A DNA stretch of 64,000 bases from an uncultured Hellea sp. Lineage in GTDB: Bacteria > Pseudomonadota > Alphaproteobacteria > Caulobacterales > Maricaulaceae. The stretch spans positions 4,900 to 68,899 of the forward strand of contig CAJQGR010000008.1 of assembly GCA_905477785.1 (NCBI GenBank). The letters are read 5' to 3'. The notes beneath the pieces were generated by a model. That model did no database searches and was not told where the DNA came from. It was given only the letters and a program-made list of their open reading frames with translations. Positions within the stretch are counted from its first letter, which is position 1. Each line of letters starts with the position of its first letter. The translations under genes and the position numbers were made by a program. Below are positions 1-64,000 of the stretch, one piece after another.

Positions 1-2
1 CA

Positions 3-293
3 GCTTTCGGTATACCTTTACCAAAAGATAGCGTAGTATTTGGAGAAATAAGCCTCTCTGGGGATGTAAGGCCAGTGGGGCGCACAGAGGCGAGATTGAA
101 AGAAGCATCAAAACTTGGATTTCAAACTGCAATTACATCGGCTATTACCAAGAAATTAGAAAAAAACCTTACTACAATAATGCCAATCATTACAATCAAA
201 GCTTTGCCTGATTTAATAAGACGTGTAGAGATAAGCGCAGAATGCGGCTTGGAAGACGATTCTGCTTGGGGAATGAATATAAAAGTCGCCTAA
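3..293 (+). CDS. radA: DNA repair protein RadA/Sms, C-terminal part (gene starts before the window)
   Basis: The frame is open from base 3 and reads AFGIPLPKDSVVFGEISLSGDVRPVGRTEARLKEASKLGF, the Lon-like C-terminal motif of RadA. It sits in the radA-cvpA-purF order. Confidence 0.88.
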   Translation, partial: AFGIPLPKDSVVFGEISLSGDVRPVGRTEARLKEASKLGFQTAITSAITKKLEKNLTTIMPIITIKALPDLIRRVEISAECGLEDDSAWGMNIKVA

Positions 294-309
294 ATGGTGG
301 ATATTTGTA

Positions 310-981
310 ATGAATATTGGAATTTGGCATTACAACAGCTTTGATATAGTTGTTTTATTAATTTTGTTAATATCAAGTTTAACTGCATTAAAGCGAGGTC
401 TTAAACATGAACTAGCATCTATCTTATCTCTACTAATAGCTGCTTTTATAACTTTTGTAATTTACGGAAGTTTTGGTTACACGGTTCAAGAATTTATTTC
501 TCCAACATGGCTAGCAAATACTGTTATTGGTATAGTTACTTTCTCTCTCACATATGCAGTTTTATTTTTTATTTTGAGAAAAATACTGAACTCTTTGGGA
601 GGAAAAGATGTTGGCATTATTGATAACGTTCTTGGTGCTGTTTTTGGCCTCATAAGAGGTTTCATCATAGCGTCTCTAGGTGTAATGTTGCTTACGTCTC
701 AATACCGGGCTTCACAAGATGCAAAAAACTTTAGGGACTTTATGAATAACAATCCTGAAACCATAACAGAGGAGATAATTAAAAAGATGCCAAGGTTTAT
801 GAGAGAACAACTGGATGCAAAAGAAATAAAATTACCAGCTATTTATAAGAATTCAAGTATTTACCCTCTACTAAATTTAATGAGTAATAAGATTCAAACC
901 TTGCCTTTTGCAAAAATCCGTTCATATGCTGAGCAATTAAAAGAAAGTAAAGTTGATGATTTATTTAAGGAAAATAAATAA
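310..981 (+). CDS. cvpA: CvpA (colicin V production) family membrane protein
   Basis: Hydrophobic helices, DIVVLLILLISSLTALKRG N-terminus, DNVLGAVFGLIRG motif; directly upstream of purF. Confidence 0.85.
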   Translation: MNIGIWHYNSFDIVVLLILLISSLTALKRGLKHELASILSLLIAAFITFVIYGSFGYTVQEFISPTWLANTVIGIVTFSLTYAVLFFILRKILNSLGGKDVGIIDNVLGAVFGLIRGFIIASLGVMLLTSQYRASQDAKNFRDFMNNNPETITEEIIKKMPRFMREQLDAKEIKLPAIYKNSSIYPLLNLMSNKIQTLPFAKIRSYAEQLKESKVDDLFKENK

Positions 982-2465
982 TGGTTAATTTTAGCGAATA
1001 CTCTCACTGCACTTTTGACCCTAATGAAGACAAGATAAAGGAAGAATGTGGTGTATTTGGGATCTTTGGAATAGATAATGCCGCCTCCATGACTGCGCTA
1101 GGGCTTCATGCCCTTCAGCACCGAGGTCAAGAGGCTTGCGGCATTGCTACAAGTGATGGAGACACTTTTCACACAGAAAGACATTTTGGTCTAGTTGGTG
1201 ACAATTTCACAGGCGATGACCCTTCAAGCCGTTTACCAGGGTTTATTTCCATTGGTCATAATCGCTATTCTACAGCCGGTGGTCAACGGACATTAAGAAA
1301 CGTTCAACCCCTCTATGCAGAATTTCATTCTGGAGGATTTGCATTGGCTCATAATGGGCATATCACAAATGCTTACACTATAAGAGACCAACTCAACGAA
1401 GCTGGCGCATTATTTCAAAGCACCTCCGATACAGAGGTTGTACTCCACCTGATTGCACGAGGTAAAAGTGGTGAATTCATTGACCGCTTTATTTCTGCAA
1501 TCCGACAGGTAGAAGGCGGCTACGCTTTTGTAGGCATGACTAAAAACACTCTTGTTGGCGCAAGAGACAGACTTGGAATACGTCCACTGTTAATAGGAAG
1601 GCTTGGTGATAGTTATGTACTGGCTTCTGAGACTGTTGCTCTAGATATGATATCAGCTGAATTTGTCAGAGAAGTTGAACCTGGTGAAGTTGTAGCAATT
1701 AACTCTGACGGAATCCGTTCTTTTAGGGCATTTCCAAAGAGCGAACCAAGGCCTTGTATATTTGAATTTGTTTATTTCGCTCGTCCAGACAGTGTGGTGA
1801 ACGGAAAAAGTGTTTATGAAGTTAGAAAGCGAATGGGTAAAAAGTTAGCAATGGAGGTTCCTGCAGATGTTGATGTAATAATCCCAGTACCTGATAGTGG
1901 CGTACCTGCTGCACTTGGCTTTTCTCAAGAAACAGGAATTCCATTCGAATTAGGCATAATTCGCAATCATTATGTTGGACGTACTTTCATACAACCTACT
2001 CAACAAATAAGAGATATGGGAGTACGTTTAAAACATTCAGCAAATAGAGCTATGATAGAAGGTAAACGCGTTTTACTTGTTGATGACTCAATCGTTAGAG
2101 GCACAACATCAACTAAAATTGTTAGGATGATCAAGGCAGCCGGAGCCAAAGAAGTACATTTTAGATCGGCCTCTCCACCAATTAAACATCCAGATCATTA
2201 CGGTATTGATATGCCAACAAAAGAAAAACTTATAGCAGCGAACTACTCGCTTGAGGCGATGACAGAAATGCTAGAAGTTGATAGTCTTGGTTTTCTTTCA
2301 GTTGAAGGCCTTTATTGGGCTATGGGAGAGAAATTTAGAGAACTTAATGCTCCTCAATATACAGACCATTGCTTTACAGGTGATTACCCAACACCCCTAA
2401 TTGATCGCGACCGGAAGCTATTAGATAAATCCAATCAACTTTCGTTTTTAGTTGAGGTTGCCTGA
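981..2465 (+). CDS. purF: Amidophosphoribosyltransferase
   Basis: EECGVFG propeptide/Cys1, LQHRGQE, HNRYST, PVPDSG, VLLVDDSIVRGTT PRPP-binding motif. Confidence 0.98.
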   Translation: MVNFSEYSHCTFDPNEDKIKEECGVFGIFGIDNAASMTALGLHALQHRGQEACGIATSDGDTFHTERHFGLVGDNFTGDDPSSRLPGFISIGHNRYSTAGGQRTLRNVQPLYAEFHSGGFALAHNGHITNAYTIRDQLNEAGALFQSTSDTEVVLHLIARGKSGEFIDRFISAIRQVEGGYAFVGMTKNTLVGARDRLGIRPLLIGRLGDSYVLASETVALDMISAEFVREVEPGEVVAINSDGIRSFRAFPKSEPRPCIFEFVYFARPDSVVNGKSVYEVRKRMGKKLAMEVPADVDVIIPVPDSGVPAALGFSQETGIPFELGIIRNHYVGRTFIQPTQQIRDMGVRLKHSANRAMIEGKRVLLVDDSIVRGTTSTKIVRMIKAAGAKEVHFRSASPPIKHPDHYGIDMPTKEKLIAANYSLEAMTEMLEVDSLGFLSVEGLYWAMGEKFRELNAPQYTDHCFTGDYPTPLIDRDRKLLDKSNQLSFLVEVA

Positions 2466-2469
2466 AAAA

Positions 2470-3201
2470 ATGAATAATCAGATGATGAAAGGTCGCGTTA
2501 CGCTTGTAACAGGAGCATCTCGTGGCATTGGTTATCAATCAGCAATAGCTCTCGCAAAAGCTGGGTCACATGTCATAGCAACCGCTCGAACGCAAGGTGG
2601 TTTAGAAGATCTTGATGATGCCATTAAATCTTTTGGAGGGGAATGCACACTTGTTCCCATGGATTTAAAAAACCTTGATGGTATAGACCAACTTGGAAAA
2701 GTTATAAATGACCGGTGGGGTAAACTTGATGGTTTATTAGCTAATGCTGGGACTTTAGGCGAAATAACTTTAGCATCGCATACAGTGCCTAAAAAGTGGA
2801 ATGAGGTTATAGCCGTAAATTTAACAGCAAATTATAGACTAATTCGTTCACTGGACACATTATTAAAAGCATCGAAAGCAGGAAGAGCTCTATTTCTAAC
2901 ATCAAGTGTTGCAAACAGTCATACAGCTTATTGGGGCGCATACGCCGCGTCAAAAGCAGCATTAGAAGCCTTTGTTTCATGCTACGCAAAAGAAATTGAA
3001 ATAACTAACTTGAAAGTTAACTTATTAAACCCAGGCGCAATGAGAACAGCTATGCGTGCAAAAGCTATGCCTGGAGAAAATCCAGAGGAGGTTCCAAACC
3101 CTTTATCGATAACGCCGTTAATATTAGAGATGCTTTCGGCATCCTACAGCGGAAATGATACATTAATTAACTTCAGAGAAACCAGCTATTATAAACATTA
3201 A
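2470..3201 (+). CDS. SDR family NAD(P)-dependent oxidoreductase (YciK-like)
   Basis: TGASRGIG, NAG and YAASK motifs. Start moved from the ORF-track TTG at 2452 to the ATG at 2470. Confidence 0.9.
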   Translation: MNNQMMKGRVTLVTGASRGIGYQSAIALAKAGSHVIATARTQGGLEDLDDAIKSFGGECTLVPMDLKNLDGIDQLGKVINDRWGKLDGLLANAGTLGEITLASHTVPKKWNEVIAVNLTANYRLIRSLDTLLKASKAGRALFLTSSVANSHTAYWGAYAASKAALEAFVSCYAKEIEITNLKVNLLNPGAMRTAMRAKAMPGENPEEVPNPLSITPLILEMLSASYSGNDTLINFRETSYYKH

Positions 3202-3216
3202 ATATTAATTATATTT

Positions 3217-3795
3217 CTACCAAGCAGATGTCTTTTTAACAGTTTTTAAAGAACTTATGTCATCAATATCAATTAGTTGCCTTAAATGAAAAACAGAACC
3301 TCCTATATTCGATAAAATATCATTAAGTGTGAATTTATTGGACCATCTCACATTATTAAAAATATCTTTTTTTACAGGCGCATTCATACCAATTAACCAG
3401 AAACCTCCGTCCTCAGCCGGACCAAAAACAGCATCATAAGATTTCAAAGCCTTAAATGCTGATGCTATATCTTTTTGGTTTAATTGCGGACAATCAGTTC
3501 CAATTACTACTATTGGGCCTTGTTTTAAAAAGATCTCATAAAGCTTATTGGATAAAGTACCTCTGGCTTGTAAAACTTGTTTCATGCCTCGCCATTCAAT
3601 TACTTTGCCTAGACTTTTTAAAGGTGTTCCAGAAATAATAACTTCCCATCTAGGGTCCTGTGTTCTTCTAATTACTTTTTTAATCATACTCTTATAGAGT
3701 CTATGCGTATGTACTTTACCAATATCAGCTGCCAATCTAGTTTTAGCTAATCCAAAAATTGGAGCACGGGACAAGATATAAACGCGTGGTTTCAT
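3217..3795 (-). CDS. DUF2064 / TIGR04282-like glycosyltransferase-fold protein
   Basis: KTRLAADIG, VVIGTDCP, AVFGPAEDGGFWLIG and LIDIDDISSL motifs; overlaps the next gene by 1 nt. Confidence 0.8.
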   Translation of the reverse strand: MKPRVYILSRAPIFGLAKTRLAADIGKVHTHRLYKSMIKKVIRRTQDPRWEVIISGTPLKSLGKVIEWRGMKQVLQARGTLSNKLYEIFLKQGPIVVIGTDCPQLNQKDIASAFKALKSYDAVFGPAEDGGFWLIGMNAPVKKDIFNNVRWSNKFTLNDILSNIGGSVFHLRQLIDIDDISSLKTVKKTSAW

Positions 3796-4469
3796 TAATA
3801 AGTACGATATATTTCGTATAGTTTTTTTACTGAAATACCCCTTTTATAAGCCAAAAGAAGTTTCAAGTTTTTAAAACCTCTCTTAAAAATACCTTCCCTT
3901 TCATGCTTTGTAATATCAACAAGTATATGCCCATGCATAGATCTCAGAGCCTTCCTACCAAATCGCCTCTTTATAGCTTCAATTAATGCAACATCTTCAA
4001 ATAACATCTGAGGGAGGTACCCACCACAATCATTGTACATAGTTTTTGATATTAGCAACCCTTGATCACCATAAGGCAAACCCAATAGCAAACATCTGGT
4101 GGCTACTAGTATATCCATAAATCTAGCTGAAAAACGTTTCGATTTGGCTTTAAACTTTAAATAGCCGGCAGATTTTGGGTGTCTTGTTATGTGTTGAATA
4201 ATAATATTTTTTATATCGTCAGGGAGTTGATTATCTGCATGTGTAAAAAAATACCACTTTGCATTACAACAATATTTTGCTCCCAATGCCAACTGGTTCC
4301 CCCTACCCTTTGCTCCTATGGCAACAATTGCATTTTTAGCGGCATACTCCATTGTTCCGTCTGTTGAGCCTCCATCAGCTATTACAACACGGCTAAAAGA
4401 TTTTAACTGCGGCAACAAAGATGATAATTGTTCAATACAATTTAAAGTTGGTATAACTACGCAAATCAT
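3795..4469 (-). CDS. GT2 glycosyltransferase, TIGR04283-like
   Basis: VVIPTLN, ADGGSTDGT, GRGNQLALGA, FTHAD, YGDQGL and FEDV motifs. Confidence 0.82.
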   Translation of the reverse strand: MICVVIPTLNCIEQLSSLLPQLKSFSRVVIADGGSTDGTMEYAAKNAIVAIGAKGRGNQLALGAKYCCNAKWYFFTHADNQLPDDIKNIIIQHITRHPKSAGYLKFKAKSKRFSARFMDILVATRCLLLGLPYGDQGLLISKTMYNDCGGYLPQMLFEDVALIEAIKRRFGRKALRSMHGHILVDITKHEREGIFKRGFKNLKLLLAYKRGISVKKLYEIYRTY

Positions 4470-4529
4470 ATTTACTTATTTGCCTCTTATGACTTTAGTG
4501 GCAATAGATAAAAAAATAATTCAAACTAA

Positions 4530-5156
4530 TTGAACTTAACTATGCATAAATTAAAAAAACAAGTTCCAGATTTTTTATTTGAATCCGCATATAAAGGGCT
4601 TGTCTGTGGAGTGGATGAGGCTGGCCGTGGTCCGCTTGCTGGACCAGTGGTTGCTGCAGCCGTTATATTAAATCCATTTAATTACCCCGATGGGTTAAAT
4701 GATAGTAAAGTTTTAAATACGAGTAAACGAGAAAGTTTATTTATAGATATTCAACAAACTGCTAAAATTGGAATTGGTATTTCAGAACCTGAAGAGATAG
4801 ATAGAGTAAATATTCTTAATGCTAGTTTATCAGCCATGTATAAAGCTGTATCATCTCTTACAGTTTTACCTGATGTAGCGCTTATAGATGGTAACAGATC
4901 ACCGAATTTTCCTTTTAAAACTGAGTGTATAATAAAAGGTGATAGTTTGAGTTTATCAATTGCTGCCGCATCAATTATAGCTAAAGTAACAAGAGATAAA
5001 TTAATGCTAGAAGCAGAAAATAGATTTCCTGGCTATAGCTTTGGCACACACAAAGGTTATCCGACAAAAGTACATTTACAAAAACTTGAGCTTCTAGGCT
5101 CATCACCCATTCACAGGAAAAGCTTCAAACCTGTTAGGTTAAATCCATTGCAATAA
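4530..5156 (+). CDS. rnhB: Ribonuclease HII
   Basis: GVDEAGRGPLAGPV, LNDSK, IDGN, KGD...SIAAASIIAKVTRD, HKGYPT, HRKSF. True start may be the ATG at 4542. Confidence 0.97.
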   Translation: MNLTMHKLKKQVPDFLFESAYKGLVCGVDEAGRGPLAGPVVAAAVILNPFNYPDGLNDSKVLNTSKRESLFIDIQQTAKIGIGISEPEEIDRVNILNASLSAMYKAVSSLTVLPDVALIDGNRSPNFPFKTECIIKGDSLSLSIAAASIIAKVTRDKLMLEAENRFPGYSFGTHKGYPTKVHLQKLELLGSSPIHRKSFKPVRLNPLQ

Positions 5157-5191
5157 CTTGCATTAGGAATTTTTAGGACTATTTTAGTTAA

Positions 5192-7318
5192 ATGTCAGAA
5201 TCCTTATTAAGTCAGAAAATCAACGGATCAAATGAGTGGCAACCTCACCGACCAGAAAGACCCGTAAAATCGGAAGGTGGTAAGAAGTTCAGATTAGTAA
5301 GTGATTTCAAACCAGCAGGAGACCAACCTGCGGCAATTGAAGAACTCTGCCAGGGACTTAATCAATTAAATAGGGATCAGGTATTACTTGGCGTAACAGG
5401 ATCAGGAAAAACATTTACAATGGCCAAGATAATAGAGAAACAACAACGACCAGCTTTAATTATGGCGCCTAATAAAACTCTCGCAGCTCAACTCTATTCT
5501 GAATTTAAAAGCTTTTTTCCAGATAATGCTGTCGAATACTTTGTATCTTATTATGATTACTATCAACCCGAAGCTTATGTACCAAGAACGGATACATTCA
5601 TTGAGAAAGATAGTTCGCTCAATGAGCAAATTGATAGAATGAGGCACGCGGCTACAAGGGCCATACTTGAAAGGGATGACTGTATAATTATCGCATCTGT
5701 ATCCTGCATTTATGGTATCGGTTCTGTTGAAACATATACAGAAATGACCATCGACATTGCAAATGGTCAAGAAATTAACCCCAGAGACTTCATCATGCAG
5801 CTAGTTCAATTGCAATATGAAAGGAATGATTTGGCGTTTCAAAGAGGTTCCTTTCGTGTCCGAGGTGATACAATTGAATTATTTCCTGCTCATTATGACG
5901 ATACTGCTTGGAGGTTTGATTTTTTTGGTGATGAAATCGATTCTATTACTGTCTTTGATCCATTAACGGGTAGAAGCAGTAAAAAAATAGAAAATGTTAG
6001 AATTTATGCAAACTCTCATTACGTGACCCCAAGGCCTACAGTACAGTCAGCAATGAAGGGAATTAAAAATGAATTAAAAAATCGCTTGGAATATTACAAC
6101 ACTAACAAAAAATTACTTGAAGCACAAAGAATAGCACAAAGAACTGAATTTGATTTGGAAATGATAGCAGCACAAGGGTTTTGTACGGGTATCGAAAATT
6201 ATTCTAGATACCTAACTGGACGAAACCCTGGCGAACCACCTCCTACTTTATTTGAATACTTACCAGAAAACGCTATTCTTTTTACAGATGAAAGTCATGT
6301 AACTGTTCCGCAAATAGGGGCAATGAGCAAAGGTGATTTTAGTCGAAAATCGACACTCTCTGAACATGGCTTTCGATTGCCAAGCTGTGTGGATAATAGA
6401 CCTCTAAAATTTGAAGAATGGGAGGCTATGCGCCCACAAACCGTGCACGTATCTGCAACACCAGGAAAATGGGAAATGCTACAAACTCAAGGAATATTTA
6501 CTGAACAGGTAATACGTCCTACAGGATTAATTGATCCTCCAGTTGAAATCAGACCCGTATCAACTAACGGGGCAAGTCAAGTAGATGATGTTATTCATGA
6601 AGTCAAAGTGGTTTCAGGTAAGGGGTTTAGATCTTTAATAACGACATTAACAAAAAAAATGGCAGAAGATCTCACTGACTACATGCATGATCAAGGGATT
6701 CGTGTTCGCTATATGCACAGTGATGTTGATACACTTGAACGAATAGAAATAATAAGAGACTTGCGTCTTGGAAAATTTGATGTTTTGATTGGCATTAACT
6801 TACTTAGAGAGGGCTTGGATATACCCGAATGTGCATTTGTTGGTATTTTAGATGCAGACAAGGAAGGCTTTCTCAGAAGCGAAACATCATTAGTTCAAAC
6901 CATTGGTAGGGCAGCTAGAAATAGTGAAGCCAAGGTGGTGCTTTATGGCGATCGCGTTACAGGTTCAATGCAAAGGGCCATAGATGAAACGGACAGACGC
7001 CGAGCCAGGCAAGTCAAGCATAATGAGTTAAATAATATTACGCCTAAAACGGTGCTTCGAGGAGTGGCTGATACAGTTGGGGATAGTCAGGATGCACAGA
7101 AAATCAAGGATGAAGCAAATCGCTTTACTCCAACAGGGCAAATTAAAAAGAAATACATAAAAGATTTCGATAATTTTTCTGATTTCAAGGGAGGCAATAA
7201 TATTATTGCTGTAATGGCTGATATTGAAAAGCAAATGTTCAAAGCCGCAGAAAATTTAGAGTTTGAAAAAGCTGCAAAATTAAGGGATGAGCTAGAGAAG
7301 CTCAGAATTGATACTTAA
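5192..7318 (+). CDS. uvrB: Excinuclease ABC subunit B
   Basis: LGVTGSGKT Walker [11 protein letters not shown] beta-hairpin, DESH, GRAARN, C-terminal UVR coiled coil. Confidence 0.98.
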
Positions 7319-7338
7319 AAAATATATGCATAAATATT

Positions 7339-8097
7339 CTATCTTTTAATTAAGCCAATATCAGTATTACAAAGCTTATCCCAGAAACGGAAATACAGTC
7401 CATAATTACCTTTGAAATTAGTATGATGAAGATTATGATGACTAGCAGTAATAATATTTTTGCCCCACGAACCTTCAATCCATTTTTGAGGGTATATTTC
7501 CCATCCAGCATGGTTAAAAATAGCATTTACTGTCATAATCATCAGTAAAGCAAATGCTGCATATATATGGATTGGCACTAAAAGTGCCAGAACAGGTAAA
7601 AGCCAAGCAGCACTAAAAGCCTCCAACGGATCAAAAGAAAAACTAGCCCATGGTGTCGGTTGAATAGATTTATGATGCCCAGAATGCATCCATTTAAAAA
7701 GAGTTTTTTTATGCATCAACCTGTGTGTCCAATAGAACCATGCATCTTGAACGAATAGGTATATAAACATACTTAAAATAACCCAAAACCAACCATTCAT
7801 GCCTTCAGGTACTCCAGAATAGATTGCAGTACCGCCATATTTCCACATCTCCAAAACCACAGCAGTTGGTGCAGCATATATAAAAGAGCTAATTAAAGAG
7901 AGTTTGATCTCATGTTTTATAGTTTTAGGGTTAGGGGGAGACTTTGATAATTTAAAAGCATTTTTAAAATAAAATTTACTGTTCCACAGCATCCAATGCA
8001 AAGGGCCAACAATTAAAAAATACCTCAACTGAATGATAAAAGTTAAGGCTATATAAGTAATTAGTAACTGATGTGGCGCTTCTAACAAGGTCTCCAT
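7339..8097 (-). CDS. Sterol desaturase / fatty acid hydroxylase family membrane di-iron enzyme
   Basis: His boxes YWTHRLMH, HSGHH and HHNLHH; NYGLYFRFWDKL tail. Confidence 0.9.
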   Translation of the reverse strand: METLLEAPHQLLITYIALTFIIQLRYFLIVGPLHWMLWNSKFYFKNAFKLSKSPPNPKTIKHEIKLSLISSFIYAAPTAVVLEMWKYGGTAIYSGVPEGMNGWFWVILSMFIYLFVQDAWFYWTHRLMHKKTLFKWMHSGHHKSIQPTPWASFSFDPLEAFSAAWLLPVLALLVPIHIYAAFALLMIMTVNAIFNHAGWEIYPQKWIEGSWGKNIITASHHNLHHTNFKGNYGLYFRFWDKLCNTDIGLIKR

Positions 8098-8241
8098 AGA
8101 TAGAATATAATTTAGTTAAGTGTATTATGTAAACATCCTTTTCACTTTATATAAAGTCTAGTTATTATCTAATATAATTAATAGAAAAATTTGGATAATT
8201 TAAAGTTTGACGGTATCAATCTAAAGAGCTTAAATTAATCT

Positions 8242-9729
8242 ATGGAAAATATTATAATCGCTATAGACCAAGGTACAACAAGTTCACGTACATTAGTATT
8301 TTCATTAACAGGTGAAACTTTATTTGTAGCACAAGAAGAGTTTCCTCAGCTTTATCCTAAAGATGGCTGGGTTGAACATAATCCGGAAGATATTTGGAAT
8401 AGCACATTAAACACCTTAAAGTTAGCTTATGAGTTTATCAAAGAAAATACATATGGGATTACCGGCTTAGGCATTACCAACCAACGTGAAACAACAATCC
8501 TGTGGGATAAACTTACAGGAGAGCCGATATATAATGCAATTGTTTGGCAAGATCGTAGGACTGCCAAAATCTGTGAAGAAATCAAGCTTAATTATTCTGA
8601 CAATGAGTTGAACTCAAAAACAGGTCTCCTTATTGACCCTTACTTTAGTAGTACTAAAATTTCTTGGATATTAGATAATGTCAAAGGAGCAAGAGAAAAG
8701 GCAGTTAAAGGAGAACTTGCCTTTGGAACCATTGATACTTTTTTAATATGGCGCCTTACTAAAGGTAAATCTCACTATACTGATGCCACTAATGCAAGCC
8801 GAACAAATCTATTTAATATTCATAATCAAACATGGGATAAAGACTTACTCAAATTATTCAAAGTGCCTGTAAATGTTTTACCTACAGTAAAAAACTCAGC
8901 AGATAATTTTGGACATATAGATTTTTCGATTTTAGGAGAAAGCATTCCAATATTTAGTGCTATTGGCGATCAGCAGGCAGCAGCTGTCGGTCAAAATTGT
9001 TTTGTTAAGGGGGATATAAAAAGCACATATGGGACTGGTTGTTTTGTAATTCTTAATACGGGAGAAGAATGTGTTAAATCTAAAAATAATCTCATCTCAA
9101 CAATATGTTACAGACTAAATGGGAAAGTGACTTATGCCCTAGAAGGATCAATATTTATCGCAGGGGCAGCTGTGCAGTGGCTAAGAGATGGAATTAAGAT
9201 CATCAAAACGGCATCAGATGTAGAGCCGCTTTGCGGCAAGCATAATACAAATAGGGGTGTCTACCTTGTTCCTGCCTTTACTGGACTAGGCGCTCCTCAC
9301 TGGGACCCTAATGCACGCGGTGCCTTGTTTGGTATTACAAGAGATACAGGAAGGGAGGATATAGCGAGAGCAGCAATTGAATCAACATGCTATCAAACAT
9401 ATGACTTGATAAAAGCAATGTCAGATGACGGTATAGCATCGAATTCTATGCGAGTTGATGGAGGTATGGTGGAAAACCAATGGATGGTTCAATTCCTATC
9501 AGACATACTTGACATTCCCATAGAATGCCCATCTTCAAAAGAAACAACAGCATTAGGGGCTGCTTATTTAGTAGGGTTGCAAGCTGGTATTTATAAATCA
9601 TTAGATGATATAAAAAAACATATTAGAATAAATAGACATTATTCCCCAAAAATGGGCAATGAAGAAAGAACAAAACTCCTCAACGGATGGGTAAATGCTG
9701 TAAAAAGAGTATTATCAAATTACCCTTGA
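8242..9729 (+). CDS. glpK: Glycerol kinase
   Basis: AIDQGTTSSR, ITNQRETT, VWQDRRT, TDATNASRT, GDQQAA, KSTYGTG, DGG motifs. Confidence 0.97.
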   Translation: MENIIIAIDQGTTSSRTLVFSLTGETLFVAQEEFPQLYPKDGWVEHNPEDIWNSTLNTLKLAYEFIKENTYGITGLGITNQRETTILWDKLTGEPIYNAIVWQDRRTAKICEEIKLNYSDNELNSKTGLLIDPYFSSTKISWILDNVKGAREKAVKGELAFGTIDTFLIWRLTKGKSHYTDATNASRTNLFNIHNQTWDKDLLKLFKVPVNVLPTVKNSADNFGHIDFSILGESIPIFSAIGDQQAAAVGQNCFVKGDIKSTYGTGCFVILNTGEECVKSKNNLISTICYRLNGKVTYALEGSIFIAGAAVQWLRDGIKIIKTASDVEPLCGKHNTNRGVYLVPAFTGLGAPHWDPNARGALFGITRDTGREDIARAAIESTCYQTYDLIKAMSDDGIASNSMRVDGGMVENQWMVQFLSDILDIPIECPSSKETTALGAAYLVGLQAGIYKSLDDIKKHIRINRHYSPKMGNEERTKLLNGWVNAVKRVLSNYP

Positions 9730-9835
9730 ATGATAGAAAGACAAAATATCGCAAAAAATAGTCAGTCATTTAATATGAATCTAAAAAAGAATATGATAAA
9801 GAAATGTTCAATCAAACGAAATAGAACAACATTAC

Positions 9836-11347
9836 ATGCTTCCTGATTCAAACATTAAAAACATAGTTATTGTGGGCGGAGGTACTGCAGGGTGGATGAC
9901 AGCTGCGGCTATATCGCGCCTGCTTAACCACCCAGAGATTAAAATAAATTTGATCGAGTCAGATACCATTGGCACAGTTGGAGTTGGCGAAGCAACAATA
10001 CCGCATTTAAGATTCTTTAATCAATTACTTGGTTTGCATGAAGATGACTTTGTGAAGAAAACTAATGCTACTTTTAAATTGGGTATTGAATTCGTCAACT
10101 GGGATAAAATTGGAAAAAGTTATATTCACCCCTTTGGGCCATATGGGGTGCCAATGGGAGGCTTGCGGTTTCACCATTACTGGCTGAGACAAAAACAGAT
10201 GGGAAGCCAAATTCCAATTGATGATTATAATTTACAAATAATGGCAGCTAAAGCAGGTAAATTTCATAGACCACAGAATATAAAAAAATCGCCACTCAGC
10301 ACTATAGATTATGCCTTTCATTTTGACGCTACACTATATGCAAAATACATGCGAGAATTCTCAGAAAAAAATGGAGTTAATCGCATAGAGGGTAAAATTG
10401 TCAAATGTCATCAAAATTCTAAAAACGGTTTTATTGAAAACGTACAACTCGAAAATGGCCAAATAATACAGGGAGATTTATTTTTTGACTGCTCCGGCTT
10501 TAGAGGATTGTTAATTGAGCAAACATTAGAGACTGGATATAGTGACTGGTCTAATTATTTACCCTGCAACAGTGCAGTAGCTCAAGCAAGTGAAAAAGCT
10601 GAAGATCCAATACCATACACAAAAGCCACAGCTAAAGAGGCTGGTTGGCAATGGCGTATTCCTTTACAATCGCGAACAGGTAATGGACATGTCTATTGTA
10701 ACGATTATATTTCTGATGAGGAGGCCTTGAAAAGCTTACATAAAGGCATGGATAGTAATCCAATTGGCATTCATAAACAGTTACGGTTTAAAACTGGAAT
10801 CAGAAAAAAAACTTGGAATAAAAATGTTATTTCATTAGGATTAGCAGCCGGTTTCTTAGAGCCTTTAGAGTCTACTTCAATCCATCTTATTCAAACTGCA
10901 ATAGCTCGTTTAATGACAAATTTTCCCGATAAACACTTCAATGAAGCAGATATAAATTATTATAATCAAAGGACTCTACTAGAATATGAACAAGTCAGAG
11001 ATTTTTTAATACTACATTATAAAGCAACCGAACGAGACGATACTCCATTTTGGAATTATTGTAGAAATATGCAAATACCAAATACTCTAAAAGAGAGAAT
11101 GAATATTTACATGGAAAACGCGAGACTTTATCGTCATGATAACGAATTGTTTGGCGACGCTAGCTGGTTTGCAGTTATGCATGGACAAAATATGCATCCA
11201 CAAAGGTTTCATCCAAATGCTAATATAATGCCTGATGCTGAATTAGATAAACGTATGTCTGAAATCCATAAAACCTGGGCGGCTTGCTTGGATACATTGC
11301 CAACTCATCAAGAATACATTGATCAGCACTGTAAATCAAATATCTGA
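9836..11347 (+). CDS. Flavin-dependent (tryptophan-halogenase-like) protein 1
   Basis: VGGGTAGW, VGVGEAT, ATFKLGIEFVNW (PrnA K79-equivalent Lys), GWQWRIP (WxWxIP), GFLEPLESTS. Confidence 0.93.
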   Translation: MLPDSNIKNIVIVGGGTAGWMTAAAISRLLNHPEIKINLIESDTIGTVGVGEATIPHLRFFNQLLGLHEDDFVKKTNATFKLGIEFVNWDKIGKSYIHPFGPYGVPMGGLRFHHYWLRQKQMGSQIPIDDYNLQIMAAKAGKFHRPQNIKKSPLSTIDYAFHFDATLYAKYMREFSEKNGVNRIEGKIVKCHQNSKNGFIENVQLENGQIIQGDLFFDCSGFRGLLIEQTLETGYSDWSNYLPCNSAVAQASEKAEDPIPYTKATAKEAGWQWRIPLQSRTGNGHVYCNDYISDEEALKSLHKGMDSNPIGIHKQLRFKTGIRKKTWNKNVISLGLAAGFLEPLESTSIHLIQTAIARLMTNFPDKHFNEADINYYNQRTLLEYEQVRDFLILHYKATERDDTPFWNYCRNMQIPNTLKERMNIYMENARLYRHDNELFGDASWFAVMHGQNMHPQRFHPNANIMPDAELDKRMSEIHKTWAACLDTLPTHQEYIDQHCKSNI

Positions 11348-11452
11348 TCAACATAATAATTTTTAATCAAACCCGTATAGCATAAGCACTATTCGTTCAT
11401 TAGTTTTGTTCATTATTTTTATGATCTTAATCTATTACTCATAAAATTTTAC

Positions 11453-11481
11453 AAAAAAAATGGAGGGACAAGCCCTCCATT
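11453..11481 (-). terminator. Rho-independent terminator of the TonB-dependent receptor gene
   Basis: Stem ATGGAGGG-ACAAG-CCCTCCAT (11460-11480) next to an A8 run that reads as a U-tract on the minus strand, about 20 nt after the stop. Confidence 0.85.
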
Positions 11482-11501
11482 ATTCATTAATAATTTTTAT
11501 A

Positions 11502-14500
11502 TTAGAACTGATACCTTAGACCAACTCTAATACGTCTATCTCCAACAAAACTAGTTCTCCCGAAGCGTTGACCATCAGCAGAAATTTGCTGCGATGCCTT
11601 AGCCTTTGTATCTAGAATATTGGCGACCTGGACACGGAACTGCAAGTTATCATTAAAGTCATACTTTGCAGATGCATCAAGATAACCTCTTTCCTCCTGG
11701 ATAATAGGAGCGCCTGTTACATAATCACGATACGAGCTCAAATACTCTGACCTCCAGTTATATGCTAGTCTAAATTCAAACTGCTCATCTTGATATATAC
11801 CAATCAAGTTAGCAGAGTGATCAGATAGGCCTAAGAAATCCTGCACACCAAAACGATATATTCTTTCGAATGAGTCAGGAATACCATCGTTATTTGCATC
11901 TGCAATCGCGGCTGGTGGGTTAGTCTTAGCCTCAATATAAGTATAGTTAGCTTGCAATCCTAAGTTTGAAAATAAACCAGGCAGATCATCAAAGAACTGA
12001 GTATAGGCAACTTCAAATCCTTGAATTTCAGCTTCATCTTGGTTTAGATCACCATTAAATACAACAGGAACTTCTACACCATCCAGTGTTTCGGTACCAA
12101 TAGTTTGCGAAGCATAGACTATATTGTTTTTGATATTTTTCTTGAAAAGTGAAAGTGTAAATGAGTTGTCATCACCAAAGTAATGCTCATATGACACATC
12201 AAAATTCCATGATGTAATCGCTTCAAGATCCGGGTTACCACCATAAATACTGATTTGCTGAGGTGTTATGGCTTGTATAATGCCGGGAACTACAGAGTCG
12301 TCCACATCATAACCGAGGTTAGCAACTGCAACCTGGTCAGCTCTTAACTGAGCAACATTTGGACGCGTAATACCCTTACTCACACCGAAACGAATTAAGG
12401 CTTCATCATTAAGGTTCCATTTAGCATTAAAAGACGGAAGCCAGTAATCGGTTGTATTAAACTCACCGTCAAACTGCGTATCCGCTTGGTCAAAATAAGC
12501 AACAGTTCCAGGAGCAAAAATTGCTTCATTGGCACCTGTTATATTTATATAATCAACCCCGCCTGTTCCTTTAACATCAGTAGATGTGTAACGAATACCT
12601 ACGTTACCATCAATTGACATACCATTATTAAACTCATTGCCAAAATCTAATTTTGCGTAGAAATCTTGAGTTTTCTCTTGAATTGATCCAATTAGGCCTC
12701 GGTTATCATAATCAACAACTCCATTAACACGCAGAGGCTGCCAATCACCTATTTGTGGATTACCAGCTGCATTTACTCCAGTACCAAGCAATGCTTCGCC
12801 TTGAAGCGATGAAACCCAAGCATCATAGTTTTGCAACAGAGCTCTATCTACAAATAGTACGGATGTATTGTTACCTACAACTGTGTCGCCGCGGAAGAAA
12901 TCAGTAAAATCTACTTCTTCGTATCCACCTTGAGTCAAGTCGGCCATTGGCATATATCCACCAGCCCAAGGAGCGGCAACAGATGCCCAGTTCAAACCCG
13001 CTGAGCGGTTTGTCTGGTCACGCTCAGCAATTCGCGCGCCAAATTCGATTGAGTCAAACCAACCGTCGCCGTCAAATTCATACTCAACATCGGCTTTAAC
13101 CGCGTACATGTCACCTTCATTATCATTAAACTCATCTGCTGAGAAAAGAAGGTAAGCATTTCTTGGGTCGTTGAGAGCGTCTGTTGCTGATGCCTGACCT
13201 CCTGTTCTTGTCAAATACGGGTTACTCGCAGCGCCTATAAGCTCAACTTGCGGGTTATCCAAATCTGGGTTTATTGTGAAGTCTGAGAAGAAACGTGTAC
13301 CGCCCCAGAGACGTTCTTTTGTAAATTCAGCAGTAGTCTTGTGTGCATCAATATTGATAAACAAACGCTCAGATGGCTGCCATTTAATATTTAGTGACAT
13401 ATCATCTGTTACTGAACGATCTTTTTGGTGTATTGCAAGGTTTGTGAAATTGGCACCGTTGGAACCAGTCCAATCACGTAGGTTGTTTGAAATTACACCC
13501 GTTTCATAAAGTCCGGTAATGGAATATGTATTTTCACAAACAAAGTTTGGATCATTAGCGCCATTACATGATGGAATATCTGCAGAAAAAGGGGTAGTTG
13601 TAAACCCAGGTGCTATGTTAGTTAGGTTGCCTGGAGGGTTACCTGGGAAAAAGCTTTCACCATCTGGAAAGAATTCTAATGTTCTCTCGTCCTGGTCTAC
13701 ACTGTTTTCGATACGCGCAAATTTAGCTGTAGCTTTAAAAGTGCCATCATTATTTTGCCACTGGCCAGCTACGTAGTAACTGTCTCGGCCTCTATCAACT
13801 TCGTTTGTACGAAGCTGAAAACCACCCGGAACACCTATTAGTTCACTTGAACCTGCAGCTACAGGAATCGGAAGAAGTTGACCCACTTGGAAACCATGTA
13901 AGTCTGACTGTAATTCTGATGATGAGAATGATGCGAGTAAACCGAACTCTCCATTTGTACTATCCCAGCGGTTACTGGCGATTACGCTGTAATCTGGGCT
14001 CCACTCGTTGCGAAGGTCAGTATAAGTGCCATCTATTGATGCAGACATAAAAGATCCTGTCTTATCAAATGGCTCAAGTGAACGAAGATTAATGGTACCA
14101 CCAATACCACCTTGGATAAGGTCAGCTGAAGCGTTTTTGTAAACATCAACAGCGCCTATTAATTCTGGAGGAACAGTACCAAAATCTAAAGAACGACCGC
14201 CATTAGCAGAAAAAGCATCTCTACCATTAAATTCAGAACGTACTAAAGTAAGACCCCGAATAAGGTTGCCTCCGCCTTCAGGTGAAGGGAAGTCACCTTG
14301 GCTTCCTCCTAAACCAAAACGCTGAACAACAACACCAGGAACTCGGGCTAATGCCTCAGCAACTGATAGATCAGGTAGTGCACCAACGTCCGAAGCCGTA
14401 ATAGAGTCAACAGCTGTATCAGCATTTCTCTTGAGGTCTCTTGCAGTCTTGATAGCTTGACGAATACCCGTCGCAACTACTTCACCTTCTTCCTCTACAT

Positions 14501-14642
14501 ATGTTTCCTCTGCTGTAGCTGAAGATGTATCTTCCTGCGCATACACGGGTGACATTAAACCAAAGCTTGCAACTAATGCTGTTGTTCCCAACAACGCTAG
14601 CTTATTTAGACGCTCTACTGACGCATTAATATTAGAATTCAC
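11502..14642 (-). CDS. TonB-dependent receptor (Caulobacter/Xanthomonas carbohydrate-uptake type)
   Basis: Signal peptide, EVVATG TonB box, plug motifs DSITASDVGALPDLSVAEALARVPGV and IDVYK/GGIGGTINL, C-terminal Phe (LRYQF). GTG start with AAGGGAG RBS. Confidence 0.95.
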   Translation of the reverse strand: MNSNINASVERLNKLALLGTTALVASFGLMSPVYAQEDTSSATAEETYVEEEGEVVATGIRQAIKTARDLKRNADTAVDSITASDVGALPDLSVAEALARVPGVVVQRFGLGGSQGDFPSPEGGGNLIRGLTLVRSEFNGRDAFSANGGRSLDFGTVPPELIGAVDVYKNASADLIQGGIGGTINLRSLEPFDKTGSFMSASIDGTYTDLRNEWSPDYSVIASNRWDSTNGEFGLLASFSSSELQSDLHGFQVGQLLPIPVAAGSSELIGVPGGFQLRTNEVDRGRDSYYVAGQWQNNDGTFKATAKFARIENSVDQDERTLEFFPDGESFFPGNPPGNLTNIAPGFTTTPFSADIPSCNGANDPNFVCENTYSITGLYETGVISNNLRDWTGSNGANFTNLAIHQKDRSVTDDMSLNIKWQPSERLFINIDAHKTTAEFTKERLWGGTRFFSDFTINPDLDNPQVELIGAASNPYLTRTGGQASATDALNDPRNAYLLFSADEFNDNEGDMYAVKADVEYEFDGDGWFDSIEFGARIAERDQTNRSAGLNWASVAAPWAGGYMPMADLTQGGYEEVDFTDFFRGDTVVGNNTSVLFVDRALLQNYDAWVSSLQGEALLGTGVNAAGNPQIGDWQPLRVNGVVDYDNRGLIGSIQEKTQDFYAKLDFGNEFNNGMSIDGNVGIRYTSTDVKGTGGVDYINITGANEAIFAPGTVAYFDQADTQFDGEFNTTDYWLPSFNAKWNLNDEALIRFGVSKGITRPNVAQLRADQVAVANLGYDVDDSVVPGIIQAITPQQISIYGGNPDLEAITSWNFDVSYEHYFGDDNSFTLSLFKKNIKNNIVYASQTIGTETLDGVEVPVVFNGDLNQDEAEIQGFEVAYTQFFDDLPGLFSNLGLQANYTYIEAKTNPPAAIADANNDGIPDSFERIYRFGVQDFLGLSDHSANLIGIYQDEQFEFRLAYNWRSEYLSSYRDYVTGAPIIQEERGYLDASAKYDFNDNLQFRVQVANILDTKAKASQQISADGQRFGRTSFVGDRRIRVGLRYQF

Positions 14643-14735
14643 TATTTTCTCTCCCTTATTGCCAAAAAGGCATACTTCTTTGTGAAGTAATAATTGCAGT
14701 TAATTTATATAACTTTATTAATACTTAAGCGTAAT

Positions 14736-14751
14736 TTGACAGCGCTGTCAA
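14736..14751. promoter_or_regulatory. LacI-type operator, copy 1 (TTGACAGCGCTGTCAA)
   Basis: Perfect 16-bp palindrome with an AnCGnT centre, in the divergent receptor/halogenase intergenic region. The same core recurs at 19446-19461. Confidence 0.8.
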
Positions 14752-14940
14752 TTACCTTTCATTAAATATTAGTTGCTATAAGATGACAGATTTATGGAAA
14801 TCATTTTTAATAAGTATTGATATCAATGCGCGCATTTGGCACGTTGTAAATCTAAACTAAAAGATAACCTATGAATTCAATTTTGATTGTAAATACATAA
14901 CGCAACAGCCCAACAACATCCAGTACAAGGAGCAAATGTT

Positions 14941-16443
14941 TTGAAAATTGAGAAAATTTGTATCGTGGGCGGCGGCACAGCGGGGTGGATGTCAGCAGCT
15001 GGTTTATCTAATAAATTCAGTGATTTAGGGATATCTATAGAACTCGTAGAGTCAGATAAAATTGGTACAGTAGGCGTCGGAGAGGCCACCCTTCCACATA
15101 TAAGGTACTTTAATAATTCTTTGGGAATAAATGAAAAGGATTTTATGCTGGCTACCCGAGCTACATTTAAACTGGGAATAGAATTTTGCGATTGGGGCAA
15201 AATTGGAGACCAATATGTGCATCCCTTTGGTGACTACGGAATACCTATTGATAACATTGAATATCATCATTTTTGGTTAAGACTGTTGCAGAAAGGGCAC
15301 AAGTCTAGACTTTGCGATCACTCTTTTCCAGTCTTAGCAGCCGAATCTGGGAAATTCCAACACCCGCAAGGTGATAACAATGAAATTGGCTCTAACTTTG
15401 GGTATGCATATCAATTTGATTCGGGCCTTTATGCTAAATTTTTGAGGAAATATTCTGAGGCTAGGAATGTCATAAGAACAGAAGGCCGAGTTACAGAAGT
15501 TCTCCAAAACCATGAGAACGGAAACATCACCTCGATACTATTGGAAGACGGGTCTACGATTGAAGCAGATATTTTTATAGATTGTTCAGGTTTCAGAGGC
15601 CTACTTATAGAGCAAACACTAAAGACAGGTTATGAGGACTGGAGTAACTGGCTCCCTTGTAACAAAGCCGTTGCCGTTCAATGTGAACAAGAAGGGCCTA
15701 GCCTTCCCTACACCAGGGCAACAGCTAGAACAGCAGGATGGCAATGGCGTATACCGCTTCAGCATAGAACAGGTAATGGATATGTATACTGGGATAAATA
15801 CATTTCAGATGATGAGGCAACACATCAGCTACTGAGCACATTAGAAGGAAGGGCAATAACAGAGCCAAAACAGCTTTTCTTTAAAACAGGGAAAAGAAAA
15901 AAATTATGGCAAAAAAATGTAATAGCGATTGGTTTGTCAGGGGGGTTCATGGAACCCTTAGAATCCACTTCAATTCACCTTATTCAAGAGGGTATAACCT
16001 CACTAATAGAGCTCTTTCCTGATAAATCTTTTCCTGAAAGCGATATAGAAGAGTACAATCGCCGTATGAATTTAAACTTTGATAGAGTTCGTGATTTCTT
16101 GCTTCTGCACTATGTAGCAACGCAGCGAGATGATAGTGATATGTGGAACTATTTTCGCAATATGACCTTACCATCAAGCCTAAAAGATAAAATCACAGCG
16201 TGGAACAATAGAGGATATTTAACTAAATACGAACACGGCGTATTCCACCCACCCAGCTGGTTGGCAGTGATGGCGGGTCAAAATTTAATGCCAAAATCTT
16301 ATGATATTAGGGCAAATCGTATCGATTATAATATCATTAAATCAAAATTAGACTCCATAAGAAATGACAATAGAATAGCTGTTAAAAATACACCGGAGCA
16401 TGCTTCATATTTACAAGAATATGGCGCTAGCATAGTTAAATAA
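14941..16443 (+). CDS. Flavin-dependent (tryptophan-halogenase-like) protein 2
   Basis: VGGGTAGW, ATFKLGIEFCDW, GWQWRIP, GFMEPLESTS. TTG start with AGGAG 8 nt upstream. Confidence 0.93.
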   Translation: MKIEKICIVGGGTAGWMSAAGLSNKFSDLGISIELVESDKIGTVGVGEATLPHIRYFNNSLGINEKDFMLATRATFKLGIEFCDWGKIGDQYVHPFGDYGIPIDNIEYHHFWLRLLQKGHKSRLCDHSFPVLAAESGKFQHPQGDNNEIGSNFGYAYQFDSGLYAKFLRKYSEARNVIRTEGRVTEVLQNHENGNITSILLEDGSTIEADIFIDCSGFRGLLIEQTLKTGYEDWSNWLPCNKAVAVQCEQEGPSLPYTRATARTAGWQWRIPLQHRTGNGYVYWDKYISDDEATHQLLSTLEGRAITEPKQLFFKTGKRKKLWQKNVIAIGLSGGFMEPLESTSIHLIQEGITSLIELFPDKSFPESDIEEYNRRMNLNFDRVRDFLLLHYVATQRDDSDMWNYFRNMTLPSSLKDKITAWNNRGYLTKYEHGVFHPPSWLAVMAGQNLMPKSYDIRANRIDYNIIKSKLDSIRNDNRIAVKNTPEHASYLQEYGASIVK

Positions 16444-16445
16444 TA

Positions 16446-17936
16446 ATGAATAATTCTAACATAAAAAATATTATCATATGTGGAAATGGATTAGCTGGTG
16501 TAATAACTACAGCAGCACTGGCCAAGGCACTGCCAAAGGAAACCAAATTAACGTTAATAGATACCCTCTGCACTCACGAAAAAGATATATTTTACGGAAA
16601 TGTAACATCAACATCAACTTACGCATTTTTACTAAGTTTGGGCATAACTGAAATTGAACTATTAACCCAAAGCAACACGTCTTTTTCATTAGGAACACAT
16701 TATTTAGACTGGGGCGAGGAAAAAAATTCATGGTATCAATGCCATCATCAACCTCTACCCCTGATACAAGGAGTAATGTTTCACCACTATTTAAATCGAA
16801 TCACCGCCAAATTCCCAGAGCAATCAGCTATAGGTCCCTATATTATGTCTGTGTGTGCAGCTAATAAAGGGGTTTTTGCCCACCCATCAAAAGACCCTAA
16901 AAATCCCTTAAAAAATATAGAATATGGTTATCATTTTCATCCTGCTGAATTACGAAAAATAATAGGTAGAAAATTAGATAACTGGGATATAAATATAGAA
17001 AAAGGAAGCATAAAATCCATCGAAAAATCTAATGGAGAAATTAAATCTTTAACATTATCCAATGGCGCTAATATATCAGGTGATTTTTTTATTGATTGCA
17101 CTCAGGGTAATTTAGGAATTTATGATAAGCGTATTAATTTTGGACATAATCGTACACTCAAAGCGGTAGAGAATATTTCACCTCATAACGAGATAATCGG
17201 CTCTTGTAGAAAAGTTCATGGCAATATTGAAAAATGGAAATCACAAACATTTTTACAAGATAAACTTCAAATACTTAATATAAGTGAGATATCCAACAAA
17301 AAAGATAATGATACTGAATCACGAACTCATCACTCAACCGGTGTTACCATTACCACTGGTTTTTCTGAAAATCCCTGGATAAATAATTGTCTTAGATTAG
17401 GACATAGTGCAGCTGTATTATCACCATTAACACCAGCACCCATTATGCTTTTACAAAATGATGTTAAGAGGATGTTGGAGCTAATTCCAATTTCGCACGA
17501 TATGAAAATTGAAGCTAAAGAATATAACCGCCGTTTCACAGAGGATTATATTCACGCATCTACATTCGAGAGTGCATTTCAACCCGCCCAGACCATTATA
17601 AAAAAAGAAAGCTATGAAAACAAAATTGAAGAACTAATTTATGATAAACTTAAAAATAAAATAATGCAATTTAAGAGTAGAGGCATTGTTCTGCAATATG
17701 ACCTTGAACCATTCAACAATGAGGACTGGATCCAGATACATTTGGGTATGAAACGCATACCAAAAAGGTATGACGCATTAGCAGATAGGCTCGATGAAAC
17801 TCAGCTCATAGAAACACTAAAAAACATCAAAAAAAATAATTTTATAATATCAGAAAAAATACCCCCACTTAACAAATACATCACAGGATTGATAAAATAT
17901 CTCAGGAAGCAGAATGACAAAGTCCAATCAAAATAA
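16446..17936 (+). CDS. Degenerate tryptophan-halogenase-like protein 3 (predicted catalytically inactive)
   Basis: Full length and collinear with its neighbours (ICGNGLAG, YGYHF, GDFFIDCT). FKLGI is FSLGT, WQWRIP is WKSQTF and FLEPLES is VLSPLTP. Confidence 0.8.
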   Translation: MNNSNIKNIIICGNGLAGVITTAALAKALPKETKLTLIDTLCTHEKDIFYGNVTSTSTYAFLLSLGITEIELLTQSNTSFSLGTHYLDWGEEKNSWYQCHHQPLPLIQGVMFHHYLNRITAKFPEQSAIGPYIMSVCAANKGVFAHPSKDPKNPLKNIEYGYHFHPAELRKIIGRKLDNWDINIEKGSIKSIEKSNGEIKSLTLSNGANISGDFFIDCTQGNLGIYDKRINFGHNRTLKAVENISPHNEIIGSCRKVHGNIEKWKSQTFLQDKLQILNISEISNKKDNDTESRTHHSTGVTITTGFSENPWINNCLRLGHSAAVLSPLTPAPIMLLQNDVKRMLELIPISHDMKIEAKEYNRRFTEDYIHASTFESAFQPAQTIIKKESYENKIEELIYDKLKNKIMQFKSRGIVLQYDLEPFNNEDWIQIHLGMKRIPKRYDALADRLDETQLIETLKNIKKNNFIISEKIPPLNKYITGLIKYLRKQNDKVQSK

Positions 17937-19431
17937 TATAAAAAATATAGTTATTGTAGGCGGAGGCTCAGCGGGCTGGATGACAGCTGCCGCTTTATCA
18001 AGCATGTTAAGCCCTAATAATGTAAATATTACACTGATTGAGTCAGAACAGATTGGCACTGTGGGAGTTGGAGAGGCAACAATTCCGGATATGTTAAATT
18101 TCAATGCTATGCTGGGGATTGATGAAGCTGAGTTTTTAAAAGCAACAGATGGAACATTTAAACTGGGAATAGAATTTAACAACTGGGGTCGCAAAGGCGA
18201 CTCATATTTTCATCCCTTCGGTAATATTGGCGTAGATATGCAAGGGATTGACTTCCATCAATTTTGGCTTCGCTCTAAAGAGGGAGGCAGTACTGCAAAG
18301 TTGCAAGATTATAGTATCTGCGCAGTCGCAAGTGTCGAAAATAAATTTTCTATGCCAGATCAAAACCCAAGATCTTTATTATCTCATTTACGTTATGCAT
18401 ATCATATTGATGCAACCAAATATGCGAAATACTTACGTAATTATGCTGAATTAAGACACGTTAATCGTTTGGAAGGTAAAGTCACTCAAGTAAACCTAGA
18501 CCAAGAAACTGGAAATATAGCCAATCTTCAAATGGAAAGTAAACAAATTATAGAAGGTGATTTCTATTTTGATTGCACTGGGTTTAGGGCTTTACTGTCT
18601 GATGGAGCACTTAAGGTGCCATTTACAGATTGGAGCCACTGGTTACCTTGCGATAGCGCTCAAACTGTAGCAAGCAAACAAAAAGGAGAACTTTTACCCT
18701 ATACGAAAGCCACAGCTAAAACAGCTGGGTGGCAATGGAGAATACCCACCCAACGTAGAACAGGTAACGGGCATATTTATTCAAGTAAATTCATGAGAGA
18801 CACCGATGCAACTGAAGTATTATTAGATGGGATCGACAGTGAACTTATTGGAAACCCACGTAAAATAAGCTTTAAAACTGGTTGTCGTAAAAATTTATGG
18901 AATAAAAACTGTATTTCCATTGGTTTATCAGCAGGCTTTTTAGAGCCATTGGAGTCAACTTCGTTATATCTCATTCAAGTGGGTATTAGTAAATTTATAT
19001 CTCTATTTCCGACAACTGAAGTTTCAGAGGTGGTGAGAAGCGAATATAACAAACAGATGTTAAAAGAATTTCATCAAGTTCGTGATTTTATTATATTGCA
19101 TTATAAAGCAACAGAACGGGATGATAGTGAATTTTGGAATTATTGCAGAAATATGAGTGTTCCGGACAGCTTAAGTGCCAAAGTAGAACTTTTTAGAGAA
19201 GCAGGTAGAGTATTTAGATATGATGATGAATTATTCTCGAAGCCTAGCTGGATCGCAGTTTGCTTAGGGCAGAATATAATACCAAAGAACATTGACCCCA
19301 TAATTTCCTCATTACCGTTTAATCAAGTGCAGCATAGTCTCGACTCCATGCAAAATGCCATGAAAGTTAGTGTAGATAAAATGAAAACTCATGAAGAATT
19401 TATCAAGCATTACAATGCCAGCTCTATATAG
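17914..19431 (+). CDS. Flavin-dependent (tryptophan-halogenase-like) protein 4
   Basis: VGGGSAGW, GTFKLGIEFNNW, GWQWRIP, GFLEPLESTS; overlaps the previous gene by 23 nt. Confidence 0.93.
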   Translation: MTKSNQNNIKNIVIVGGGSAGWMTAAALSSMLSPNNVNITLIESEQIGTVGVGEATIPDMLNFNAMLGIDEAEFLKATDGTFKLGIEFNNWGRKGDSYFHPFGNIGVDMQGIDFHQFWLRSKEGGSTAKLQDYSICAVASVENKFSMPDQNPRSLLSHLRYAYHIDATKYAKYLRNYAELRHVNRLEGKVTQVNLDQETGNIANLQMESKQIIEGDFYFDCTGFRALLSDGALKVPFTDWSHWLPCDSAQTVASKQKGELLPYTKATAKTAGWQWRIPTQRRTGNGHIYSSKFMRDTDATEVLLDGIDSELIGNPRKISFKTGCRKNLWNKNCISIGLSAGFLEPLESTSLYLIQVGISKFISLFPTTEVSEVVRSEYNKQMLKEFHQVRDFIILHYKATERDDSEFWNYCRNMSVPDSLSAKVELFREAGRVFRYDDELFSKPSWIAVCLGQNIIPKNIDPIISSLPFNQVQHSLDSMQNAMKVSVDKMKTHEEFIKHYNASSI

Positions 19432-19442
19432 CTTATTTTAGA

Positions 19443-19464
19443 TATTTGACAGCGCTGTCAAATA
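19443..19464. promoter_or_regulatory. LacI-type operator, copy 2 (TATTTGACAGCGCTGTCAAATA)
   Basis: Perfect 22-bp palindrome about 60 nt upstream of the ATG at 19523. It contains TTGACA (19446-19451), with TATAAT at 19467-19472. Confidence 0.8.
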
Positions 19465-19522
19465 CTTATAATTACAACAACATATAGTTTTTGTTGCTTT
19501 GATTACGGATAGGATTTTAAAT

Positions 19523-20203
19523 ATGAGTAAACTTCGTTTAATTCTAATATTATCTCTGACTAGTTTTTTACCCGCCCAAAGTGAAGACATAGGCTCTATC
19601 GAAGAAATAATAACAACAGGAACTATTCAAACTGACCCAGCAATGTCGGCTTGGCGTGCTGGGGATTTTGCCACTGCTGAAATTGAATTTAAACAAAATG
19701 CTTTTTGTGCATTAAGGGTTGAACGTAACTTCATTTCAGGGCTTGAGGGAGCCAGAGACAGTACAATACGCTCTGATGTTGGAACAGATATTGATCTTCC
19801 CGCCCAACCATCAGGCGGCTTAGGAGGTGCAGTTGTAGCACCAACGACACAACCTGTAATACCTAAGGTTCAGCTCAATTCATCGGATTTTAGAAATAAA
19901 GATAATGAAGGAACACGTACATGCGAAGATAGGGGTTTCCAAATTTACATGATGGGTATGTCACAACTAAAGCTTGGAAAGCGTGATGAAGCCAAAGCAA
20001 CACTTTTAAGATCAACAGGGTTAAGAAAAAACTTATATGATGCGCATTTCAGGTTGAGTTTAATGGAATACCAAGACAACAACCTCAAAAAAGCGAATGA
20101 ACACTATAAAAAATTAAAAAAACTGGGGTCAAAATGTAAAAAATGTGTGGCAAAAAAAGAGATTGTGGCACAAATTAAATACCTTGAAAACCTTCTCGGA
20201 TAG
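19523..20203 (+). CDS. Secreted hypothetical protein with C-terminal TPR-like helices
   Basis: Signal-peptide-like N-terminus (MSKLRLILILSLTSFLPAQS), EEIITTG motif, helical repeats (YMMGMSQLKLGKRDEAKATL, DAHFRLSLMEY), CKKC near the C-terminus. AGGA RBS before ATG 19523. Confidence 0.65.
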   Translation: MSKLRLILILSLTSFLPAQSEDIGSIEEIITTGTIQTDPAMSAWRAGDFATAEIEFKQNAFCALRVERNFISGLEGARDSTIRSDVGTDIDLPAQPSGGLGGAVVAPTTQPVIPKVQLNSSDFRNKDNEGTRTCEDRGFQIYMMGMSQLKLGKRDEAKATLLRSTGLRKNLYDAHFRLSLMEYQDNNLKKANEHYKKLKKLGSKCKKCVAKKEIVAQIKYLENLLG

Positions 20204-20237
20204 AACCTAAAAAAATTTAAACACATAAAGGAATAAT

Positions 20238-20834
20238 ATGTTAAACCGAATATTTATAACGATATTTTCTTTTGCTCTTTTAATATTTGGAGCAAACATA
20301 ACTTCTTCTGCCGATGAAATGAATAGCTCAAGTGATCAGAGAGCATTTCCGTTTTTAGTCAGTAGTCTAAATTTTGACTGGGTAACCTACGGGCCAGACA
20401 AAAGAGAAAAAATAGTGGAATCAGAAGGTGCTCCAAGCGGAATGGCCTACAGGGTTACTGTAAGAAAGAAAAAACCTAACTCTTGGGACATAGCAACACG
20501 TAATGATATGGTAAAAGATATCAAAAAAAATGATATCATAGTTGTTTCTTTCTGGGCCAGAGCAGCCAAACCTCAAAAAGGGAAGGAAAAAGGCGATATT
20601 TTAGTCGCATTACAAAGAAATATAGAACCTTATGACTCTGTCATTGAAGAACGTATTGCGCTCGATAAAGAATGGAAACTCTATTACCTCACAGGAAAAG
20701 CTAACCGTGACTATGCAGCTGAAAGAACTGAGTGGAACTATAACCTAGCTTTTGCCAGACAAACTGTTGAGCTTGCGGAGTTTTACGTTACAAATATAGG
20801 CCCTGATGGGGACCCAGAACAATACATGCCATAA
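20238..20834 (+). CDS. Secreted stand-alone carbohydrate-binding module (CBM4/9/22-like beta-sandwich)
   Basis: Signal peptide, then PNSWDI, VSFWARA, EPY, LDKEWKLY pattern typical of CBM_4_9-like domains. No catalytic domain. Confidence 0.65.
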   Translation: MLNRIFITIFSFALLIFGANITSSADEMNSSSDQRAFPFLVSSLNFDWVTYGPDKREKIVESEGAPSGMAYRVTVRKKKPNSWDIATRNDMVKDIKKNDIIVVSFWARAAKPQKGKEKGDILVALQRNIEPYDSVIEERIALDKEWKLYYLTGKANRDYAAERTEWNYNLAFARQTVELAEFYVTNIGPDGDPEQYMP

Positions 20835-20874
20835 TATACTGCTTTACCAGTATCAAAAATAATTTAGGTTATAT

Positions 20875-21513
20875 ATGACACTTATATTCTATGATTACAG
20901 TAAGGCGCCTAGCCCTAGGCGGGCTAGAATTTTTTTAGCTGAAAAAAACGTACCACATAAAACTGTTGAAATTAATCTCATGGCAAATGAGCAAATGGGA
21001 GATGCATTCCGTAAAATTAATCCTGATTGCACTGTTCCTGCATTACAGCTTGAAGATGGAAAAATCTTAACTGATAACGCCTCTATCGCAGCTTATCTCG
21101 AGGAAATTTATCCAGAGCCCCCCCTGTTAGGCACTACACCCTATGAAAAAGCTGTTATAGCATCCTGGCAATCGAAGATAGATCATGAGTTTGGTATGGC
21201 AGTTGCTAGTGCTTTGCGAAATGCTAACCCTGCAATGAAAGATAGATCGCTGCCAGGAAAACATAATTACAAGCAAATACCAGAACTATCCATAAGAGGA
21301 CTTAAGCAGATAGACAACTTTTTAAATTTTCTAGAAACACACCTCCAAGAGAAAGAATTTATTTCGACAGGAAAATTCACAATAGCAGATATCTCTGCAG
21401 CATGCGCCTTAGATTTTGCGAGGGTTGTTAAAAAGAAAGCCAACGAAAATATGCACCCTAATATAATACGGTGGCGGTCAGGTCTTTCCCAAAGAAAGAG
21501 CTTTAACATTTAA
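20875..21513 (+). CDS. Glutathione S-transferase family protein
   Basis: APSPRRARIFLAEK, INPDCTVPALQLEDG, FTIADI motifs. Confidence 0.92.
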   Translation: MTLIFYDYSKAPSPRRARIFLAEKNVPHKTVEINLMANEQMGDAFRKINPDCTVPALQLEDGKILTDNASIAAYLEEIYPEPPLLGTTPYEKAVIASWQSKIDHEFGMAVASALRNANPAMKDRSLPGKHNYKQIPELSIRGLKQIDNFLNFLETHLQEKEFISTGKFTIADISAACALDFARVVKKKANENMHPNIIRWRSGLSQRKSFNI

Positions 21514-21538
21514 TCAACAGCATGCAGTGTAGAATGCG

Positions 21539-21615
21539 TGGTAGGGGGAGAGAGACTTGAACTCCCGACCAACCCGTTATGAGCGGGTGGCTCTAACCAA
21601 CTGAGCTATCCCCCC
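21539..21615 (-). tRNA. tRNA with CAT anticodon, most likely tRNA-Ile2 (lysidine-modified)
   Basis: The reverse complement folds as a 77-nt cloverleaf: acceptor GGGGGGA/TCCCCCT, anticodon arm ACCCG-CTCATAA-CGGGT, TTCAAGT T-loop, encoded CCA. Not fMet (no C1-A72 mismatch, no GGG/CCC stem). Elongator Met cannot be fully excluded. Confidence 0.9.
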
Positions 21616-21710
21616 ATTTGGCAATCGGTCGCTCTATAGCGCGGCTTTATGTATAGGGAAAGAGCAATTTTACAATCTAAGTAAGATTAATACAATTATT
21701 TATAATTTAT

Positions 21711-22931
21711 TTAAGTATTAAACTGATTTTTATTTTTTATATGCTGCTCCACGATAATAGTAGCAGCAATCTGACCTAATAGATTTACACAGCTTCGCAT
21801 CATATCTGGAATACGGTCTATCCCAAGAATCAAACCTAAGCCTGATACTGGAACTCCTATTGTGGCCAAAGCTGGTGTCATTGTCACCACACCTGAGGAT
21901 GGAACTGGTGCTACTGTAAGTGACACGAGGAACGTTGCAAAAATTATTCCTCCTAAAGAGCTTGTAACTAAACTTACATCATAAATATGCGCTAGAAATA
22001 TTATTGCAGCACCCTGAAACAAAGCACTCCCTGGTCTATAAATCGATGCACCCAGAGGTATTAGCATGTCTGATATTTGCTTTGAAACATTGAGCTTACT
22101 AACTGTATGCTCAAGGGAAACTGGAATAGCTGCAGCAGTGCTTGTAGTGGAAAAGGCAATCGAAGCGGGGCCAAAACTACCTTTAAAAAATGTAGACATA
22201 TTCATTTTTACATAAATTATTAGCATAGGTAAAAAAACAAATGCTAGTAGCAAAAAAAGTCCAATCAATACGCATAGTATAAAGACTATCAGACTTTGGA
22301 TAAGGCTCCATCCCAGCAAAGCTGTAGAGGACGCAACCAATCCAAATACCCCTAAAGGTGCTAGATAAAGTATCCACCATACAAGCTTTATTAAAGCCTC
22401 ACTAAAATCTTCGGCTGCTAATACCATTCTCTTTCTTTTTTCACTAGCAAGCGTTCCCGTCGCAGCAGCAAGCAAAGCAGTAAATACTATCAGCGGAAGT
22501 ATTTGACCATTAGATGCTGCAGAAAATGGATTAGCGGGAATCAGACTTACAATAAAATCTACAGCAGATTGTAATTCAGGTACTTGACTGTAAACATTCG
22601 TTGGCATTTTAATCTCAGGTATAAACCGCAATCCCAAAAACATAACACCCATCCCTATAACGATAGCGGGTAAAAGTGTTCCACAGTAGAATGTAAGAGT
22701 AGCTACCCCAATACTACCTAATTTTTTTGGATCCCCCAAGCGGGCTATGCTGGTAAATATTACAGAAACCACAAGTGGAATCACCACCATTTTTACAGCA
22801 TTTATAAATATCTGACCTAATGGCGTGGAAGTCTTTGCTACTGTGTGCAAAATTTCATTTCCAGTCATAGATGCGCCTAAGCCGACGATCAAACCTAATA
22901 TTAATCCTAATGAGATCAGTTTATTTAACAT
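21711..22931 (-). CDS. Dicarboxylate/amino acid:cation symporter (DAACS, GltP-like)
   Basis: FINAVKMVVIPLV, IPANPF, ILPLIVF, FSTTSTAAAIP (HP1), APVPSSG (HP2), IDRIPDMMRSCVN (TM8). Confidence 0.92.
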   Translation of the reverse strand: MLNKLISLGLILGLIVGLGASMTGNEILHTVAKTSTPLGQIFINAVKMVVIPLVVSVIFTSIARLGDPKKLGSIGVATLTFYCGTLLPAIVIGMGVMFLGLRFIPEIKMPTNVYSQVPELQSAVDFIVSLIPANPFSAASNGQILPLIVFTALLAAATGTLASEKRKRMVLAAEDFSEALIKLVWWILYLAPLGVFGLVASSTALLGWSLIQSLIVFILCVLIGLFLLLAFVFLPMLIIYVKMNMSTFFKGSFGPASIAFSTTSTAAAIPVSLEHTVSKLNVSKQISDMLIPLGASIYRPGSALFQGAAIIFLAHIYDVSLVTSSLGGIIFATFLVSLTVAPVPSSGVVTMTPALATIGVPVSGLGLILGIDRIPDMMRSCVNLLGQIAATIIVEQHIKNKNQFNT

Positions 22932-23029
22932 AGAACAACTTTCTTAAATCATCATCAGTTTAACAAAATTACAAAGAATTTTTCAATTCGAGGTTTAATT
23001 TCAAATTTCCAATTATTTTCATACGCCTT

Positions 23030-23078
23030 CATTACAAAATCATTGCATAAGGTCTATGCAAAAGTGACGCTTGTAATG
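23030..23078. repeat. Interrupted inverted repeat in the divergent symporter/tesB promoter region
   Basis: CATTACAA-aa-TCA-TTGCATA-aggtc-TATGCAA-aag-TGA-cgc-TTGTAATG: 18 paired positions. Confidence 0.6.
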
Positions 23079-23105
23079 TTTAATAAAAAAATAGAATATA
23101 TAATA

Positions 23106-23990
23106 ATGTTTACATTAAAAGAATTTTTATCAAAAATGCATGTTGAGGAGATTGATACCTACCTTTTTACTGGTGAAGCGCTCAGAATGGGCCTTCCAAG
23201 AGTTTTTGGAGGACAAGTTCTAGGGCAAGCTTTAAATGCAGCAGTCAGAACGGTTGATCCTGTTAGGCGACCACACTCATTGCATGCTTATTTTCTTCGC
23301 CCAGGGGACTTAAATTCACAGATAATTTACGAAGTTGACCCAATACGAGACGGAAAAAGTTTTTCGACACGTCGAGTCGTAGCAAAACAAAAAGGTAAAG
23401 CTATTTTTAATGCATCTCTTTCATTCCAAAAAATGGAGAATGGTTTAAACCATCAAATGGATTTACCTTCGCACATTCCAGGACCAGATAACATCTTACC
23501 GGACATTGAACACATTAAAAAACTTTCTAAAAATAATCCAAAGGTAAATATTGAAACATTAAGACAGCACAGCCTTATCTTTGATAGTAAAGTCGTAGAA
23601 ATACGAACACCAGAGTTATACAAGGTAGTTGAACCTGGGGAGTATGATCCTGAATTTGGGTTTTGGTTTAAATTCAGTGATGACATTGGAGATGACCCTA
23701 TAACACATAGGACTCTTCTAGCTTTTATTTCTGATAAAGCACTCATGTCTGTTGGCTTGATGCCTCATACTTGGAATAGAGATACGCATAACTTAATTGG
23801 AGCAAGTCTTGATCATGCAATGTGGTTTCATTCGGAAATTAGAGTTAATAAATGGATTTATTATCATATTGATAGCCCAAGAGCCATGAGGGCTAGGGAT
23901 TTTGGACGAGGTAGCTTTTACTCGCAAAATGGAGAGCTTATAGCATCTACAGCCCAAGAGGGCCTAATCCGTATCGTAAAAAATAGATAA
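23106..23990 (+). CDS. tesB: Acyl-CoA thioesterase II
   Basis: VFGGQVLGQAL, HSLHAYFLRPG, RDGKSFSTRRV, ASLDHAMWFH, STAQEGLIR. Start moved to ATG 23106. Confidence 0.93.
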   Translation: MFTLKEFLSKMHVEEIDTYLFTGEALRMGLPRVFGGQVLGQALNAAVRTVDPVRRPHSLHAYFLRPGDLNSQIIYEVDPIRDGKSFSTRRVVAKQKGKAIFNASLSFQKMENGLNHQMDLPSHIPGPDNILPDIEHIKKLSKNNPKVNIETLRQHSLIFDSKVVEIRTPELYKVVEPGEYDPEFGFWFKFSDDIGDDPITHRTLLAFISDKALMSVGLMPHTWNRDTHNLIGASLDHAMWFHSEIRVNKWIYYHIDSPRAMRARDFGRGSFYSQNGELIASTAQEGLIRIVKNR

Positions 23991-24016
23991 ATTTAAATTT
24001 TCTTGGTGAAGAGATA

Positions 24017-26824
24017 ATGAAAAGAAATATAATAATACTCGCAATAACTATAATTTCATTTTTAGCGATAATCGTTAAAAACTCAGATAAAAATCCGACT
24101 ATAGAATTCGAAAAATTTACATTAGATAATGGATTAGAAGTAATACTTCATATTGATAAATCAGATCCTATTGTTGCTATTAACTTAGCTGCACACGTTG
24201 GTTCTGGCAGGGAACAGCCTGGACGAACTGGGTTTGCTCATTTGTTTGAACATCTACTATTTCTAGACTCAGAAAATTTAGGCTATGGCGGGCTTGATGA
24301 AATGAATACGCGAATAGGGGGCAATGGTACGAATGGTTTTACAACAAATGATATGACGCAGTACTTTCAAGCTGTGCCAAAAGAGGGTCTTGAAAAAATT
24401 ATTTGGGCAGAAGCAGATAAATTAGGTTGGTTTATAAACACGGTCACACAAGAAGTACTGGATAATGAAAAACAAGTCGTTAAAAACGAAAAACGGCAAC
24501 GCGTAGACAATCAACCCTTTGGTCATAACCTTTATATTGTATCAAAAGCACTTTATCCTTCTGACCACCCATACAATTGGCAAGTTATCGGATCATTAGA
24601 TGATTTAGATTCAGCGACACTTGATGACGTAAAAGAATTCTATGGAAAATGGTATGTGCCTAATAATGTGACTTTAACTTTATCTGGAGACTTTAATAAA
24701 TCAGAAGCCAAAAAACTGATAATTAAATATTTTAGTGAAATACCTAGAGGAAATGATATTTCACCATATGAAGCAGAACCAGTTTCATTAAAAGCAGACA
24801 AAAGCTTTTACCATGAGGATAATTTTGCTACATTACCGCAGCTATCTATAACATGGCCTGCTGTAGAACAGTACCATCCTGATTCATATGCAATAAATAT
24901 ACTAATTGAATATTTAACCGATGGTAAAAATGCGCCTCTTAACAAAATAATGATTGATGAGGACAAGGTTACTTCACAAATAACAACCTTTAACTACACC
25001 AAAGAAATAGCCGGTGAAATTTACATGTTTATGTCCCCTAATGAAAATATAAGTATTGATTCCCTTCTGCCATCACTTAATAAAGGTTTTGCACATTTTG
25101 AGAATAATGGCATTTCAGAAAAAGACCTAAACCGAATAAAGGCTGGTGTTGAAATTGATTTCTATCAAAATATCCAGAGCGCATTAGGAAAAGCAATTCA
25201 GCTAAGTGAGTATAATACCTACACTGACGATCCTGGTTTTTTCAAAGAAGAAGTAAATAATCTTTTATCAGTAACGGTAGATGATGTTATGAATGTTTAC
25301 AAAAAGTACATAAAAGATAAAAATGCAATTTATGTAAGTTTTGTTCCTAAGGGACAGAAAAAACTAGCTTTAAAAGGCTCAATAAAAGCTAAAATAGTTG
25401 AAGAAAAAATAATAACAGATAAGCTTAATTTAACGGAATATGACCCTAAAAAGAGAGAGATTAAAGAGTTCACACCTTCCTCTTTTGACAGGTCTATTGA
25501 GCCTAAATTTGGTGCAAGCTATAAAATAAGTGCACCAAATATATGGCGTACCCAACTAAAAAATGGTCTTAATCTGTACGGGAATTTTTCAAATGAAACT
25601 CCACTTATAAACTTTTCATTGTTTATAGATGCGGGAAGAAAATATGGGACTATTGAAAAACCAGCTGTACCAAGACTTTTAGCTGACATGCTTAGTAAAG
25701 GAACTTTAAGTAAAACAACCTCTGAATTAGAAGATGCTATTCAGTCTCTTGGTTCAAGCATTTCTATCCGTAATGATGTTGAAGGAACTTACATTACAGG
25801 AGTAACTCTAAATAAAAACTTTGATGCAACCATGAGTATACTTATAGAAATTCTACAGGAGCCACGTTGGGATCAAAAAGAATTTGAATTATTAAAAACA
25901 AAGGCCATTGAAAACATAATCAAATCAGAAGGTAATCCAAACTTTATTGCATACCGAGAAAATGCTAAATTAAAATATAATTCTAATAATATTTTGCATT
26001 ATATAGGTTATGGCCCCAAAAATAAAATAGAAGCAGTAAAGATTGATGACCTTAAAAAATTTTACAGCCAATTTTATAATTTAGATAATGCAAAATTGAG
26101 AATTGTAGGTAATTTCAATACAAAAAAAGTAAGAGAAAAATTTAGTTTCGCTCTTGATACAAAATCAATAAATGAAAAAATATTACCACAATCTGCAAAC
26201 TCTGTAAAAGAAACTAAAATTTACTTCTATAATATTCCTGACGCAAAACAATCTGTGCTTATAATGGATTATCCATCCTTGAGGGCAACAGACAAAGATT
26301 ATTTATTGGCAAAAGCAATAAATTTCCCACTCGGAGGAATATATACGTCAAAACTTAATTCAAAATTACGAATAGAGAAAGGATACACATATGGAATTAG
26401 ATCTAGCTTTAATGGCACAAAAGATGAGGGAACATTTATAATTCAATCCTCTGTAAGAACTAATGCCACAAAAGAAGCCATTGAATTAATTCGCGATATA
26501 GTCACAAGCTATGGAACTAGCTTTTCTGACACAGAGCTAAAAGTTATGAAAAATGCCTTAATACGCGGTAAAGCTCTTGAAAATGAGACATCAACAAATA
26601 AATTACAGATTTTAAATAACATCAGTTTATACAACTATGATGATAATTATCAGGCTAAAAGTTCTAATTTAATAAAAGAATTATCTCTTGAGAAGTTTAA
26701 ATCGTTAGTTGCTCAGTATATTCATCCGTCTAAGATGAACATATTAGTAGTCGGTGATGCTAAAACACAGTTAAATCGATTAAAGGAACTAGGATATGGA
26801 GATCCAATCTTACTTAATGAATAG
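24017..26824 (+). CDS. M16 (insulinase/pitrilysin) family zinc peptidase, secreted
   Basis: Inverted zinc motif HLFEH, NGFT..D.T.Y, VVKNEKRQR, four-domain length, N-terminal signal/anchor. Confidence 0.93.
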   Translation: MKRNIIILAITIISFLAIIVKNSDKNPTIEFEKFTLDNGLEVILHIDKSDPIVAINLAAHVGSGREQPGRTGFAHLFEHLLFLDSENLGYGGLDEMNTRIGGNGTNGFTTNDMTQYFQAVPKEGLEKIIWAEADKLGWFINTVTQEVLDNEKQVVKNEKRQRVDNQPFGHNLYIVSKALYPSDHPYNWQVIGSLDDLDSATLDDVKEFYGKWYVPNNVTLTLSGDFNKSEAKKLIIKYFSEIPRGNDISPYEAEPVSLKADKSFYHEDNFATLPQLSITWPAVEQYHPDSYAINILIEYLTDGKNAPLNKIMIDEDKVTSQITTFNYTKEIAGEIYMFMSPNENISIDSLLPSLNKGFAHFENNGISEKDLNRIKAGVEIDFYQNIQSALGKAIQLSEYNTYTDDPGFFKEEVNNLLSVTVDDVMNVYKKYIKDKNAIYVSFVPKGQKKLALKGSIKAKIVEEKIITDKLNLTEYDPKKREIKEFTPSSFDRSIEPKFGASYKISAPNIWRTQLKNGLNLYGNFSNETPLINFSLFIDAGRKYGTIEKPAVPRLLADMLSKGTLSKTTSELEDAIQSLGSSISIRNDVEGTYITGVTLNKNFDATMSILIEILQEPRWDQKEFELLKTKAIENIIKSEGNPNFIAYRENAKLKYNSNNILHYIGYGPKNKIEAVKIDDLKKFYSQFYNLDNAKLRIVGNFNTKKVREKFSFALDTKSINEKILPQSANSVKETKIYFYNIPDAKQSVLIMDYPSLRATDKDYLLAKAINFPLGGIYTSKLNSKLRIEKGYTYGIRSSFNGTKDEGTFIIQSSVRTNATKEAIELIRDIVTSYGTSFSDTELKVMKNALIRGKALENETSTNKLQILNNISLYNYDDNYQAKSSNLIKELSLEKFKSLVAQYIHPSKMNILVVGDAKTQLNRLKELGYGDPILLNE

Positions 26825-26840
26825 TAAGTAGCACTCCATG

Positions 26841-27545
26841 TTATTCTTTAAACATACTATTAAGAAGGTCAGCATGTTCTAAAAGAGCATCCTTTCCTAC
26901 CTCTGAAATATCGTAAACACCCCTACTAATTCTCTCAAACCATCCATAATAATTAGCAGCCATTAAATTACGGGCCTTCAGATAAGATGATTTATTGGCC
27001 ACTTGAGAAGCCTTTAATGGACCATTATCATTTAAAACCTTAGCGCACCTTAATGCTGCTTGCCTATAAGCAGTCATAACTCCAGATGATATCATTCCAC
27101 CTTTATTTGGGTCGCCATGTAAAGCTTCAAACTCCTCTATCAACTTAGTCTTGCGAGATTTTATTATTTTACTCTTAAAAACTCCTGGTTCACAAATTAC
27201 TTTCACAAGGTGTTCATCAAGACAGACTGTAATTAAACCAATTCCAAGCCTTCTACATAACATTTTATTTCTTCTCAAAGAAACATATGCTTTTTTTCCT
27301 TTTCTGTGAGGAACAGCTATGTAGACATTTTTAGTAATGGATTGCCGTTGTACAGCTTGATGAAAAAGTGAAAGAGAAAAGCCTGTTTTTAATTCAACAA
27401 TTATAAGATCATTTTTACTGTTAAATTTTATGGGGAGAGCTACTAAATCTGCATTACCAACTTCACCCTTTACATCATAACCTATGCCAGAAAAGAAGCC
27501 TTTTAACGGGCCATAAAGACTAGTTTCTACTACTTCAGAGATAAT
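26841..27545 (-). CDS. DUF2161 family putative PD-(D/E)xK protein with non-canonical (ATT) or frameshifted start
   Basis: The frame is open 89 codons upstream of the ORF-track TTG and encodes ETSLY.PLK.FF...GYDVKGEV...D.VA...IIVELK.GFSL.L.HQAV.RQ, the family N-terminus. There is no in-frame ATG/GTG/TTG. Confidence 0.75.
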   Translation of the reverse strand: MISEVVETSLYGPLKGFFSGIGYDVKGEVGNADLVALPIKFNSKNDLIIVELKTGFSLSLFHQAVQRQSITKNVYIAVPHRKGKKAYVSLRRNKMLCRRLGIGLITVCLDEHLVKVICEPGVFKSKIIKSRKTKLIEEFEALHGDPNKGGMISSGVMTAYRQAALRCAKVLNDNGPLKASQVANKSSYLKARNLMAANYYGWFERISRGVYDISEVGKDALLEHADLLNSMFKE

Positions 27546-27580
27546 GAAAACCCTCCATCGTTTCAGCTGTCTTTCTTATT

Positions 27581-29698
27581 TTACTGATCAAGGAAACTTC
27601 TTAATTTTCTACTTCTGCTAGGATGTTTTAACTTACGTAATGCTTTAGCTTCAATTTGGCGAATTCTTTCACGAGTGACGCTAAATTGCTGACCAACCTC
27701 TTCAAGAGTATGATCCGTATTCATGCCAATACCAAATCTCATTCTGAGCACTCTTTCTTCCCTGGGGGTTAAAGAAGCAAGAACGCGTGTTGTAGTCTCT
27801 CGTAAATTAGATTGGATTGCAGCATCAATTGGTAAAATTGCATTATTATCTTCTATAAAGTCACCAAGCTGGCTGTCCTCTTCATCACCAATAGGAGTTT
27901 CAAGAGAAATAGGTTCCTTTGCTATTTTCATAACTTTACGAACTTTATCCAACGGCATAGATAGTTTAGCAGCAAGTTCTTCAGGTGTCGGCTCACGACC
28001 AATTTCATGAAGAATTTGACGGCTTGTTCTTACAATTTTATTTATCGTCTCAATCATATGAACAGGTATACGAATAGTCCGAGCTTGGTCAGCGATGGAC
28101 CTAGTTATAGCTTGTCTTATCCACCAAGTCGCATAAGTTGAAAATTTATATCCACGCCTGTATTCAAACTTATCAACTGCTTTCATGAGACCTATATTTC
28201 CCTCTTGGATAAGGTCGAGAAACTGAAGGCCACGATTAGTATATTTTTTTGCGATCGATATTACTAAACGCAGATTTGCCTCAACCATCTCTTTTTTAGC
28301 CTGCCGAGCCTCTCGTTCTCCTTTTTGTACAGTCTGTACTATACGTCGAAATTCATCAACGGGTACACCCGTGATTTGGGCAAGTGAACCAATTTCAGCC
28401 CTAAGTTTTTCAATCGTAATCTTTTCACGCTTTGCAAAACGTTCCCAAGCTTCTGAGGTTCCAGCCATTTCTTCCAGCCAATTTGGGTTAAGCTCTGAAC
28501 CTAAATAACTATGCAAAAACTCGACTCGAGGCACACCGTTGCCATCAGCTAATCGCATTAATTTACCTTCTAAATTTATAAATTGTTTGTTCAGCGAGTA
28601 TAATTGATCAATGAGCGCATCAATCCTTGCATTGTTTAGGTGAAGAGATTTTATTTCTTCAATTATTTCAGTTTGTATTTGGTCATATTCTTCAGCCTGC
28701 GGTTTTCGCATTTTTTTACCAGATAAACGAGAGCGTATGAGCATTTGCTGTAATTTTTGAAACCGCCCAAAATCTTGAGCTATTCTACTCAATTTAGACA
28801 TTATATCTTCTCTAAGGGCAGCTTCCATATTAGCCATTGATAAATTTGTTCTATCCTCCTCCTCATCTTCATCATCATCAATAGGCTTTTCTCCCTCTTT
28901 ATAATCTCGGTTAATTTCTATTTTTGTTTTACCGTTATCAAACTTTTGATTTAGATCTTCTTCTGTAGCCTCTAACTCACCTTTCTCAATTTTTTCTCTT
29001 CTAACTGCAGCTTGAGATCGGTCTTCTTGAATATTACCAATAGCTCTATTGTAGGTTGTATCCAGATCGATTATGTCGCGTAATAGTATCCTGCCTTCTT
29101 CTAACTCTTCTCGCCAAACCATTATAGCTTCAAATGTAAGGGCAGATTCACATAAACCTTTAATCATGGTATCTCTACCAGCTTCTATGCGTTTCGCTAT
29201 AGCAATCTCACCTTCACGTGATAAGAGTTCAACTACACCCATTTCTCGAAGATACATCCGAACGGGGTCGTCTGTACGATCCAGTTCTTCTTTTGAATTT
29301 CCTCCTTTAACGGCAGTCGTCTCTGCTCTTGCTAAAGTTTTTGAACCAAGCGTTTCTTCTTCAACTTCCTCGATAACGGATATCCCTAATTCTGAAAGCT
29401 GCGCTAAAGCAACCTCAATATCTTCGGCTGAAATACCCTCTATTTTTAAATGCTTTCCTAGTTCATCAGTTGTTAATAATCCGGACTTACGTGCAATTGC
29501 AACCATACGCTTTGTCTCAATATGAGTCATATCAAGTTTGTATGTAAGAACACGAGGTTTAGCCTTTTCAGCTTGTGCAACGGCTAGCTCTTTTTCTGCT
29601 TGAGCAAGTTCTTCCGCTTTTTGTATAGCTGATTTTCGTTTAGTTGGTTTTTTAGCAGTGGTCTGCTTTGCGGTTTTTTTTGTGGCGGCTTTTGCCAT
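27581..29698 (-). CDS. rpoD: RNA polymerase sigma-70 factor RpoD
   Basis: [73 protein letters not shown]. Confidence 0.99.
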
Positions 29699-29804
29699 AT
29701 TTTTACTCCAATAAAAACTAAGTTTGACCTAGTTTTATTATTCAATCTGTTAGCAATACAATTATAATCCCAAGTGGATCTAACAGGCATAGCCAAACTT
29801 AAAT

Positions 29805-31616
29805 TTAATCGCGCTCCTCTTTAGAGGCACGCATGCGTCGCTTAAGGGCGACAGTATTATCATTTCTAATGGCCTCGGCCATCAAAGTTATAGTTTCACT
29901 GCCATCTGCGTCTGACTGGTTAAACCCTGATAAGGTGCTGGCCTCTTTTATCCAGATGGCCGTTCGTGTTTCCAGTTCCGCGTCGATGCCTCCCATTGCC
30001 GCCGTAATAAGTTTACGATCTCGAGAAAATCCGCTTTTTAGTGTCTCCATTCCTTGATTGGCTATATGGGCATTAAGAGAAGACTTTTCAACCGATTTTG
30101 TTAGCTGCCAATAAGACAATAACGTACTTTGCATCTTAATCGCTGGAGAGGTAGTAAATTTTAATCCAAAAAAAACTTCATCAAGGTAGTTTAAAAGCTC
30201 AGGCCATTCCAAAATTGCACTAATTAATCTTCTTTCTCTAGCTTTAGTTATGGCATTGGGCTGCATGGTTGCTTTAAGCGCAGTTGATGGACTACGAGAA
30301 GAGGTAAGGTTATTAAATTGGTGTTTAAACCTTCGGCCAAATTCAGAGTCGAAACGACTCAAGAGGTCAGACTTATATTGCGTTCTCACTTCCTCATTTT
30401 GAATTTCATTTATTGCATTGAGTATTCTCGACTTTAGTCCAGCTTTGGCTTCTGGGGTATCTAGAGATCCGCGGTTAACCTCTCGCTCCCATAACATTTT
30501 AACTAACGGTATTGATTGATTCAATATTTTTTGCATCTCGATTTTACCCTTGTTTTTGATGAGGTCGTCTGGGTCTTCTCCATCAGGCAAGATAGCAAAT
30601 CTAAGAGTCCTCGTGGGGCCAATCAGGGGCAAAGCCCTTTCAATTGATCTATATGCGGCTCTAATGCCAGGCTTGTCACCATCAAAACACAAAATTGGTT
30701 CAGGACCAGATCTCCAAAGTAACATTAACTGACTTTCGGTAAGAGCAGTACCCATAGGGGCAACAGAGTGTTTAAAACCCGCACGGGACAAAGCAATTAC
30801 ATCCATATAACCTTCAGCGACAATTAAACCTCTTTCGTTACTTTGTGGAATGGAAACTGCTTTATGAGCACGGTGGTAATTATAAAGTAATTGTCCTTTT
30901 TGAAATATTGGTGTTTCAGGAGAATTTAGATACTTTGCTTTAGAGTTTTTATCCATGGCTCGACCACCAAAAGCCACTAAACGTCCTCGAGAATCATGAA
31001 TAGGGAACATTATGCGGTCTCTAAAACGATCCCATGGTTGTCTTGATTTATCCTCGGGCTGTACCAATAAACCAGCCTCAATCAATGTGTTTTGTTTAGC
31101 ACCTTTTTGTATAAGGTCATCTTTTAAAGCTGAAAAATTATCAGGAGCATAACCTATACCAAAGTAATCTGCTGCAGTCTTAGTCAGTCCTCGGCTCTTA
31201 AGGTAATCACGTGATGACTGGCCAATATTTTTATACAACGACTTTTGAAAGAAAGCTTGGGCATGTTCCATCCAATTAATAGTATTTTTATTTCTGGCAG
31301 CTCTTTGTTCAGCAGCAGGGTCAGACTTTGGCATTTCGATACCTATTTGTTCTGCCAAACGCTCAACAGATTCAGGAAAGGTAAGGCCTTCTAACTCCAT
31401 TAAAAACGATATAGCATCTCCGTGTTTACCGCTAGAAAAACAATGATAGAAACCCTTTTCATCATTTACAAAAAAACTAGGGGTTTTCTCACTTGTAAAA
31501 GGAGAAAGTCCTGAAAATTCTCGACCTTGACGTTTTAGTTTAACATGTTTCGAAACCACATCCGACACCCGAATGCGTGATTTTATTTCATTCATGAAGT
31601 TTTCGCCAAATCGCAT
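29805..31616 (-). CDS. dnaG: DNA primase
   Basis: PF..EKTPSF, YHCFSSG (alphaproteobacterial zinc domain), RFRDRIMFPI, KYLNSPET, EGYMDVI, FDGD TOPRIM motif. Confidence 0.97.
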   Translation of the reverse strand: MRFGENFMNEIKSRIRVSDVVSKHVKLKRQGREFSGLSPFTSEKTPSFFVNDEKGFYHCFSSGKHGDAISFLMELEGLTFPESVERLAEQIGIEMPKSDPAAEQRAARNKNTINWMEHAQAFFQKSLYKNIGQSSRDYLKSRGLTKTAADYFGIGYAPDNFSALKDDLIQKGAKQNTLIEAGLLVQPEDKSRQPWDRFRDRIMFPIHDSRGRLVAFGGRAMDKNSKAKYLNSPETPIFQKGQLLYNYHRAHKAVSIPQSNERGLIVAEGYMDVIALSRAGFKHSVAPMGTALTESQLMLLWRSGPEPILCFDGDKPGIRAAYRSIERALPLIGPTRTLRFAILPDGEDPDDLIKNKGKIEMQKILNQSIPLVKMLWEREVNRGSLDTPEAKAGLKSRILNAINEIQNEEVRTQYKSDLLSRFDSEFGRRFKHQFNNLTSSRSPSTALKATMQPNAITKARERRLISAILEWPELLNYLDEVFFGLKFTTSPAIKMQSTLLSYWQLTKSVEKSSLNAHIANQGMETLKSGFSRDRKLITAAMGGIDAELETRTAIWIKEASTLSGFNQSDADGSETITLMAEAIRNDNTVALKRRMRASKEERD

Positions 31617-31690
31617 AACATCAACTTAGTATTATAAAATAATTTTTGCGAATCTTAACTAAAAATAAGCATAAAAAATGCACTGAACTA

Positions 31691-32152
31691 TTAATTACAG
31701 AGATGCTCTTTAACCAATGCGCCAGCCTTTCCCATATTAAGTCGACCCGCGTATAGTGCTTTTAAGCTACCCATAACTTTACCCATATCCTTCAAACAAG
31801 TCGCATTATGAGCTTTGACTGCTTCAGTGACAGCTAAATGCATCTCAGAATCTGAGAGTGGTTTTGGCATGAATTCTCTTATTATATCTATTTCTCTTAA
31901 CTCACGTTCAGCTAGCTCTGGTCTGCCGTTGTTTTCATACGTTTTAGCGCTTTCTTCTCGCTGTCGAACCATTTTTTGCAACAATGACAGTATCTCTGTA
32001 TCTGCAATTCCTTCACAACGGTCTTCTGCTCGTGCTGATATATCACGATCTTTAATAGCAGCAGAAATTAACCTTAGAGTTGATACTCGAATTTTATCAC
32101 CACTTTTCATAGCAGTTTTAGTATTATTTGAAATAGAATCACGTAGAGCCAT
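31691..32152 (-). CDS. GatB/YqeY domain protein
   Basis: KTAMKSGDK.R.STLRLI, KQR.ES...Y....R.ELAE.E, KDMGKVMG motifs. Confidence 0.93.
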   Translation of the reverse strand: MALRDSISNNTKTAMKSGDKIRVSTLRLISAAIKDRDISARAEDRCEGIADTEILSLLQKMVRQREESAKTYENNGRPELAERELREIDIIREFMPKPLSDSEMHLAVTEAVKAHNATCLKDMGKVMGSLKALYAGRLNMGKAGALVKEHLCN

Positions 32153-32366
32153 AAGCTTTTTTATTCTTTAAACGTTTACAAAATCACCAATGGTTTTATA
32201 AATAAAAACAAAACTGATATAATTAGATAAGACAATTGTATAATTTAAATAGAATTTCGAGCTATATTGCTGATTACTTAACATTTGCTACTTGTATACT
32301 TTGTCTCTCTCGCTAAAAGTCCTTTCAGATATCTTACTTGCCCAAAAAAGGCTAATACCGGGATTT

Positions 32367-33533
32367 ATGACTATGAAAACCGAAAATCAAGTAATTAATG
32401 AACTTATTACTGGCATTTTAGTTTTAGAGAACGGCCAAGTTTTTTATGGAAAGGGCTATGGAGCGGTAGGAAGCGTTGTAGGTGAGGTTTGCTTCAATAC
32501 AGCAATTACCGGATATCAAGAAATACTAACAGATCCATCTTATACTGATCAAATTGTGTGCTTTACCTTTCCACACATAGGTAACACAGGAACTAACGAT
32601 GAAGATGAAGAGGCATCAAGTACTGCAGGAAAAAGTGCAGCCAGAGGAGCAATATTTAAAGCTTCTATAACTAAAGCATCAAACTGGCGATCAAAAAGCG
32701 ATCTCGATATATGGTTAAAAAACCGAGGAATAATTGGTTTGTCAGGTATCGATACGCGAGCACTCACATCCTTCATCCGTGACAATGGTATGCTTAATGG
32801 CGTCATAGCACATTCAACAGACGGAATATTTAAAGTTGAGGAATTAATAAAAAAAGCTAAAACTTGGAAGGGTATAATTAAATCTGATCTCGCAACAAAA
32901 TCATCAACTAACAAAAGTTTTAAATGGGATGAAAGTCAATGGGTTTGGCCTGAAGGCTATGGAAATAAAAATGGTTTAAAATCAGTTATAGTTATAGACT
33001 ATGGTGTTAAACGAAATATTTTGAGAAACTTGGTATCAGCAGGACTTAAAGTCACTGTTGTTCCTTCAAGCCTTTCATCAAAAGAAATATTGAGTTTAAA
33101 ACCTGATGGCGTTGTTTTGAGTAATGGACCTGGAGACCCAGAAGCAACAGGCACCTTCGCAATACCAATAATACAAGATATTATATCTGCAAATATTCCA
33201 ATTTTAGGAATATGCTTAGGACACCAAATGCTTGCACTTGCACTAGGAGCCAAAACAATTAAAATGACTCAAGGCCATCATGGAGCTAATCATCCTGTTA
33301 AAGACTACACCACCAATAAGGTTGAAATTGTGTCTATGAACCATGGCTTTGCAGTCGATGCAAAAAGTCTCCCAGAAAATGTCAAAGAAACTCATGTAAG
33401 CCTTTTTGATGGAACTAACTGTGGAATAAAGCTTAAAGGAAAGCCTGTTTTTTCTGTTCAGCACCACCCAGAAGCTAGTCCTGGGCCAAAGGATAGTTTT
33501 TATTTGTTTGAACGATTTGCTGCGGCACTATAA
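32367..33533 (+). CDS. carA: Carbamoyl-phosphate synthase small subunit
   Basis: GEVCFNTAITGYQE, LSNGPGDP, GICLGHQ (Cys nucleophile), HHGANHPV, QHHPEASPGP. Start moved to ATG 32367. Confidence 0.97.
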   Translation: MTMKTENQVINELITGILVLENGQVFYGKGYGAVGSVVGEVCFNTAITGYQEILTDPSYTDQIVCFTFPHIGNTGTNDEDEEASSTAGKSAARGAIFKASITKASNWRSKSDLDIWLKNRGIIGLSGIDTRALTSFIRDNGMLNGVIAHSTDGIFKVEELIKKAKTWKGIIKSDLATKSSTNKSFKWDESQWVWPEGYGNKNGLKSVIVIDYGVKRNILRNLVSAGLKVTVVPSSLSSKEILSLKPDGVVLSNGPGDPEATGTFAIPIIQDIISANIPILGICLGHQMLALALGAKTIKMTQGHHGANHPVKDYTTNKVEIVSMNHGFAVDAKSLPENVKETHVSLFDGTNCGIKLKGKPVFSVQHHPEASPGPKDSFYLFERFAAAL

Positions 33534-33541
33534 AAGGAAAG

Positions 33542-34570
33542 TCACTTTAAGCGGACAGATCCATTCGCAATTAAACTGTGTGCACCATCTATAATTGCTT
33601 GTTTAGCTGGTCTAGGAATTACTTTAGTCATATTATTCACATAAATTGAATCAGTGTCATAAAATTTTCCTAGATCTTGAACTAGTATTTTCACCCTATC
33701 ATCAAACATAGCAATAACTTTGAACAAAAAATTAGGCATTTCACTTTTTGGTATTTTTTTTAATTCTTTAAATTCATTTCTTAATATATTTGCTATGTCT
33801 TTGAACCAAAGAGTTTCCCCCGTGGCTAAAAGTCTACGCCCTCCAGCTTGCTCAGAAGTCATGGCTGAAACATGAATTGAAGCACAATCTCTAACATCAA
33901 TCAACGGAATACCAACTTTAGGCAAATACGTTAAATTTCCGATCATTAAAGATTTTAAAAGACCAAGTGAAGCACCAGCATTTCCGAAAGTATCCGGACC
34001 AAAAACAAGGCCTGGACATATAGTAGTTAATTTTGATTTTAATCCCTGAGCTTCAGTATAGGCCCATGCTGAAATCTCAGCTCTTGTTTTTGAAATTGGG
34101 TAAGAAGTCATATATTTCCACTCAGGGTCAGACCAGCTATCTTCATTTAAGGTAAGTACTTTTTCTTTGTGTGGTCTTCCTGTCATTGCGGCTATTGAAG
34201 AAGTCATTACTATTTTTTCTACGCCGGCTGAATATCCATTTTCAAGCACCCTCTGGGCACCCGCACGAGCTTCTGGAACCAATGCCTCTCTATCTGTAGG
34301 TGGTTCATTTGGTAGTGGTGATGCTGTATGCTGGATGTAACGACAGTCTTTTACTGCATCACTCCATCCCGCATCTGAACCTAATTCGACTTCAACCAAT
34401 TCAATATTTGATGTGTCACATCCACTTGCAGATAAGGCGTCTACAATCTTATTGGCTTTATCTAAATTTCTTACTGCTCCCCTCAGATTATAACCTTTAT
34501 CTAATAATTTTTTAGATATGTTAGCACCAATGAAACCAGAAAAACCGGTTACTAATACTTTGTCTGTCAC
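33542..34570 (-). CDS. NAD-dependent epimerase/dehydratase (aldehyde reductase / DFR-like extended SDR)
   Basis: VTGFSGFIG, HTASP, TSSIAA, YPISK, DVRDCA. GTG at 34570 has an AGGGGA RBS. Confidence 0.9.
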   Translation of the reverse strand: MTDKVLVTGFSGFIGANISKKLLDKGYNLRGAVRNLDKANKIVDALSASGCDTSNIELVEVELGSDAGWSDAVKDCRYIQHTASPLPNEPPTDREALVPEARAGAQRVLENGYSAGVEKIVMTSSIAAMTGRPHKEKVLTLNEDSWSDPEWKYMTSYPISKTRAEISAWAYTEAQGLKSKLTTICPGLVFGPDTFGNAGASLGLLKSLMIGNLTYLPKVGIPLIDVRDCASIHVSAMTSEQAGGRRLLATGETLWFKDIANILRNEFKELKKIPKSEMPNFLFKVIAMFDDRVKILVQDLGKFYDTDSIYVNNMTKVIPRPAKQAIIDGAHSLIANGSVRLK

Positions 34571-34836
34571 TTTTATTCCCCTATGCATTTTTTTAAAACA
34601 ATAATTTATTAAAAACAATGCAAGACTTTATTTTTGGTTGTTAAAAATATCATGTAAATTCCGTTAAATAAATCAAGAAAATAATCGCAATGCAAAATAC
34701 AAAATAATATTTGTATATAAAATGAATTAAAAATGGATTTCTTTGACTAGAAAATCTTGCATTTTAATAAATGAAATTATAGAGAGGTTCAGTTTGGTTT
34801 TTCTGCCAGATTCGTATCTCAAAGAGGCTCATTTTA

Positions 34837-37800
34837 ATGCCAAAAAGAACAGACATTCACTCGATTCTTATAATTGGGGCTGGGCCCATTGTTATTGGTC
34901 AAGCCTGTGAGTTTGATTATTCAGGGGTTCAAGCCTGTAAAGCACTCAAAGAAGAAGGTTATCGAGTGATATTAGTTAACTCTAACCCTGCCACCATAAT
35001 GACAGACCCAGAAATGGCAGATGCTACTTATATCGAACCTATTACACCAGATATAGTTGAAAAAATTATATCATTGGAAAGACCTGATGCATTACTACCA
35101 ACAATGGGCGGTCAAACAGCTTTAAACACAGCTTTAACGCTTGAGCAAAATGGTATTTTAAGAAAATACAATGTTGAAATGATTGGGGCAAAAGCCGATG
35201 TAATTGATAAAGCGGAAAATCGTGAACGTTTTGCAAAAGCAATGACAAGTATTGGTTTAGAAAACCCTAGAGCAACAATTATCACAGCCCCAAAAAATGA
35301 AACAGGGGAAGCTGATTTATCTGCTGGGGTTGCAGAAGCTGTAGATAAGTTGGATTATACAGGGCTTCCTGCAATCATTCGGCCAGCTTTCACACTGGGA
35401 GGAACTGGAGGCGGTGTCGCATACAATATTGAGGAATACAGAGAAATCGTTAGATCTGGGCTAGCAGCTTCTCCAACAAATCAAGTACTCGTCGATGAAA
35501 GTCTTCTCGGTTGGAAAGAATATGAAATGGAAGTTGTGCGCGATAAAGCCGACAACTGTATTATAATATGTGCTATTGAGAATATTGACCCAATGGGTGT
35601 GCACACAGGTGACTCAATCACAGTGGCGCCTGCATTAACTCTAACGGATAAAGAGTATCAGGTTATGAGAGATGCATCTATTGCCGTTTTGAGAGAAATT
35701 GGTGTTGAAACAGGTGGTTCGAATGTTCAATTTGGAATTAATCCTGAAGATGGACGAATGGTAGTAATAGAAATGAACCCAAGAGTTTCACGATCTTCAG
35801 CACTAGCATCTAAAGCCACAGGGTTTCCAATTGCAAAAATAGCAGCAAAACTAGCAGTAGGTTATACACTTGATGAGCTAGATAATGATATTACAGGAGC
35901 TACTCCAGCGGCTTTTGAACCTACTATTGATTATGTAGTAACAAAGATTCCACGCTTTGCATTTGAGAAATTTCCTGGAGCAGAACCTGTATTAACTACA
36001 GCTATGAGGTCTGTTGGCGAAGCAATGGCAATTGGAAGAACATTCTCTGAAAGCCTTCAAAAAGCATTGAGATCTTTAGAGACTGACTTAACAGGTTTAA
36101 ATGAAATTATTCTTGATACGACTGGTGAGATGTCAAAAGAAGAGCTTCGTTCGGCAATGAAAGCACGCCTATCCATACTTGCTCCCGACCGACTACTTGT
36201 TATTGCACAAGCATATAGGCTAGGATTTACCACAGATAAAATTTACCAGTACACAAAAATTGACCCCTGGTTTTTAAGGGAAATTAAAAATTTAACATTA
36301 ACTGAGGAATGGCTTCAAAAAAATGGTTTACCCAGTAATGAAAATGACTGGAGAGCCATAAAGTCAGAAGGGTTTTCTGATGCAAGAATTGCAGAACTTA
36401 CCAAAAATAGTGAAATTAATGTCAGAAAATCTAGGCGCAGCTTTAATGTAAGACCTGTCTACAAACGAGTAGATACATGTGCTGCAGAATTTCAAGCCAA
36501 AACACCTTATATGTACTCAACCTATGAAACTCCCAGTTTTGGAGGTATTGTAGATGATGAAAGCAGAGTTAGTAATCGTGATAAAGTTATTATACTCGGA
36601 GGGGGCCCAAATCGAATAGGGCAAGGTATTGAATTCGATTACTGTTGTTGTCATGCTGCATTTGCTTTGAATGATATCGGAATTGAGTCCATAATGGTTA
36701 ACTGCAATCCAGAAACTGTTTCAACAGACTATGACACATCTGATCGTTTATATTTCGAACCCTTAACCGAAGAGGATGTATTAGAAATAATAATGACAGA
36801 ACAAAAACTTGGAACGTTAAAGGGTGTGATTGTTCAATTTGGAGGTCAAACGCCTTTAAAATTAGCTGAGGCACTAGAAGCAAATAATATTCCACTTCTT
36901 GGAACGAACAGAGACGCCTTAGATAGAGCGGAAGACCGTGAGCGCTTTAAAGATCTAATTGAAAAATTAGGTCTAAAACAACCCAACAATGCAATTGCAA
37001 GAAATGTTAAAGAAGCCAATGAAGCTTCTAAGGTCGTAGGATATCCACTAGTCTTAAGGCCTTCGAATGTACTTGGTGGGCGTGGAATGGAGATCGTAGA
37101 TAATGACAAAGAGTTTAACCGTTATATCACAGAAGCTGTTAAAGTATCTGGAAAATCACCCCTTCTAATTGATCAATACTTAAGAGATGCTATTGAAGTA
37201 GACGTAGATGTGATCTGCGATGGTACAGAAGTTTATGTTGCAGGAATCATGGAGCATATTGAAGAGGCAGGAGTACACTCAGGTGACTCAGCATGTTCTT
37301 TACCTCCATATACATTATCAGAAGAAATAGTTTGCGAATTAGGCAGGCAAGCTAAAATATTAGCACTTGAACTTGGTGTCATTGGTTTTATGAATACTCA
37401 GTTTGCAGTAAAAGATAATGAAGTATACCTCATTGAAGTAAATCCTCGCGCATCAAGAACTGTTCCATTTGTTGCTAAAGCAATAGGGCAACCTATAGCT
37501 AATATCGCGGCAAAAGTTATGGCTGGAAAAAAGTTATCCGAATTTGACTTAACCCTTAAAGCCCAAAAATATATAGCAGTAAAAGAAGCTGTTTTTCCGT
37601 TTGCGCGTTTTCCTGGTGTTGACACAGTCCTTGGACCAGAAATGCGCTCAACAGGTGAGGTGATGGGTCTAGCAGAAACTTTTGGTATGGCTTTTGCAAA
37701 AAGTCAACTTGGGGGTGGTGTAAGCTTACCTGCTGCAGGTAAAGTCTTTATTTCCGTCAGGGATGAACACAAATATGTAATGTCAGAATTGGCGCAAGAA

Positions 37801-38136
37801 CTTATTAACTTAGGTTTTTCAATAATGGCAACCGGTGGAACAACTAAATACTTAAGATCTAAAGGAATTGAGGTTGAATATATCAAAAAATTCCATGAAG
37901 GCCGTCCAAACGTAATTGATGCTATGAAGAATGGTGATATATCACTGGTGTTTAATACTACTAGTGGGAAGCAAAGCCTAAAAGATAGCTTTAGCCTCCG
38001 TCGTACTGCTTTAACGCAAAAGATACCCTATTTTACAACAGCAGCAGCCTCAAAGGCAACAGTTGAGGCTATAAAAGATCTTGCACATAGCGGTTATGAA
38101 GTTGAAAGCCTCCAAGCAATAGCTTCTGGAAATTAA
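34837..38136 (+). CDS. carB: Carbamoyl-phosphate synthase large subunit
   Basis: [18 protein letters not shown], two ATP-grasp halves ([19 protein letters not shown]), C-terminal MGS domain. Confidence 0.99.
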
Positions 38137-38237
38137 TCTAAAAAATTTAAATTTTGATCACTATTTTATCAATTTTGGAATCACTTTTTCCAATAAATTT
38201 AATATAATATACATTGTAAAAACCAAAAATTAAAAAC

Positions 38238-38265
38238 TAATAATTAATAATTAATAATTAATAAT
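38238..38265. repeat. Heptamer tandem repeat (TAATAAT)x4
   Basis: Four exact copies in the carB-greA intergenic region. Confidence 0.8.
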
Positions 38266-38410
38266 TAGATTATAAAAAAATAAGTACAGAGTAAGGATCT
38301 TAAATAGGTTTGGACTTAAGAAAATGGAAATGTAAGAAAGCCACCTTATCACTTGATTATCTTAGAAAAGTCTCTATTTCTCCGCGCCTTAATAATTTGG
38401 GAAGTTAAAA

Positions 38411-38884
38411 ATGCAAAAATACCCTATGACAGTAGCCGGACATGCTACTTTAGAAGCTGAACTAAAAAACCTTAAATCTGTTGAAAGACCCTATATAATA
38501 AATGCAATATCCGTTGCCAGAGAGCATGGCGATCTTTCAGAAAATGCCGAATATCATGCTGCAAAAGAAAAACAAGGCTTTATCGAGGGGCGAATACAAG
38601 AGCTCGAAAGCAAATTATCGCTTGCGCAGGTCATAGATACATCAACAATGAGTGGTGAAACAGTAAAATTTGGTGCAATTGTTAAAATTGTAAATGAAGA
38701 TACAGATGTTGAAAGCACCTACCAAATAGTTGGTGAAGATGAAGCAAGCGTCAAAGACGGTAAGGTTTCTATCACCTCCCCAATAGCAAGAGCCATGATC
38801 TCAAAAGAAATAGGTGACTCTTTTGAGGTAATAGCTCCAGGTGGATCTAAGGCTTATGAAATAATTGAAGTCAATTATAAATAA
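38411..38884 (+). CDS. greA: Transcription elongation factor GreA
   Basis: [34 protein letters not shown]. Confidence 0.98.
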
Positions 38885-39870
38885 TGAAATCAGGAACACC
38901 TAATTGCTTGATAGTAACGGACGGACGCCAAGGTAATAGAAACCAAGCAATAGGGTTTGCAGAAGCTATAAATAACATCCGACCCTTAAATTATTCGGAA
39001 ACTTCGCTAGAAAACCTTAGAATCTTCAACAAACTGCCTACCTATTTGCAATATATTTTAAATAAAATATTTAAAATACATAAAATTAAAGATCAAAATG
39101 TGAACATAGCAATAGGTTGTGGCAGACATGCCATTGCACACCTAATTGATTTAAAAGAAAAAAATCCAAATATATATACTATTTACATCCAAGATCCTAA
39201 GTATAAAAATAATAATTTTGACCTAATAATTGCGCCTCAGCATGATGACCTCAAGGGTAAAAACATAATATCTATGATTGGCCCCCCCAATCGGATAACT
39301 AAAAATCTCTTAAAAATTAAATCACAAAAATTCTCAAAAAAAATCAATGACTTCCCTGCACCTCGAGCTACTATATGTATTGGAGGTAATTCAAAAAATC
39401 ATAAGTTAACTAAAGAAAATCATTTCAATCATATCCAGGTTTTCAAGAGCTTAATTAAACAAAATTTTTCAATTTTTATTACAACTTCACGACGTACCCC
39501 AAAATGGGTCATGGAGGAATACAAAGAATTAAGCGATGAATATGAATCAGTCTGGGGGTATTTCGGAAAAGGGGAGAACCCTTACTATGCCTTTTTAGAA
39601 AAATCAGATATAATATTAGTCACAGAAGATAGTGCAAATATGGTAACTGAAGCAGCATCTGTGGGGGGGAAAGTTTTCACCCTTCCTGTATCCGGAGGCA
39701 CTAAAAAGTTTAAAGAGCTAAATAGAGTTCTCAAAAATCGATGTAATATTTCCTATTTCAATGGTGATTTTAATACTAATAATTATAAACCTCTGAAAGA
39801 AACTCATTTAATAGCAACAAAATTTTGGTTAAGGTATGATAAATATCAGTCTCGTAGTAAATTTTGCTAA
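38884..39870 (+). CDS. ELM1/GtrOC1-like (mitochondrial fission ELM1 family) protein
   Basis: DGRQGNRNQAIG, IAPQHD, IGGNSK, TTSRRTP, NPYYAFL, VTEDSANMVTEA motifs. Confidence 0.85.
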   Translation: MKSGTPNCLIVTDGRQGNRNQAIGFAEAINNIRPLNYSETSLENLRIFNKLPTYLQYILNKIFKIHKIKDQNVNIAIGCGRHAIAHLIDLKEKNPNIYTIYIQDPKYKNNNFDLIIAPQHDDLKGKNIISMIGPPNRITKNLLKIKSQKFSKKINDFPAPRATICIGGNSKNHKLTKENHFNHIQVFKSLIKQNFSIFITTSRRTPKWVMEEYKELSDEYESVWGYFGKGENPYYAFLEKSDIILVTEDSANMVTEAASVGGKVFTLPVSGGTKKFKELNRVLKNRCNISYFNGDFNTNNYKPLKETHLIATKFWLRYDKYQSRSKFC

Positions 39871-40079
39871 TTGACGTATTGGTTCAGTTCTAGAACTTGT
39901 TATAATTTTATTAATTTTGATTTTTCAGGGTCTTTTTAGTATGAAAGTCGCATAAAATTCTGACTGAAAGTTCGATTATTAAACCATGACATAATCTGTG
40001 CACAATTATAATGGTTCTTCAATTTGCGAATCCTCTATTTATTTTATAAGATATTTCTATAAATTTAACGAGATTTCAG

Positions 40080-41042
40080 ATGACAGAAACTATTCACCAT
40101 AAAGTCATTATTATTGGCTCAGGTCCAGCAGGTTACACTGCGGCAGTATATGCGGCACGTGCTATGATTGAACCTGCGATAATCTCTGGCCTACAACCTG
40201 GTGGGCAATTAACTATTACAACTGATGTGGAAAATTATCCAGGTTTTCCGGAAATACAGGGTCCAGAGCTTATGGAAAAGTTCAAAGAGCATGCCCTTAA
40301 GTTTGGAACAAGCTTTTATGAGGACACAATCATAAATGTTGATTTTACAACAAAACCATTCAAAATGTTTGGTGATAGTGGAAAACTATACACATCAGAT
40401 GCTGTGATAATTGCCACTGGGGCTCAAGCTAAATGGCTGGGTCTACCTACAGAAGTAAAGTTTCAAGGTTTTGGTGTGTCAGCTTGTGCTACGTGCGATG
40501 GATTTTTTTATAGAAACAAAGAAGTAATAGTTATTGGAGGTGGAAATACAGCCGTAGAAGAAGCTTTATTCTTAACTAACTTTGCATCAAAAGTTACACT
40601 TGTTCATCGCCGCGATACTTTGCGTGCAGAAAAAATTCTGCAGCATAGGCTTATTAATCATGAAAAAATCGAGGTTTTATGGGACACAGCACTTGTAGAA
40701 ATTCTTGGGGATGATAACCCAATAGGTGTAACAGGCGTAAAATTAAGAAATTTAAAAACAGGTAACGTTTTCAAACGAGACACACATGGAGTTTTTATCG
40801 CTATAGGTCACAAACCTTCAACAGATGTATTTAAAGGTCATGTTGAGATGAATGAGGGTGGGTATATTTCCACTGCACCAGACAGCACAGCAACAAATGT
40901 ACCCGGAGTATTTGCTACTGGGGATGTTTCAGATGAAACCTATCGTCAAGCCGTAACTGCAGCAGGATTAGGGTGTATGGGTGCTTTGGAGGCGGAGCGG
41001 TTTCTGACTGAGCAAGAAGCTCTATCTGAGGCCACTGAGTAG
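40080..41042 (+). CDS. trxB: Thioredoxin-disulfide reductase
   Basis: GSGPAG, GGQLTITTDVENYPG, SACATCDG (CxxC), GGGNTAVEEA, QAVTAAG. Confidence 0.98.
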   Translation: MTETIHHKVIIIGSGPAGYTAAVYAARAMIEPAIISGLQPGGQLTITTDVENYPGFPEIQGPELMEKFKEHALKFGTSFYEDTIINVDFTTKPFKMFGDSGKLYTSDAVIIATGAQAKWLGLPTEVKFQGFGVSACATCDGFFYRNKEVIVIGGGNTAVEEALFLTNFASKVTLVHRRDTLRAEKILQHRLINHEKIEVLWDTALVEILGDDNPIGVTGVKLRNLKTGNVFKRDTHGVFIAIGHKPSTDVFKGHVEMNEGGYISTAPDSTATNVPGVFATGDVSDETYRQAVTAAGLGCMGALEAERFLTEQEALSEATE

Positions 41043-41052
41043 TGAATAGCTA

Positions 41053-41949
41053 GTGGACAGTTTAGATTGGGATAAAGTTAAAACATTTCATGCTGCTGCA
41101 GAGACTGGTTCACTCACAGCAGCTTCAGAGCTTTTAAAAATATCGCAATCTGCAGTTTCACGGCAAATCTCAGCCTTAGAAGATAGCTTAAACACACCTT
41201 TATTCCATAGACATGCAAGAGGATTAACTCTCACAGAACAGGGCCGCATTTTATACAATACTGCTCGCGAGATGGCTCATAAAGTAGCTCTTGCGCAAGC
41301 ATCAGTGATTGATAGCCGAAACAAACCTCAAGGTGTACTGAGAGTATCAGCTCCAACATCATTAGGGGCTAATTGGCTAACATCTGTTTTGCCTGAATTT
41401 ATAGAAGCTTACCCAGAGATTGATGTGCAATTAATCCTTGAAGATGAAGAACATGACCTCTCCGCCTTTGATGTAGATTGCGCATTAAGACCTTGGCCAT
41501 CAACACAAGGGGATGTTATTGAAAGAAAGCTAGGCACTATATCGCAAAGCCTTTATGCATCACATTCATATCTCGCCAAATTTGGAGCGCCAACCTCTGC
41601 TCAAGATCTAGATAATCATAATATAATTGCATTCGGTGACCTAAAACCCTCGCGCCTTCATAGTACTAATTGGGTTCTCAAAGCTGGTTCTGATAGCAAC
41701 ACAAGAACACCTATTCTCTGTGTTAATAACCTTCATGGAATTATGAGGGCAGCTGAGGCAGGTATTGGAGTAGCCGGTATTCCAGATTACATGACTGCAC
41801 TATCACGAAGATTAGTAAGAATATTACCACAGGTAAAAGGAGAAAGTTTTGATGTTTTTTTCGTATACCCCAGTGAATTAAGAGGTTCTGTAAGAGCTAA
41901 AGTTTTCAGAGAGTTCCTTATGCGAGTAACACGAAGCTGGAACTATTGA
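41053..41949 (+). CDS. LysR-type transcriptional regulator (LsrB/VtlR-like position)
   Basis: HTH GSLTAASELLKISQSAVSRQISALE, LFHRHARGLTLTEQG, LysR substrate domain; directly after trxB. Confidence 0.92.
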   Translation: MDSLDWDKVKTFHAAAETGSLTAASELLKISQSAVSRQISALEDSLNTPLFHRHARGLTLTEQGRILYNTAREMAHKVALAQASVIDSRNKPQGVLRVSAPTSLGANWLTSVLPEFIEAYPEIDVQLILEDEEHDLSAFDVDCALRPWPSTQGDVIERKLGTISQSLYASHSYLAKFGAPTSAQDLDNHNIIAFGDLKPSRLHSTNWVLKAGSDSNTRTPILCVNNLHGIMRAAEAGIGVAGIPDYMTALSRRLVRILPQVKGESFDVFFVYPSELRGSVRAKVFREFLMRVTRSWNY

Positions 41950-41972
41950 GTTATCAAATAGAACTATACAAT

Positions 41973-41990
41973 CTATGCATAATTGCATAG
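41973..41990. promoter_or_regulatory. Palindromic putative LysR recognition site CTATGCA-N4-TGCATAG
   Basis: Perfect 7-bp inverted repeat centred about 65 bp upstream of the predicted sRNA start. Confidence 0.6.
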
Positions 41991-42045
41991 CTGTACTGCT
42001 TATCTAAGTCTTCTAGCTTTATCATTATTTGATTATGTTCTTAAC

Positions 42046-42164
42046 AAGAATTAGGTACGTCCCTCCCCTTTCGTTCCCTATGTTCTTATCCGCAAATACT
42101 TCTTCCCCGAAGTTTAAGCGATGACTTTAGCCGGGCCCGGATTACCGAGTGCCCGGTTTTTTTT
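42046..42164 (+). ncRNA. Putative AbcR-like trans-acting sRNA
   Basis: Hairpin 1 (42046-42087) has loop UCCCUCCCCUUU. Hairpin 2 (42091-42120) has loop UUCCCC. A terminator hairpin with U8 follows. Candidate -10 TATGTT at 42034-42039. Position downstream of trxB-lysR. Confidence 0.72.
42131..42164 (+). terminator. Rho-independent terminator
   Basis: CCGGGC-CCGG-ATTA-CCGA-GT-GCCCGG followed by T8. Confidence 0.88.
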
Positions 42165-42177
42165 ATTTAAAAAATTT

Positions 42178-43410
<1,233 letters not shown>

Positions 43411-44223
43411 TTAATCTGGCAGTGCATTTGACAATATTCCACCATATCGTAAAGGTTCCGCTCTCACAGCTAGACCAGTTTTATCACTAGTTTCAACATA
43501 GACTCCACACAAAGTTCCATCACCTGTTGCAGGAGTAAAGCGCCCTCCTCGCATTCTAGTTGTGAATCGCCTTAACGGCTCTTCTTTATTCATTCCAATT
43601 ACTGAATTATAATCACCGCACATACCAGCATCAGTTTGATAAGCTGTTCCAGAAACGAATATTCGTGTATCTGCTGTAGGTACATGCTGGTGTGTCCCAA
43701 CAACTAAACTAGCTCTTCCGTCGCAATAATGTCCCATTGCTTGCTTTTCAGAGGTTGCTTCAGCATGAATATCAACAATTATAGCATCTGCCACTACCCC
43801 TAAAGGAGCGTTATTCAATTCTCTTTCTACAGCCTGAAAAGGGTCGTCTAGTGCATCCATGAAAACCCGCCCTAAAACATTAATCACCAATAATTGGTAT
43901 CCATTAACGTTATACATACCCGATCCCCTCCCTGTCGCAGTATTAGGTGGGTAATTACATGGACGCAGTAATCGATGCTCATTTTCAATAACGGAAATAC
44001 CTTGTGGGTTATCAAAACTATGATTGCCAAGGGTCAAGACATCAGCTCCTGCATCATAAAGTTCGTCAGCAGTTGATCTAGTAATACCAAATCCACCAGC
44101 AGCATTTTCTGCATTTATAACGACTGCATCCAGATTTAAATCAGAGCGAATGCGCGGAAGGTGTCTTTTTACAGCCTCACGGCCTGACTTGCCAACTACA
44201 TCTCCAAAAAAAGCTAATCGCAT
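43411..44223 (-). CDS. YmdB-like (TIGR00282) metallophosphoesterase
   Basis: GDVVGKSGR, NAENAAGG, TLGNH, DIHAEATSEK, GTHQHVPTAD, TDAGMCG. Confidence 0.93.
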   Translation of the reverse strand: MRLAFFGDVVGKSGREAVKRHLPRIRSDLNLDAVVINAENAAGGFGITRSTADELYDAGADVLTLGNHSFDNPQGISVIENEHRLLRPCNYPPNTATGRGSGMYNVNGYQLLVINVLGRVFMDALDDPFQAVERELNNAPLGVVADAIIVDIHAEATSEKQAMGHYCDGRASLVVGTHQHVPTADTRIFVSGTAYQTDAGMCGDYNSVIGMNKEEPLRRFTTRMRGGRFTPATGDGTLCGVYVETSDKTGLAVRAEPLRYGGILSNALPD

Positions 44224-44783
44224 TAAAACGCCTTAAAATATTTATCTGTTAATATACCATCAAGGTTTTGATCAAACTCATCAGTTGGTAAGAAATCAAC
44301 TTCTTGACTAGCAAAGGCAATACCGCAAGCAAAAATATCATTTCTTAATCTCAAACTTGCTAACGTACGGTCATAATACCCGCCCCCATAACCTAAACGA
44401 GTGCCTGTGCCTGTAAATGCTAAAAGAGGTAAAAGTATTAAATTTGGAACAACTAGAGCCTTTTCAGGAAAAGGCTCGCAAGTTCCATAAAGTCCTTTCT
44501 TTAATTTATCCGTAGGTGACCAACTTCGAAACAATAGAGGATTACCTCTCTCAGGCGTACAGGGTAAAGAAAGTTTGTGACCCTTGGAAAAGCAAGACTT
44601 AAGCAGTGGAATAATGTCTAATTCATCAGTTAAAGGCCAATAACCTGCGATTATTCTATTATTGAAAATACTAGCAGGTATATGTTCTATAATTTGAAAT
44701 GCATTTAGATTATTTTTTTCTTTAGCTCGAATTATTTTAGCTTTTATCCTAGCCTCTTTTTTTTGCATACTAATCATATTCAA
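44223..44783 (-). CDS. 5-formyltetrahydrofolate cyclo-ligase
   Basis: AGYWP, GTCEP, LPLLAF, RLGYGGGYYDRTL, D..LD.ILT; downstream of 6S RNA as usual. Confidence 0.93.
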   Translation of the reverse strand: MNMISMQKKEARIKAKIIRAKEKNNLNAFQIIEHIPASIFNNRIIAGYWPLTDELDIIPLLKSCFSKGHKLSLPCTPERGNPLLFRSWSPTDKLKKGLYGTCEPFPEKALVVPNLILLPLLAFTGTGTRLGYGGGYYDRTLASLRLRNDIFACGIAFASQEVDFLPTDEFDQNLDGILTDKYFKAF

Positions 44784-44814
44784 CCATTTCCATGCAAAAC
44801 AACTAAATTTAGTG

Positions 44815-44978
44815 TGACGGTCCCACTAAGCCCGTGGAAGCTGAAAGAATCCTCGTGAACCTAGAGTTCAAGTGGGTGCCGGAAGTAAACAGACCACGAT
44901 CTGAACAGCGCCAGCTCCCTAGGAGTATATTAAGGTCCGGTGGATTAGTGCTTCTCACAAAACCCGCAGAAACCGTCA
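44815..44978 (-). ncRNA. ssrS: 6S RNA
   Basis: Lies between zapA and the 5-FTHF cyclo-ligase gene. Closing stem TGACGGT/ACCGTCA, about 164 nt, central CCTAGGGAGCT...GGCACCCAC segments typical of alphaproteobacterial 6S. Ends are approximate. Confidence 0.88.
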
Positions 44979-45034
44979 AAGTGTCTTTGACGACATATTA
45001 TAGTTATGGCAAGGAAAAGAGTGAATAAATATCA

Positions 45035-45394
45035 TTAAATTGATAAGCTTTCTGATAATTTTTCAATTTTTTTAGCGGCCTCTAGTAAATTTTTTATAGC
45101 TTTATTTTCAATATTTAAGGCTAACTTATTAGCAGAAGCCGCTTCTTTACGAAGATTACCTATTCGCTTATCAACCTCTTTATCCAAGGATTTATTCATC
45201 TCTTCTAATTCGTCAAGCATGGTTAAACCTGCCATAACAAAAAGTCGTAAATCCCCTATTTGACCAAATTGAGTGGCCATATTTTTTACTCTATCATCTA
45301 ACTTTTGACCAAGGCGCATGAGTCGATCTTGTTCTCCCTCATTGCAACCTAAAGCATATTTTCGACCATTTATGTCGACACTTATTTTTGCCAT
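45035..45394 (-). CDS. zapA: Cell division protein ZapA
   Basis: VDINGRKYALGC..GEQDRL, GQIGDLRLFVMAGL; conserved position before 6S RNA. Confidence 0.9.
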   Translation of the reverse strand: MAKISVDINGRKYALGCNEGEQDRLMRLGQKLDDRVKNMATQFGQIGDLRLFVMAGLTMLDELEEMNKSLDKEVDKRIGNLRKEAASANKLALNIENKAIKNLLEAAKKIEKLSESLSI

Positions 45395-45397
45395 GAC

Positions 45398-45694
45398 CTA
45401 ATCCTCTCCCAATGCCACTCGAACTTGCCTTATAACTCGGTCTAACTCTTGGGTGGTCTCGTCAGCCAATATGCCAAACTCTTTTTCACGAGCTAAGAAA
45501 TCTTTCTCTTTCGCATAACTTGCATCAAGCTTAGCAGCAAGTGCTGCCCTGTCTGCACTCATGGCATCTGATTCTTTTTTTAAAGCTTCCAAACGACTCA
45601 CTTTATCTAATAGAGAGTCGATAGAACCCCCTAATTTACCAATTGCTGACTTTAATCTGTCAGATGCTTCTTTTATGTCAGCGCTGTCATTCAT
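45398..45694 (-). CDS. DUF4164-like coiled-coil protein
   Basis: Short coiled coil (DRAALAAKLDA) upstream of zapA, as in other alphaproteobacteria. Confidence 0.7.
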   Translation of the reverse strand: MNDSADIKEASDRLKSAIGKLGGSIDSLLDKVSRLEALKKESDAMSADRAALAAKLDASYAKEKDFLAREKEFGILADETTQELDRVIRQVRVALGED

Positions 45695-45842
45695 AGGATA
45701 TTCCGAATCTTAGTTAATATGTATAGAATGAAGCAATTTTAAGCCCATAACAAGGGATAATCTGTTGACAGTAAAGAGAAGCTACCCCATTCCTGAGTAG
45801 CTTAAATATAGTAATATTTTTCTTGGTAAGGGTTACAAGTAA

Positions 45843-46856
45843 ATGACTATCCGTATTGGTATTAATGGCTTTGGACGAATTGGTAGACTAGTTGCAAGAG
45901 CCATAGAAGAATACGATATCAATGATATCAAACTGGTAGCGATAAATTCGCCTGGAGACGTATCCACATCGGCACACCTACTTCGTTATGACTCAGTACA
46001 CGGCCGCTTCAAAACTGAAGTGTCTGAAGGTAGTAATTTTATAGATTATGGTCGAGGAAAAATACGAATGACTCATGAACGTGACCCTTCAAAAATTTCA
46101 TGGGGCGACTTGGATGTTGATGTAGTGATGGAATGCACAGGGGTATTTCGATCTAAAAAAGATGTTAAGTCACATTTTGATGCAGGGGCAAAAAAAGTAC
46201 TTATTTCTGCTCCTGGTAAAGAAGTGGATAAAACTATTGTTTATGGTGTTAACCACAATGACCTCACTGAAAAAGATAAAGTTGTGTCTTGTGCTTCCTG
46301 TACAACTAATTGCCTTGCACCAATTGCAAAAGTAATAATAGACAGTATTGGAATTAAGCGCGGGTTTATGACTACAGTTCATAGCTACACCCAGGATCAA
46401 CGCATTTTAGACAATTCCCATAAAGATTTATATAGGGCACGTGCTGCAGGCCTAAATATGATTCCTACTAGCACGGGAGCAGCAAAAGCGGTTGGTTTAG
46501 TAATTCCAGAACTTGTGGGTAAACTTTCGGGTTCGGCAGTTCGAGTACCAACAGCTAATGTATCCATGGTTGACCTAGCCTTTCAACCTGTAATGAAAAC
46601 AAGTGCTGACGAATTGAACGCAATAATGAAAAATGCAGCTGAAACAACTATGAAAGGGGTCATTTGCTATACAAAAAATGCTCTTGTTAGTTCAGACCTC
46701 AATCATGACCCCAACAGTGCTACTTTTGCTGCTCCATTAACTAAAGTTTTGGATGGGCACCTAGTAAAAATCGTTGCATGGTATGATAATGAATGGGGCT
46801 TCGCTAATAGAATGATAGATGTCTCTCGCGTAATGTGCAGCCAAAAGAAAATATAA
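45843..46856 (+). CDS. gap: Type I glyceraldehyde-3-phosphate dehydrogenase
   Basis: INGFGRIGR, ASCTTNCLAP, HSYT, IPTSTGAAKA, WYDNEWGF. Confidence 0.98.
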   Translation: MTIRIGINGFGRIGRLVARAIEEYDINDIKLVAINSPGDVSTSAHLLRYDSVHGRFKTEVSEGSNFIDYGRGKIRMTHERDPSKISWGDLDVDVVMECTGVFRSKKDVKSHFDAGAKKVLISAPGKEVDKTIVYGVNHNDLTEKDKVVSCASCTTNCLAPIAKVIIDSIGIKRGFMTTVHSYTQDQRILDNSHKDLYRARAAGLNMIPTSTGAAKAVGLVIPELVGKLSGSAVRVPTANVSMVDLAFQPVMKTSADELNAIMKNAAETTMKGVICYTKNALVSSDLNHDPNSATFAAPLTKVLDGHLVKIVAWYDNEWGFANRMIDVSRVMCSQKKI

Positions 46857-46861
46857 TTCAA

Positions 46862-48049
46862 ATGAATTTTAATCGATTAAAAGATGTTCATCTTAATGGG
46901 AAAACAGCAATTGTACGTGTAGATTTTAATCTACCTAAAGACGATAATGGCTCAATATCAGATGATACAAGACTAAGAGCAGCACTTCCAACAATTAATT
47001 TTTTAACAACAGCTAATGCAAAAGTGATTTTAATTTCACACCTTGGTAGGCCCAATGGTAAATGCGATCCAAGACTATCTTTAAGTTTTGTTATTCCCGC
47101 TTTATCCAAAGCCTTAGGTACTAAAGTGTCCTTTAATGATAATTTAGAATTTAAAAATGTTGATAAAATTAGACCAGGTGAAATTATGCTTCTCGAAAAT
47201 ATAAGATTTCATAAAGGAGAAACAAGCGGTAATATAAAATTAGCCAGAAAAATAGCTCAATTAGGGGATGTTTTTATTCAAGATGCATTTTCAACGGCAC
47301 ATCGTAAGCACTCATCATCATCAGTTGTAGGAGATCTCTTACCATCTTATCCAGGGTTAGCTATGGAAAGAGAAATCGAGCACATAAGCCATGCTCTTAA
47401 TACACCAAGGTCACCTGTAATGGGTGTTGTTGGTGGCGCAAAAGTATCCACAAAAATAGAGCTTCTTGGGAATCTTGTAAAAAAATTGGATATACTAGCT
47501 ATAGGAGGCGGTATGGCGAATACATTTCTGAGTGCCTTAGGAAATGAGGTCGGATCTTCATTATATGAGCCTAGTTTTGAAAAGACCGCGTTAGGAATTT
47601 TAAAAAAGGCCGATCAAGAACATTGTAAAATTATATTACCTTCGGATGTAATAGTTGCAAAGCAATTTCAAGCCAATGCTAATTTTCGCCAGTGCAAGCC
47701 GAATGAAGTATTGAGTGATGAAATGATACTTGATTGTGGAGAAAGCTCTATCAATGATATAAAGGCTGCTCTTGATGAGGCAAAAACAGTGATATGGAAT
47801 GGGCCATTAGGGGCTTTTGAAATTGATCCATTTGATAAAGCAACTTCTGAAACAGCAACATACGCTGCAAAATTAACAAAAGAAGGTAAAATTGTTTCTG
47901 TTGCAGGCGGCGGTGATACAGTGGCAGCTTTAAAAAATGCATCAGCAGCTGATGACTTTACATTTATTAGTACAGCTGGAGGTGCATTTCTGGAATGGCT
48001 AGAAGGAAAAGCTCTTCCAGGTATCGAGATTTTAAAAAAGGTATCTTAA
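46862..48049 (+). CDS. pgk: Phosphoglycerate kinase
   Basis: RVDFNLP, SHLGRP, LENIRF, DAFSTAHR, GGAKVSTK, WNGPLG, STAGGAFLEWLEG. Start moved to ATG 46862. Confidence 0.98.
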   Translation: MNFNRLKDVHLNGKTAIVRVDFNLPKDDNGSISDDTRLRAALPTINFLTTANAKVILISHLGRPNGKCDPRLSLSFVIPALSKALGTKVSFNDNLEFKNVDKIRPGEIMLLENIRFHKGETSGNIKLARKIAQLGDVFIQDAFSTAHRKHSSSSVVGDLLPSYPGLAMEREIEHISHALNTPRSPVMGVVGGAKVSTKIELLGNLVKKLDILAIGGGMANTFLSALGNEVGSSLYEPSFEKTALGILKKADQEHCKIILPSDVIVAKQFQANANFRQCKPNEVLSDEMILDCGESSINDIKAALDEAKTVIWNGPLGAFEIDPFDKATSETATYAAKLTKEGKIVSVAGGGDTVAALKNASAADDFTFISTAGGAFLEWLEGKALPGIEILKKVS

Positions 48050-48050
48050 T

Positions 48051-49088
48051 ATGAATATTCAAGAGCTAAATAGGATAGCATTAAAAATGGTCGAACCAGG
48101 AACAGGTATTCTTGCAGCGGACGAATCCACAGCAACCATTGGTAAAAGGTTTGAGAGCATTAATACTGAAAGTACCTATGAAAAAAGGCGCGATTGGCGA
48201 GAAATGTTATTTAGAACTCACGAGGCGATGAGCAATCATATATCAGGTGTTATATTGTATGATGAAACTATCCGCCAAAAAACTGCGGATGGAACATCTT
48301 TAGTTGAGTTAATAAAATCTACTAATACTCTACCAGGTATAAAGGTAGACACAGGAACAACACCACTAGCTGGTAGGCCACAAGAATCCATAACTCAAGG
48401 ACTTGATGGTCTTCGCGAACGTTTAACTGAATATTATAAGTTAGGTGCACGTTTTGCAAAATGGAGAGCTGTAATTGAGATTTCTCACCCAGATCAATAC
48501 GTAGGTACGACACCAACTATAGGCGGAATTAAAGCTAACACACATGCGCTTGGTCGTTATGCAGCCTTATGCCAAGAAGCTGGAATAGTTCCAATAGTTG
48601 AACCAGAAGTGCTCATGGGGGGTTATCATAATATTGAGCGCTGTCATGAAGTTACAGAGACCACATTAAATTCTCTTTTTACTGAACTATATGAACAAGG
48701 TGTCAAGTTAGAAGGTATAATATTGAAGCCGAATATGGTTGTTGCAGGAAAAAAGTGTGCTGAACAACCTAGTAGAGTAGAGATAGCGGAGCGCACCATT
48801 AAAGTCTTAAAAGATACAGTACCTGCTGCTGTTCCTGGAATCGCTTTTTTATCAGGTGGACAAAAGAATGAAGAGGCTACAAGAAATCTTGATATGATGA
48901 ATAAAATAGGTAGTTTCCCGTGGAGGCTTACATACTCATATGGGCGTGCTTTGCAGCAGTCAGCTTTATTTACATGGAAGGGTAAGAAAAGTAATTATAA
49001 AAAAGCTCAAGAAGCTTTTTATCACAGAGCTAAAATGAATAGCTTAGCTAGTATTGGAAAATGGAGTCAGGATTTAGATAAATTTTAA
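48051..49088 (+). CDS. Class I fructose-bisphosphate aldolase
   Basis: GILAADES, GIKVDTG, FAKWR, VPIVEPEV, LKPNMV (Schiff-base Lys), FLSGGQ, SYGRALQ. Confidence 0.96.
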   Translation: MNIQELNRIALKMVEPGTGILAADESTATIGKRFESINTESTYEKRRDWREMLFRTHEAMSNHISGVILYDETIRQKTADGTSLVELIKSTNTLPGIKVDTGTTPLAGRPQESITQGLDGLRERLTEYYKLGARFAKWRAVIEISHPDQYVGTTPTIGGIKANTHALGRYAALCQEAGIVPIVEPEVLMGGYHNIERCHEVTETTLNSLFTELYEQGVKLEGIILKPNMVVAGKKCAEQPSRVEIAERTIKVLKDTVPAAVPGIAFLSGGQKNEEATRNLDMMNKIGSFPWRLTYSYGRALQQSALFTWKGKKSNYKKAQEAFYHRAKMNSLASIGKWSQDLDKF

Positions 49089-49120
49089 ATGAACGATCGA
49101 TTTGTATATTCATTAAGAAG

Positions 49121-50911
49121 TTAATCCAAACTCAAGACAACTCCTTCACGCCTCGGGTCAGCACCACCAATCAATTTTCCGTCTTCAGCTCTATAGATAA
49201 TATGTATTCCGCTAAATTCACCTTTTGAACGACGAACTTTATGACCTTTACTTTCAAGTCCCTTTATTAAAGTCTCAGACATACCAAACTCTTCAGCAGG
49301 TGCGCCCCTATCAATCTCACCTGTAATGTCATCTTTTAAACCCTTAGCTTCGACTGCAATACGGCCATTTCGAGCAATAATGTTTGGTAACTCAATGGCA
49401 TCTTGCGGAGTTAAACCCCAATCAATTATCCCAACGATTGTTTTGGCTGTGTAAGCGATAATTGAACTGCCTCCTGGCGAGCCTGAAGTGAAGATGAACT
49501 CTCCTTTTGGATTAAAAACAATCACGGGCGCCATCGATGATCTAGGACGCTTATTTGGAGCAACGGCATTAGCAACTAGGAGACCATTGATGTCCCTTGG
49601 TTGAAATGAAAAATCAGTAAGCTGATTGTTTAAAATAAAACCTGCCGCCATTCGTTGTGAGCCAAACGCCGCTTCGACGGTTGTAGTCATAGAAACAACT
49701 AAACCCTCTTTATCTACAACTGTAAAATGAGATGTACTAGGGTTATCAGGGGTAGAGTCCTCACCTCTGCTAAATTTATTAGGGTTACCTGCCGTTACAT
49801 TTACCATTGCTACATCTCTGCGAATCAAATCGGATCGAGATTTTAAATATTCTTTATCAATCATAGATTCAGCATCCACTGCTATAAAATCGGGATCACC
49901 AATATATTTATCCCTATCGGCGTAAGCTAAAAAACTAGCCTCAGAAAAAATATGCCAGCCGTCCAATGACATACCTAATTTATTCATATCAAAATTTTCT
50001 AAAACACCCAAAATCGATTGAACAGCAACTGGGCCACTACTAGGGGGTTGGGCTCCACAAATAATATTAGACCTATAAGTCGAACAAAGTGCTTCAGTTT
50101 TTTTAGCTTTATAGTTTTTCATATCTTCAATTGTTAAGCTTCCAGGAAGTGGTAGCTTATGTGTTACACGCAAAATCTCTTGGGCTATAGGGCCTTCAAG
50201 AAGTGCTCTAGGATTCTTCTGGAGTGCTCGAAGAGTAACTGCATATTGTGGATTATCTCTTAAAAATCCAACAGGTAATGGCGTTATGCCGTCATCAAGA
50301 AAAAAATAATCTTTAGCATTTTCATCTCTATTTAAAGCAAACCCTCCCATTCGAGCTGTAATATCTGCCATACGCGGGCTTACTTTAAATCCATTTTCAG
50401 CCATCTTGATTGCTGGCTCCAATTGTACACCCCAATTAAGTAAGCCATAATCCTTATGCGCCATGTGCAACATAGTTATGACCCCAGGAACTCCTGTCGA
50501 TACTCCAGATGCAATACCGTTTCGATAGGGTATGGGTTTTTTTGTTTGCGGGTCCATGAACATTTCTGGACTAGCGGCACTTGGCGCTTTTTCTCTTCCA
50601 TTATAACTCCATACTTTGGCAGTTTTAGGATCATAAACTACCATAAAAGCACCTCCCCCAAGTCCTGAACTTTGTGGTTCAACAAGACCCAACATGGCTT
50701 GAATGGCTATAGCTGCATCAATTGCCGAGCCTCCTGCTTCGAGAATTTCTACACCTGCGCGGCTTGCAAGAGGGTTGGCAGCAGCCACCATTCCTTTTGA
50801 TTTAGGTACTGTATGTCTAACTTTTGCATTTATTATACTTGCCGATACAATCTCAGCATGCACTATAGAGATCAGAAATATAGACAGAATAAATGAAGTA
50901 ATTTGTTTCAT
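49121..50911 (-). CDS. ggt: Gamma-glutamyltransferase (periplasmic)
   Basis: Signal peptide from ATG 50911, EPQSSGLGGG, STSHFTVVD (Thr nucleophile), LNNQLTDF, RPRSSMAP, GSPGG, ADPRREG. The ORF-track extension to 51163 is antisense to the next gene and was discarded. Confidence 0.95.
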   Translation of the reverse strand: MKQITSFILSIFLISIVHAEIVSASIINAKVRHTVPKSKGMVAAANPLASRAGVEILEAGGSAIDAAIAIQAMLGLVEPQSSGLGGGAFMVVYDPKTAKVWSYNGREKAPSAASPEMFMDPQTKKPIPYRNGIASGVSTGVPGVITMLHMAHKDYGLLNWGVQLEPAIKMAENGFKVSPRMADITARMGGFALNRDENAKDYFFLDDGITPLPVGFLRDNPQYAVTLRALQKNPRALLEGPIAQEILRVTHKLPLPGSLTIEDMKNYKAKKTEALCSTYRSNIICGAQPPSSGPVAVQSILGVLENFDMNKLGMSLDGWHIFSEASFLAYADRDKYIGDPDFIAVDAESMIDKEYLKSRSDLIRRDVAMVNVTAGNPNKFSRGEDSTPDNPSTSHFTVVDKEGLVVSMTTTVEAAFGSQRMAAGFILNNQLTDFSFQPRDINGLLVANAVAPNKRPRSSMAPVIVFNPKGEFIFTSGSPGGSSIIAYTAKTIVGIIDWGLTPQDAIELPNIIARNGRIAVEAKGLKDDITGEIDRGAPAEEFGMSETLIKGLESKGHKVRRSKGEFSGIHIIYRAEDGKLIGGADPRREGVVLSLD

Positions 50912-50969
50912 AAATTTTGCTTTCTTTATTACACGATTAACATAGATGTGACTTACAAAAGAGCAAGTA

Positions 50970-51923
50970 ATGAACAATACAATATTAGATGTAAATGGCT
51001 TAAGTGTAGGACAAGCACATGATAATGAGGTTAAAACAGGTGTAACAGTAGTTTTACCTGACAAGCCAGTAATATGCTCCGTAGATGTTCGAGGGGGTGG
51101 TCCCGGAACACGTGAAACAGAAACCTTAAATGATGGAGGTCTAATTGATAAAGTCCATGCCATCTGTTTATCGGGAGGGTCAGTTTACGGTTTAGCTGCA
51201 GCTGATGGAGTATGTGCCTGGCTTGGTAAAAAGCGTATAGGTTATGAAGTGGGACCCAGCCCTATACCTGTTTCTCCTATAGTACCAAGTGCGATACTTT
51301 TTGACAATGCAAATGGGGGGAACAAAAATTGGGGCATCAATCCACCTTTTAGAAGTCTAGGTATAAGAGCATGCGAGTCAGTTTCTAATCATTTAACTCT
51401 TGGTAGGATAGGAGCTGGATATGGAGCCATGTCCGGAATTTATAATGGCGGAATAGGTAGTGCTTCAGAGGCAATTAACGAATTCACCGTTGGAGCTTTA
51501 ATAGCTGCTAATTCTGTTGGGTCACCCTTTATGCCCGGTACTAAATGTCCTTGGGCTTGGCCATATGAAGTTAACAATGAGTTTGGTGGTGAGCGACCCC
51601 CGAAAAATTATAAATATGCGCACCCACAAGATACAAAGTTAAATTTCTTGAACAGAGCTGGTCAAAACACAGTCATAGGTGTTGTGGCCATCGATGCTAA
51701 TTTAACGCAAAATCAATTAAAACGAATTGCGATTATGGCTCAAGATGGAATAGCTATGGCAGTACAGCCTAGCCATACACCACTTGATGGCGATACAATT
51801 TTTGCAGTATCAACTGGTCATAAATCTTGCGATAACCCAACGATATTATCAGAATTGGGATCTGCGGCTGCGCGATGCGTGGCAAGGTCTCTCACTCGGG
51901 CGGTATATGAGGGGTCTAAATGA
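50970..51923 (+). CDS. P1/S58 family (DmpA-like) peptidase
   Basis: TGVTV, DVRGGGPGTRET, LSGGSVYGLAAADG, ANSVG, AQDGIA..V.PSHT..DGDTIFA. Confidence 0.9.
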   Translation: MNNTILDVNGLSVGQAHDNEVKTGVTVVLPDKPVICSVDVRGGGPGTRETETLNDGGLIDKVHAICLSGGSVYGLAAADGVCAWLGKKRIGYEVGPSPIPVSPIVPSAILFDNANGGNKNWGINPPFRSLGIRACESVSNHLTLGRIGAGYGAMSGIYNGGIGSASEAINEFTVGALIAANSVGSPFMPGTKCPWAWPYEVNNEFGGERPPKNYKYAHPQDTKLNFLNRAGQNTVIGVVAIDANLTQNQLKRIAIMAQDGIAMAVQPSHTPLDGDTIFAVSTGHKSCDNPTILSELGSAAARCVARSLTRAVYEGSK

Positions 51924-52402
51924 TTGGCGATATCGAAGCACACCATCATATAAAAATTTTAAAAATGAATGAAAGATTTGTTCATTGGCTTGCACCACTC
52001 AATGATAAAAGCTTGGCAATTCTTTTGAATAAAGCAACTTATAAAAAACAAATAAATGATGGAGATGGAGTATTAATTGGTTTCTCAAACAATGCTGATT
52101 ATGACCACAAAAATCTTTCTTGGTTAAGAAATAAATATAAAAAATTTCTATATATAGACCGAGTTATTATTAACCCTAAGGCACATGGCAAAGGATTAGC
52201 AAAAAAACTATATAATGATTTCGAAAAAAAAGCTTTATTGATGAAGATACCGAGGCTTGTTTGTGAAGTGAATACTAATCCCAATAATGAGAATTCACAT
52301 AAGTTTCATATCAAGAACAGTTTTAAACCTATAGGGGATATGGACTATGAAGAATCTGGAATAAGTGTTCGTTACTATGAAAAATATCTTTTAAATAAAT
52401 AA
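51920..52402 (+). CDS. GNAT family N-acetyltransferase
   Basis: FLYIDRVII...HGKGLA..LY, CEVN..P.NE.SH.FH...F; 4-nt overlap with the peptidase gene. Confidence 0.88.
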   Translation: MIGDIEAHHHIKILKMNERFVHWLAPLNDKSLAILLNKATYKKQINDGDGVLIGFSNNADYDHKNLSWLRNKYKKFLYIDRVIINPKAHGKGLAKKLYNDFEKKALLMKIPRLVCEVNTNPNNENSHKFHIKNSFKPIGDMDYEESGISVRYYEKYLLNK

Positions 52403-52498
52403 CAAACTTATTTTATTAAATACCAAACTAAAAAAAGCTTGCTTTTATATCGAACAGACGCTTTAACGCCACGAACTTATAGATTATCTTTAGTTCAT

Positions 52499-52575
52499 GC
52501 ACCGGTAGCTCAGCTGGATAGAGTACCTGACTACGAATCAGGGGGTCGGGGGTTCGAATCCTCCCCGGTGCGCCA
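52499..52575 (+). tRNA. tRNA-Arg(ACG)
   Basis: Acceptor GCACCGG/CCGGTGC, anticodon arm CCTGA-CTACGAA-TCAGG, GTTCGAATC T-loop, encoded CCA. Confidence 0.97.
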
Positions 52576-52664
52576 CTTCTATAATATAAGATACTGATTA
52601 ATAAAGATAAATTTTATAGCTATCTATCCTTAAACTCTTGCAGCTTATCAATTCCAATCATACA

Positions 52665-53756
52665 TTACGCATGTCCCCATTCTTTTAGAATCTGATTGAC
52701 GTTCGTCGGGACAGAGTTTTTGCGGCTTGTCTTAGGGTTCTGGCTTTTAAACCTTGGTGCTGGTGCCGCCTCAATGTTCCCTTCTATCGTCTGGTAGATT
52801 TGACGGTGTTTTATGTGGGGGTGTTCTGCAGCTTCCCCAGGATGGAGAACGGGCGCGAAACAAACATCCGTACCTTCCATGAGAGCTGACCATTCGTCTC
52901 GGGATTTGGTTTTGAAAATCTGGGTCAGCCGGGATTTCTGAACTGGCCAATTACCAGTATTCATTTGGTCCCTGAAATCAGGGTCATCGGACAAGTCTAA
53001 ATGCTTTAGTAAGAGAGAATAAAATTTAGATTCTAGAGATCCAATCGAAATAAAACCTCCGCAAGAACAAACGTATGTGTCAAACCAGTGAGGCCCATCC
53101 AGAACGCTTTTACCACGCTCAAAACTCACGGCCCCTGTAGCCTTTAGAGATAGAATGAGGTTCATCATATGAGCAGAGCCATCTATCATCGCTGCATCAA
53201 CAATATCACCTTTACCCGTTCGCTGAGCCTGAAGAATGGCTCCGAGCATTCCAATCGTGAGATATAATGCGCCCCCTGCGATATCTCCGATTATCGTAGG
53301 TGTCGCAAAGGGTGGGTCCCCCGGCTTTCCTGAATACCAAAGAGCGCCCGATAAGGCATTGTAGTTGATGTCGTGACCTGCCGCATGCGCAAGAGGCCCA
53401 TCTTGGCCCCATCCTGTGACTCGGCCATAGGCTAGCTTGGGATTAATTTCGCAGCATATATCTGGGCCAAGCCCAAGCCGCTCCATAACTCCCGGGCGCA
53501 TACCTTCGATAAGACCATCAGCATGCTCTACAAGTTTGAGTAACCGCGTCTTATCGTCATTGTCTTTGAGGTTTAGCTTTATGATGCGTTTGCCGCGTTT
53601 CGTAATTGTAGTATTGCCGCTATCGCCGAATGCAGGTGCCCCGGGACGTTCAATAACTATGACATCTGCTCCTAAATCAGCGAGATGCATGCCGCAAAAG
53701 GGTGCAGGTCCAATCCCCTCAATCTCTATGATTTTTATGCCTGATAAAACTGTCAT
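52665..53756 (-). CDS. CaiB/BaiF family III CoA-transferase, alpha-methylacyl-CoA racemase-like
   Basis: EGIGPAPF..M.LADLGADVI, EGMRPGVMERLGLG, GWGQDGP, GHDINY, GDIAGG, APAPRF. Confidence 0.92.
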   Translation of the reverse strand: MTVLSGIKIIEIEGIGPAPFCGMHLADLGADVIVIERPGAPAFGDSGNTTITKRGKRIIKLNLKDNDDKTRLLKLVEHADGLIEGMRPGVMERLGLGPDICCEINPKLAYGRVTGWGQDGPLAHAAGHDINYNALSGALWYSGKPGDPPFATPTIIGDIAGGALYLTIGMLGAILQAQRTGKGDIVDAAMIDGSAHMMNLILSLKATGAVSFERGKSVLDGPHWFDTYVCSCGGFISIGSLESKFYSLLLKHLDLSDDPDFRDQMNTGNWPVQKSRLTQIFKTKSRDEWSALMEGTDVCFAPVLHPGEAAEHPHIKHRQIYQTIEGNIEAAPAPRFKSQNPKTSRKNSVPTNVNQILKEWGHA

Positions 53757-54181
53757 GATTTTTTCTTGAATTTTTTAACGGTGCCTGAGAAGTTTAAGCA
53801 GGGTCGACCTTCGGCCGTTACAATACCGCGAATGAATATCAGAGATCCGCCGGCTCGAATGACTTCGCCGCGAGCTTCGATCAGCTCTCCTATCACAGGC
53901 CCATCAATGAACTCGCAGTTAAAGGCGACTGTAACGCCGTAATTTCCGTCTATGTGATCATAACAAAGGGCAAATAGTGCGAAGTCAGCAAAGGCCATAA
54001 GGCAGCCACCATGCATCACGCCGCCCGCATTCATGTGTTTACGGGCTGCGCGAAATGCGGAAACGTAGCTATCCTTCTCTTTCCTGAAATAGAATGGACC
54101 AGCTGTTTCGAACTCGAAGACTTCTTCCTTCCAGCTTAACCACTGCTTAAATTCTCCTTCAGTCTCCATAAAAGGGGTCAT
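53753..54181 (-). CDS. PaaI family hot-dog thioesterase
   Basis: HMNAGGVMHGG.L...AD motif, 142 aa. Confidence 0.9.
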   Translation of the reverse strand: MTPFMETEGEFKQWLSWKEEVFEFETAGPFYFRKEKDSYVSAFRAARKHMNAGGVMHGGCLMAFADFALFALCYDHIDGNYGVTVAFNCEFIDGPVIGELIEARGEVIRAGGSLIFIRGIVTAEGRPCLNFSGTVKKFKKKS

Positions 54182-57100
54182 GCAGAGGCCTTCGTCGTAG
54201 TTTTTTCCTGATAGGCAGACAGCAGCATATTCAAGTTCGTTGTCGCGTCCTTGACGCTCTTCTCTTTGATAAAGCCATAGCCGCGAATGGCATCAGGGAA
54301 TGAGGCGATATCTATTGCGAGCTTATGATTGTCTTGGTTTAGACCAAGAATAAGACTATCGACAGTTTCTTCATATGTTTTAATCAAGCCGCGTTCCATC
54401 TTCCGTTCTTCGGTATATCCGAAAATATCAAAAGCAGTGCCGCGCAAAGCACTCATCTTCGCCATAATTTTAAATATAGGCGTAATCCAGCCGCCGATTT
54501 CATACTTGCGGGGCTGACCCGTATGTGGGTCTTTCTTAGCTAAAAGGGGCGGAGAAAGATGATACTTGATTTTATATTTGCCCTCAAATGCCTCTTGGAG
54601 TTTGGCTCTGAACTCTGGCGCGGTCTGCAAACGGGCGACCTCATATTCATCCTTATAGGCCATTAGCTTATAGGCATATATTGCGACGGCGCGGGTTAGC
54701 CCGCTTAGGCCTTTTGTTTTTTGAGCCTCCGCTAAAGCCGCTTTCTCAACAAGGGCTTTATATCTGTCGGCATAAGCTGCATTTTGGTAAAGGGTTAAGT
54801 CTTGCATTCGGGCGGCGGTATATTCGTCATCTGTTTTAGGGGTTAAGGGTTTATCATTCAAAAAGGCCTTAATTGCTTGCGGGTCATGAGCCGCGAGGCG
54901 GCCCCATTCAAAGGCCTGTTTATTCCATTCAGGTTTCACCCCGTTAAGGTCAACCGCCTTGAAGATAGAGGCCCGTCCAATAGGCAGCGCGCCCTTTTGC
55001 CAAGCATACCCGACCAAAAAGAGGTTTGCACCAATGGAATTACCAAGAAGTTTTACCGCCAATTGCGTGGCGTCCAGATATTCAATGTTATCAGCGGACA
55101 GAACTGAGGAAAATCTGTTTTGAAGGGCCGTCATAGGATAATCGAGATTAGGGTCGTGAATAAAGTCACTCGACATTGTTTTTTCAAGATTAATGAAGGC
55201 TTTTGTTCTACGGGAATTTAATGTTTCTAAAACCTTGTCCATGCCTGTTGTCATCATATCGCAAGCAATTAACAAGTCCGTTGCACCAATCGTCAGTCTG
55301 GCCGTATTTATATCAGACTGCTCGTTGGCAAAACGTATATGGGTCATGACCGGGCCGCCTTTTTGTGAGAAGCCCATCTGATCAACGATCGACACACCTT
55401 TACCTTCCATGTGAGCCGCCGTACCCAGAAGCGCCCCAATCGTAATCACGCCTGTTCCGCCGACGCCTGCGATCAAGGCTCCATAGGTTTTAGATTTTTC
55501 TATTTTATAGATTTCGGGTTCCGGGATTACAGTTTTAAGACTGTCTCGCGCCTTACCACGTTTCATGTCCCCGCCGTGTATTGTCACAAAACTTGGACAA
55601 AATCCGTCAACGCAAGAATAGTCTTTATTGCAGGATGATTGGTGTATTTTTCTTTTCCGACCATACTCGGTATCGATTGGTTGAACTGAAAGACAATTGG
55701 ACTTTTTGGAACAATCTCCACAGCCTTCGCAGATGCGGTCATTGATGAAAGCGCGTTTAGCTGGATCCGGAAAAGTGCCACGTTTGCGACGTCTGCGTTT
55801 CTCCGCTGCACAAGTCTGGTCGTATATTAGAACTGTTGTCCCTTTGATATCGCGGAGTTCTCTCTGTACTTTATCCAGCTCTCGGCGATGGTGGATAGTT
55901 GTGCCTTTAGCAAAGCCAGCATTATTTCCATATTTATCTGGCTCGTCAGTGACGACGACTATGCGTTTCACTCCTTCTTGAAACACTTGATGTGTAATCA
56001 TGGGAACTGTTAGCTGCCCATCAACGGGTTGCCCGCCGGTCATGGCCACGGCGTCATTAAACAATATTTTGAAGGTAATATTTGACTTGGCTGCTATCGT
56101 TGCACGAATAGCTAAAGACCCACTATGGAAATATGTTCCATCTCCAAGCTGTTGAAAGACATGATTAGTCTCAACGAATGGTTCTTCACCAATCCACGGC
56201 GCGCCTTCAGCGCCCATATGTGTGAAGCCCTCGACATCGCGATCCATCCAAGTCGCCATGTAATGACACCCGACGCCACCAACACCCTTGCTGCCTTCTG
56301 GCACTTTCGTAGACGTGTTATGGGGGCAGCCAGAACAAAAATATGGAACGCGCCTTGTATTAATCGCATCGGCCTTGGCGAGTGTTTTTTCGCAATCATC
56401 CAGAAATTTGAGACGCTCATCAATAGATGGGCTTGTATAAAAATAAGCAATTCGGTCCGCGATAATCTTTGCGATACGGTCAGGCGTTGTTCGTTCGTAC
56501 GCAATTACAAGAGGCTTACCGTTTTCGTCCGTTCGTCCCACAATGCGCGGCCGCTTGCTTTTGGGTAAATCATAACATCCGCGCGTAAATCCGTTTTGAA
56601 TTTGTTCTCGTTTGTCTTCAATAATCAATACTTCATCCATGCCCTCGGCAAAGGTGCGATAAAGGTCGTCATCAGACGGAAACGGCATCGCGACTTTAAG
56701 AATGTTGATACCCAGTGATTTTGCCTTGGCTTCCGAAATACCAAGATCATGTAAAGCCTGTTGGACATTTCGCCATTCTTTGCCCATGGCGACAATGCCA
56801 AATTTTTTCTTTGGGCTTTCAAGTGTTACGCGATTTAGGTTATTTGCTCTTGCAAAGGCTAAAGCTGCAGGAAGTTTATATTTGCGTGCTCTCTTCCCCA
56901 TTCCGTAAATGTCATCACCCCGCCTTGCGTTAACCCCGTCAGGCGGAAATACAAATTTGGGATATTTAATTTTAATGCGATTATAATCACCATTGATTGA
57001 CGCCGCAGTTTCAATGGTTTCCGGTAATAATTTATATCCCACAAAGGACCCGCAAAAACGCGATAACGCAATGCCGTAGATTCCTAGATCGAATACGTCT

Positions 57101-57645
57101 TGGATATCCGCCGGATACAATACCGGCATGAGGAGGTCTTCGAATAAGAGCTCAGAATGATAAGGATCAACAGTGGACGTCATATCTGGGTCATCACCGC
57201 ACAGCACGAGTACGCCGCCATGCTTAGCAGACCCATGTAATGTCGCTTGACGTAATCCGTCTATCGTTTGATCCAGCCCTGGGCCTTTGCCATACCACAT
57301 GGCATAAACACCGTCATATTTCGCATCGCCTTTATAACCAACTTGCTGTGTCCCCCAGACAGAGGTCATAGCAAGGTTTTCATTTAGCCCTGGCCAAAAT
57401 TTAACGTGATGCTCTCCAAGAATAGCATTTCCAGCACGCCAGAGTTCTACATCAATCGCGGTCATAGGCGAACCCCGGTATCCGGAGATGAAACCACCTG
57501 TATTAAGACCTGCTTTCTCATCTATAAGTCGCTGCACAAGCATTAGCCTGACGATGGCTTGTTGACCAGTCACGTACACGCGGCCGCTATCCAGACGATA
57601 CTTATCGTCAAGCGTCATATTGGGAAGCTTTAGAGGCGCGTTCAT
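54178..57645 (-). CDS. Indolepyruvate ferredoxin oxidoreductase family protein (IorA-IorB fusion)
   Basis: GFISGYRGSP, FCSGCPHN, GVGCHYM, GDGTYFHSG (TPP), CEGCGDC ferredoxin motif, GVGGTGV, AYKDEYEVARL. Confidence 0.95.
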   Translation of the reverse strand: MNAPLKLPNMTLDDKYRLDSGRVYVTGQQAIVRLMLVQRLIDEKAGLNTGGFISGYRGSPMTAIDVELWRAGNAILGEHHVKFWPGLNENLAMTSVWGTQQVGYKGDAKYDGVYAMWYGKGPGLDQTIDGLRQATLHGSAKHGGVLVLCGDDPDMTSTVDPYHSELLFEDLLMPVLYPADIQDVFDLGIYGIALSRFCGSFVGYKLLPETIETAASINGDYNRIKIKYPKFVFPPDGVNARRGDDIYGMGKRARKYKLPAALAFARANNLNRVTLESPKKKFGIVAMGKEWRNVQQALHDLGISEAKAKSLGINILKVAMPFPSDDDLYRTFAEGMDEVLIIEDKREQIQNGFTRGCYDLPKSKRPRIVGRTDENGKPLVIAYERTTPDRIAKIIADRIAYFYTSPSIDERLKFLDDCEKTLAKADAINTRRVPYFCSGCPHNTSTKVPEGSKGVGGVGCHYMATWMDRDVEGFTHMGAEGAPWIGEEPFVETNHVFQQLGDGTYFHSGSLAIRATIAAKSNITFKILFNDAVAMTGGQPVDGQLTVPMITHQVFQEGVKRIVVVTDEPDKYGNNAGFAKGTTIHHRRELDKVQRELRDIKGTTVLIYDQTCAAEKRRRRKRGTFPDPAKRAFINDRICEGCGDCSKKSNCLSVQPIDTEYGRKRKIHQSSCNKDYSCVDGFCPSFVTIHGGDMKRGKARDSLKTVIPEPEIYKIEKSKTYGALIAGVGGTGVITIGALLGTAAHMEGKGVSIVDQMGFSQKGGPVMTHIRFANEQSDINTARLTIGATDLLIACDMMTTGMDKVLETLNSRRTKAFINLEKTMSSDFIHDPNLDYPMTALQNRFSSVLSADNIEYLDATQLAVKLLGNSIGANLFLVGYAWQKGALPIGRASIFKAVDLNGVKPEWNKQAFEWGRLAAHDPQAIKAFLNDKPLTPKTDDEYTAARMQDLTLYQNAAYADRYKALVEKAALAEAQKTKGLSGLTRAVAIYAYKLMAYKDEYEVARLQTAPEFRAKLQEAFEGKYKIKYHLSPPLLAKKDPHTGQPRKYEIGGWITPIFKIMAKMSALRGTAFDIFGYTEERKMERGLIKTYEETVDSLILGLNQDNHKLAIDIASFPDAIRGYGFIKEKSVKDATTNLNMLLSAYQEKTTTKASA

Positions 57646-58799
57646 TGGCTGACTTTTTCGATATGTTTGGAGGTTAGCTGCTTAACAGAGGTCACGCCCA
57701 TAAGACCCATTCCTCGCTCCACTTCAGCTCTCAATAGGTCAACAATCCTAGTCACTCCCGCTTCACCACCAACGGCTAGTCCGTAAATATAGGGTCTTGA
57801 AAATGAGACAGCATCGGCGCCTAGCGCCAAGGCTTTAATCATATGAGACCCTCGGCGGATACCTGAGTCCATAATAATTTCAATGTCGTTTCCGACCGCT
57901 TGACGGATTGGGGCAATGCGGTGGATTGCCGGGGAAGAACTATCTAGCTGGCGGCCACCATGGTTGGAAACAATGATAGCTGTAGCGCCCATTTTGAAAG
58001 CCTTCTTTGCATCTCCCACCGATTGTATGCCCTTAATAGCAAAGGGGCCTCCCCATTCTTTAGCAAGCCACTCTGCGTCCTTCCAGGTAACGGTCTTGTC
58101 CATCAAATGGTGGGCAAGCTCAAAGGTATTCATACCGCCGCCAAGAGCGTCCATACGGTGAGAAATATTTGCCATCTCAAATTTACCTGAGGTCAAAAAA
58201 CCTAAAGCCCATCTTGGATGAAGCGCAAAGTCCGGTAATGTGGATAATTTAAGCCTCGGCGGAAAACTTAGCCCGCTTCTGAGGTCGCGTTCTCGATTGC
58301 CTGAAATCGAACTGTCCACTGTGAGGCATAATGCATCATATCCAGCTTCTTTCGACCAAGCCACATGATCGCGCGTAATTTCCCTATCTTTTACGATATA
58401 AGACTGAAACATTTTGGGCCCACTCGAAGATGCGCCGACGGCTTTAATGCCTTGGGTAGAAAAGGTTGAAAGCCCATAGATGATGCCCGCTTTAGCAGCA
58501 GCTTTGGCGACAGCTATTTCTTTGTCGGGGTGAAACAAACCTGAACCACCGCTGGGAGAGAGATAAAAGGGGAGCTTCATATCAACACCCAAAACATTTA
58601 CGCTCATGTCAATATTGCTGACATCCACTAAAACATCAGGAATGAGATTATATTGATCGAAGGCCGTGAGATTATTGCGCAGAGCCGTTTCGTCGTCAGA
58701 GCCACCAGCCATGTAATCGTAAATAGCACGCGGTAGCAGGCGTTTAGCGGCCTGTTTGAAGTCTTCGACATTGTGGAGTTTATTTAGATTCATTTTCAT
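57642..58799 (-). CDS. FMN-dependent alpha-hydroxy acid oxidase/dehydrogenase
   Basis: YDYMAGG, TVD...GNRERD, IKG, SNHGGRQLD, DSGIRRG, ALALGA. Confidence 0.95.
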   Translation of the reverse strand: MKMNLNKLHNVEDFKQAAKRLLPRAIYDYMAGGSDDETALRNNLTAFDQYNLIPDVLVDVSNIDMSVNVLGVDMKLPFYLSPSGGSGLFHPDKEIAVAKAAAKAGIIYGLSTFSTQGIKAVGASSSGPKMFQSYIVKDREITRDHVAWSKEAGYDALCLTVDSSISGNRERDLRSGLSFPPRLKLSTLPDFALHPRWALGFLTSGKFEMANISHRMDALGGGMNTFELAHHLMDKTVTWKDAEWLAKEWGGPFAIKGIQSVGDAKKAFKMGATAIIVSNHGGRQLDSSSPAIHRIAPIRQAVGNDIEIIMDSGIRRGSHMIKALALGADAVSFSRPYIYGLAVGGEAGVTRIVDLLRAEVERGMGLMGVTSVKQLTSKHIEKVSQ

Positions 58800-58801
58800 A
58801 C

Positions 58802-59950
58802 CTAGAACGCTGAAATGCCAGTTAAAGCTCTGCCTATAATAAGTTTTTGAATTTCAGTTGTACCCTCTGTGAAGGGGAACACACGAACGGCGCGGTTTAA
58901 ATATTCAACCAGATATTCACGTATGATCCCGCTCGCGCCATGAATTTGAACGGCATCATATACGACTTCACAGGCCAGTTCGGTTCCATACCACTTCGTC
59001 ATTGCAACATGTACTTGGTCAGGTGCTCCGCGGTCGATCTGGTCCAGGGCTTTAAGGGCCATCAACTTGCCAGCTTCGATCTTGGTGGCCATTGTTGCCA
59101 ATTTATCTTGAATCATCTGTTTGCCCGCAATAGGGCCGCCAAACTGTTTGCGATCTTTAGCAAATGATAAGGCTTCATCGAGTGCGGCTTGGGCAATGCC
59201 AAGCGCCATCATTGTCACAATCGGACGAGACATAGCTAACGTCCCAAGCATAGATTTCATGGCGTTGGGAGCGGACACGACAACATTTTCTGCAGGCACT
59301 TTAACGTCATTAAAAAACACCTGAGCGGTCGACTGAGAATTGAGCGCAGTCTTCTCTAAATCTTTTGTTTGATAGCCGTGATTGCGCTCTACGAGAATGA
59401 GGCCGAGCCCTTGATCTGAACTGCCATCAGAAAAGTTGGCGAGTACAAATATGAAATCAGAATACCCTCCGCTGGAATTCCAAGTTTTTTCGCCGTTTAG
59501 GATGTAATTATCGCCGTCTTTCTTAGCCCTTAATTTCACCCCCGCCATATCTGATCCGCCGTCAGGCTCCGAGAGGCCAACGCTCGCGGCAGTATTGCAA
59601 TCCATCAAATCCCTTTGATATTTAGCCTTGAGGTGCTTGGGGGCTGCTGACATTAATTTGGTAGTGATTCCGTATATCTGTGTTGTTACAGCTATGTCGG
59701 GCGAAACTCGCGCCAGTTCATGCATTAAAAGGCCATAGGTGACCTGATCCAAATCCATCCCTCCATCGCTTTCGGACACCATGCCATTCACTACTCCAAA
59801 AGGGATCAGGCGTTTTTGGATGTCCAAAGCCATATCTTTAGGAATGAACTTATCACGATACTCATCAGCAATTGGCCGGATATCACTCTCTAAAAAGCGT
59901 TTGAATCCTTCCAACAATATCACTTGCTCTTCATTTAAAGAAAAATCCAT
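58802..59950 (-). CDS. Acyl-CoA dehydrogenase family protein
   Basis: MDFSLNEEQ, LSEPDGGSD, NGEKTW.S, R.QFG.PI...Q.IQ, QIHGASG, TEGTTEIQ. Confidence 0.95.
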   Translation of the reverse strand: MDFSLNEEQVILLEGFKRFLESDIRPIADEYRDKFIPKDMALDIQKRLIPFGVVNGMVSESDGGMDLDQVTYGLLMHELARVSPDIAVTTQIYGITTKLMSAAPKHLKAKYQRDLMDCNTAASVGLSEPDGGSDMAGVKLRAKKDGDNYILNGEKTWNSSGGYSDFIFVLANFSDGSSDQGLGLILVERNHGYQTKDLEKTALNSQSTAQVFFNDVKVPAENVVVSAPNAMKSMLGTLAMSRPIVTMMALGIAQAALDEALSFAKDRKQFGGPIAGKQMIQDKLATMATKIEAGKLMALKALDQIDRGAPDQVHVAMTKWYGTELACEVVYDAVQIHGASGIIREYLVEYLNRAVRVFPFTEGTTEIQKLIIGRALTGISAF

Positions 59951-60146
59951 AACGTCCTCTTACTTCAATCATTCATACATTTGACTGGGTGGTTTTGCTT
60001 GGTCAATTTTGGCAAAAACAAAGTCACCTTGATATAGAATTTATCCGACAACTAGGTTCATCGATTGTAGCAAATTTAATATTGCGCATAACACAACCCT
60101 GAGAAGACGTTTCATTAACCTCAGTTTGAATAGATTTGAAACGAGA

Positions 60147-61427
60147 TCAGTCAATGAGCTTGTCGCCTGAACCAAGAACGAGATAGCAAACTCCACCAAT
60201 CACGCTAATTATTGCTGTTACGATGAATACATTTTCATAGGATCCGGTTTGCTGAACAATATAACCAGCGGCAATCGCCCCTATTGCGCCAGCAGCGGTT
60301 CCAAAGGTGTTAAGTGTTCCATAGATAATATCGGCAAAACGCGGCGCAATATCCAGACTATTTGGAACTAGGCCTGCATAAGCGAAAGCTAATATCCCTA
60401 AGGCCGCGCACATCAAGATTGTTGCAGATTTTGCGCTTTCAGCATCTCTCAGAAAGTACATAAATATTGCAGAGCCTAATAAGCCAAAGCCAATTAAAAT
60501 TTTTCGTGTTTTTGTCGCGCTAATGCCAGTTTTCAGCATGTAATCTGCAACCCAGCCGGTCACATTCATCATGAGAAACATGACAATCCAAGGCAGCACT
60601 GCATATATCCCTGCCCCAGCGAGGTCGAGCTTATGTACATCGGAGAAGTAACTGGGAAGCCAGGATAGAAAAATATACAGCGTCCATGAAGCCGCAAAGC
60701 CTGTAATGCAAAGTGCCCAAACAGGCTTTGCTAAGAAGATTTCCTTCCAGGGGATAACTTTAGCTTTTTCTTTTACACCGCCCCCAGCCGCGATAATTGT
60801 TCTTTCATAGCTCGTAATCGATGGATGCTGATCCGGGTGTTCCTTTATCAAAAAATACCAAAAGATTGCCCAAATGAATCCCAAAGCTCCAAAGGCGTAA
60901 AAAATCATTTCCCAGCCATAAGTCGTTACAATCTTGGGGCCTAACAAAAGTGCGCCAACGGTTCCGAGAATCGTTCCAGAAGAAAGAAAGCTCATAACTC
61001 GAGATTGCTCTGTCTGAGGGAACCAACGTCCAACTACCGTAAAAGAAGACGGAGCTAGGCCAGCTTCACCAACACCCATCAGGAATCGTACGGCCAGTAA
61101 AGCGGGAATGGACATGAATGCCGCTATTGGCGTTATTAATGTGAAGACTGACCAAAAAACGACGGCCCAGCCAAGAACAAGTTTACCTCCAAATCGATTG
61201 GCGAGATAACCACCGCCAATTTGCATGCACAAATAACCCCAAAAAAAGAAGCTAAAGACATACCCTTTATCAACATCAGACCAGCCAAATTCCTTTTGCA
61301 TGCTGATGGCGGCAATCGAAATGTTTACGCGGTCAAGGTAGCAAATGACGAATGCAAAAAATGCTAAAACCAATACCGTCATACGTTTTGGCCAGAACGG
61401 CTTTTGCGTGTTTATTTCCGCTCCCAT
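60147..61427 (-). CDS. MFS transporter, anion:cation symporter (ACS/SLC17-like) family
   Basis: ICYLDRVNISIA, GGYLANRFGGK, RFLMGVGEA, RWFP..E, WLPSYF. ATG 61427 has an AAGGGG RBS; the ORF-track extension to 61775 overlaps the divergent gene. Confidence 0.92.
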   Translation of the reverse strand: MGAEINTQKPFWPKRMTVLVLAFFAFVICYLDRVNISIAAISMQKEFGWSDVDKGYVFSFFFWGYLCMQIGGGYLANRFGGKLVLGWAVVFWSVFTLITPIAAFMSIPALLAVRFLMGVGEAGLAPSSFTVVGRWFPQTEQSRVMSFLSSGTILGTVGALLLGPKIVTTYGWEMIFYAFGALGFIWAIFWYFLIKEHPDQHPSITSYERTIIAAGGGVKEKAKVIPWKEIFLAKPVWALCITGFAASWTLYIFLSWLPSYFSDVHKLDLAGAGIYAVLPWIVMFLMMNVTGWVADYMLKTGISATKTRKILIGFGLLGSAIFMYFLRDAESAKSATILMCAALGILAFAYAGLVPNSLDIAPRFADIIYGTLNTFGTAAGAIGAIAAGYIVQQTGSYENVFIVTAIISVIGGVCYLVLGSGDKLID

Positions 61428-61574
61428 AAATTCCCCTTTTTGCGCTACTCTATTAGAGCACGCTTCTGAAAGCTTATCAAATTGGGCACTTATACTGTCT
61501 GCGAGGCCTAATTCTCTAATATAGAATTGACAATTGCAGCTTGACGGCTCTTTTAAGACAAGTAGAGAATTTAT

Positions 61575-62663
61575 ATGTACAATGCCAAGCCTAATTTTAG
61601 CGATGATTATCAAGAGTCGCGCGCCAAGTTTCTTGCCGCGATGAGCAAACGAGGCGAGGTGATTTCCATTCGGCATCCTAAAAAAGGTCCGGACGGTCAA
61701 GACCTCTATCTCGATTTTGGTATAATTGGTCCGGACGACGCCCGAGGCGCGCTTATTTTGATTAGTGGCACTCACGGTCCTGAAATATTTGCTGGCTCAG
61801 GCCCACAAGCAGCACTCCTAAATTCAGGGCTAATCAATGATTATGCGGATCTCCGCGTTATTCTGGTCCACGCTCATAACCCTTATGGTTGTGCGTGGTT
61901 GCGGCGCACAGACCACAACAATATTGACCTTAATCGTAATTATTACGATTTCTCCAAACCCTTCATCCCGCATCCTGGCTATGACGTGTTGCGTCCGGTC
62001 ATGGTGCCCACTGAGTGGGATTCAGTCGCACTCGGTAAGGGCTTGGCGGATTATGAGGCCCAACATGGTAAGGTTGGATTGCTTGCCGCCATGGTCACGG
62101 GCCAAAGCCACGATCCGGATGGAATGTTTTTCCGTGGCGAGGGCCCGGCTTGGTCGCACATTCAAATGAAAGATGTGCTACCGAAACTAACAAAAACGCA
62201 AGACATTGTTAGCGTCATAGATTTCCATACTGGGCTAGGTCCTTATGGTGTACCCTATATGGTACACGGATACGAACCTGGCTCGTCGGAATTCATCGCG
62301 TTTAAAAAAGCCTACGAGGGGGAAGTTCGTTCGACCATGGACCCGGCGGATATTGACGAGGATCTCCCCGGCTCCCCCGAAGGCCCCATTGTCTTGGGAA
62401 TGAAGGCCTTGCTGCCCGGAAAACAGAGTTACGCTGTAGTCATCGAATACGGCACAGTACCACCGGAACAGGTCTTTGGTACACTGATGCATGACAATTG
62501 GATGCATGCCCACGGCACGCCGGGGACCGACGAATGGAACGCGGTGAAACAGAATGTGCGAGAAGTTTTTTATCCGCGTGAGGATAAGTGGAAAGACATG
62601 ATCTGGGAGCGGGCCGTCTGGGCCGTTGAGCGCTCGGCAAAACTGGCGCGCGGCGAATTTTAA
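61575..62663 (+). CDS. DUF2817 / M14-like zinc metallohydrolase
   Basis: SGTHGPE (HxxE), HNPYG...RR, NIDLNRNY, IDFHTGLG, IEYGT. Confidence 0.85.
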   Translation: MYNAKPNFSDDYQESRAKFLAAMSKRGEVISIRHPKKGPDGQDLYLDFGIIGPDDARGALILISGTHGPEIFAGSGPQAALLNSGLINDYADLRVILVHAHNPYGCAWLRRTDHNNIDLNRNYYDFSKPFIPHPGYDVLRPVMVPTEWDSVALGKGLADYEAQHGKVGLLAAMVTGQSHDPDGMFFRGEGPAWSHIQMKDVLPKLTKTQDIVSVIDFHTGLGPYGVPYMVHGYEPGSSEFIAFKKAYEGEVRSTMDPADIDEDLPGSPEGPIVLGMKALLPGKQSYAVVIEYGTVPPEQVFGTLMHDNWMHAHGTPGTDEWNAVKQNVREVFYPREDKWKDMIWERAVWAVERSAKLARGEF

Positions 62664-62714
62664 TATATAATCGCCGTATTAGTCGGCCAGGCAGGTGTCC
62701 TGTCAATTCACCCC

Positions 62715-63836
62715 TTAACTGCGCATTCTTTTACCCTTGGGATCAAAAAACGAATAACCTTTTAAGACCTCGGCTCCGACAATTCCGTCTTCGGTCTTTA
62801 TGCGAACTTTCCCGTCTGTGATCAGATTTTTGTGGTTCTTAGCAAAGGAAATCCCAATAGTTTTATCCAATATGTGACTGTAGTGCACAGACGGCATTTT
62901 TCCGACTTCTTCGTCGCCGGCCATCATTATTCCGGCAGGCGAAATGGCACACTTTCCTTGGGTTTGAAAGCGCACAAGCCGTCTCTCTGGCGTATTGTTT
63001 TCAAGGGCCTTTAAGGCATCTTCGCCGACAAACCCTGTGTGACCGCGGTCCCAGGTAAAACTCATTCCGGCTTCGAATAAATTGGCTGTCCCATCAATAT
63101 CATGGCCGGGAATGATATGACCTTTTTCCAGACGTAATACTGACATACCCATGATAGCGGTGGGTTTTGCGCCGTAAAGTTCGCCCGCACCGCGGAGTTT
63201 GTTCCAAATTTTCACGGCCTCACCTGATGGAACGTGGAGTTCAAATCCTAATTCACCCAAGAATCCGATCCGCAAGACCCGGCAGGGAACATTCGCGATG
63301 TCCATGTCTTTGATACGCATAAAGCGAAAGGCATCTTTGGAAATATCGCCCTCGGTGATGGCGCTTAGAATTTCCCGAGCTTTTGGCCCGGCTAGATTGA
63401 TAGCGGCAAAGTCATGAGATTGGTCCGCGATTTGGTAATCGAAGCCGGCCTCGCTACAGTGTTTTGTGATCCAGTCTTGGAAGGTTGCACTACGGCCCGT
63501 ACTTGTCATCAGATAAAATTCGTTGTCTGATCGGCGGCTGACCACGCCGTCGTCGATGCCGCAGCCATTTTCGTCAAGAAGGACAAAGTGCGTGACATGG
63601 CCAGGTTTCAGATCCTCCACACTTTTGGGGATGACACGCCCAATCGCTTTGGCCGCGTCTTTACCGGTAATGGAAAACTTCCCAAAACTTGAGCTGTCCA
63701 TAATAATGGCGCTTTCGTGAGCTGTGGCGGCTTCCATTTCTGGATCGCCGAAAATAGCAATGCGTTCCCATTCTCCAAATGTTGCGGCAATGCCGCCAGC
63801 TTCCAACTGAATGTCGTGTAAAGGTGTTCGTTTCAT
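62715..63836 (-). CDS. Stand-alone aminomethyltransferase (GcvT-like) protein
   Basis: MKRTPLH, D.SSFGKF.ITG.DA, DDGVV.R...NEFYLMT, AINLAGPKAR, RIGFLGELGFELH, LRLEKGH, FFDPKG.R. Start moved to ATG 63836. Confidence 0.88.
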   Translation of the reverse strand: MKRTPLHDIQLEAGGIAATFGEWERIAIFGDPEMEAATAHESAIIMDSSSFGKFSITGKDAAKAIGRVIPKSVEDLKPGHVTHFVLLDENGCGIDDGVVSRRSDNEFYLMTSTGRSATFQDWITKHCSEAGFDYQIADQSHDFAAINLAGPKAREILSAITEGDISKDAFRFMRIKDMDIANVPCRVLRIGFLGELGFELHVPSGEAVKIWNKLRGAGELYGAKPTAIMGMSVLRLEKGHIIPGHDIDGTANLFEAGMSFTWDRGHTGFVGEDALKALENNTPERRLVRFQTQGKCAISPAGIMMAGDEEVGKMPSVHYSHILDKTIGISFAKNHKNLITDGKVRIKTEDGIVGAEVLKGYSFFDPKGKRMRS

Positions 63837-64000
63837 GACGGGTTCAATTCCTTTTCCAGTGAATAGGTCCTTTCTTTTAAGTCGATCAGCATTCAAGATA
63901 GAAAATCTCGCGATTGAATAAAACTCATAACGTAAAGATAAGTATTCAATTCGAAGAATTCTCATATCTGGGGTCACAACAAAGGGATGAAATATGAGCG

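Follow-up and report, generated by a model that had tools for sequence, protein, structure and literature searches.

Why does a streamlined planktonic marine bacterium keep four halogenase-fold genes beside a TonB-dependent receptor (TBDR)? The question is raised by positions 9836-21513 of a 64,000-nt window (the whole stretch of DNA analyzed) on contig CAJQGR010000008.1 of assembly GCA_905477785.1. The host is a Hellea-type alphaproteobacterium (Robiginitomaculaceae), common in marine metagenomes, with a genome of 1.83 Mb represented by a MAG of 92 contigs and 97% estimated completeness. Between housekeeping genes on the window, the locus contains hal1, the TBDR gene, hal2-hal3-hal4, and the genes for a secreted TPR protein, a secreted CBM4/9 protein, and a glutathione S-transferase (GST) (table 1). 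The original prediction listed the same receptor, halogenase-fold genes, and accessory genes, all of which were located, and its interpretation as a whole is partly supported.

Table 1. Features of the Halogenase–TBDR Locus and a Further Operator of the Window
Feature	Position	Strand	Remarks
hal1, BrvH-type flavin-dependent halogenase	9836-11347	+	PF04820, E=6e-187, 622 bits; convergent with TBDR
Intrinsic terminator (inverted repeat I1)	11459-11481	-	Directly 3′ of TBDR stop; 9-bp stem with 5 G-C pairs, then T run
TBDR, TonB-Xanth-Caul class	11502-14642	-	TIGR01782, 550 bits vs. cut-off 310; Plug PF07715 and barrel PF00593
Operator O1	14736-14751		TTGACAGCGCTGTCAA, 16-bp perfect palindrome in the divergent TBDR/hal2 gap
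hal2, BrvH-type halogenase, first of quartet	14941-16443	+	PF04820, E=8e-182, 605 bits
hal3, catalytically dead paralog	16446-17936	+	PF04820, E=4e-52, 178 bits vs. cut-off 21
hal4, BrvH-type halogenase	17914-19431	+	PF04820, E=4e-180, 600 bits
Operator O2	19443-19464		TATTTGACAGCGCTGTCAAATA, 22-bp perfect palindrome between hal4 and the TPR-CBM-GST unit
Secreted TPR protein	19523-20203 (alternative start 19499)	+	Weak Pfam TPR matches
Secreted stand-alone CBM4/9 protein	20238-20834	+	PF02018, E=4.9e-8; signal peptide
Glutathione S-transferase	20875-21513	+	GST_N and GST_C domains
One-mismatch operator	45676-45689		Upstream of gap-pgk-fba (45843-49088); same predicted regulon, outside the locus

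Three of the halogenase-fold proteins, hal1, hal2, and hal4, exceed the PF04820 gathering cut-off (21 bits) by a wide margin and keep every catalytic motif (FKLGIEF, GWQWRIP, EPLESTS, and GGGTAGW or GGGSAGW). For instance, hal1 shows GGGTAGW, GVGEATIP, FKLGIEF, GWQWRIP, and EPLESTS. They match BrvH (Brevundimonas sp. BAL3, 6frl), Xcc4156 (Xanthomonas campestris, 6y1w), and the enzyme of Pseudoalteromonas sp. L11 (9luq) at 440-516 bits, with all motifs in common. The best PDB matches of hal1 are 9luq (516 bits) and BrvH (475 bits), the closest entry to hal2 is BrvH (478 bits), and hal4 matches 9luq (491 bits). In comparison with a sister MAG, dN/dS is 0.033 for hal1, 0.054 for hal2, and 0.053 for hal4. 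None of the four halogenase-fold proteins has a signal peptide. With their motifs intact, hal1, hal2, and hal4 probably perform real halogenation chemistry. The four genes take up ~0.33% of the streamlined genome, which argues for their importance in the main feeding mode of the cell.

The closest relatives of solved structure, BrvH and Xcc4156, show weak bromination of indole (PMC5945002, PMC7336383), and a second halogenase gene adjoins brvH. These two enzymes and 9luq were studied singly and outside their gene context, whereas the genes of this locus come with a definite context of receptor, operator, and three partner paralogs, one of them dead.

The dead paralog is hal3. The claim of four halogenase-fold genes holds by fold, but hal3 lacks the catalytic Lys (K79 in PrnA, here replaced by Ser), WxWxIP, GEATIP, and the EPLEST segment with its conserved Glu, and only GxGxxG is kept, as CGNGLAG. 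The segments FSLGTHY, WKSQTF, and SPLTPAP occupy the catalytic positions. From these losses, hal3 has the halogenase fold and is not a functional member of the family. In structure comparison the fold is complete (TM 0.78-0.80 to BrvH, Xcc4156, and 9luq). The same catalytic motifs are lost in all hal3 orthologs, which form a monophyletic group (support 99/92), and its more distant members have lost GxGxxG too. The dN/dS of hal3 against the sister MAG is 0.126, indicating purifying selection. Since hal3 starts 2 nt after hal2 and overlaps hal4 by 23 nt, the three genes are likely translationally coupled.

The most likely role of hal3, proposed tentatively, would be the formation of hetero-oligomers with the active paralogs, as scaffold or activator. 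By analogy only, it resembles prozymes such as the trypanosome AdoMetDC prozyme (PMC5201418), in which a dead paralog under purifying selection is encoded along with active relatives. No dead partner of a flavin-dependent halogenase came up in a search of the literature.

The receptor is placed in TIGR01782 by its score, its Plug and 22-strand barrel domains, its signal peptide (ending in PVYA, before QE), and its TonB box (EVVATGIRQ). It is the single TBDR detected in the genome, a count weakened by the assembly (92 contigs, 97% estimated completeness) and by a search profile built from one receptor class. One TonB-ExbB-ExbD cluster was detected.

The regulation of the locus connects it to sugar use. 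The LacI-type perfect palindrome TGACAGCGCTGTCA lies at 14737-14750 and 19447-19460, in front of both transcription units as had been proposed, and palindrome and inverted-repeat searches found no operator in front of hal1. There are seven perfect copies in the 1.83-Mb genome versus an estimated ~0.01 expected for a 14-mer, and thus they are not due to chance. Operator O1 contains a TTGACA hexamer on each strand. It is the sole invariant block of the TBDR/hal2 intergenic region in the six species compared, and it has been conserved in 11 related loci, where it precedes the TBDR start by 68-135 bp. Sites equivalent to O2, with 1-2 mismatches, are found in five related loci (L035, L037, L039, L040, and L059).

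Outside the locus, perfect copies adjoin the LacI gene, zwf, glk, an SSF symporter-GH3 operon, GH16, and gap, and sites with one mismatch are found upstream of gap-pgk-fba and PPDK. As is typical of LacI regulons, the palindrome has a central CG and is repeated before related genes and beside a regulator gene. The latter, on contig C69, lies between two perfect copies, and its product is the presumed repressor acting at TGACAGCGCTGTCA. By its members, the operator set is a predicted laminarin/glucose regulon. GH16 (contig C19) and GH3, the latter with SSF on C69, carry lipoprotein signal peptides, and the glycan indicated by these genes is a β-1,3-glucan of the laminarin type, or glucose. The view that the locus is sugar-regulated and not a natural-product cluster is thus supported by an operator common to GH16, the GH3 of ExoP type, SSF, glk, zwf, gap, pgk-fba, and PPDK.

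Domain searches within 9836-21513 found no glycoside hydrolase, NRPS/PKS, or flavin reductase gene, and no JmjC, cupin, or SapC match in any gene. The corresponding claim of the original prediction stands for the locus and does not extend to the genome, where glycoside hydrolase genes with the same operator and a Flavin_Reduct gene (contig C7) exist. The glycoside hydrolases are missing from the locus because in this host it is scattered over several contigs.

Two secreted proteins are encoded downstream of O2. The TPR protein has four conserved Cys and a TonB-box-like IEEIITTG at its mature N-terminus. Of the 40 aligned homologs, nearly all keep the motif D-E-[IV]-[IV]-x-x-G, which agrees with the TonB boxes found in the cognate TBDRs. 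An AF2 model searched with Foldseek gave generic TPR matches only. The CBM and TPR genes are likewise neighbors in 10-12 related loci.

The neighborhood was compared in 37 related loci across Caulobacterales and Sphingomonadales. The original prediction depended on its being kept in orthologs, and this is what was found: the quartet has the fixed order hal2-hal3-hal4-hal1 in 30 of the 37 loci, with the dead paralog always encoded after hal2, and a TBDR adjoins the halogenase genes in 29 of 37. The halogenases form four orthologous groups by gene position, the tree requiring three label changes, which is the minimum possible. hal2 represents the position-1 group, and hal1 clusters with the hal1 genes of loci having the quartet convergent with the TBDR.

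In relatives, the sugar genes are part of the same loci. Examples are the arrangements glk-LacI-GH3-CBM-TPR-hal1-hal4-hal3-hal2 divergent from the TBDR, GH16-TBDR-hal-x-hal-GH3-SSF, and zwf-LacI-GH3-TBDR divergent from the quartet. Hydrolases are physically beside the receptor in six relatives (L025, L027, L029, L031, L032, and L039). In the host genome, they are not co-located with the receptor, GH16 and GH3-SSF being on the two contigs named above. By this comparison, the host carries a dispersed version of a laminarin utilization locus.

Environmental RNA contigs from four samples cover all genes of the locus. Contig depth, a poor measure of expression, is 30-160x for the TBDR versus 1-7x for the halogenase genes (neighbors overall 0-7). 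The depths of glk, GH3, and SSF are high in TBDR-high samples and low in TBDR-low ones, and halogenase depth does not clearly track that of the TBDR across the four samples. Co-induction of the halogenases with the receptor is predicted from the operator. A single RNA contig (19444-21091) begins at O2, spans TPR-CBM, and runs into the GST gene.

The reading that we prefer, held with as much reserve as confidence, is that the locus provides outer-membrane uptake within a LacI-repressed laminarin/glucose regulon, with the halogenase quartet as its integral companion. The uptake-and-breakdown pathway itself, as inferred from the anatomy, is very probable. Laminarin would be cut by the lipoprotein GH16, and the oligosaccharides would be imported by the single, very highly expressed TBDR via the one TonB-ExbBD system of the genome, with help in the envelope from the secreted CBM4/9 protein and from the TPR protein with its TonB box. 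The lipoprotein GH3 of ExoP type would then free glucose, to be taken up by the SSF symporter and consumed through glk, zwf, and the glycolytic genes. Every unit of this pathway would be under TGACAGCGCTGTCA, the presumed repressor being the LacI protein encoded between two copies.

The quartet would be an ancient companion of this receptor class, acting as a translationally coupled cytoplasmic set. In hal1, hal2, and hal4, FADH2, O2, and halide would give hypohalous acid and then a Lys-haloamine, resulting in substitution on an electron-rich ring. The FADH2 may be delivered in trans by the product of the Flavin_Reduct gene on C7. Laminarin, a major ocean carbon pool, has no aromatic group, and therefore the pathway offers no obvious substrate for a halogenase. 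A cytoplasmic small molecule of indole or phenol type, present during glycan use, is a possible candidate. It is unlikely that the halogenase-fold proteins have a non-halogenating role, and a receptor-associated protein or peptide is a still less likely substrate.

Under the small-molecule reading of the original prediction, the target of halogenation would be an aromatic aglycone or metabolite that enters along with the glycan, or the enzymes would produce a halogenated signal or defense compound during growth on algal glycan. This explanation, somewhat doubtful, agrees with the intact catalytic motifs and with the operator common to glycan genes, and in vitro bromination of indole and similar compounds is on record for relatives of the enzymes, although these activities are very low. 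The GST, which is on the TPR-CBM RNA contig, could in principle handle electrophilic halo-organics, but it occurs in only 2 of the 37 loci and appears to be a lineage-specific addition. The stretch 9836-21513 lacks genes for an exporter, a precursor pathway, or tailoring, and dispensable secondary metabolism is improbable in a streamlined genome of this size. Moreover, bacteria of freshwater and soil, habitats poor in bromide, also have the cassette. In larger relatives, several paralogous quartets coexist, each tied to its own TBDR; a receptor-specific role fits this better than generic small-molecule production.

The same paralogous quartets are in line with a second explanation, namely that the halogenases tailor a receptor-linked protein or peptide (the TBDR, TPR, or CBM protein) before export, as maturation of the uptake machine. 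The partnership persists across receptors with different glycan partners, that is, in GH3/GH16 loci and in GMC-oxidoreductase loci, and the excess of TBDR RNA over halogenase RNA is consistent with a ratio of substrate to enzyme. The BrvH pocket is open and its activity on free indole is very low, and the JmjC enzyme in the sister form of the cassette belongs to a clade that modifies peptides (PMC2938197). Nevertheless, this explanation is rather improbable, given that the strongly conserved N-terminal region of these TBDRs (TonB box and plug start) has no Trp, Tyr, or His, and that a cytoplasmic modification must precede Sec export of the unfolded chain. Parasphingorhabdus has a pair of hal2 and the dead paralog with no TBDR within 10 kb. 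Halogenated outer-membrane proteins are not known, which also counts against it.

It is equally improbable that the halogenase-fold proteins have ceased to halogenate and serve sugar use in another flavin-dependent, structural, or regulatory role, for example redox or flavin sensing. Clearly, hal3 is out of catalysis yet conserved, its distant group members do not even have the FAD motif, and FAD binding in Xcc4156 crystals was poor (PMC7336383). However, hal1, hal2, and hal4 retain the Lys, WxWxIP, and EPLEST, and purifying selection on them is very strong. Flavin binding alone does not require these motifs, which are specific to halogenation, and in vitro halogenation has been shown for BrvH and the Xanthomonas enzymes.

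A more far-reaching form of the uptake reading can be offered as a long shot. The four paralogs would be an obligate hetero-oligomer activated or scaffolded by hal3, halogenation of a receptor-linked protein or of the imported ligand would be required for TonB-dependent glycan uptake, and the TPR protein would be a second TonB client. If true, the obligate hetero-oligomer would explain why BrvH-type enzymes are nearly inactive when studied alone.

Hardly credible here is the proposal of Iyer et al. 2010 for the same partnership of 1-3 halogenases and a TonB-class receptor (PMC2938197), a halogenated siderophore-like compound made from an amino-acid derivative and re-imported by the receptor, as this receptor is of the TonB-Xanth-Caul class and shares a LacI sugar operator with GH16, GH3, glk, and zwf, hydrolases and sugar transporters adjoin it in relatives, and the locus has no NRPS, JmjC, or SapC.

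The label of a candidate uncharacterized system overstated the novelty, since the partnership of TonB receptor and halogenases was already described by Iyer, Abhiman, de Souza, and Aravind (NAR 2010; PMC2938197) in alpha- and gamma-proteobacteria, as JOR/JmjC with 1-3 tryptophan halogenases, SapC, and a TonB-class receptor. The locus resembles that neighborhood in its TBDR, in its cytoplasmic halogenases with their Rossmann fold and catalytic Lys, and in a sporadic, cassette-like distribution. It differs in that JmjC and SapC are absent, four paralogs stand in fixed order with one of them dead, a CBM is present together with a TPR protein bearing a TonB box, and both regulation and neighborhood point to glycan uptake instead of a siderophore. 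The four-paralog form with a dead subunit, lacking SapC and JmjC, is a new variant of the known partnership.

This partnership has been on record since 2010, and BrvH-type halogenases are under development as biocatalysts. The host genome provides an unusually clean test case, with one receptor, one TonB system, and a single operator tying the receptor to laminarin use.

Proteobacteria reportedly possess TonB-dependent carbohydrate utilization (CUT) loci, as presented by Blanvillain et al. in 2007. Like CUT or laminarin utilization loci, the system described here has a TBDR of the Xanthomonas/Caulobacter class, a LacI-family regulator, GH16 and GH3, and an inner-membrane sugar transporter. Unlike them, its parts are on at least five contigs and are linked only by the operator, and the predicted regulon extends to central glycolysis (gap, pgk, fba, PPDK, and zwf).

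In metatranscriptomes, a single treatment upregulated both a halogenase gene and a TBDR gene belonging to one Colwellia cluster. A DUF6445 protein is encoded beside the quartet in one related locus.

The ORF listing and the profile searches recovered the complete gene list of the original prediction, and the observation as a whole was thus confirmed: a TonB-dependent receptor (TBDR), four genes of the halogenase fold (hal1 to hal4) and, after hal4, genes for a TPR protein, a CBM protein and a GST. The gap between hal2 and hal3 is 2 nt, and hal3 and hal4 overlap by 23 nt. Housekeeping genes flank the locus on both sides, that is, uvrB, a fatty-acid hydroxylase and glpK on the side of hal1, and tRNA-Met, an SDF symporter, an acyl-CoA thioesterase, an M16 peptidase, rpoD and dnaG on the side of the GST. 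A strong intrinsic terminator is located at the TBDR end.

Features of the receptor-halogenase locus (window positions)
Feature	Position	Strand	Basis or remark
hal1	9836-11347	+	ORF listing and profile search
TBDR	11502-14642	-	TonB-Xanth-Caul subfamily (TIGR01782, 550 bits; cut-off 310)
hal2	14941-16443		ORF listing and profile search
hal3	16446-17936		ORF listing and profile search
hal4	17914-19431		ORF listing and profile search
TPR protein	19523-20203		ORF listing and profile search
CBM_4_9 protein	20238-20834		ORF listing and profile search
GST	20875-21513		ORF listing and profile search
tRNA-Met (CAT)	21539-21615	-	Directly after GST; 3' border of the locus

The genome (1.83 Mb, 37% G+C, 92 contigs, estimated 97% complete) carries the window on contig C8. 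Among public records, Hellea sp. MAGs come nearest, and near-identical sequence occurs in numerous runs of marine metagenomes, which come from several studies and years. The four halogenase genes occupy approximately 6 kb of 1,831 kb.

The palindrome predicted in front of both transcription units is perfect in each case: TGACAGCGCTGTCA is located at 14737, in the divergent spacer between TBDR and hal2, and at 19447, ahead of the TPR gene; no copy precedes hal1. Genome-wide, seven perfect copies were found, against approximately 0.01 estimated by chance. Two of them flank a LacI-family gene on contig C69: one is shortly upstream of zwf, the second within the LacI/glk divergent spacer. Further perfect copies are placed ahead of an operon of an SSF symporter and a GH3 with an ExoP-type C-terminus, ahead of a GH16 gene on contig C19, and on contig C10 between an amine-oxidase-like gene and a gap gene, 20 bp upstream of the gap start. 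Copies with one mismatch precede PPDK and, at 45676 in the window (TGTCAGCGCTGTCA), the gap-pgk-fba operon (region 45676-49088), for which reason the LacI regulon appears to extend into central glycolysis; the gap on C10 is a second gene, additional to that of the operon. The region that separates another GH3 gene from another LacI gene contains a related site, TGACAACGTTGTCA; an MFS sugar transporter follows this LacI gene. The signal peptides of GH16 and GH3 are of the lipoprotein type and those of the CBM and TPR proteins are ordinary; none of the four halogenase-fold proteins has one.

In the TBDR/hal2 spacer, aligned in six species, the operator is the sole invariant block, and in 11 related loci it precedes the TBDR start by 68-135 bp. 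Judged from these sequence features, the most economical interpretation is a LacI repressor, which would control the breakdown of laminarin, the import of oligosaccharides, the uptake of glucose and glycolysis. The sugar-regulated, non-biosynthetic character originally proposed is therefore supported and can be narrowed to a laminarin/glucose LacI regulon. The search of the locus against Rfam matched solely the tRNA-Met at the 3' border, with no riboswitch or leader in the approximately 190 nt 5' of hal2. The scan for promoter consensus sequences was uninformative, because matches were rarer than in shuffled sequence. A second, partly conserved block (TCAATGCGCGCATTTGGCACGTTGTAAA) was observed upstream of hal2 at 14823-14850; it is common to the sister Hellea MAG and partly to Litorimonas cladophorae, and includes TGGCAC without a proper sigma-54 -12 element.

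The receptor was the only one detected in this genome, both by phmmer with the TBDR itself and by a search of the six-frame translation (E<=10) with an HMM, the count thus resting on a profile built from 30 TBDRs in place of Pfam PF07715. One TonB-ExbB-ExbD cluster is present (C10:47733-51298); upstream of it is the gene of a large protein of the MotA/ExbB family, and downstream that of a TPR protein.

Hal1, hal2 and hal4 are mutually 50% identical and retain GxGxxG, GVGEATxP, the catalytic Lys (FKLGIEF), GWQWRIP and EPLESTS. Their closest solved structures are the Pseudoalteromonas L11 halogenase (9luq), BrvH (6frl) and Xcc4156 (6y1w), with 440-516 bits. In the ML tree of 72 proteins, four groups were formed according to gene position, with three label changes, which is the minimum. 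Compared with the sister MAG, dN/dS was 0.033 for hal1, 0.054 for hal2, 0.053 for hal4 and 0.126 for hal3, the last resembling the M16 peptidase (0.113) and the CBM (0.137); these values are approximate, since dS is near saturation. A fifth halogenase-like gene is located outside the window on a 6-kb contig (C64:2395-3999). Its product of 534 aa shows more canonical motifs (GWVWDTP and FIEPLESTG).

Hal3 has GxGxxG as the sole retained motif. The catalytic Lys is replaced by Ser (FSLGT), WxWxIP, GEATIP and EPLEST are missing, and identical substitutions are fixed across the hal3 orthologues. Its branches in the ML tree are 3-5 times longer, and its AlphaFold model (pLDDT 76) gave TM scores of 0.78-0.80 to BrvH, Xcc4156 and 9luq. 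In distant members of the group, from Parasphingorhabdus and a Sphingomonadaceae MAG, GxGxxG has been lost as well, and they are still placed directly 3' of a hal2-type gene. For instance, in Parasphingorhabdus flavimaris (L064:8451-11479) a hal2-type gene is followed by such a dead paralogue, with no TBDR within 10 kb and with housekeeping neighbors (a folP-like gene, a DNA methylase and a threonine dehydratase). A pair of one active and one dead protein may thus be the minimal unit. From these sequences we infer that hal3 is a putative non-catalytic partner subunit. The possibility that it is the missing flavin reductase was set aside, because a second nucleotide-binding motif is absent from it and because GxGxxG is lost in distant members of its group. 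A Flavin_Reduct gene is found on contig C7. One hal3-type protein bears the NCBI name "tryptophan 7-halogenase".

The TPR protein carries IEEIITTG after its signal peptide, at the mature N-terminus. Almost all of 40 homologues in the alignment share the motif D-E-[IV]-[IV]-x-x-G, with a nearly invariant Asp, and the TonB box of the cognate receptors (DE[IV][IV][AVT]TGIRQ) agrees with it; the protein has neither plug nor barrel. In its model, the N-terminus is disordered, and then come a helical hairpin, a Gly/Pro linker and a TPR domain of three repeats; four Cys are conserved. Foldseek with this model returned generic TPR matches only. The family is narrow (121 database clusters), with members unnamed or annotated as generic TPR-type proteins. 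To our knowledge, no class of small periplasmic TonB-box proteins has been described.

Related loci were searched with an alignment of hal3 orthologues, which retrieved 37 loci; the hal3 sequence alone retrieved none. As expected from the original prediction, the neighborhood is kept among orthologues: the order hal2-hal3-hal4-hal1 was found in 30 loci and an adjacent TBDR orthologue in 29. TPR and CBM genes follow in 10-12 of the 37, and a GH3-ExoP gene adjoins in nine. A Hellea MAG has glk-LacI-GH3-CBM-TPR-hal1-hal4-hal3-hal2, divergent from the TBDR; Litorimonas sp. WD9-15 has zwf-LacI-GH3-TBDR, divergent from quartet-TPR-CBM; and a member of another family of the same order has GH16-TBDR-hal-x-hal-GH3-SSF. 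These layouts show that the pieces of the locus belong together. The claimed lack of a glycoside hydrolase thus holds inside this locus, where it is due to the dispersal of locus parts in this genome, but not in relatives such as these three, where GH3 or GH16 adjoins. The family of the present genome, Robiginitomaculaceae, includes Litorimonas, Algimonas and Robiginitomaculum. The module is also present in Sphingomonas, Sphingomicrobium, Asticcacaulis, Maricaulis and MAGs labelled Alcaligenaceae, and the Hellea-type operator is not found in the module loci of these groups.

In a second locus type (Hellea and Algimonas), the quartet is convergent with the TBDR, and genes for a GMC oxidoreductase, a small subunit (Gluconate_2-dh3) and an MFS transporter come after this TBDR (L055:17992-21348; also L053 and L056). 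This set resembles a glucoside 3-dehydrogenase route, and therefore the quartet accompanies receptors of differing downstream chemistry. Hal1 of the present locus clusters with hal1 of the convergent loci; hal2, hal3 and hal4 cluster with those of loci that have quartet and TBDR in divergent orientation. Two ancestral receptor-halogenase loci seem to have merged into the present layout during genome reduction.

The partnership of TBDR and halogenase is already known. Iyer et al. 2010 (PMC2938197) described a TonB receptor together with JmjC, SapC and one to three halogenases; the product they proposed is halogenated and siderophore-like. The receptor-halogenase core is common to both neighborhoods, but the present locus has neither JmjC nor SapC, and the siderophore-like product was rejected here, as regulation and neighbors suggest glycan uptake. 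BrvH and the Xanthomonas enzymes are treated in the halogenase literature as orphans without a known native substrate, with very low indole activity and difficult FAD loading, and a second halogenase gene adjoins brvH (PMC5945002, PMC7336383). In metatranscriptomes, one halogenase gene and one TBDR gene of a single Colwellia cluster were both upregulated in the same treatment. In the literature search, no paper connected laminarin or polysaccharide utilisation loci with these halogenases, none explained PDB entries 9luq, 9ltb or 9lu2, and none reported a dead halogenase partner. New is the form with four paralogues, one of them a conserved dead subunit, accompanied by a CBM and by a TPR protein with a TonB box in a genome with a single receptor; it is also a good experimental entry point. 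For the halogenases, the tentatively favoured reading is that a hetero-oligomer would carry out real halogenation of an aromatic substrate, the main alternative being a receptor-linked protein target.

Four runs labelled as metatranscriptomic RNA-Seq (X3, X25, X26 and X27) covered genes and spacers equally deep over 5000-24999 of the window, with contigs of up to 71 kb; because of this flat, DNA-like depth they are uninformative on expression and were rejected as expression data. Coverage was uneven in four other RNA runs, whose assembler contig depths give a rough picture only: 30-160 for the TBDR in three of the four, 1-7 for the halogenase genes and 0-3 for neighboring housekeeping genes. 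The glk, GH3 and SSF genes reached approximately 5-10 where the TBDR was high and approximately 0-3 in the run with low TBDR; halogenase depth showed no clear correlation to that of the TBDR in the four runs. One RNA contig (19444-21091) starts at the second operator and includes the TPR and CBM genes and the start of the GST. Another (19161-19740) spans the end of hal4 into the TPR gene, which indicates that transcription reads through from the one into the other.

Follow-up and report, generated by a model that had tools for sequence, protein, structure and literature searches.

The locus examined here, from an uncultured Hellea sp., carries the same palindrome twice, near a TonB-dependent receptor gene, a run of halogenase-like genes and genes for secreted proteins, which raises the question of which regulator recognises it and whether the halogenase-like genes are controlled together with genes for sugar use. 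We analysed it within a stretch of 64,000 nucleotides (hereafter the window). The initial annotation had read the palindrome as a LacI-type operator with a built-in -35 hexamer, through which one repressor encoded outside the window would control the receptor, halogenase and secreted-protein genes. A pattern scan of the window found exact matches to TTGACAGCGCTGTCAA at 14736-14751 and 19446-19461. Copy 1 (14736-14751, 14-bp core 14737-14750) is a perfect 16-bp palindrome with TTGACA on both strands and lies between the divergent receptor gene on the minus strand and the first halogenase-like gene. Copy 2 (core 19447-19460), which separates the third halogenase-like gene from the TPR/CBM genes, extends to a perfect 22-bp palindrome, TATTTGACAGCGCTGTCAAATA, at 19443-19464, with 15 nt between its TTGACA (19446-19451) and a downstream TATAAT (19467-19472). 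The two copies, their palindromic structure and this spacing all agree with the earlier description. When up to three mismatches were allowed, the window contained three matches to TTGACAGCGCTGTCAA versus 0.18 expected, a number reached in none of 100 shuffles. The third match, aTGTCAGCGCTGTCAt at 45675-45690 (copy 3, core TGTCAGCGCTGTCA), has one mismatch, lies 153 nt upstream of the gap1-pgk-fba operon and overlaps the first codons of a divergent DUF4164 gene. The operator architecture, TGACAG-CG-CTGTCA with CG at its centre, fits the 14-20 bp palindrome that characterises LacI-family sites.

The genes around these sites combine carbohydrate functions with flavoenzymes. The receptor gene (11502-14642, minus strand), the predicted target of copy 1, encodes Pfam Plug and barrel domains and belongs to the TonB-Xanth-Caul subfamily, with 550 bits on TIGR01782 (cut-off 310) and only about 30 bits on FepA-type models. 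On the plus strand, hal1 (14941-16443) encodes a BrvH/Xcc4156-type flavin-dependent halogenase-like protein with intact GGGTAGW, FKLGI and GWQWRIP motifs, and its best PDB match is BrvH (6frl, E 3.4e-142), with Xcc4156 (6y1w) at 2.5e-130. It is followed on the same strand by hal2 (16446-17936), a degenerate halogenase-like paralogue with a Lys to Ser replacement and without the WxWxIP motif, and by halogenase-like hal3 (17914-19431), in which the motifs are intact. A fourth halogenase-like gene, hal0 (9836-11347, plus strand), is convergent with the receptor gene; the genome site scan found no operator of its own for hal0, and in G017, a genome of another genus, its orthologue closes the halogenase operon. 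The first gene after copy 2 encodes a secreted TPR-like protein (19523-20203, plus strand; ATG at 19523, then a signal peptide), followed on the same strand by genes for a secreted CBM_4_9 carbohydrate-binding protein (20238-20834) and a glutathione S-transferase-like protein (20875-21513), the last of which possibly closes the TPR/CBM operon. The gap1-pgk-fba operon (45843-49088, plus strand; class I aldolase) is the predicted target of copy 3. An Rfam scan of 14400-19600, at E up to 1, found no RNA family, so the long leaders there hold no known riboswitch.

A genome scan for TGACAGCGCTGTCA, the check that had been proposed together with the operator, yielded a small sugar regulon and a LacI gene outside the window with sites on both sides. 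The genome is that of a 1.83-Mb Hellea-like alphaproteobacterium (92 contigs, 97% complete; 91% ORF, roughly 9% non-coding). It holds nine copies of the 14-bp core at up to one mismatch, seven perfect and two with one mismatch, and the reversed control pattern gave 0 copies in the whole genome at the same threshold. Seven of the nine sites are intergenic, as against 2 of 41 three-mismatch look-alikes, and every one of the nine adjoins carbohydrate genes on their 5' side. The loci concerned are the receptor/halogenase region and the TPR/CBM genes in the window; zwf-pgl-edd-glk (glucokinase, Edd, Pgl and Zwf), with the LacI gene alongside; a second glucokinase gene, glk2; an operon of a Na+/solute (SSF) symporter and a GH3 exo-beta-glucanase; a GH16 laminarinase lipoprotein gene; the two gap genes, in gap2 and gap1-pgk-fba; and ppdK (PPDK), whose site falls within the 3' end of glyS and precedes the ppdK start by 167 nt. 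Glycoside hydrolases had been expected in such a regulon, and two were found beside sites: the nearest solved structures of the GH16 protein are laminarinases, and the other protein, with GH3 and Exop_C domains, is nearest to the exo-1,3/1,4-beta-glucanase 3usz (3.5e-230). None of the nine sites adjoins pykA, gnl-gfo or sucABCD. More divergent matches were rejected as regulon members; those with two mismatches lie inside ORFs, apart from the operator of a second LacI paralogue, and 39 of the 41 with three mismatches also lie inside ORFs.

Searching the genome contigs with PF00356, we found two LacI-family genes, on contigs C69 and C57. The first encodes a GluR-like protein of 339 aa (C69:26473-27492), lies outside the window beside zwf-pgl-edd-glk, and has perfect sites on either side, at C69:27607 (114 nt upstream) and C69:26462 (just downstream); the solved structures closest to this regulator are CcpA (1rzr) and PurR (1bdh). 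The second (C57:1600-2592) has a different operator, TGACAACGTTGTCA. Regulator and operator covary, with the recognition helix VS(M/I)KTVSRV paired with a GCGC-centred site and VSFKTVSRV with ACGT-centred sites. Since the assembly is in 92 contigs and 97% complete, another LacI gene may be absent from it. Near the second LacI gene, a 1077-aa gene was considered as a second receptor and rejected, as it encodes an autotransporter protease. Judged from the sequences, the palindrome is very probably the operator of one GluR-type LacI-family repressor, whose gene lies on another contig.

The sites are conserved between genomes. Orthologous zwf, gluR, glk2, GH3, GH16, gap2, gap1 and receptor/halogenase promoters carry the site in Hellea balneolensis (G011) and in G017, in a comparison that also took in G006; the ppdK site is kept in G017, and the copy 3 variant occupies the same place in H. 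balneolensis and G017. Orthologous receptor genes, 62-66% identical at the protein level, also have copy 1 in their upstream DNA; when these upstream regions are aligned, it stands out as the principal conserved island in otherwise diverging sequence. All five genomes compared retain the TTGACA that points towards the receptor gene, and a site-to-start distance of ~95 nt recurs in three of the four orthologues aligned (four of the five genomes). The equivalent of copy 2 in relatives is located between the TPR and CBM genes instead. At the regulator itself, the LacI gene next to zwf is bordered by a GCGC-type site in genomes ranging from Hellea to Robiginitomaculum. In the larger relatives G003 and G016 the receptor promoter has a different operator type or none, which suggests that GluR control is lineage-specific. 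Beside the G003 cluster there is a local LacI gene whose operator is slightly different, and the receptor/halogenase region of G003 contains a pair of operators 21 bp apart; in G016 a LacI gene lies about 8 kb from the cluster. These patterns point to regulon remodelling, in which the small two-LacI genomes put beta-glucan genes under GluR-type sites and the larger G003 and G016 differ. Across the order, halogenase-like genes have more LacI-type palindromes nearby than shuffled sequence would give (16 observed versus 1.9 in shuffles).

The proposal that the repressor acts by covering the -35 element was only partly supported, as this appears not to be a general property of the sites. At the TPR, symporter, zwf and receptor promoters an operator half-site supplies a TTGACA -35-like hexamer, which makes occlusion of RNA polymerase the likely mechanism at these four. 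The predicted promoters are TTGACA-15-TATAAT, with a short spacer, at TPR and TTGACA-17-AATTAT at the symporter; zwf and the receptor have 19-nt spacers and weak -10 hexamers. Over all sites, T precedes TGACA in about 50% of half-sites, and the geometry varies by target. The gap2 site overlaps a -10-like hexamer rather than a -35, and at GH16, gluR, gap1 and ppdK no overlap of the site with a promoter-like element was seen. A scan for consensus promoters with 16-18 nt spacing found no promoter-like site at copy 1 or copy 2, and promoter-like sites in the scanned region were fewer than in shuffles.

The sites at ppdK and gap1, 167 and 153 nt upstream and without an overlapping promoter-like element, allow for a dual role, in which the regulator represses uptake and glycolytic genes and activates, or otherwise differently regulates, ppdK and gap1. 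PpdK is gluconeogenic, and PckR, the analogous Rhizobiales regulator, has been predicted to act in both ways (PMC4052901), but long 5' leaders could place both sites at promoters, and we regard this alternative as conceivable and somewhat doubtful.

In the direction of the halogenase-like operon, the best promoter candidate in this genome, ATGACA-17-TTTAAT, starts 47 nt beyond the operator start, and no promoter in this direction was common to the relatives. The operator may thus lie upstream of the halogenase promoter rather than inside it, in which case repression of hal1-3 from copy 1 would not be simple occlusion, and control of the halogenase-like genes is less directly supported than that of the receptor. 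Whereas the idea of one repressor from outside the window governing a sugar regulon was upheld, its extension to these genes therefore stands less firmly. Copy 1 might even serve the receptor gene only, with the halogenase-like operon under its own promoter and outside the sugar regulon; the strict conservation of the receptor-facing TTGACA and its usual distance to the start, the position of the halogenase-direction promoter-like site and the lack of a site at hal0 would all agree with this. We nevertheless consider such a separation unlikely, given that the halogenase-like genes are always divergent from or beside the receptor gene and share the operator region with it, that in G017 a cTGACA-17-TACAAT element overlaps the operator in the halogenase direction, that G003 has its pair of operators in this region, and that LacI-type palindromes are enriched near halogenase-like genes.

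Binding of the sites by the second LacI paralogue, or by both paralogues, appears very improbable. TGACAGCGCTGTCA and TGACAACGTTGTCA differ solely at the two positions flanking the central CG, and H. balneolensis has a perfect GCGC-type site between its second LacI gene and the associated MFS transporter gene; but it is the zwf-adjacent LacI gene that GCGC-type sites flank from Hellea to Robiginitomaculum, near-identical sites occur at the Caulobacter GluR genes, and the second paralogue and its clade consistently have ACGT-type sites and a different recognition-helix residue. A dispersed (REP/MITE-like) repeat, or a chance promoter-like element without a dedicated regulator, can be dismissed despite the TTGACA and the AT-rich intergenic DNA, because there are only nine copies, seven of them in the non-coding ~9%, with flanks that share nothing beyond A/T richness, every copy adjoins carbohydrate genes, the reversed control is empty, and orthologous positions are kept while their surroundings diverge.

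In the preferred reading of a single GluR-type repressor, a GluR-like dimer would occupy the nine TGACAGCGCTGTCA sites and thereby keep about eleven transcription units repressed; it would be released by a sugar signal, probably glucose, a glucose-derived intermediate or a beta-glucoside. On the uptake side, the repressed units would be the receptor, probably hal1-hal2-hal3, the TPR/CBM genes, GH16 and symporter-GH3; on the catabolic side, the two glucokinases, the Entner-Doudoroff operon, gap2, gap1-pgk-fba and ppdK, with the regulator gene itself also autoregulated. Together these units would form a regulon for uptake of beta-1,3-glucan (laminarin) and catabolism of glucose. A palindrome without an assigned role thereby leads to a regulon map, open to testing, for a marine alphaproteobacterium with a streamlined genome: laminarin capture at the outer membrane, hydrolysis, glucose import, the Entner-Doudoroff pathway and lower glycolysis all appear to be linked through a single LacI-type switch. 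The regulon type is already known, and in the Hellea lineage it is previously undescribed.

The main value of the map is the sugar-regulon context that it gives to BrvH/Xcc4156-type "tryptophan halogenases", which suggests growth on laminarin or glucose as the inducing condition for the halogenase-like genes. We tentatively propose that BrvH-type halogenase-like flavoenzymes are accessory components of TonB-dependent glycan uptake rather than enzymes of secondary metabolism or siderophore synthesis; co-induced with laminarin-degrading enzymes by a LacI repressor that responds to glucose or beta-glucosides, they might have as substrate a compound that comes with the imported algal glycan or is formed from it. 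The occurrence of different LacI-type operators beside such genes across the order suggests that this, if correct, is a general rule. Full-text literature searches found no paper that joins halogenase and TonB-dependent with laminarin, polysaccharide utilization or LacI/regulon, and the combination with glycoside hydrolase returned an unrelated match only.

Comparison with known systems places these features in context. As in CcpA/cre and other LacI-family systems, a full-length protein with an N-terminal HTH goes with a 14-16 bp palindrome with a central CG; unlike in CcpA/cre, the half-site sequence differs and HPr-type corepressor logic is not implied for the Hellea regulator. In the carbohydrate utilisation (CUT) loci of Xanthomonas and Caulobacter, such as sux, TonB-dependent receptors are under LacI-type repressors. 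The Hellea genes are like these loci in that a LacI-family repressor is predicted to control a TonB-Xanth-Caul receptor jointly with glycoside hydrolases and a sugar transporter of the inner membrane, but they are scattered over at least five loci, and central glycolysis is also predicted to be under the regulator.

Iyer et al. (2010; PMC2938197) described a conserved neighbourhood of a TonB receptor, one to three tryptophan halogenases, SapC and a JmjC dioxygenase, and predicted synthesis and uptake of a halogenated siderophore-like compound. The Hellea cluster resembles it in having a receptor beside several halogenase-like genes in which the Rossmann motif and catalytic lysine are preserved, and differs in its sugar-regulon operator and carbohydrate-type receptor. 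Pfam scans of the receptor/halogenase locus found neither SapC nor JmjC domains, and with the receptor at 550 bits as TonB-Xanth-Caul versus about 30 as FepA-type, assignment to the halogenated-siderophore neighbourhood was rejected. A siderophore role was the only published genomic-context prediction that we found for BrvH/Xcc4156-type halogenases. In the parts of the biochemical reports used here (PMC5945002, PMC7754283), BrvH and Xcc4156 show weak indole bromination in vitro, BrvH does not accept tryptophan and its native substrate is given as unknown, and no regulatory context is described for either enzyme.

The closest known system is GluR of Caulobacter (CC2053), whose regulon was predicted in silico to include zwf-pgl-edd-glk, ppdK and its own gene, with glucose as the proposed effector (Ravcheev et al. 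2014, PMC4052901; RegPrecise). Its content was given there as the zwf operon, ppdK, pykA, gnl-gfo and sucABCD, beta-glucoside functions were assigned to the paralogues BglR1-3 and not to GluR, and GluR orthologues were not found outside Caulobacteraceae (PMC4052901). The best Caulobacter matches to the Hellea regulator are the LacI genes adjacent to the Entner-Doudoroff genes, with 50-51% identity and an adjoining TGACAGCGCTGTCy; four Caulobacter loci (L023, L025, L028 and L031) have TGACAGCGCTGTC(C/T) beside the LacI gene. In the protein tree, the Hellea-family clade (91/92) and the Caulobacter clade (99/98) fall in a polytomy with other lineages, so GluR orthology rests on synteny and the common operator. 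In both systems a LacI-family gene with predicted autoregulation neighbours zwf-pgl-edd-glk, from which the operator separates it, and also a GH3 gene; the operator is essentially the same, and zwf-pgl-edd-glk and ppdK belong to the predicted regulon. Beyond Caulobacter, this layout occurs in Hellea, in Robiginitomaculum and in genomes resembling Litorimonas and Algimonas. The predicted Hellea regulon adds the receptor, GH16, GH3, symporter and CBM protein for beta-glucan uptake and hydrolysis, pgk-fba together with the two gap genes, and the cluster of halogenase-like genes. These comparisons extend the predicted GluR regulator beyond Caulobacteraceae.

A pattern search of the window found exact copies of TTGACAGCGCTGTCAA at 14736-14751 and 19446-19461, so the identical palindrome that the initial annotation described is indeed present twice. 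Copy 1 (14736-14751) has a minus-strand TonB-dependent receptor gene (11502-14642) on one side and a tandem row of three Trp_halogenase-family genes (14941-19431) on the other. Copy 2 extends to a perfect palindrome of 22 bp (19443-19464) and separates the third of these from genes for TPR-like and CBM_4_9 proteins, both with signal peptides; the TATAAT reported 15 nt past its TTGACA was recovered at 19467-19472. A third copy, aTGTCAGCGCTGTCAt at 45675-45690, absent from that annotation, is located 153 nt upstream of gap-pgk-fba. These three matches at up to three mismatches to TTGACAGCGCTGTCAA compare with 0.18 expected in the window, and none of 100 shuffles reached three. The start of a ZauP-like DUF4164 gene that precedes zapA (45398-45694, minus strand) falls inside copy 3, and this copy may therefore also act on the DUF4164-zapA operon.

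The genome scan proposed earlier was run on all 92 contigs, window included (1.83 Mb, 37% G+C, 97% complete). The 14-bp core TGACAGCGCTGTCA occurred in seven perfect and two one-mismatch copies, and a reversed control pattern gave none at up to one mismatch in the whole genome. One core copy precedes zwf-pgl-edd-glk, and another separates a LacI-family gene from a second glucokinase gene transcribed divergently. Further copies stand ahead of an operon for an SSF Na+/solute symporter and a GH3 protein (matching exo-1,3/1,4-beta-glucanase 3usz, 3.5e-230) and ahead of a GH16 gene, whose product has a lipoprotein signal and laminarinases as its nearest solved structures. Others were located 19 nt upstream of the second gap gene (C10:78782-78795, locus L005) and 167 nt upstream of ppdK, within the 3' end of glyS (C63:11217-11230, locus L007). 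In a genome that is 91% coding by crude ORF calls, seven of the nine sites were intergenic, compared with two of 41 three-mismatch look-alikes, so that a functional set stands sharply apart from background. The same comparison and the low copy number led us to reject a dispersed repeat. The sites at sugar genes, together with the LacI gene, uphold the proposed regulon. A divergent FAD amine-oxidase-like gene shares the gap2 operator, a pairing kept in G017, a genome of another genus; in Hellea balneolensis a homologue is about 1.5 kb from the gap2 site.

A profile search detected two LacI HTH genes in the genome and none in the window, in line with the earlier placement of the repressor elsewhere. 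The candidate, a GluR-like regulator at C69:26473-27492 (339 aa, full LacI architecture), has perfect sites on both sides, one 114 nt before its start and one directly after its stop, in front of zwf. The genome holds a coherent, conserved set of sites and a cognate regulator gene. The protein is 75% identical to its counterpart in H. balneolensis DSM 19091, and its relatives mark the source as a Hellea-like alphaproteobacterium; Hellea, Litorimonas and Robiginitomaculum share the ED-adjacent LacI gene together with its flanking sites. The second LacI paralogue (C57:1600-2592, 330 aa; locus L008, C57:1558-4095) has an MFS sugar transporter gene behind it and, in front, a palindrome, TGACAACGTTGTCA, that differs from the GluR site only in the two bases on either side of the central CG. 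Its recognition helix carries F where GluR-type proteins carry M or I, and helix and site covary: VS(M/I)KTVSRV accompanies the GCGC-centred site and VSFKTVSRV ACGT-centred sites. H. balneolensis also has a perfect GluR-type site between the second paralogue and the MFS gene (L103:14294). In a maximum-likelihood tree, the second paralogue fell in a separate, well-supported clade (100/97); the Hellea-family ED-adjacent clade (91/92) and the Caulobacter clade (99/98) had no resolved branching between them.

The motif was frequent throughout the genus and its sister genus, and infrequent in other families of the order. In H. balneolensis and G017, sites were found at the orthologous zwf, gluR, glk2, GH3, GH16, gap2, gap1-pgk-fba and receptor/halogenase promoters; the ppdK site is conserved in G017 as well, there too within the 3' coding end of glyS (L109:3140). 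Among the receptor orthologues (62-66% identity) of four aligned relatives, three have the site at a distance of about 95 nt from the start codon. In the alignment of receptor upstream DNA from five genomes, where columns average 50% identity, conservation centres on TTGACAGCGCTGTCAAAT; apart from this island, the sole conserved features are the ribosome-binding site and a small hairpin, GCC-N5-6-GGC. This hairpin (14661-14671, minus strand), just upstream of the receptor RBS AGGGAGAGA, is kept in all five genomes. The second site has turned over: comparison of 19432-20237 with L098:15285, L099:9065, L100:6986 and L101:2473 showed that relatives carry the operator AGACAGCGCTGTCA between the TPR and CBM genes, while here it stands before the TPR gene, with no copy in the 34-bp spacer between TPR and CBM.

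The larger relatives G003 and G016 each have four LacI genes. In G003 (C11, L116/L101), a LacI gene of the second-paralogue clade adjoins a GH3-CBM-TPR-halogenase-receptor cluster whose receptor promoter carries ACGT/ACCT-type operators, an arrangement that independently links the receptor/halogenase cluster to a beta-glucosidase. In G016 (C21, L117/L102), about 8 kb separate the receptor gene from a long-branched LacI gene, which the tree does not group with that clade, and the DNA just before the receptor gene gave no site. The pattern resembles a switch of regulator from one paralogue to another inside one genus.

That the regulator would bind these sites, like the predicted direction of its control and its predicted effector, is extrapolated from general knowledge of the LacI family. 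The half-site TGACA forms five-sixths of TTGACA, the -35 hexamer that the initial annotation took to be occluded. That idea has partial support: the preceding base is T in only 50% of half-sites (A in 35-44%), and the promoter-like geometry varies, with TTGACA-15-TATAAT at TPR, TTGACA-17-AATTAT at the symporter, and TTGACA with 19-nt spacers and weak -10 hexamers at zwf and the receptor. At gap2 the operator overlaps a -10-like TATAAT; at GH16, gluR, gap1 and ppdK it overlaps no promoter-like site, and a promoter scan at 16-18 nt spacing found none at copy 1 or copy 2. All five genomes retain the TTGACA that faces the receptor gene, a point in favour of an overlap between operator and -35 element at this promoter. 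Towards the halogenase genes the picture is ambiguous: the best candidate here, ATGACA-17-TTTAAT, starts 47 nt downstream from where the operator starts, and the G017 candidate, cTGACA-17-TACAAT, overlaps the operator. Regulation of the receptor and TPR/CBM genes is therefore likely, and that of hal1-3 probable, though less direct. No operator site was found at hal0 (9836-11347).

What makes the predicted regulon most interesting is that it places halogenase-like genes lacking a known native substrate in a regulatory context. The hal0, hal1 (14941-16443) and hal3 (17914-19431) products have intact GxGxxG, FKLGI (catalytic Lys), WxWxIP and EPLESTS motifs. Hal2 (16446-17936) lacks the catalytic Lys (FSLG), GVGEAT, WxWxIP and the EPLESTS Glu; it is nonetheless retained, with intact paralogues on both sides, in this genome and in relatives (34-41% identity). 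Hal1 is nearest to BrvH (6frl) and Xcc4156 (6y1w); two reports (PMC5945002; PMC7754283) describe weak bromination of indole by BrvH, with tryptophan not accepted and the native substrate not established. We surveyed the best 30 halogenase-like loci from 81 genomes of the order (gene plus about 1.5 kb each side) for LacI-type palindromes (TG....CG....CA, at most one asymmetry) and found 16, against 1.9 in shuffles, of several specificities such as TGATAGCGCTATCA and TGTTAGCGATAACA. This excess suggests that sugar-type regulation of halogenase-like clusters is general. In other genera, TGATAGCGCTATCA, TGTTAGCGATAACA and TGGTAACGTTCCCA adjoin halogenase-like genes (L122, L123, L128, L129), and some genomes of the order have up to 10 such genes.

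Iyer et al. 2010 (PMC2938197) described a receptor and halogenase neighbourhood with SapC and JmjC and predicted a halogenated siderophore. Domain scans found neither SapC nor JmjC at this locus, and the cluster has a TonB-Xanth-Caul subfamily receptor and a sugar-regulon operator. The layout of the C69 LacI gene is that of GluR (CC2053), predicted through comparative genomics by Ravcheev et al. 2014 (PMC4052901) to be autoregulated and to control zwf-pgl-edd-glk, pykA, gnl-gfo, ppdK and sucABCD, with glucose the probable effector and the paralogues BglR1-3 assigned to beta-glucosides; they found no orthologues outside Caulobacteraceae. In Caulobacter, the LacI gene, 50-51% identical, is located between edd-glk and a GH3 gene and adjoined by TGACAGCGCTGTC(C/T). 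Perfect TGACAGCGCTGTCA also flanks LacI homologues (about 46% identity) in Gilvimarinus, Maricurvus and other Cellvibrionales (L042, L069, L076, L059, L067), about 80-120 bp upstream of the LacI gene at three Gilvimarinus loci; since these gammaproteobacterial homologues carry it in their flanking DNA, the predicted operator specificity extends beyond Alphaproteobacteria. The regulon is not categorically new, and its functional steps are predicted: it is a putative GluR/BglR-type LacI regulon, of a known kind, in a lineage without an earlier report, and it merges beta-glucan uptake and central glucose catabolism in one predicted regulon.

Follow-up and report, generated by a model that had tools for sequence, protein, structure and literature searches.

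A selected halogenase-fold paralogue without halogenation motifs, conserved between catalytic-type halogenases in TonB-receptor-linked cassettes

Why does an intact gene for a flavin-dependent-halogenase homologue that lacks the halogenation motifs lie between two paralogues that carry them? The question arises from a locus in the window, the 64,000-nucleotide stretch of DNA analysed here, in which genes of the Trp_halogenase family (PF04820) flank a gene for a TonB-dependent outer-membrane receptor (11502..14642, reverse strand). On the forward strand lie the C-type paralogue (9836..11347; halogenase 1 of the preliminary description), the A-type paralogue (14941..16443; halogenase 2), the gene under study, X (16446..17936), and the B-type paralogue (17914..19431; halogenase 4). 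A, B, and C carry all catalytic motifs, and the receptor gene is divergent from the A-X-B unit. The tight spacing described earlier was reproduced: the A stop ends at 16443, 2 nt before X, and X overlaps B by 23 nt. The X/B junction occupies the last 33 nt of X (17904..17936, forward strand), where a Shine-Dalgarno sequence, AGGAAG (17904-17909), precedes the B ATG at 17914. A perfect 14-bp palindrome, TGACAGCGCTGTCA, lies in the receptor/A intergenic region (14737..14750) and is operator-like; a second identical copy of TGACAGCGCTGTCA follows just past the B stop (19447..19460), so that A-X-B is enclosed as a unit by the pair. Two forward-strand genes further on encode a TPR-like protein of 234 aa (19499..20203) and a CBM_4_9 carbohydrate-binding-module protein (20238..20834), and conservation of each at this downstream position extends to many loci. 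No flavin reductase gene was found at the locus.

The uninterrupted 496-aa ORF previously reported for X is indeed present, with all 496 codons open at 16446..17936 (forward strand) and 46 and 55 stops in the two remaining forward frames. With the region's own composition, the probability of 496 codons without a stop is ~1e-17; 2000 shuffles of the region gave open runs of at most 170 codons. The reported motif losses are equally clear: FKLGI reads FSLGT, GWQWRIP reads EKWKSQTF, FLEPLESTS reads VLSPLTPAP, and GTVGVGEAT reads EKDIFYGNVT. The dinucleotide motif said to remain does so (IICGNGLAG, with GNGLAG at residues 13-18 matching GxGxxG). By PDB alignment offsets, PrnA K79 corresponds to K83 in the neighbour P0004 and to Ser81 in X, PrnA E346 to Thr329, and the substrate-sandwiching His to Gln98. 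X has other residues in place of the catalytic Lys, at WxWxIP, at the FAD-loop Glu, and at the catalytic Glu and halide site, for which the patterns Fx.Px.Sx.G and E-S-T-G/S were used; judged by these positions, it appears no longer able to halogenate. The preliminary description had called X catalytically dead. This holds for halogenation, given the motif loss, but does not extend to function as a whole, because about 36 positions are conserved in X alone, several of them at former active-site positions; X may nevertheless lack catalysis of any kind.

The loss of motifs has not been accompanied by a predicted loss of fold. Against PF04820, X scores 178 bits (cut-off 21) in two pieces, and its three neighbours score 600-622 bits; in the genome search, model positions 1-211 and 302-457 match X, and the middle, with the WxWxIP segment, is unmatched. 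An NCBIfam search with X matched no model. An AF2 model of X (pLDDT 88.7, pTM 0.88) aligned in Foldseek with BrvH (6frl), Xcc4156 (6y1w), and the Pseudoalteromonas sp. L11 halogenase (9luq) at TM 0.80-0.83 and E ~1e-32, and X is thus predicted to retain the box-plus-pyramid halogenase fold. These three ‘open-site’ flavin-dependent halogenases, from marine and plant-associated Proteobacteria, are the best structural and PDB sequence matches of X and share with it the two-part fold and a similar length. However, A, B, and C of the window score 440-516 bits against them and X only 93-130, and whereas the three possess GxGxxG, FAD-loop Glu, catalytic Lys, WxWxIP, and halide site, X possesses GxGxxG only. 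The PF04820 prototypes, the tryptophan halogenases PrnA, RebH, Thal, and PyrH, belong to the same Pfam family and have a homologous fold, but X differs from them in having Ser81, Thr329, and Gln98 at active-site positions and in lacking WxWxIP. The PDB holds no solved structure for a member of the X subfamily.

X shares 25% identity with the neighbouring paralogues, against 50% among the paralogues themselves. This low identity and the tree, where X forms its own clade at the end of a long branch with full support, rule out a recently inactivated copy of a neighbour. Its relatives form ~60 clusters at 50% identity in three proteobacterial classes, and X represents an old, monophyletic, and widespread subfamily, previously undescribed in the literature searched. 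Among 77 members, the catalytic Lys position is Ser in 87% and otherwise Ala, Cys, or Thr, and never Lys (0/77); the catalytic Glu position is Thr or Ser in 76 of 77 (Thr 78%, Ser 21%) and never Glu. None of the 77 has the second Trp of WxWxIP (the window protein reads KWKSQTF), the FAD-loop Glu is never present (the window loop is DIFYGNVT), and the S-T-S halide site has become x-Ala (97%)-Pro (96%). Cofactor-binding features are retained to varying degrees. In GxGxxG, the first Gly occurs in all members spanning the motif, the second in 83%, with loss in ~10%, and the third position is Gly in 53% and Ala in 30%. The Asp of FxDCxG is retained in 96%. Where beta-2 ends, at the position whose acidic side chain contacts the cofactor ribose, no more than 54% have Asp or Glu (Asp39 in the window protein). 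Each of the ~36 positions conserved only in X is at least 88% conserved across the 77 members. The polar ones include D47, Y59, T84, W96, Q98, H146, E159, Y162, D339, R342, E356, D367, K405, Q408, R412, D419, E421, D427, and H432.

The preliminary description proposed that X is a selected pseudoenzyme, and both dN/dS and reading-frame integrity support this. At unsaturated distances, dN/dS for X is 0.12-0.20, as compared with 0.03-0.09 for the A, B, and C paralogues (example X pairs: dS 0.45, omega 0.196; dS 0.20, omega 0.151), and across 48 loci X evolves at a constant 2.45-fold above A, B, and C (IQR 2.26-2.66). The frequent disruption in relatives that was raised earlier as a sign of decay is not seen: full-length ORFs were found for 57 of the 60 orthologues, a contig end truncates one of the remaining three, and among the population variants listed, 13 of 14 are full length, with 1-5 substitutions. 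The genome of the window is streamlined (1.83 Mb), yet the X gene is kept. X is therefore maintained by purifying selection across lineages. That it is a decaying pseudogene, still open by chance, is hardly credible. Decay would suit a gene that has lost every halogenase motif except GxGxxG and evolves fastest in its cassette, but it is contradicted by the low dN/dS, by the ~1e-17 chance of such a frame, by the full-length orthologues, by ~60 clusters in three classes with conserved motifs of their own, and by retention in so small a genome. The selection and conservation data refute it.

The position of X is as conserved as its reading frame. Cultured carriers of the cassette are Litorimonas cladophorae KCTC 23968, Robiginitomaculum antarcticum DSM 21748, Algimonas ampicilliniresistens NBRC 108219, Paraglaciecola hydrolytica S66, and Maricaulis sp. 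MIT060901. In 60 X loci from Alpha-, Beta-, and Gammaproteobacteria, the genes run without exception as TonB receptor, A, X, B, and, where present, C; wherever the contig allows, A is upstream (58/58) and B downstream (58/58), and the receptor is inside the fetched flank in 50 of the 60. C directly follows B in most other loci; in the clade of the window, the receptor gene separates it from A-X-B. The X stop falls 22-41 nt before the GxGxxG motif of B in 40 of 41 loci, and the B start must therefore abut or overlap the X stop. In the phylogeny, A, X, B, and C each form a clade of their own (95-100 SH-aLRT), the sub-clades agree among the four, and the genes are inherited as one block. Mirror-tree comparison of distance matrices showed correlation for all pairs (r 0.59-0.83), and neither A nor B stands out as partner. 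Every A-type gene examined has a degenerate paralogue next downstream; in samples covering ~300-400 genomes of the class, this was true of five out of five A-type genomes. None was found at the three A-less loci examined (L095, L119, and contig C64 of the window genome). At L095 the cassette has B-like and C-like genes but no degenerate paralogue, and such a partner is therefore not universally required.

Iyer, Abhiman, de Souza and Aravind described in 2010 a neighbourhood of a TonB receptor, SapC, one to three tryptophan halogenases, and a JmjC/2OG dioxygenase (PMC2938197). It is the same kind of locus as the X cassette, with a TonB-dependent receptor and several PF04820 genes in alpha- and gammaproteobacteria. 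In that account the halogenase homologues retain the Rossmann fold and the conserved lysine (PMC2938197), whereas the Lys-less member and the fixed A-X-B-C order of the X cassette are unmentioned there. Loci related to ours also contain DUF6445 or Cupin_8 genes, and such domains occur fused to halogenases.

A degenerate paralogue is, in some genomes, part of the same polypeptide as a catalytic-type one. Eight clusters at 90% identity comprise proteins of 984-989 aa in which a degenerate paralogue is fused to a canonical B-type enzyme, in the order receptor, A, degenerate-B fusion, and C, in two independent samples. The degenerate half lacks GxGxxG (YILGDNVIG), has FSLGE as its Lys motif, and is without WxWxIP and EPLES. 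Because this half is only ~23% identical to X and belongs to a different degenerate lineage, the fusion argues by position and not by orthology. An AF2 prediction for the natural 987-aa fusion gave only pTM 0.66, with a disordered linker and five models at 61-78 pLDDT; few sequences aligned to the degenerate half, and the model does not define a fixed interface. A further fusion of the P0232 type (1019 aa) was left out of the evidence, as it stems from a 2x long-read contig with fragmented neighbours. In Sphingomonadales, degenerate position-2 paralogues read CGKSHELWP and have no GxGxxG. A single origin for X and the degenerate position-2 paralogues of ‘Y’ type received weak support (69), on long branches.

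What, then, might X do? Our preferred reading, to which we assign a probability of about one half, is that X is a selected non-catalytic subunit, either scaffold or activator, of a hetero-oligomeric assembly with the catalytic-type paralogues; a partner role seems the most likely because X always lies between two catalytic-looking paralogues beside an outer-membrane transporter. X is an ancient member of the flavin-dependent-halogenase fold, kept by selection with halogenation lost. It would be co-transcribed and translationally coupled with A upstream and B downstream, with C in the same cassette, and would associate physically with A and/or B. The assembly might resemble halogenase-fold dimers in which one protomer is exchanged for the pseudoenzyme, and its substrate would be a compound taken up by the neighbouring TonB-dependent receptor, with the reaction taking place in the cytoplasm. 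The ‘prozyme’ of trypanosomatid S-adenosylmethionine decarboxylase is an inactive paralogue under selection that works by pairing with an active relative. The prozyme has another fold and comes from another domain of life, and for X the pairing is suggested by gene order and fusion. In favour of a partner role we counted motif loss, fold, purifying selection, synteny, coupling, block inheritance, and fusion, along with the sample of A-type genomes, the streamlined genome, and the crystal structures, all of which show the same dimer for halogenases of this fold (PMC7336383). On the opposite side we counted L095, the failure of the matrices to single out a partner, the low-confidence AF2 model of the fusion, the non-orthologous fusion half, and the ~36 X-specific positions with the tight conservation of Ser for Lys, Thr for Glu, Gln98, Trp96, Asp47, and Ala331-Pro332.

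Conserved replacements at former pocket positions fit a remodelled functional site better than an inert scaffold. X may thus have been neofunctionalised, serving the same pathway as A, B, and C through a remodelled pocket and not as their structural subunit, which we regard as rather unlikely. It could then be an enzyme of different chemistry (of flavin-dependent oxygenase type, or cofactor-independent) or a protein that binds or carries the imported substrate. This fits the ~36 X-specific positions, many of them polar, and the constancy of Ser (87%) for Lys and of Thr/Ser (99%) for Glu; GxGxxG is moreover largely retained and the FxDCxG Asp is present in 96%, and dinucleotide binding by X could therefore persist. 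However, the beta-2 acidic residue is found in little more than half of the members (54%), the FAD-loop Glu in none, and the second Gly of GxGxxG is missing from ~10%; the evolutionary rate of X is ~2.4 times that of the catalytic paralogues, and related position-2 paralogues have no GxGxxG at all (CGKSHELWP, YILGDNVIG), so the role of this position is apparently flavin-independent. We think it improbable that X is instead a regulatory or cofactor-handling accessory outside the stoichiometric complex, whether sensing substrate or flavin state and modulating A, B, and C or holding FAD/FADH2 for them. Such an accessory could make use of the Rossmann motif kept in most members, might suit a locus where no flavin reductase gene was found, and would be in keeping with the gene junctions and the two operator-like copies around A-X-B, which point to closely matched expression of X, A, and B. 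Yet the halogenase fold spans the whole of X, a DNA-binding or signalling domain is absent, flavin-contact motifs other than GxGxxG are lost, and the natural fusion to a B-type enzyme suggests 1:1 stoichiometry and not a regulator.

The partner reading can be taken further, if tentatively: the receptor-linked A-X-B-C cassette may specify a halogenase that works only as a multi-subunit assembly, with X as an essential non-catalytic protomer that would pair with A and be produced 1:1 with B. Pairing with A is proposed because a degenerate paralogue follows every A-type gene examined. If so, the single recombinant enzymes of this group studied so far, BrvH and the Xanthomonas enzymes, were tested in the absence of a partner that is a constant feature of related multi-paralogue cassettes, and this could explain why their activity is very low, their natural substrates are unknown, and FAD binds to them with difficulty. 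Enzymes of this open-site type brominate indole in vitro (PMC5945002, PMC7336383); the activity of BrvH on indole is 2.5 mU/mg (PMC5945002), and Xcc4156 crystals on soaking either lost diffraction or had no FAD bound (PMC7336383). Flavin-dependent halogenases are sought-after biocatalysts, and the TonB-receptor-linked group of marine and plant-associated Proteobacteria is large, of unknown natural substrate, and poor in vitro. A conserved and selected fourth paralogue, non-catalytic and always placed between catalytic ones, suggests that a component has been missing. The literature searched, which had most subscription journals outside its scope, yielded no description of a pseudoenzyme among halogenases, and on tryptophan halogenases linked to TonB, SapC, or PF04820 it yielded only Iyer et al. 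(2010), in which the lysine is conserved (PMC2938197). As far as this search reached, X would be the first pseudoenzyme described in the flavin-dependent halogenase family.

Public databases label X-type proteins ‘tryptophan 7-halogenase’, an annotation problem that makes halogenase genes look more numerous in marine metagenomes than they are. The subfamily has a signature of its own, consisting of DIFYGxVTSP, FS(L/F/Y/W)GT, GVFAHP, EYGYHF, GWxSxTP, and EPLTPAPIMLLQRDIERL, with which X-type proteins can be separated automatically.

The gene at 16446-17936 (+), here called X, represents a conserved pseudo-halogenase subfamily that is built into a receptor-linked cassette of four paralogues, and we regard this finding as real. 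As the preliminary description had claimed, its frame runs through 496 codons without interruption, in the ORF listing and on translation. The stretch is 33% G+C, and its two other forward frames contain 46 and 55 stops. Given this composition, a frame of such length would stay open with a probability of ~1e-17, and in 2000 shuffles the longest open run never exceeded 170 codons. X matches PF04820 in two pieces (178 bits), and the three neighbouring PF04820 genes, A (14941-16443, +), B (17914-19431, +) and C (9836-11347, +), reach 600–622 bits to the Pfam model. Alignment with these neighbours corroborated both the retained GxGxxG-like fold and the motif changes first read from the sequence. 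The dinucleotide motif is kept (GNGLAG for GxGxxG), whereas X has KDIFYGNVT for GTVGVGEAT in the FAD loop, FSLGT for FKLGI at the catalytic Lys, EKWKSQTF for GWQWRIP at the WxWxIP site, and VLSPLTPAP for FLEPLESTS at the catalytic Glu and halide site. K83 of B falls at the position of PrnA K79 when the PDB alignment offsets are applied. Judging by these residues, the lysine-directed halogenation of this family would be beyond X.

The neighbours A, B and C share 50% identity among themselves, but X just 25% with any of them. By word-indexed search, relatives of X ranged from 72% down to ~32% identity, one of them from Asticcacaulis, and an exhaustive HMMER search through 1.8 billion cluster representatives gave ~60 clusters (50% identity) whose scores with X lay well above those of canonical halogenases. 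In a maximum-likelihood tree these clusters grouped as a single, fully supported clade with a long branch, apart from all canonical sequences. The lower identity and the separate clade led us to reject X as a decayed copy of its neighbours; it is an old lineage of its own.

We tabulated positions in 77 X members and 32 canonical sequences from the same loci. The catalytic Lys is Ser in 87% of X members, otherwise Ala, Cys or Thr, and never Lys; the catalytic Glu is Thr (78%) or Ser (21%), and never Glu. Neither the second Trp of WxWxIP nor the Glu of the FAD loop occurs in any X member, the halide site is x-Ala-Pro (97% and 96%) in place of Ser-Thr-Ser, and a segment of ~12 residues present in canonical enzymes is deleted. 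The GxGxxG motif, intact in canonical sequences, retains its first Gly in all X members that span it, its second Gly in 83%, and Gly or Ala at the third position in 83%. In folds of this type the ribose of the cofactor is bound by an acidic residue ending beta-2; that residue is Glu in canonical enzymes, but Asp or Glu in only 54% of X members. About 36 positions are conserved at at least 88% in X and not shared by canonical enzymes, and the signature motifs of the subfamily are DIFYGxVTSP, FSxGT, GVFAHP, EYGYHF, GWxSxTP and EPLTPAPIMLLQRDIERL. The window X departs from the consensus at positions that are 90% conserved elsewhere (P56T, P148S, G263K and E326S).

An AlphaFold2 model built from a 30-sequence subfamily alignment (pLDDT 88.7, pTM 0.88) predicts that the halogenase fold is intact in X. 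Foldseek matched it over full length, at TM ~0.8, to BrvH, Xcc4156 and the Pseudoalteromonas L11 enzyme. These are also the closest characterised proteins and, unlike X, all have a complete set of catalytic motifs; in vitro bromination of model substrates is known for BrvH and Xcc4156, and the L11 enzyme is known here from its PDB entry alone. No solved structure for any X member was found in the PDB.

X is under purifying selection. By the Nei-Gojobori method, comparing the window with one 99% population variant and three relatives at ~70% identity, dN/dS was 0.12–0.20 for X, 0.04–0.09 for A, 0.05–0.07 for B, and 0.03–0.05 for both C and the TonB-dependent outer-membrane receptor gene (11502-14642, -). 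Two X comparisons were unsaturated (dS 0.45, omega 0.196; dS 0.20, omega 0.151). Across 48 complete loci, X diverged 2.45 times as much as A, B and C (IQR 2.26–2.66), a narrow spread of the kind predicted by weaker but steady constraint. Orthologous frames were full-length in 57 of 60 loci, and of the remaining three one runs into the end of its contig; 13 of the 14 population variants listed were full-length, with 1–5 substitutions. The host genome, a MAG that is 97% complete, is only 1.83 Mb, and one would not expect a genome of this kind to keep a useless 1.5-kb gene. A decaying pseudogene can in practice be set aside, since dN/dS is far from 1 and orthologues are rarely disrupted. Together with the kept fold, these results support the selected pseudoenzyme proposed in the preliminary description. 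The X genes of the Hellea clade lie on a long branch, yet within that clade purifying selection still acts on them.

In each of the first ten loci, a TonB-dependent receptor, an A orthologue, X and a B orthologue came in this order, followed in most by a C orthologue, a TPR-like protein and a CBM_4_9 protein. Peptide patterns specific to X, run against one genome of each species, gave 60 X loci, in Alphaproteobacteria (Hellea, Litorimonas, Algimonas, Robiginitomaculum, Maricaulis, Oceanicaulis, Henriciella, Asticcacaulis, Sphingomonas and Sphingomicrobium), Gammaproteobacteria (Paraglaciecola, Glaciecola and Colwellia) and one betaproteobacterial MAG (Alcaligenaceae). The three catalytic motifs were absent from X in every locus. 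The order A-X-B(-C) held wherever the contig permits (A upstream in 58/58, B downstream in 58/58), and a receptor lay inside the fetched flank in 50 of the 60. Each of the four genes A, X, B and C is monophyletic (95–100% SH-aLRT) and all show the same sub-clades, which argues that the cassette is inherited and transferred as a block. In the window, X follows the A stop after 2 nt and overlaps B by 23 nt, exactly the spacings first described, and the B ribosome-binding site, AGGAAG, sits within the last codons of X. In 40 of 41 loci the X stop lies 22–41 nt ahead of the GxGxxG of B, independent of start codon choice, so the start of B must abut or overlap it. From this arrangement, X would always be made together with A and B. 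The palindrome TGACAGCGCTGTCA occurs in two identical copies, at 14737-14750 and 19447-19460, which bracket exactly A-X-B (0.07 expected by chance) and are probably the operator of one regulator.

Some scanned loci carry, after the A orthologue, a paralogue even more degenerate than X; in Sphingomonadales it has lost GxGxxG too and reads CGKSHELWP. In class samples of ~300–400 genomes, searched with X and then with A, a degenerate paralogue lay directly behind A in 5/5 genomes holding an A-type gene; in two of these it lay in a stretch for which the X-model search (E ≤ 1e-10, with only five candidates per genome scored) listed nothing. No degenerate paralogue lay in three examined loci that lack an A-type gene (L095, L119 and contig C64 of the window genome), and the pairing appears to be general. 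Paralogues more degenerate than X, some of them lacking GxGxxG, hold the place right behind A-type genes in Robiginitomaculum, Sphingomonadales and other Alphaproteobacteria (loci L086-L092, L093, L117 and L118). A search with a 984-aa representative found fusion proteins of 984–989 aa, which fall into eight clusters at 90% identity. In these proteins the N-terminal half is a degenerate paralogue that has no GxGxxG, WxWxIP or EPLES and reads FSLGE at the Lys motif, and the C-terminal half is a canonical B-type enzyme with 52% identity to the window B. In two independent metagenome samples the fused gene lies between A-type and C-type genes beside a receptor, as in the window but with the second and third positions merged into one. 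Gene fusion is classical evidence of joint function, here of B and the position-2 protein as a single unit, although the fused degenerate half is not an X orthologue (~23% identity). The AlphaFold model of the natural fusion had pLDDT 78, pTM 0.66 and a disordered linker.

We propose, with a probability of about 0.5, that X would join its catalytic paralogues in a mixed assembly, as a protomer without catalytic function. This reading draws on the one and the same dimer found in every crystal structure of halogenases of this fold (PMC7336383), on junctions that fit coupled translation, and on the fusion in a related lineage. Its main rival, a site remodelled for a ligand or chemistry of its own, is possible though clearly less probable; the substitutes at the catalytic positions of X are conserved in their own right, and many X-specific polar residues are invariant, which would be needless in a pure spacer. 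If that chemistry were flavin-dependent, however, it would have to operate after loss of both the FAD loop and the ribose-binding acid, and the Rossmann motif has gone entirely from sister degenerate lineages. That X serves as a regulator or a flavin store strikes us as improbable.

Iyer et al., 2010 (PMC2938197) described a gene neighbourhood in which one to three tryptophan halogenases accompany a TonB receptor, and state that the conserved lysine is kept in the homologues; in X it is absent. The literature searched held no mention of a Lys-less family member and no paper joining ‘halogenase’ with ‘pseudoenzyme’, and NCBIfam has no model for X. Public records name X a tryptophan 7-halogenase or a hypothetical protein, and the subfamily matters to enzymologists as well as to annotation.

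The window genome has a fifth PF04820 gene (C64:2395-3999, locus L096), which is solitary and divergent (425 bits, long tree branch); a pattern search did not find WxWxIP in it, and no degenerate partner adjoins it. A copy of TGACAGCGCTGTCA with one mismatch lies at 45676-45689 in the window. The cassette of the Hellea clade is locally rearranged, with C beyond the receptor gene; in most other loci C stands directly after B (L004 and L020-L023 compared). The receptor itself has only 87% identity (dS 0.81) to its counterpart in a population variant with flanking genes that are 99–100% identical, and 97% identity to that of relatives whose other genes are at 72–92% (L025, L001, L019 and L024 compared); it looks like an allele replacement by recombination. 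Canonical halogenases of this group are fused to DUF6445 (~745 aa), Cupin_8/JmjC (~870 aa) or a methyltransferase domain (P0269, P0272, P0297, P0299 and others), and canonical-canonical double proteins also occur (P0228), which point to a multi-enzyme pathway. Accessory genes beside cassettes elsewhere encode sulfate-activation proteins (PAPS reductase-like, CysN/C-like), GH3 with GH9, GH97 and a SASA esterase (L097 13874-16893; L099; L006), and the imported substrate may differ between cassette loci.

Follow-up and report, generated by a model that had tools for sequence, protein, structure and literature searches.

The AbcR small RNAs (sRNAs) have been described as occurring in families of the Rhizobiales only (PMC3712013), and a 2025 study referred to the regulator LsrB as "unique to Rhizobiales" (PMC11975290). 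The locus described here, from an uncultured Hellea species, raises the question of whether a three-hairpin element lying behind a LysR-type regulator gene is an anti-Shine-Dalgarno (anti-SD) sRNA gene in a lineage outside that order, and, if so, whether it is an AbcR, what might control it, and which mRNAs it could act on. The element was found in a stretch of 64,000 nucleotides, referred to below as the window.

Host and gene neighborhood

The Hellea genome assembly comprises 1.83 Mb with 37% GC and is 97% complete. The LysR protein encoded at the locus shares 96 to 97% identity with proteins labeled "MAG: Hellea sp." and 87% identity with that of Hellea balneolensis DSM 19091. Since Hellea is placed in the Maricaulales, Robiginitomaculaceae, by the NCBI taxonomy, the lineage is non-rhizobial; a host outside the Rhizobiales had been proposed in the original prediction, and the closest named genomes, those of Hellea spp., agree with that proposal. 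The genes immediately around the element are the following:

40080 to 41042, plus strand: trxB, encoding thioredoxin-disulfide reductase and leading the trxB-lsrB pair; TIGR01292 at 402 bits (above the cut-off) and a Pyr_redox_2 domain
41053 to 41949, plus strand: lsrB/vtlR ortholog (LysR type) by sequence comparison, with a GTG start and the HTH_1 and LysR_substrate domains
42178 to 43383, minus strand: aspartate aminotransferase gene, the 3' neighbor, convergent to the sRNA

A gap of 10 nt separates the trxB stop from the lsrB start, and the spacer between the lsrB stop and the sRNA is 92 nt long. Also in the neighborhood are greA and an ELM1-like gene. The convergent orientation of the aspartate aminotransferase gene excludes the element as its 5' leader.

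When the LysR protein was compared with all PDB chains, the best match was 9HH1, the structure of LsrB from Agrobacterium tumefaciens (PMC11975290), which aligned over the full length with 286 bits and an E value of 2.5e-84 and with 45% identity over 296 aligned positions; the next LysR-type transcriptional regulator (LTTR) scored 119 bits. No NCBIfam equivalog matched the protein at its cut-off. Judged by these comparisons, the gene at 41053 to 41949 encodes an LsrB/VtlR ortholog whose operon partner is trxB. In the Rhizobiales, lsrB likewise forms an operon with trxB, and its product activates abcR1 and nfeR1 (PMC11975290, PMC8844928, PMC10746234). The AbcR1-like position that had been claimed for the element, directly 3' of trxB and an LsrB/VtlR ortholog, is therefore the position that it occupies.

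Structure and conservation of the sRNA

The element is made up of two hairpins with C-rich loops, a linker, and a terminator hairpin, which are placed as follows:

42046 to 42164, plus strand: sRNA of about 119 nt, delimited with covariance models built for this study; the 5' end is predicted to ±3 nt and the 3' end is the U8 tract
42046 to 42087, plus strand: hairpin 1 (SL1), with the 12-nt anti-SD loop 1 UCCCUCCCCUUU at 42060 to 42071; from RNAfold, with covarying stems
42091 to 42120, plus strand: hairpin 2 (SL2), with the anti-SD loop 2 UUCCCC at 42103 to 42108; from RNAfold, with an invariant CGC/GCG base
42120 to 42130, plus strand: A/U-rich single-stranded linker GAUGACUUUAG, with the family consensus GCGAAGACUU and a near-invariant GCGAAGACU in 78 sequences
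42131 to 42164, plus strand: Rho-independent terminator, with a GC-rich stem at 42131 to 42156 and U8 at 42157 to 42164

The three consecutive hairpins, the C-rich loops, and the U8 terminator that had been read by eye from this DNA match both the sequence and the RNAfold structure exactly, and SL1 and SL2 are joined by the linker AUC. The minimum free energy (MFE) calculated with RNAfold is -36.8 kcal/mol, compared with -23.4 ± 3.5 kcal/mol in 200 dinucleotide shuffles, none of which folded as well (z = -3.83). The linker at 42120 to 42130 is a possible Hfq site, and an hfq gene is present in the genome. The consensus sequences of SorX, SorY, and MmgR, and the class-wide lsrB-linked sRNAs described below, likewise have an (A/U)GACU(U) linker ahead of the terminator. 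The terminator probably also ends read-through from trxB-lsrB. A peptide-coding reading of the element was rejected: its sole ATG opens a 14-codon open reading frame that has no Shine-Dalgarno sequence and is missing from relatives.

For comparison, 81 loci were collected via the LysR protein (70 to 97% identity) from Hellea, Litorimonas, Algimonas, Robiginitomaculum, and unnamed Caulobacterales MAGs. The element stands right behind the LysR gene in 78 of the 81. It was also detected by blastn in congeners, and H. balneolensis DSM 19091 carries the sRNA gene at L037:2504-2626. Alignment of all 78 sequences with MAFFT followed by RNAalifold missed hairpin 1 because of indels; a homogeneous seed of 24 sequences, whose RNAalifold consensus is the three-hairpin fold, was used instead for the covariance model, together with model-based realignment. 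Covariance model R1 gave one match per locus in the 78 loci and in the window (42041 to 42164, 60.6 bits), and covariance model R2 recognized the window sRNA with 77.6 bits as its sole match in the 97%-complete genome, where blastn also found one copy.

Covariation of the stems in related genomes, which had been set beforehand as a check, proved to be strong. Compensatory changes were seen at 29 of 33 base pairs, including all 12 pairs of helices 1 to 3 (hairpin 1) and all 11 of helix 6 (the terminator, 94% paired), and every helix covaries except the invariant CGC/GCG base. The proportion of paired cells was 89.8%, versus 65.7 ± 0.6% after shuffling and 28 to 39% with slid partners, in an alignment that was itself fitted to the model. 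When each of the 78 sequences was folded independently by MFE, the first C-rich motif fell in a hairpin loop in 71 and the second did so in 77. Sequence variation is free in the stems, whereas the loops (CGUCCUCCCCUUUU; UUCCUCCCCGAAU) and the linker GCGAAGACU are near-invariant. The structure is conserved far beyond chance, and the element, conserved and covarying in relatives, is a real gene, as the original prediction of an unannotated sRNA had proposed.

Predicted promoter and putative LsrB operator

The 92-nt spacer between lsrB and the sRNA contains an inverted repeat and two promoter-like blocks:

41973 to 41990: putative LsrB operator, the perfect inverted repeat CTATGCA-N4-TGCATAG (ATGC-N6-GCAT), centered about 64 nt 5' of the predicted transcription start site (TSS)
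41985 to 41997, plus strand: exact match (GCATAGCTGTACT) to the VtlR/LsrB consensus GCAT-N3-TG-N3-T, at -61 to -49 if the TSS is 42046
42010 to 42015, plus strand: -35-like CTTCTA (family consensus cTTCt), a conserved block in the palindrome-anchored alignment
42033 to 42039, plus strand: putative -10-like TTATGTT (family consensus CTATTTA/CTATATA)

The 18-nt inverted repeat occurs nowhere else in the 1.83-Mb genome. A repeat centered at about -64/-65 is in the classical position for an LTTR. Its ATGC-N6-GCAT core is exact in 73 of the 78 promoters of the family, with constant spacing to the conserved -35 and -10 blocks, and the 78 upstream regions, when aligned on the palindrome, yielded the promoter consensus CTATGCaTttaTGCATAG-N6-ttTGCg-N9-cTTCt-N17/18-CTtATTTA. 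The published VtlR/LsrB consensus (PMC7486931) is found at -61 to -49 in the abcR1 promoter of Sinorhizobium meliloti as well (PMC8844928). The exact motif occurs 287 times in the Hellea genome and is kept in just 2 of the 78 relatives, so the palindrome, and not the published string, is the conserved feature. Because of that rarity, and because the spacing is N6 here but N7 in the ATGC-N7-GCAT box that other alphaproteobacterial families have at the equivalent site, the binding of LsrB to the repeat is put forward as putative.

The alphaproteobacterial sigma-70 consensus is CTTGAC-N17-CTATAT (PMC8844928). A generic sigma-70 scan of the window did not call the sRNA promoter, whose -35 element is weak. 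From its sequence, this promoter looks like a weak, activator-dependent one, and transcription would start near 42046, as predicted from the -10-like element.

Comparison with known sRNA families

At gathering thresholds, Rfam models matched two tRNAs in the window and nothing at the sRNA. Permissive matches (ylbH on the minus strand, P36, ar15, SorX, and RcsR1) were all below threshold and were set aside as evidence of membership. The search with the AbcR/ar15 model, which the original prediction had named among its checks, went against that family: ar15 (RF02345), whose cut-off is 40 bits, aligned with the element over the full length at 14.3 bits (E = 2 for the 401 nt searched) and gave no match at E ≤ 1 in 17 related loci. 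An ar15 search of 301 genomes of the class also returned no match, but 14 control genomes likewise returned none, making that search uninformative. The ar14 model (RF02344), searched at E ≤ 10, matched nothing in the window region, and SorX (RF02784) scored 11.3 bits against a cut-off of 46.6, the ACCUCCCUGUUGGAC core being absent. The Hellea sRNA is thus not a formal member of any of the curated families tested (AbcR/ar15, NfeR1/ar14, and SorX). The proposal that it is a homolog or analog of AbcR holds for its position, LTTR-type box at about -65, two anti-SD loops, and terminator but not for membership in the AbcR/ar15 family.

The likeness to AbcR1 of Sinorhizobium, Agrobacterium, and Brucella is nevertheless extensive. 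Both genes lie beside an lsrB that is itself paired with trxB, both have a promoter with an LsrB/VtlR-type box (putative in Hellea) at about -60, and both encode an RNA of about 115 to 120 nt with a CUCCC-type anti-SD loop in the first hairpin, then a second C-rich motif, and an A/U-rich linker ahead of a Rho-independent terminator, in a genome with hfq. By analogy, pairing at the ribosome-binding sites (RBSs) of transporter mRNAs would be expected for the Hellea sRNA. The two differ in the placement of their motifs. In AbcR, the first hairpin loop displays M1 (CUCCCA), and M2 (GUUCCC) lies unpaired in the stretch that joins hairpins 1 and 2 (PMC5461406), whereas the second Hellea motif, UUCCCC, lies in the loop of hairpin 2. 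Loop 1 UCCCUCCCCUUU holds not CUCCCA but CUCCCC, which is the M1 variant of S. meliloti AbcR2 (PMC5461406). The alpha-r15 sRNAs of the Rhizobiaceae and Brucellaceae "always exist in multiple copies" (PMC3712013), as tandem or multiple siblings, whereas the Hellea sRNA is single-copy. Further differences are the N6 rather than N7 spacing of the Hellea palindrome, the loss of the exact published motif from most relatives, the lack of a significant Rfam match, and a marine Maricaulales host with almost no ABC binding proteins.

A second known relative in design is NfeR1 of S. meliloti (alpha-r14, RF02344), an LsrB-activated sRNA with variable stems and identical CCUCCUCCC-type anti-SD motifs in its loops (PMC10746234). 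It differs in not being encoded beside lsrB and in having three anti-SD hairpins with CCUCCUCCC, compared with two in Hellea (CCCUCCCC and UUCCCC). The design of an anti-SD motif in every loop, on variable stems, is closer to NfeR1/alpha-r14 than to AbcR.

Distribution across the Alphaproteobacteria

A single-copy LsrB ortholog (about 44 to 50% identity, 260 to 320 bits) was found in 87 of 151 sampled alphaproteobacterial families; within the GTDB order, 121 of 201 genomes have one, and it is missing from two entire families. Among 29 sampled class-level loci, trxB lies upstream of lsrB in 28, an exact ATGC-N7-GCAT stands within 450 nt downstream of lsrB in 14, and the N6 box in none. An anti-SD sRNA, recognized by an (A)CGUCUCCCAGACGUGAAGCCUCCCUGU core followed by GACU and a terminator, is encoded downstream in 16 of the 29, one of them with two tandem copies.

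These class-wide lsrB-linked sRNAs consist of a CUCCCA-loop hairpin, GCCUCCCUGU, GACU, and a terminator, and their 3' module resembles that of SorX, SorY, and MmgR. With the Rfam SorX model (cut-off, 46.6 bits) they reach 27 to 43 bits, and with SorY and MmgR their scores are weak, in each case through the common "CCUCCCUGUUnGACU + terminator" module; the source of SorX itself, in Rhodobacter, is the 3' UTR of ompR-1 rather than lsrB (PMC8034643). With the Hellea sRNA they share the site behind trxB-lsrB, the palindromic type of box, the anti-SD motifs, and the GACU(U) linker; they differ from it in their ATGC-N7-GCAT boxes and in the ACGUCUCCCAGACGUGAAGCCUCCCUGU core, which is absent in Hellea. 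The Hellea-family model weakly finds nine of the class-level sRNAs at the expected spot, among 11 matches in total in 93 kb. A literature search for the class-wide core sequence returned unrelated papers only.

Closer to Hellea, deeper genera of its own family have either longer versions with three anti-SD hairpins (L210, L211, and L216) or the same two-hairpin plan (L212), and the N6 box is also present in a sister family (L213). In one genus (g7), both sRNA and box are located away from lsrB. As LsrB orthologs occur in more than half of the sampled families, many of them with an adjacent sRNA, the trxB-lsrB-box-sRNA module is old and widely distributed, and most of it goes undetected by current Rfam models. 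The version in the window is specific to its lineage, with an operator that is one base pair shorter and hairpins that have been rebuilt.

Candidate targets

The 16S rRNA of the genome ends in ...ACCUCCUUUCU. One candidate target of the sRNA lies within the window:

61431 to 61439, minus strand: RBS AAAGGGGAA of an MFS transporter gene (PF07690; 60147 to 61427, minus strand, ATG at 61427)

The duplex between loop 1 and this RBS has a calculated energy of -16.7 kcal/mol, which ranks about 26th of 1,808 crude gene calls. The original prediction had named this RBS as a candidate target; the RBS is real, and it is one of about 30 comparable RBS matches. A genome-wide ranking by duplex energy was dominated by mis-called internal starts (truncated FtsH, TypA, and PrfB) and was replaced by k-mer and Plug-anchored analyses. 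The start regions of trxB and lsrB showed no notable pairing with the loops that would point to autoregulation.

Genes for ABC substrate-binding proteins are few: there is one Peripla_BP_6 gene and one SBP_bac_5 gene but no SBP_bac_8, and the loops have no complementarity to either start region. With about two such proteins, neither of them loop-complementary, a function as a regulator of ABC transporters is unlikely, and in a host with almost no ABC binding proteins the regulon would have to differ from that of AbcR.

The genome encodes 15 proteins with a Plug domain (TonB-dependent receptors). Octamers complementary to loop 1 occur at the ribosome sites of several long open reading frames, including those of three receptors and the MFS gene. 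AAGGGG is found at the RBS in 5 of the 15 Plug-domain genes versus 24 of 1,793 other crude calls (Fisher P = 2e-6), and the median loop 1 duplex is -11.2 kcal/mol for receptors versus -6.3 kcal/mol for the others (P = 0.005), both comparisons being post hoc, with receptor starts hand-picked by signal peptide and all other genes taken as crude open reading frame calls. Pairing with the 16S tail does not distinguish receptors from other genes (P = 0.46), in a background whose start choice favored 16S pairing. Orthologous receptors keep a GGGGA-type RBS in H. balneolensis, in another Hellea genome, and in a genome from another genus of the same family (G027). G-rich RBSs may simply mark highly expressed or strongly translated genes. 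Speculatively, the main targets would be the mRNAs of TonB-dependent receptors, with the RBS AAGGGGA[A/G], and some other transporters, rather than those of ABC binding proteins.

A tentative extension, which we hold to be possible but doubtful, is that the ancestral LsrB-sRNA circuit has been rewired in the marine Maricaulales, so that a redox-controlled sRNA represses TonB receptors instead of ABC importers, with an operator contracted from N7 to N6. TonB receptors are the dominant uptake systems of such bacteria, and the unusual AAGGGGA(A/G) ribosome site common to their mRNAs would match the loops of the sRNA more closely than the 16S rRNA.

Nature of the element and origin of its predicted transcript

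The element is probably an independent gene for a trans-acting sRNA of about 119 nt, the Hellea/Robiginitomaculaceae version of the LsrB-controlled anti-SD sRNAs. The main competing account is that it forms the structured 3' UTR and terminator of trxB-lsrB, from which an sRNA, with or without trans targets, would arise by processing of the lsrB mRNA and not from a separate promoter. Read-through from lsrB must stop at the terminator of the element, as there is none between the lsrB stop (41949) and the element itself; the generic scan called no sigma-70 promoter; and SorX of Rhodobacter, whose 3' module is similar, is an sRNA derived from a 3' UTR (PMC9438474). Against this, the spacer keeps palindrome, -35, and -10 at fixed spacing in 73 of the 78 relatives while the rest of it varies, and the rhizobial abcR1 gene, equally placed, is transcribed from a separate promoter that depends on LsrB (PMC8844928). 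The boxed sRNA of genus g7, not being adjacent to lsrB, could be expressed without lsrB read-through. We therefore regard an origin purely from the lsrB mRNA as rather unlikely, though processing of read-through transcripts may contribute to the RNA pool, given the missing terminator.

Still less probable is a true AbcR (alpha-r15) homolog with the same function, repressing the mRNAs of ABC binding proteins through M1 and M2. The neighborhood is the same and the putative box is of the same type, loop 1 holds the CUCCCC of S. meliloti AbcR2 (PMC5461406), and ar15 aligns weakly over its full length. That alignment, however, reaches 14.3 bits where 40 are needed and has no counterpart in 17 relatives; GUUCCC is not in a single-stranded linker; the gene is single where alpha-r15 is always multiple (PMC3712013); and the few genes for ABC binding proteins have start regions without complementarity to the loops. 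It is hardly credible that the hairpins arose by chance, serve just as a bidirectional terminator, or belong to the minus strand as something like a ylbH leader, an element of the Firmicutes. The minus strand does fold (z = -2.99), less well than the plus strand, and ylbH scores 23.2 bits on it, far below the cut-off of 50. Abundant G-U pairs in the covarying family alignment (for example, 42 G-U at one SL1 pair) are compatible only with the plus strand, which also carries the U tract, and a minus-strand RNA would have no downstream gene on that strand and would run antisense to lsrB.

For the independent, LsrB-controlled sRNA, the following mechanism can be proposed. Redox-responsive LsrB, encoded just upstream, would bind CTATGCA-N4-TGCATAG near -65 and activate a weak sigma-70 promoter (-35 CTTCTA, -10 TTATGT), from which transcription would run from near 42046 to the U8 terminator. 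The two hairpins would expose C-rich loops (CUCCCCUUU and UUCCCC) that mimic the anti-SD of 16S rRNA, and these, with the help of Hfq, would pair with G-rich RBSs of target mRNAs and block their translation.

Implications for the Maricaulales

The type of element is already known, AbcR1 and NfeR1 being its characterized examples, and the regulon of the Hellea sRNA is probably different from that of AbcR. The entire module, comprising trxB-lsrB, the operator, and an anti-SD sRNA, is found in marine Maricaulales, at this locus and in 78 relatives. The Hellea variant is a useful one, having a cultured relative (H. balneolensis) and a small genome, and, because the canonical ABC regulon is nearly absent, it would allow the role of an LsrB-driven anti-SD sRNA to be tested cleanly in an oligotroph dependent on TonB receptors.

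Relocated and longer forms of the sRNA in the family

The anti-Shine-Dalgarno sRNA encoded behind trxB-lsrB in the window is not confined to that position among members of the same GTDB family. In one genus, an sRNA carrying the putative LsrB operator does not adjoin lsrB:

G022:C3:327229-327354 and G200:C1:2178059-2178188, operator-bearing sRNA genes away from lsrB (loci L130 and L136)

One of these two genomes has the gene on a different contig from lsrB, and the second has it on the same contig at a distance of 1.3 Mb, so the sRNA gene has been relocated with its operator retained. Deeper genera encode a longer RNA of ~200 nt behind lsrB (L210, L211, and L216, from genomes G026, G114, and G215, respectively), which resembles NfeR1 in carrying three CUCCUCCCC-type hairpin loops. 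This three-hairpin RNA was not picked up by covariance model R2, built here for the Hellea-family sRNA, at an E value of ≤0.01.

Most relatives (L034 to L110; e.g., L037:2634-2645, in Hellea balneolensis) conserve a TTTATTAAC(C) motif ~8 to 15 nt past the U-tract of the sRNA terminator. The motif, which is not shared by the window's own subgroup, possibly provides the next gene with a promoter or with a binding site (a TTAAC half-site). On the minus strand, the Firmicutes ylbH leader model matched positions 42042 to 42166 of the window at 23.2 bits, below its cutoff of 50, and we judged this match to be a chance by-product of the mirrored hairpins.

Other sites in the source genome

Outside the window, the source genome has a single further near-copy of the operator, GTATGCATATTTGCATAG, at C43:6767-6784, ~70 nt upstream of a divergent open reading frame:

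C43:6524-6682, minus strand, 52-amino-acid open reading frame

The predicted product has an Arg-rich C terminus and no Pfam match, and it is reminiscent of the small proteins of Brucella and Agrobacterium that VtlR activates.

The transport inventory of this 1.83-Mb genome is strongly skewed: 15 Plug-domain TonB-dependent receptor genes stand against a single Peripla_BP_6 and a single SBP_bac_5 ABC binding protein, and SBP_bac_8 members are absent. An unusual ribosome binding site, AAGGGG(A/T), is common to the following TonB-dependent receptor genes:

C3:2009-2326, C7:80649-80978, C16:9595-9921, C75:8613-8954, and C10:42696-43055, receptor genes with AAGGGG(A/T) upstream

The sRNA loops are predicted to pair with this site better than the 16S rRNA tail does, and the site is kept in receptor orthologs of relatives (L172, L180, L181, L199, L207, and L208).

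LsrB and linked sRNAs across the Alphaproteobacteria

Many further families of the Alphaproteobacteria carry an uncurated, class-wide sRNA behind trxB-lsrB (L141 to L169), including the following:

L156:2577-2692, lsrB-linked sRNA
L142:1183-1326, minus strand, lsrB-linked sRNA

Its parts occur in the order ATGC-N7-GCAT box, CUCCCA-loop hairpin, GAAGCCUCCCUGU, GACU, and terminator; L150 carries it in two tandem copies. The Rfam SorX model scored these sRNAs at 27 to 43 bits, slightly below its 46.6-bit cutoff.

At the level of the order, LsrB orthologs were found in 121 of the 201 genomes searched and were absent from two whole families (f3 and f6), in agreement with the published absence of LsrB from Caulobacter. 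The orthologs are spread over four families of the GTDB order, which is at odds with the claim that LsrB is unique to the Rhizobiales.
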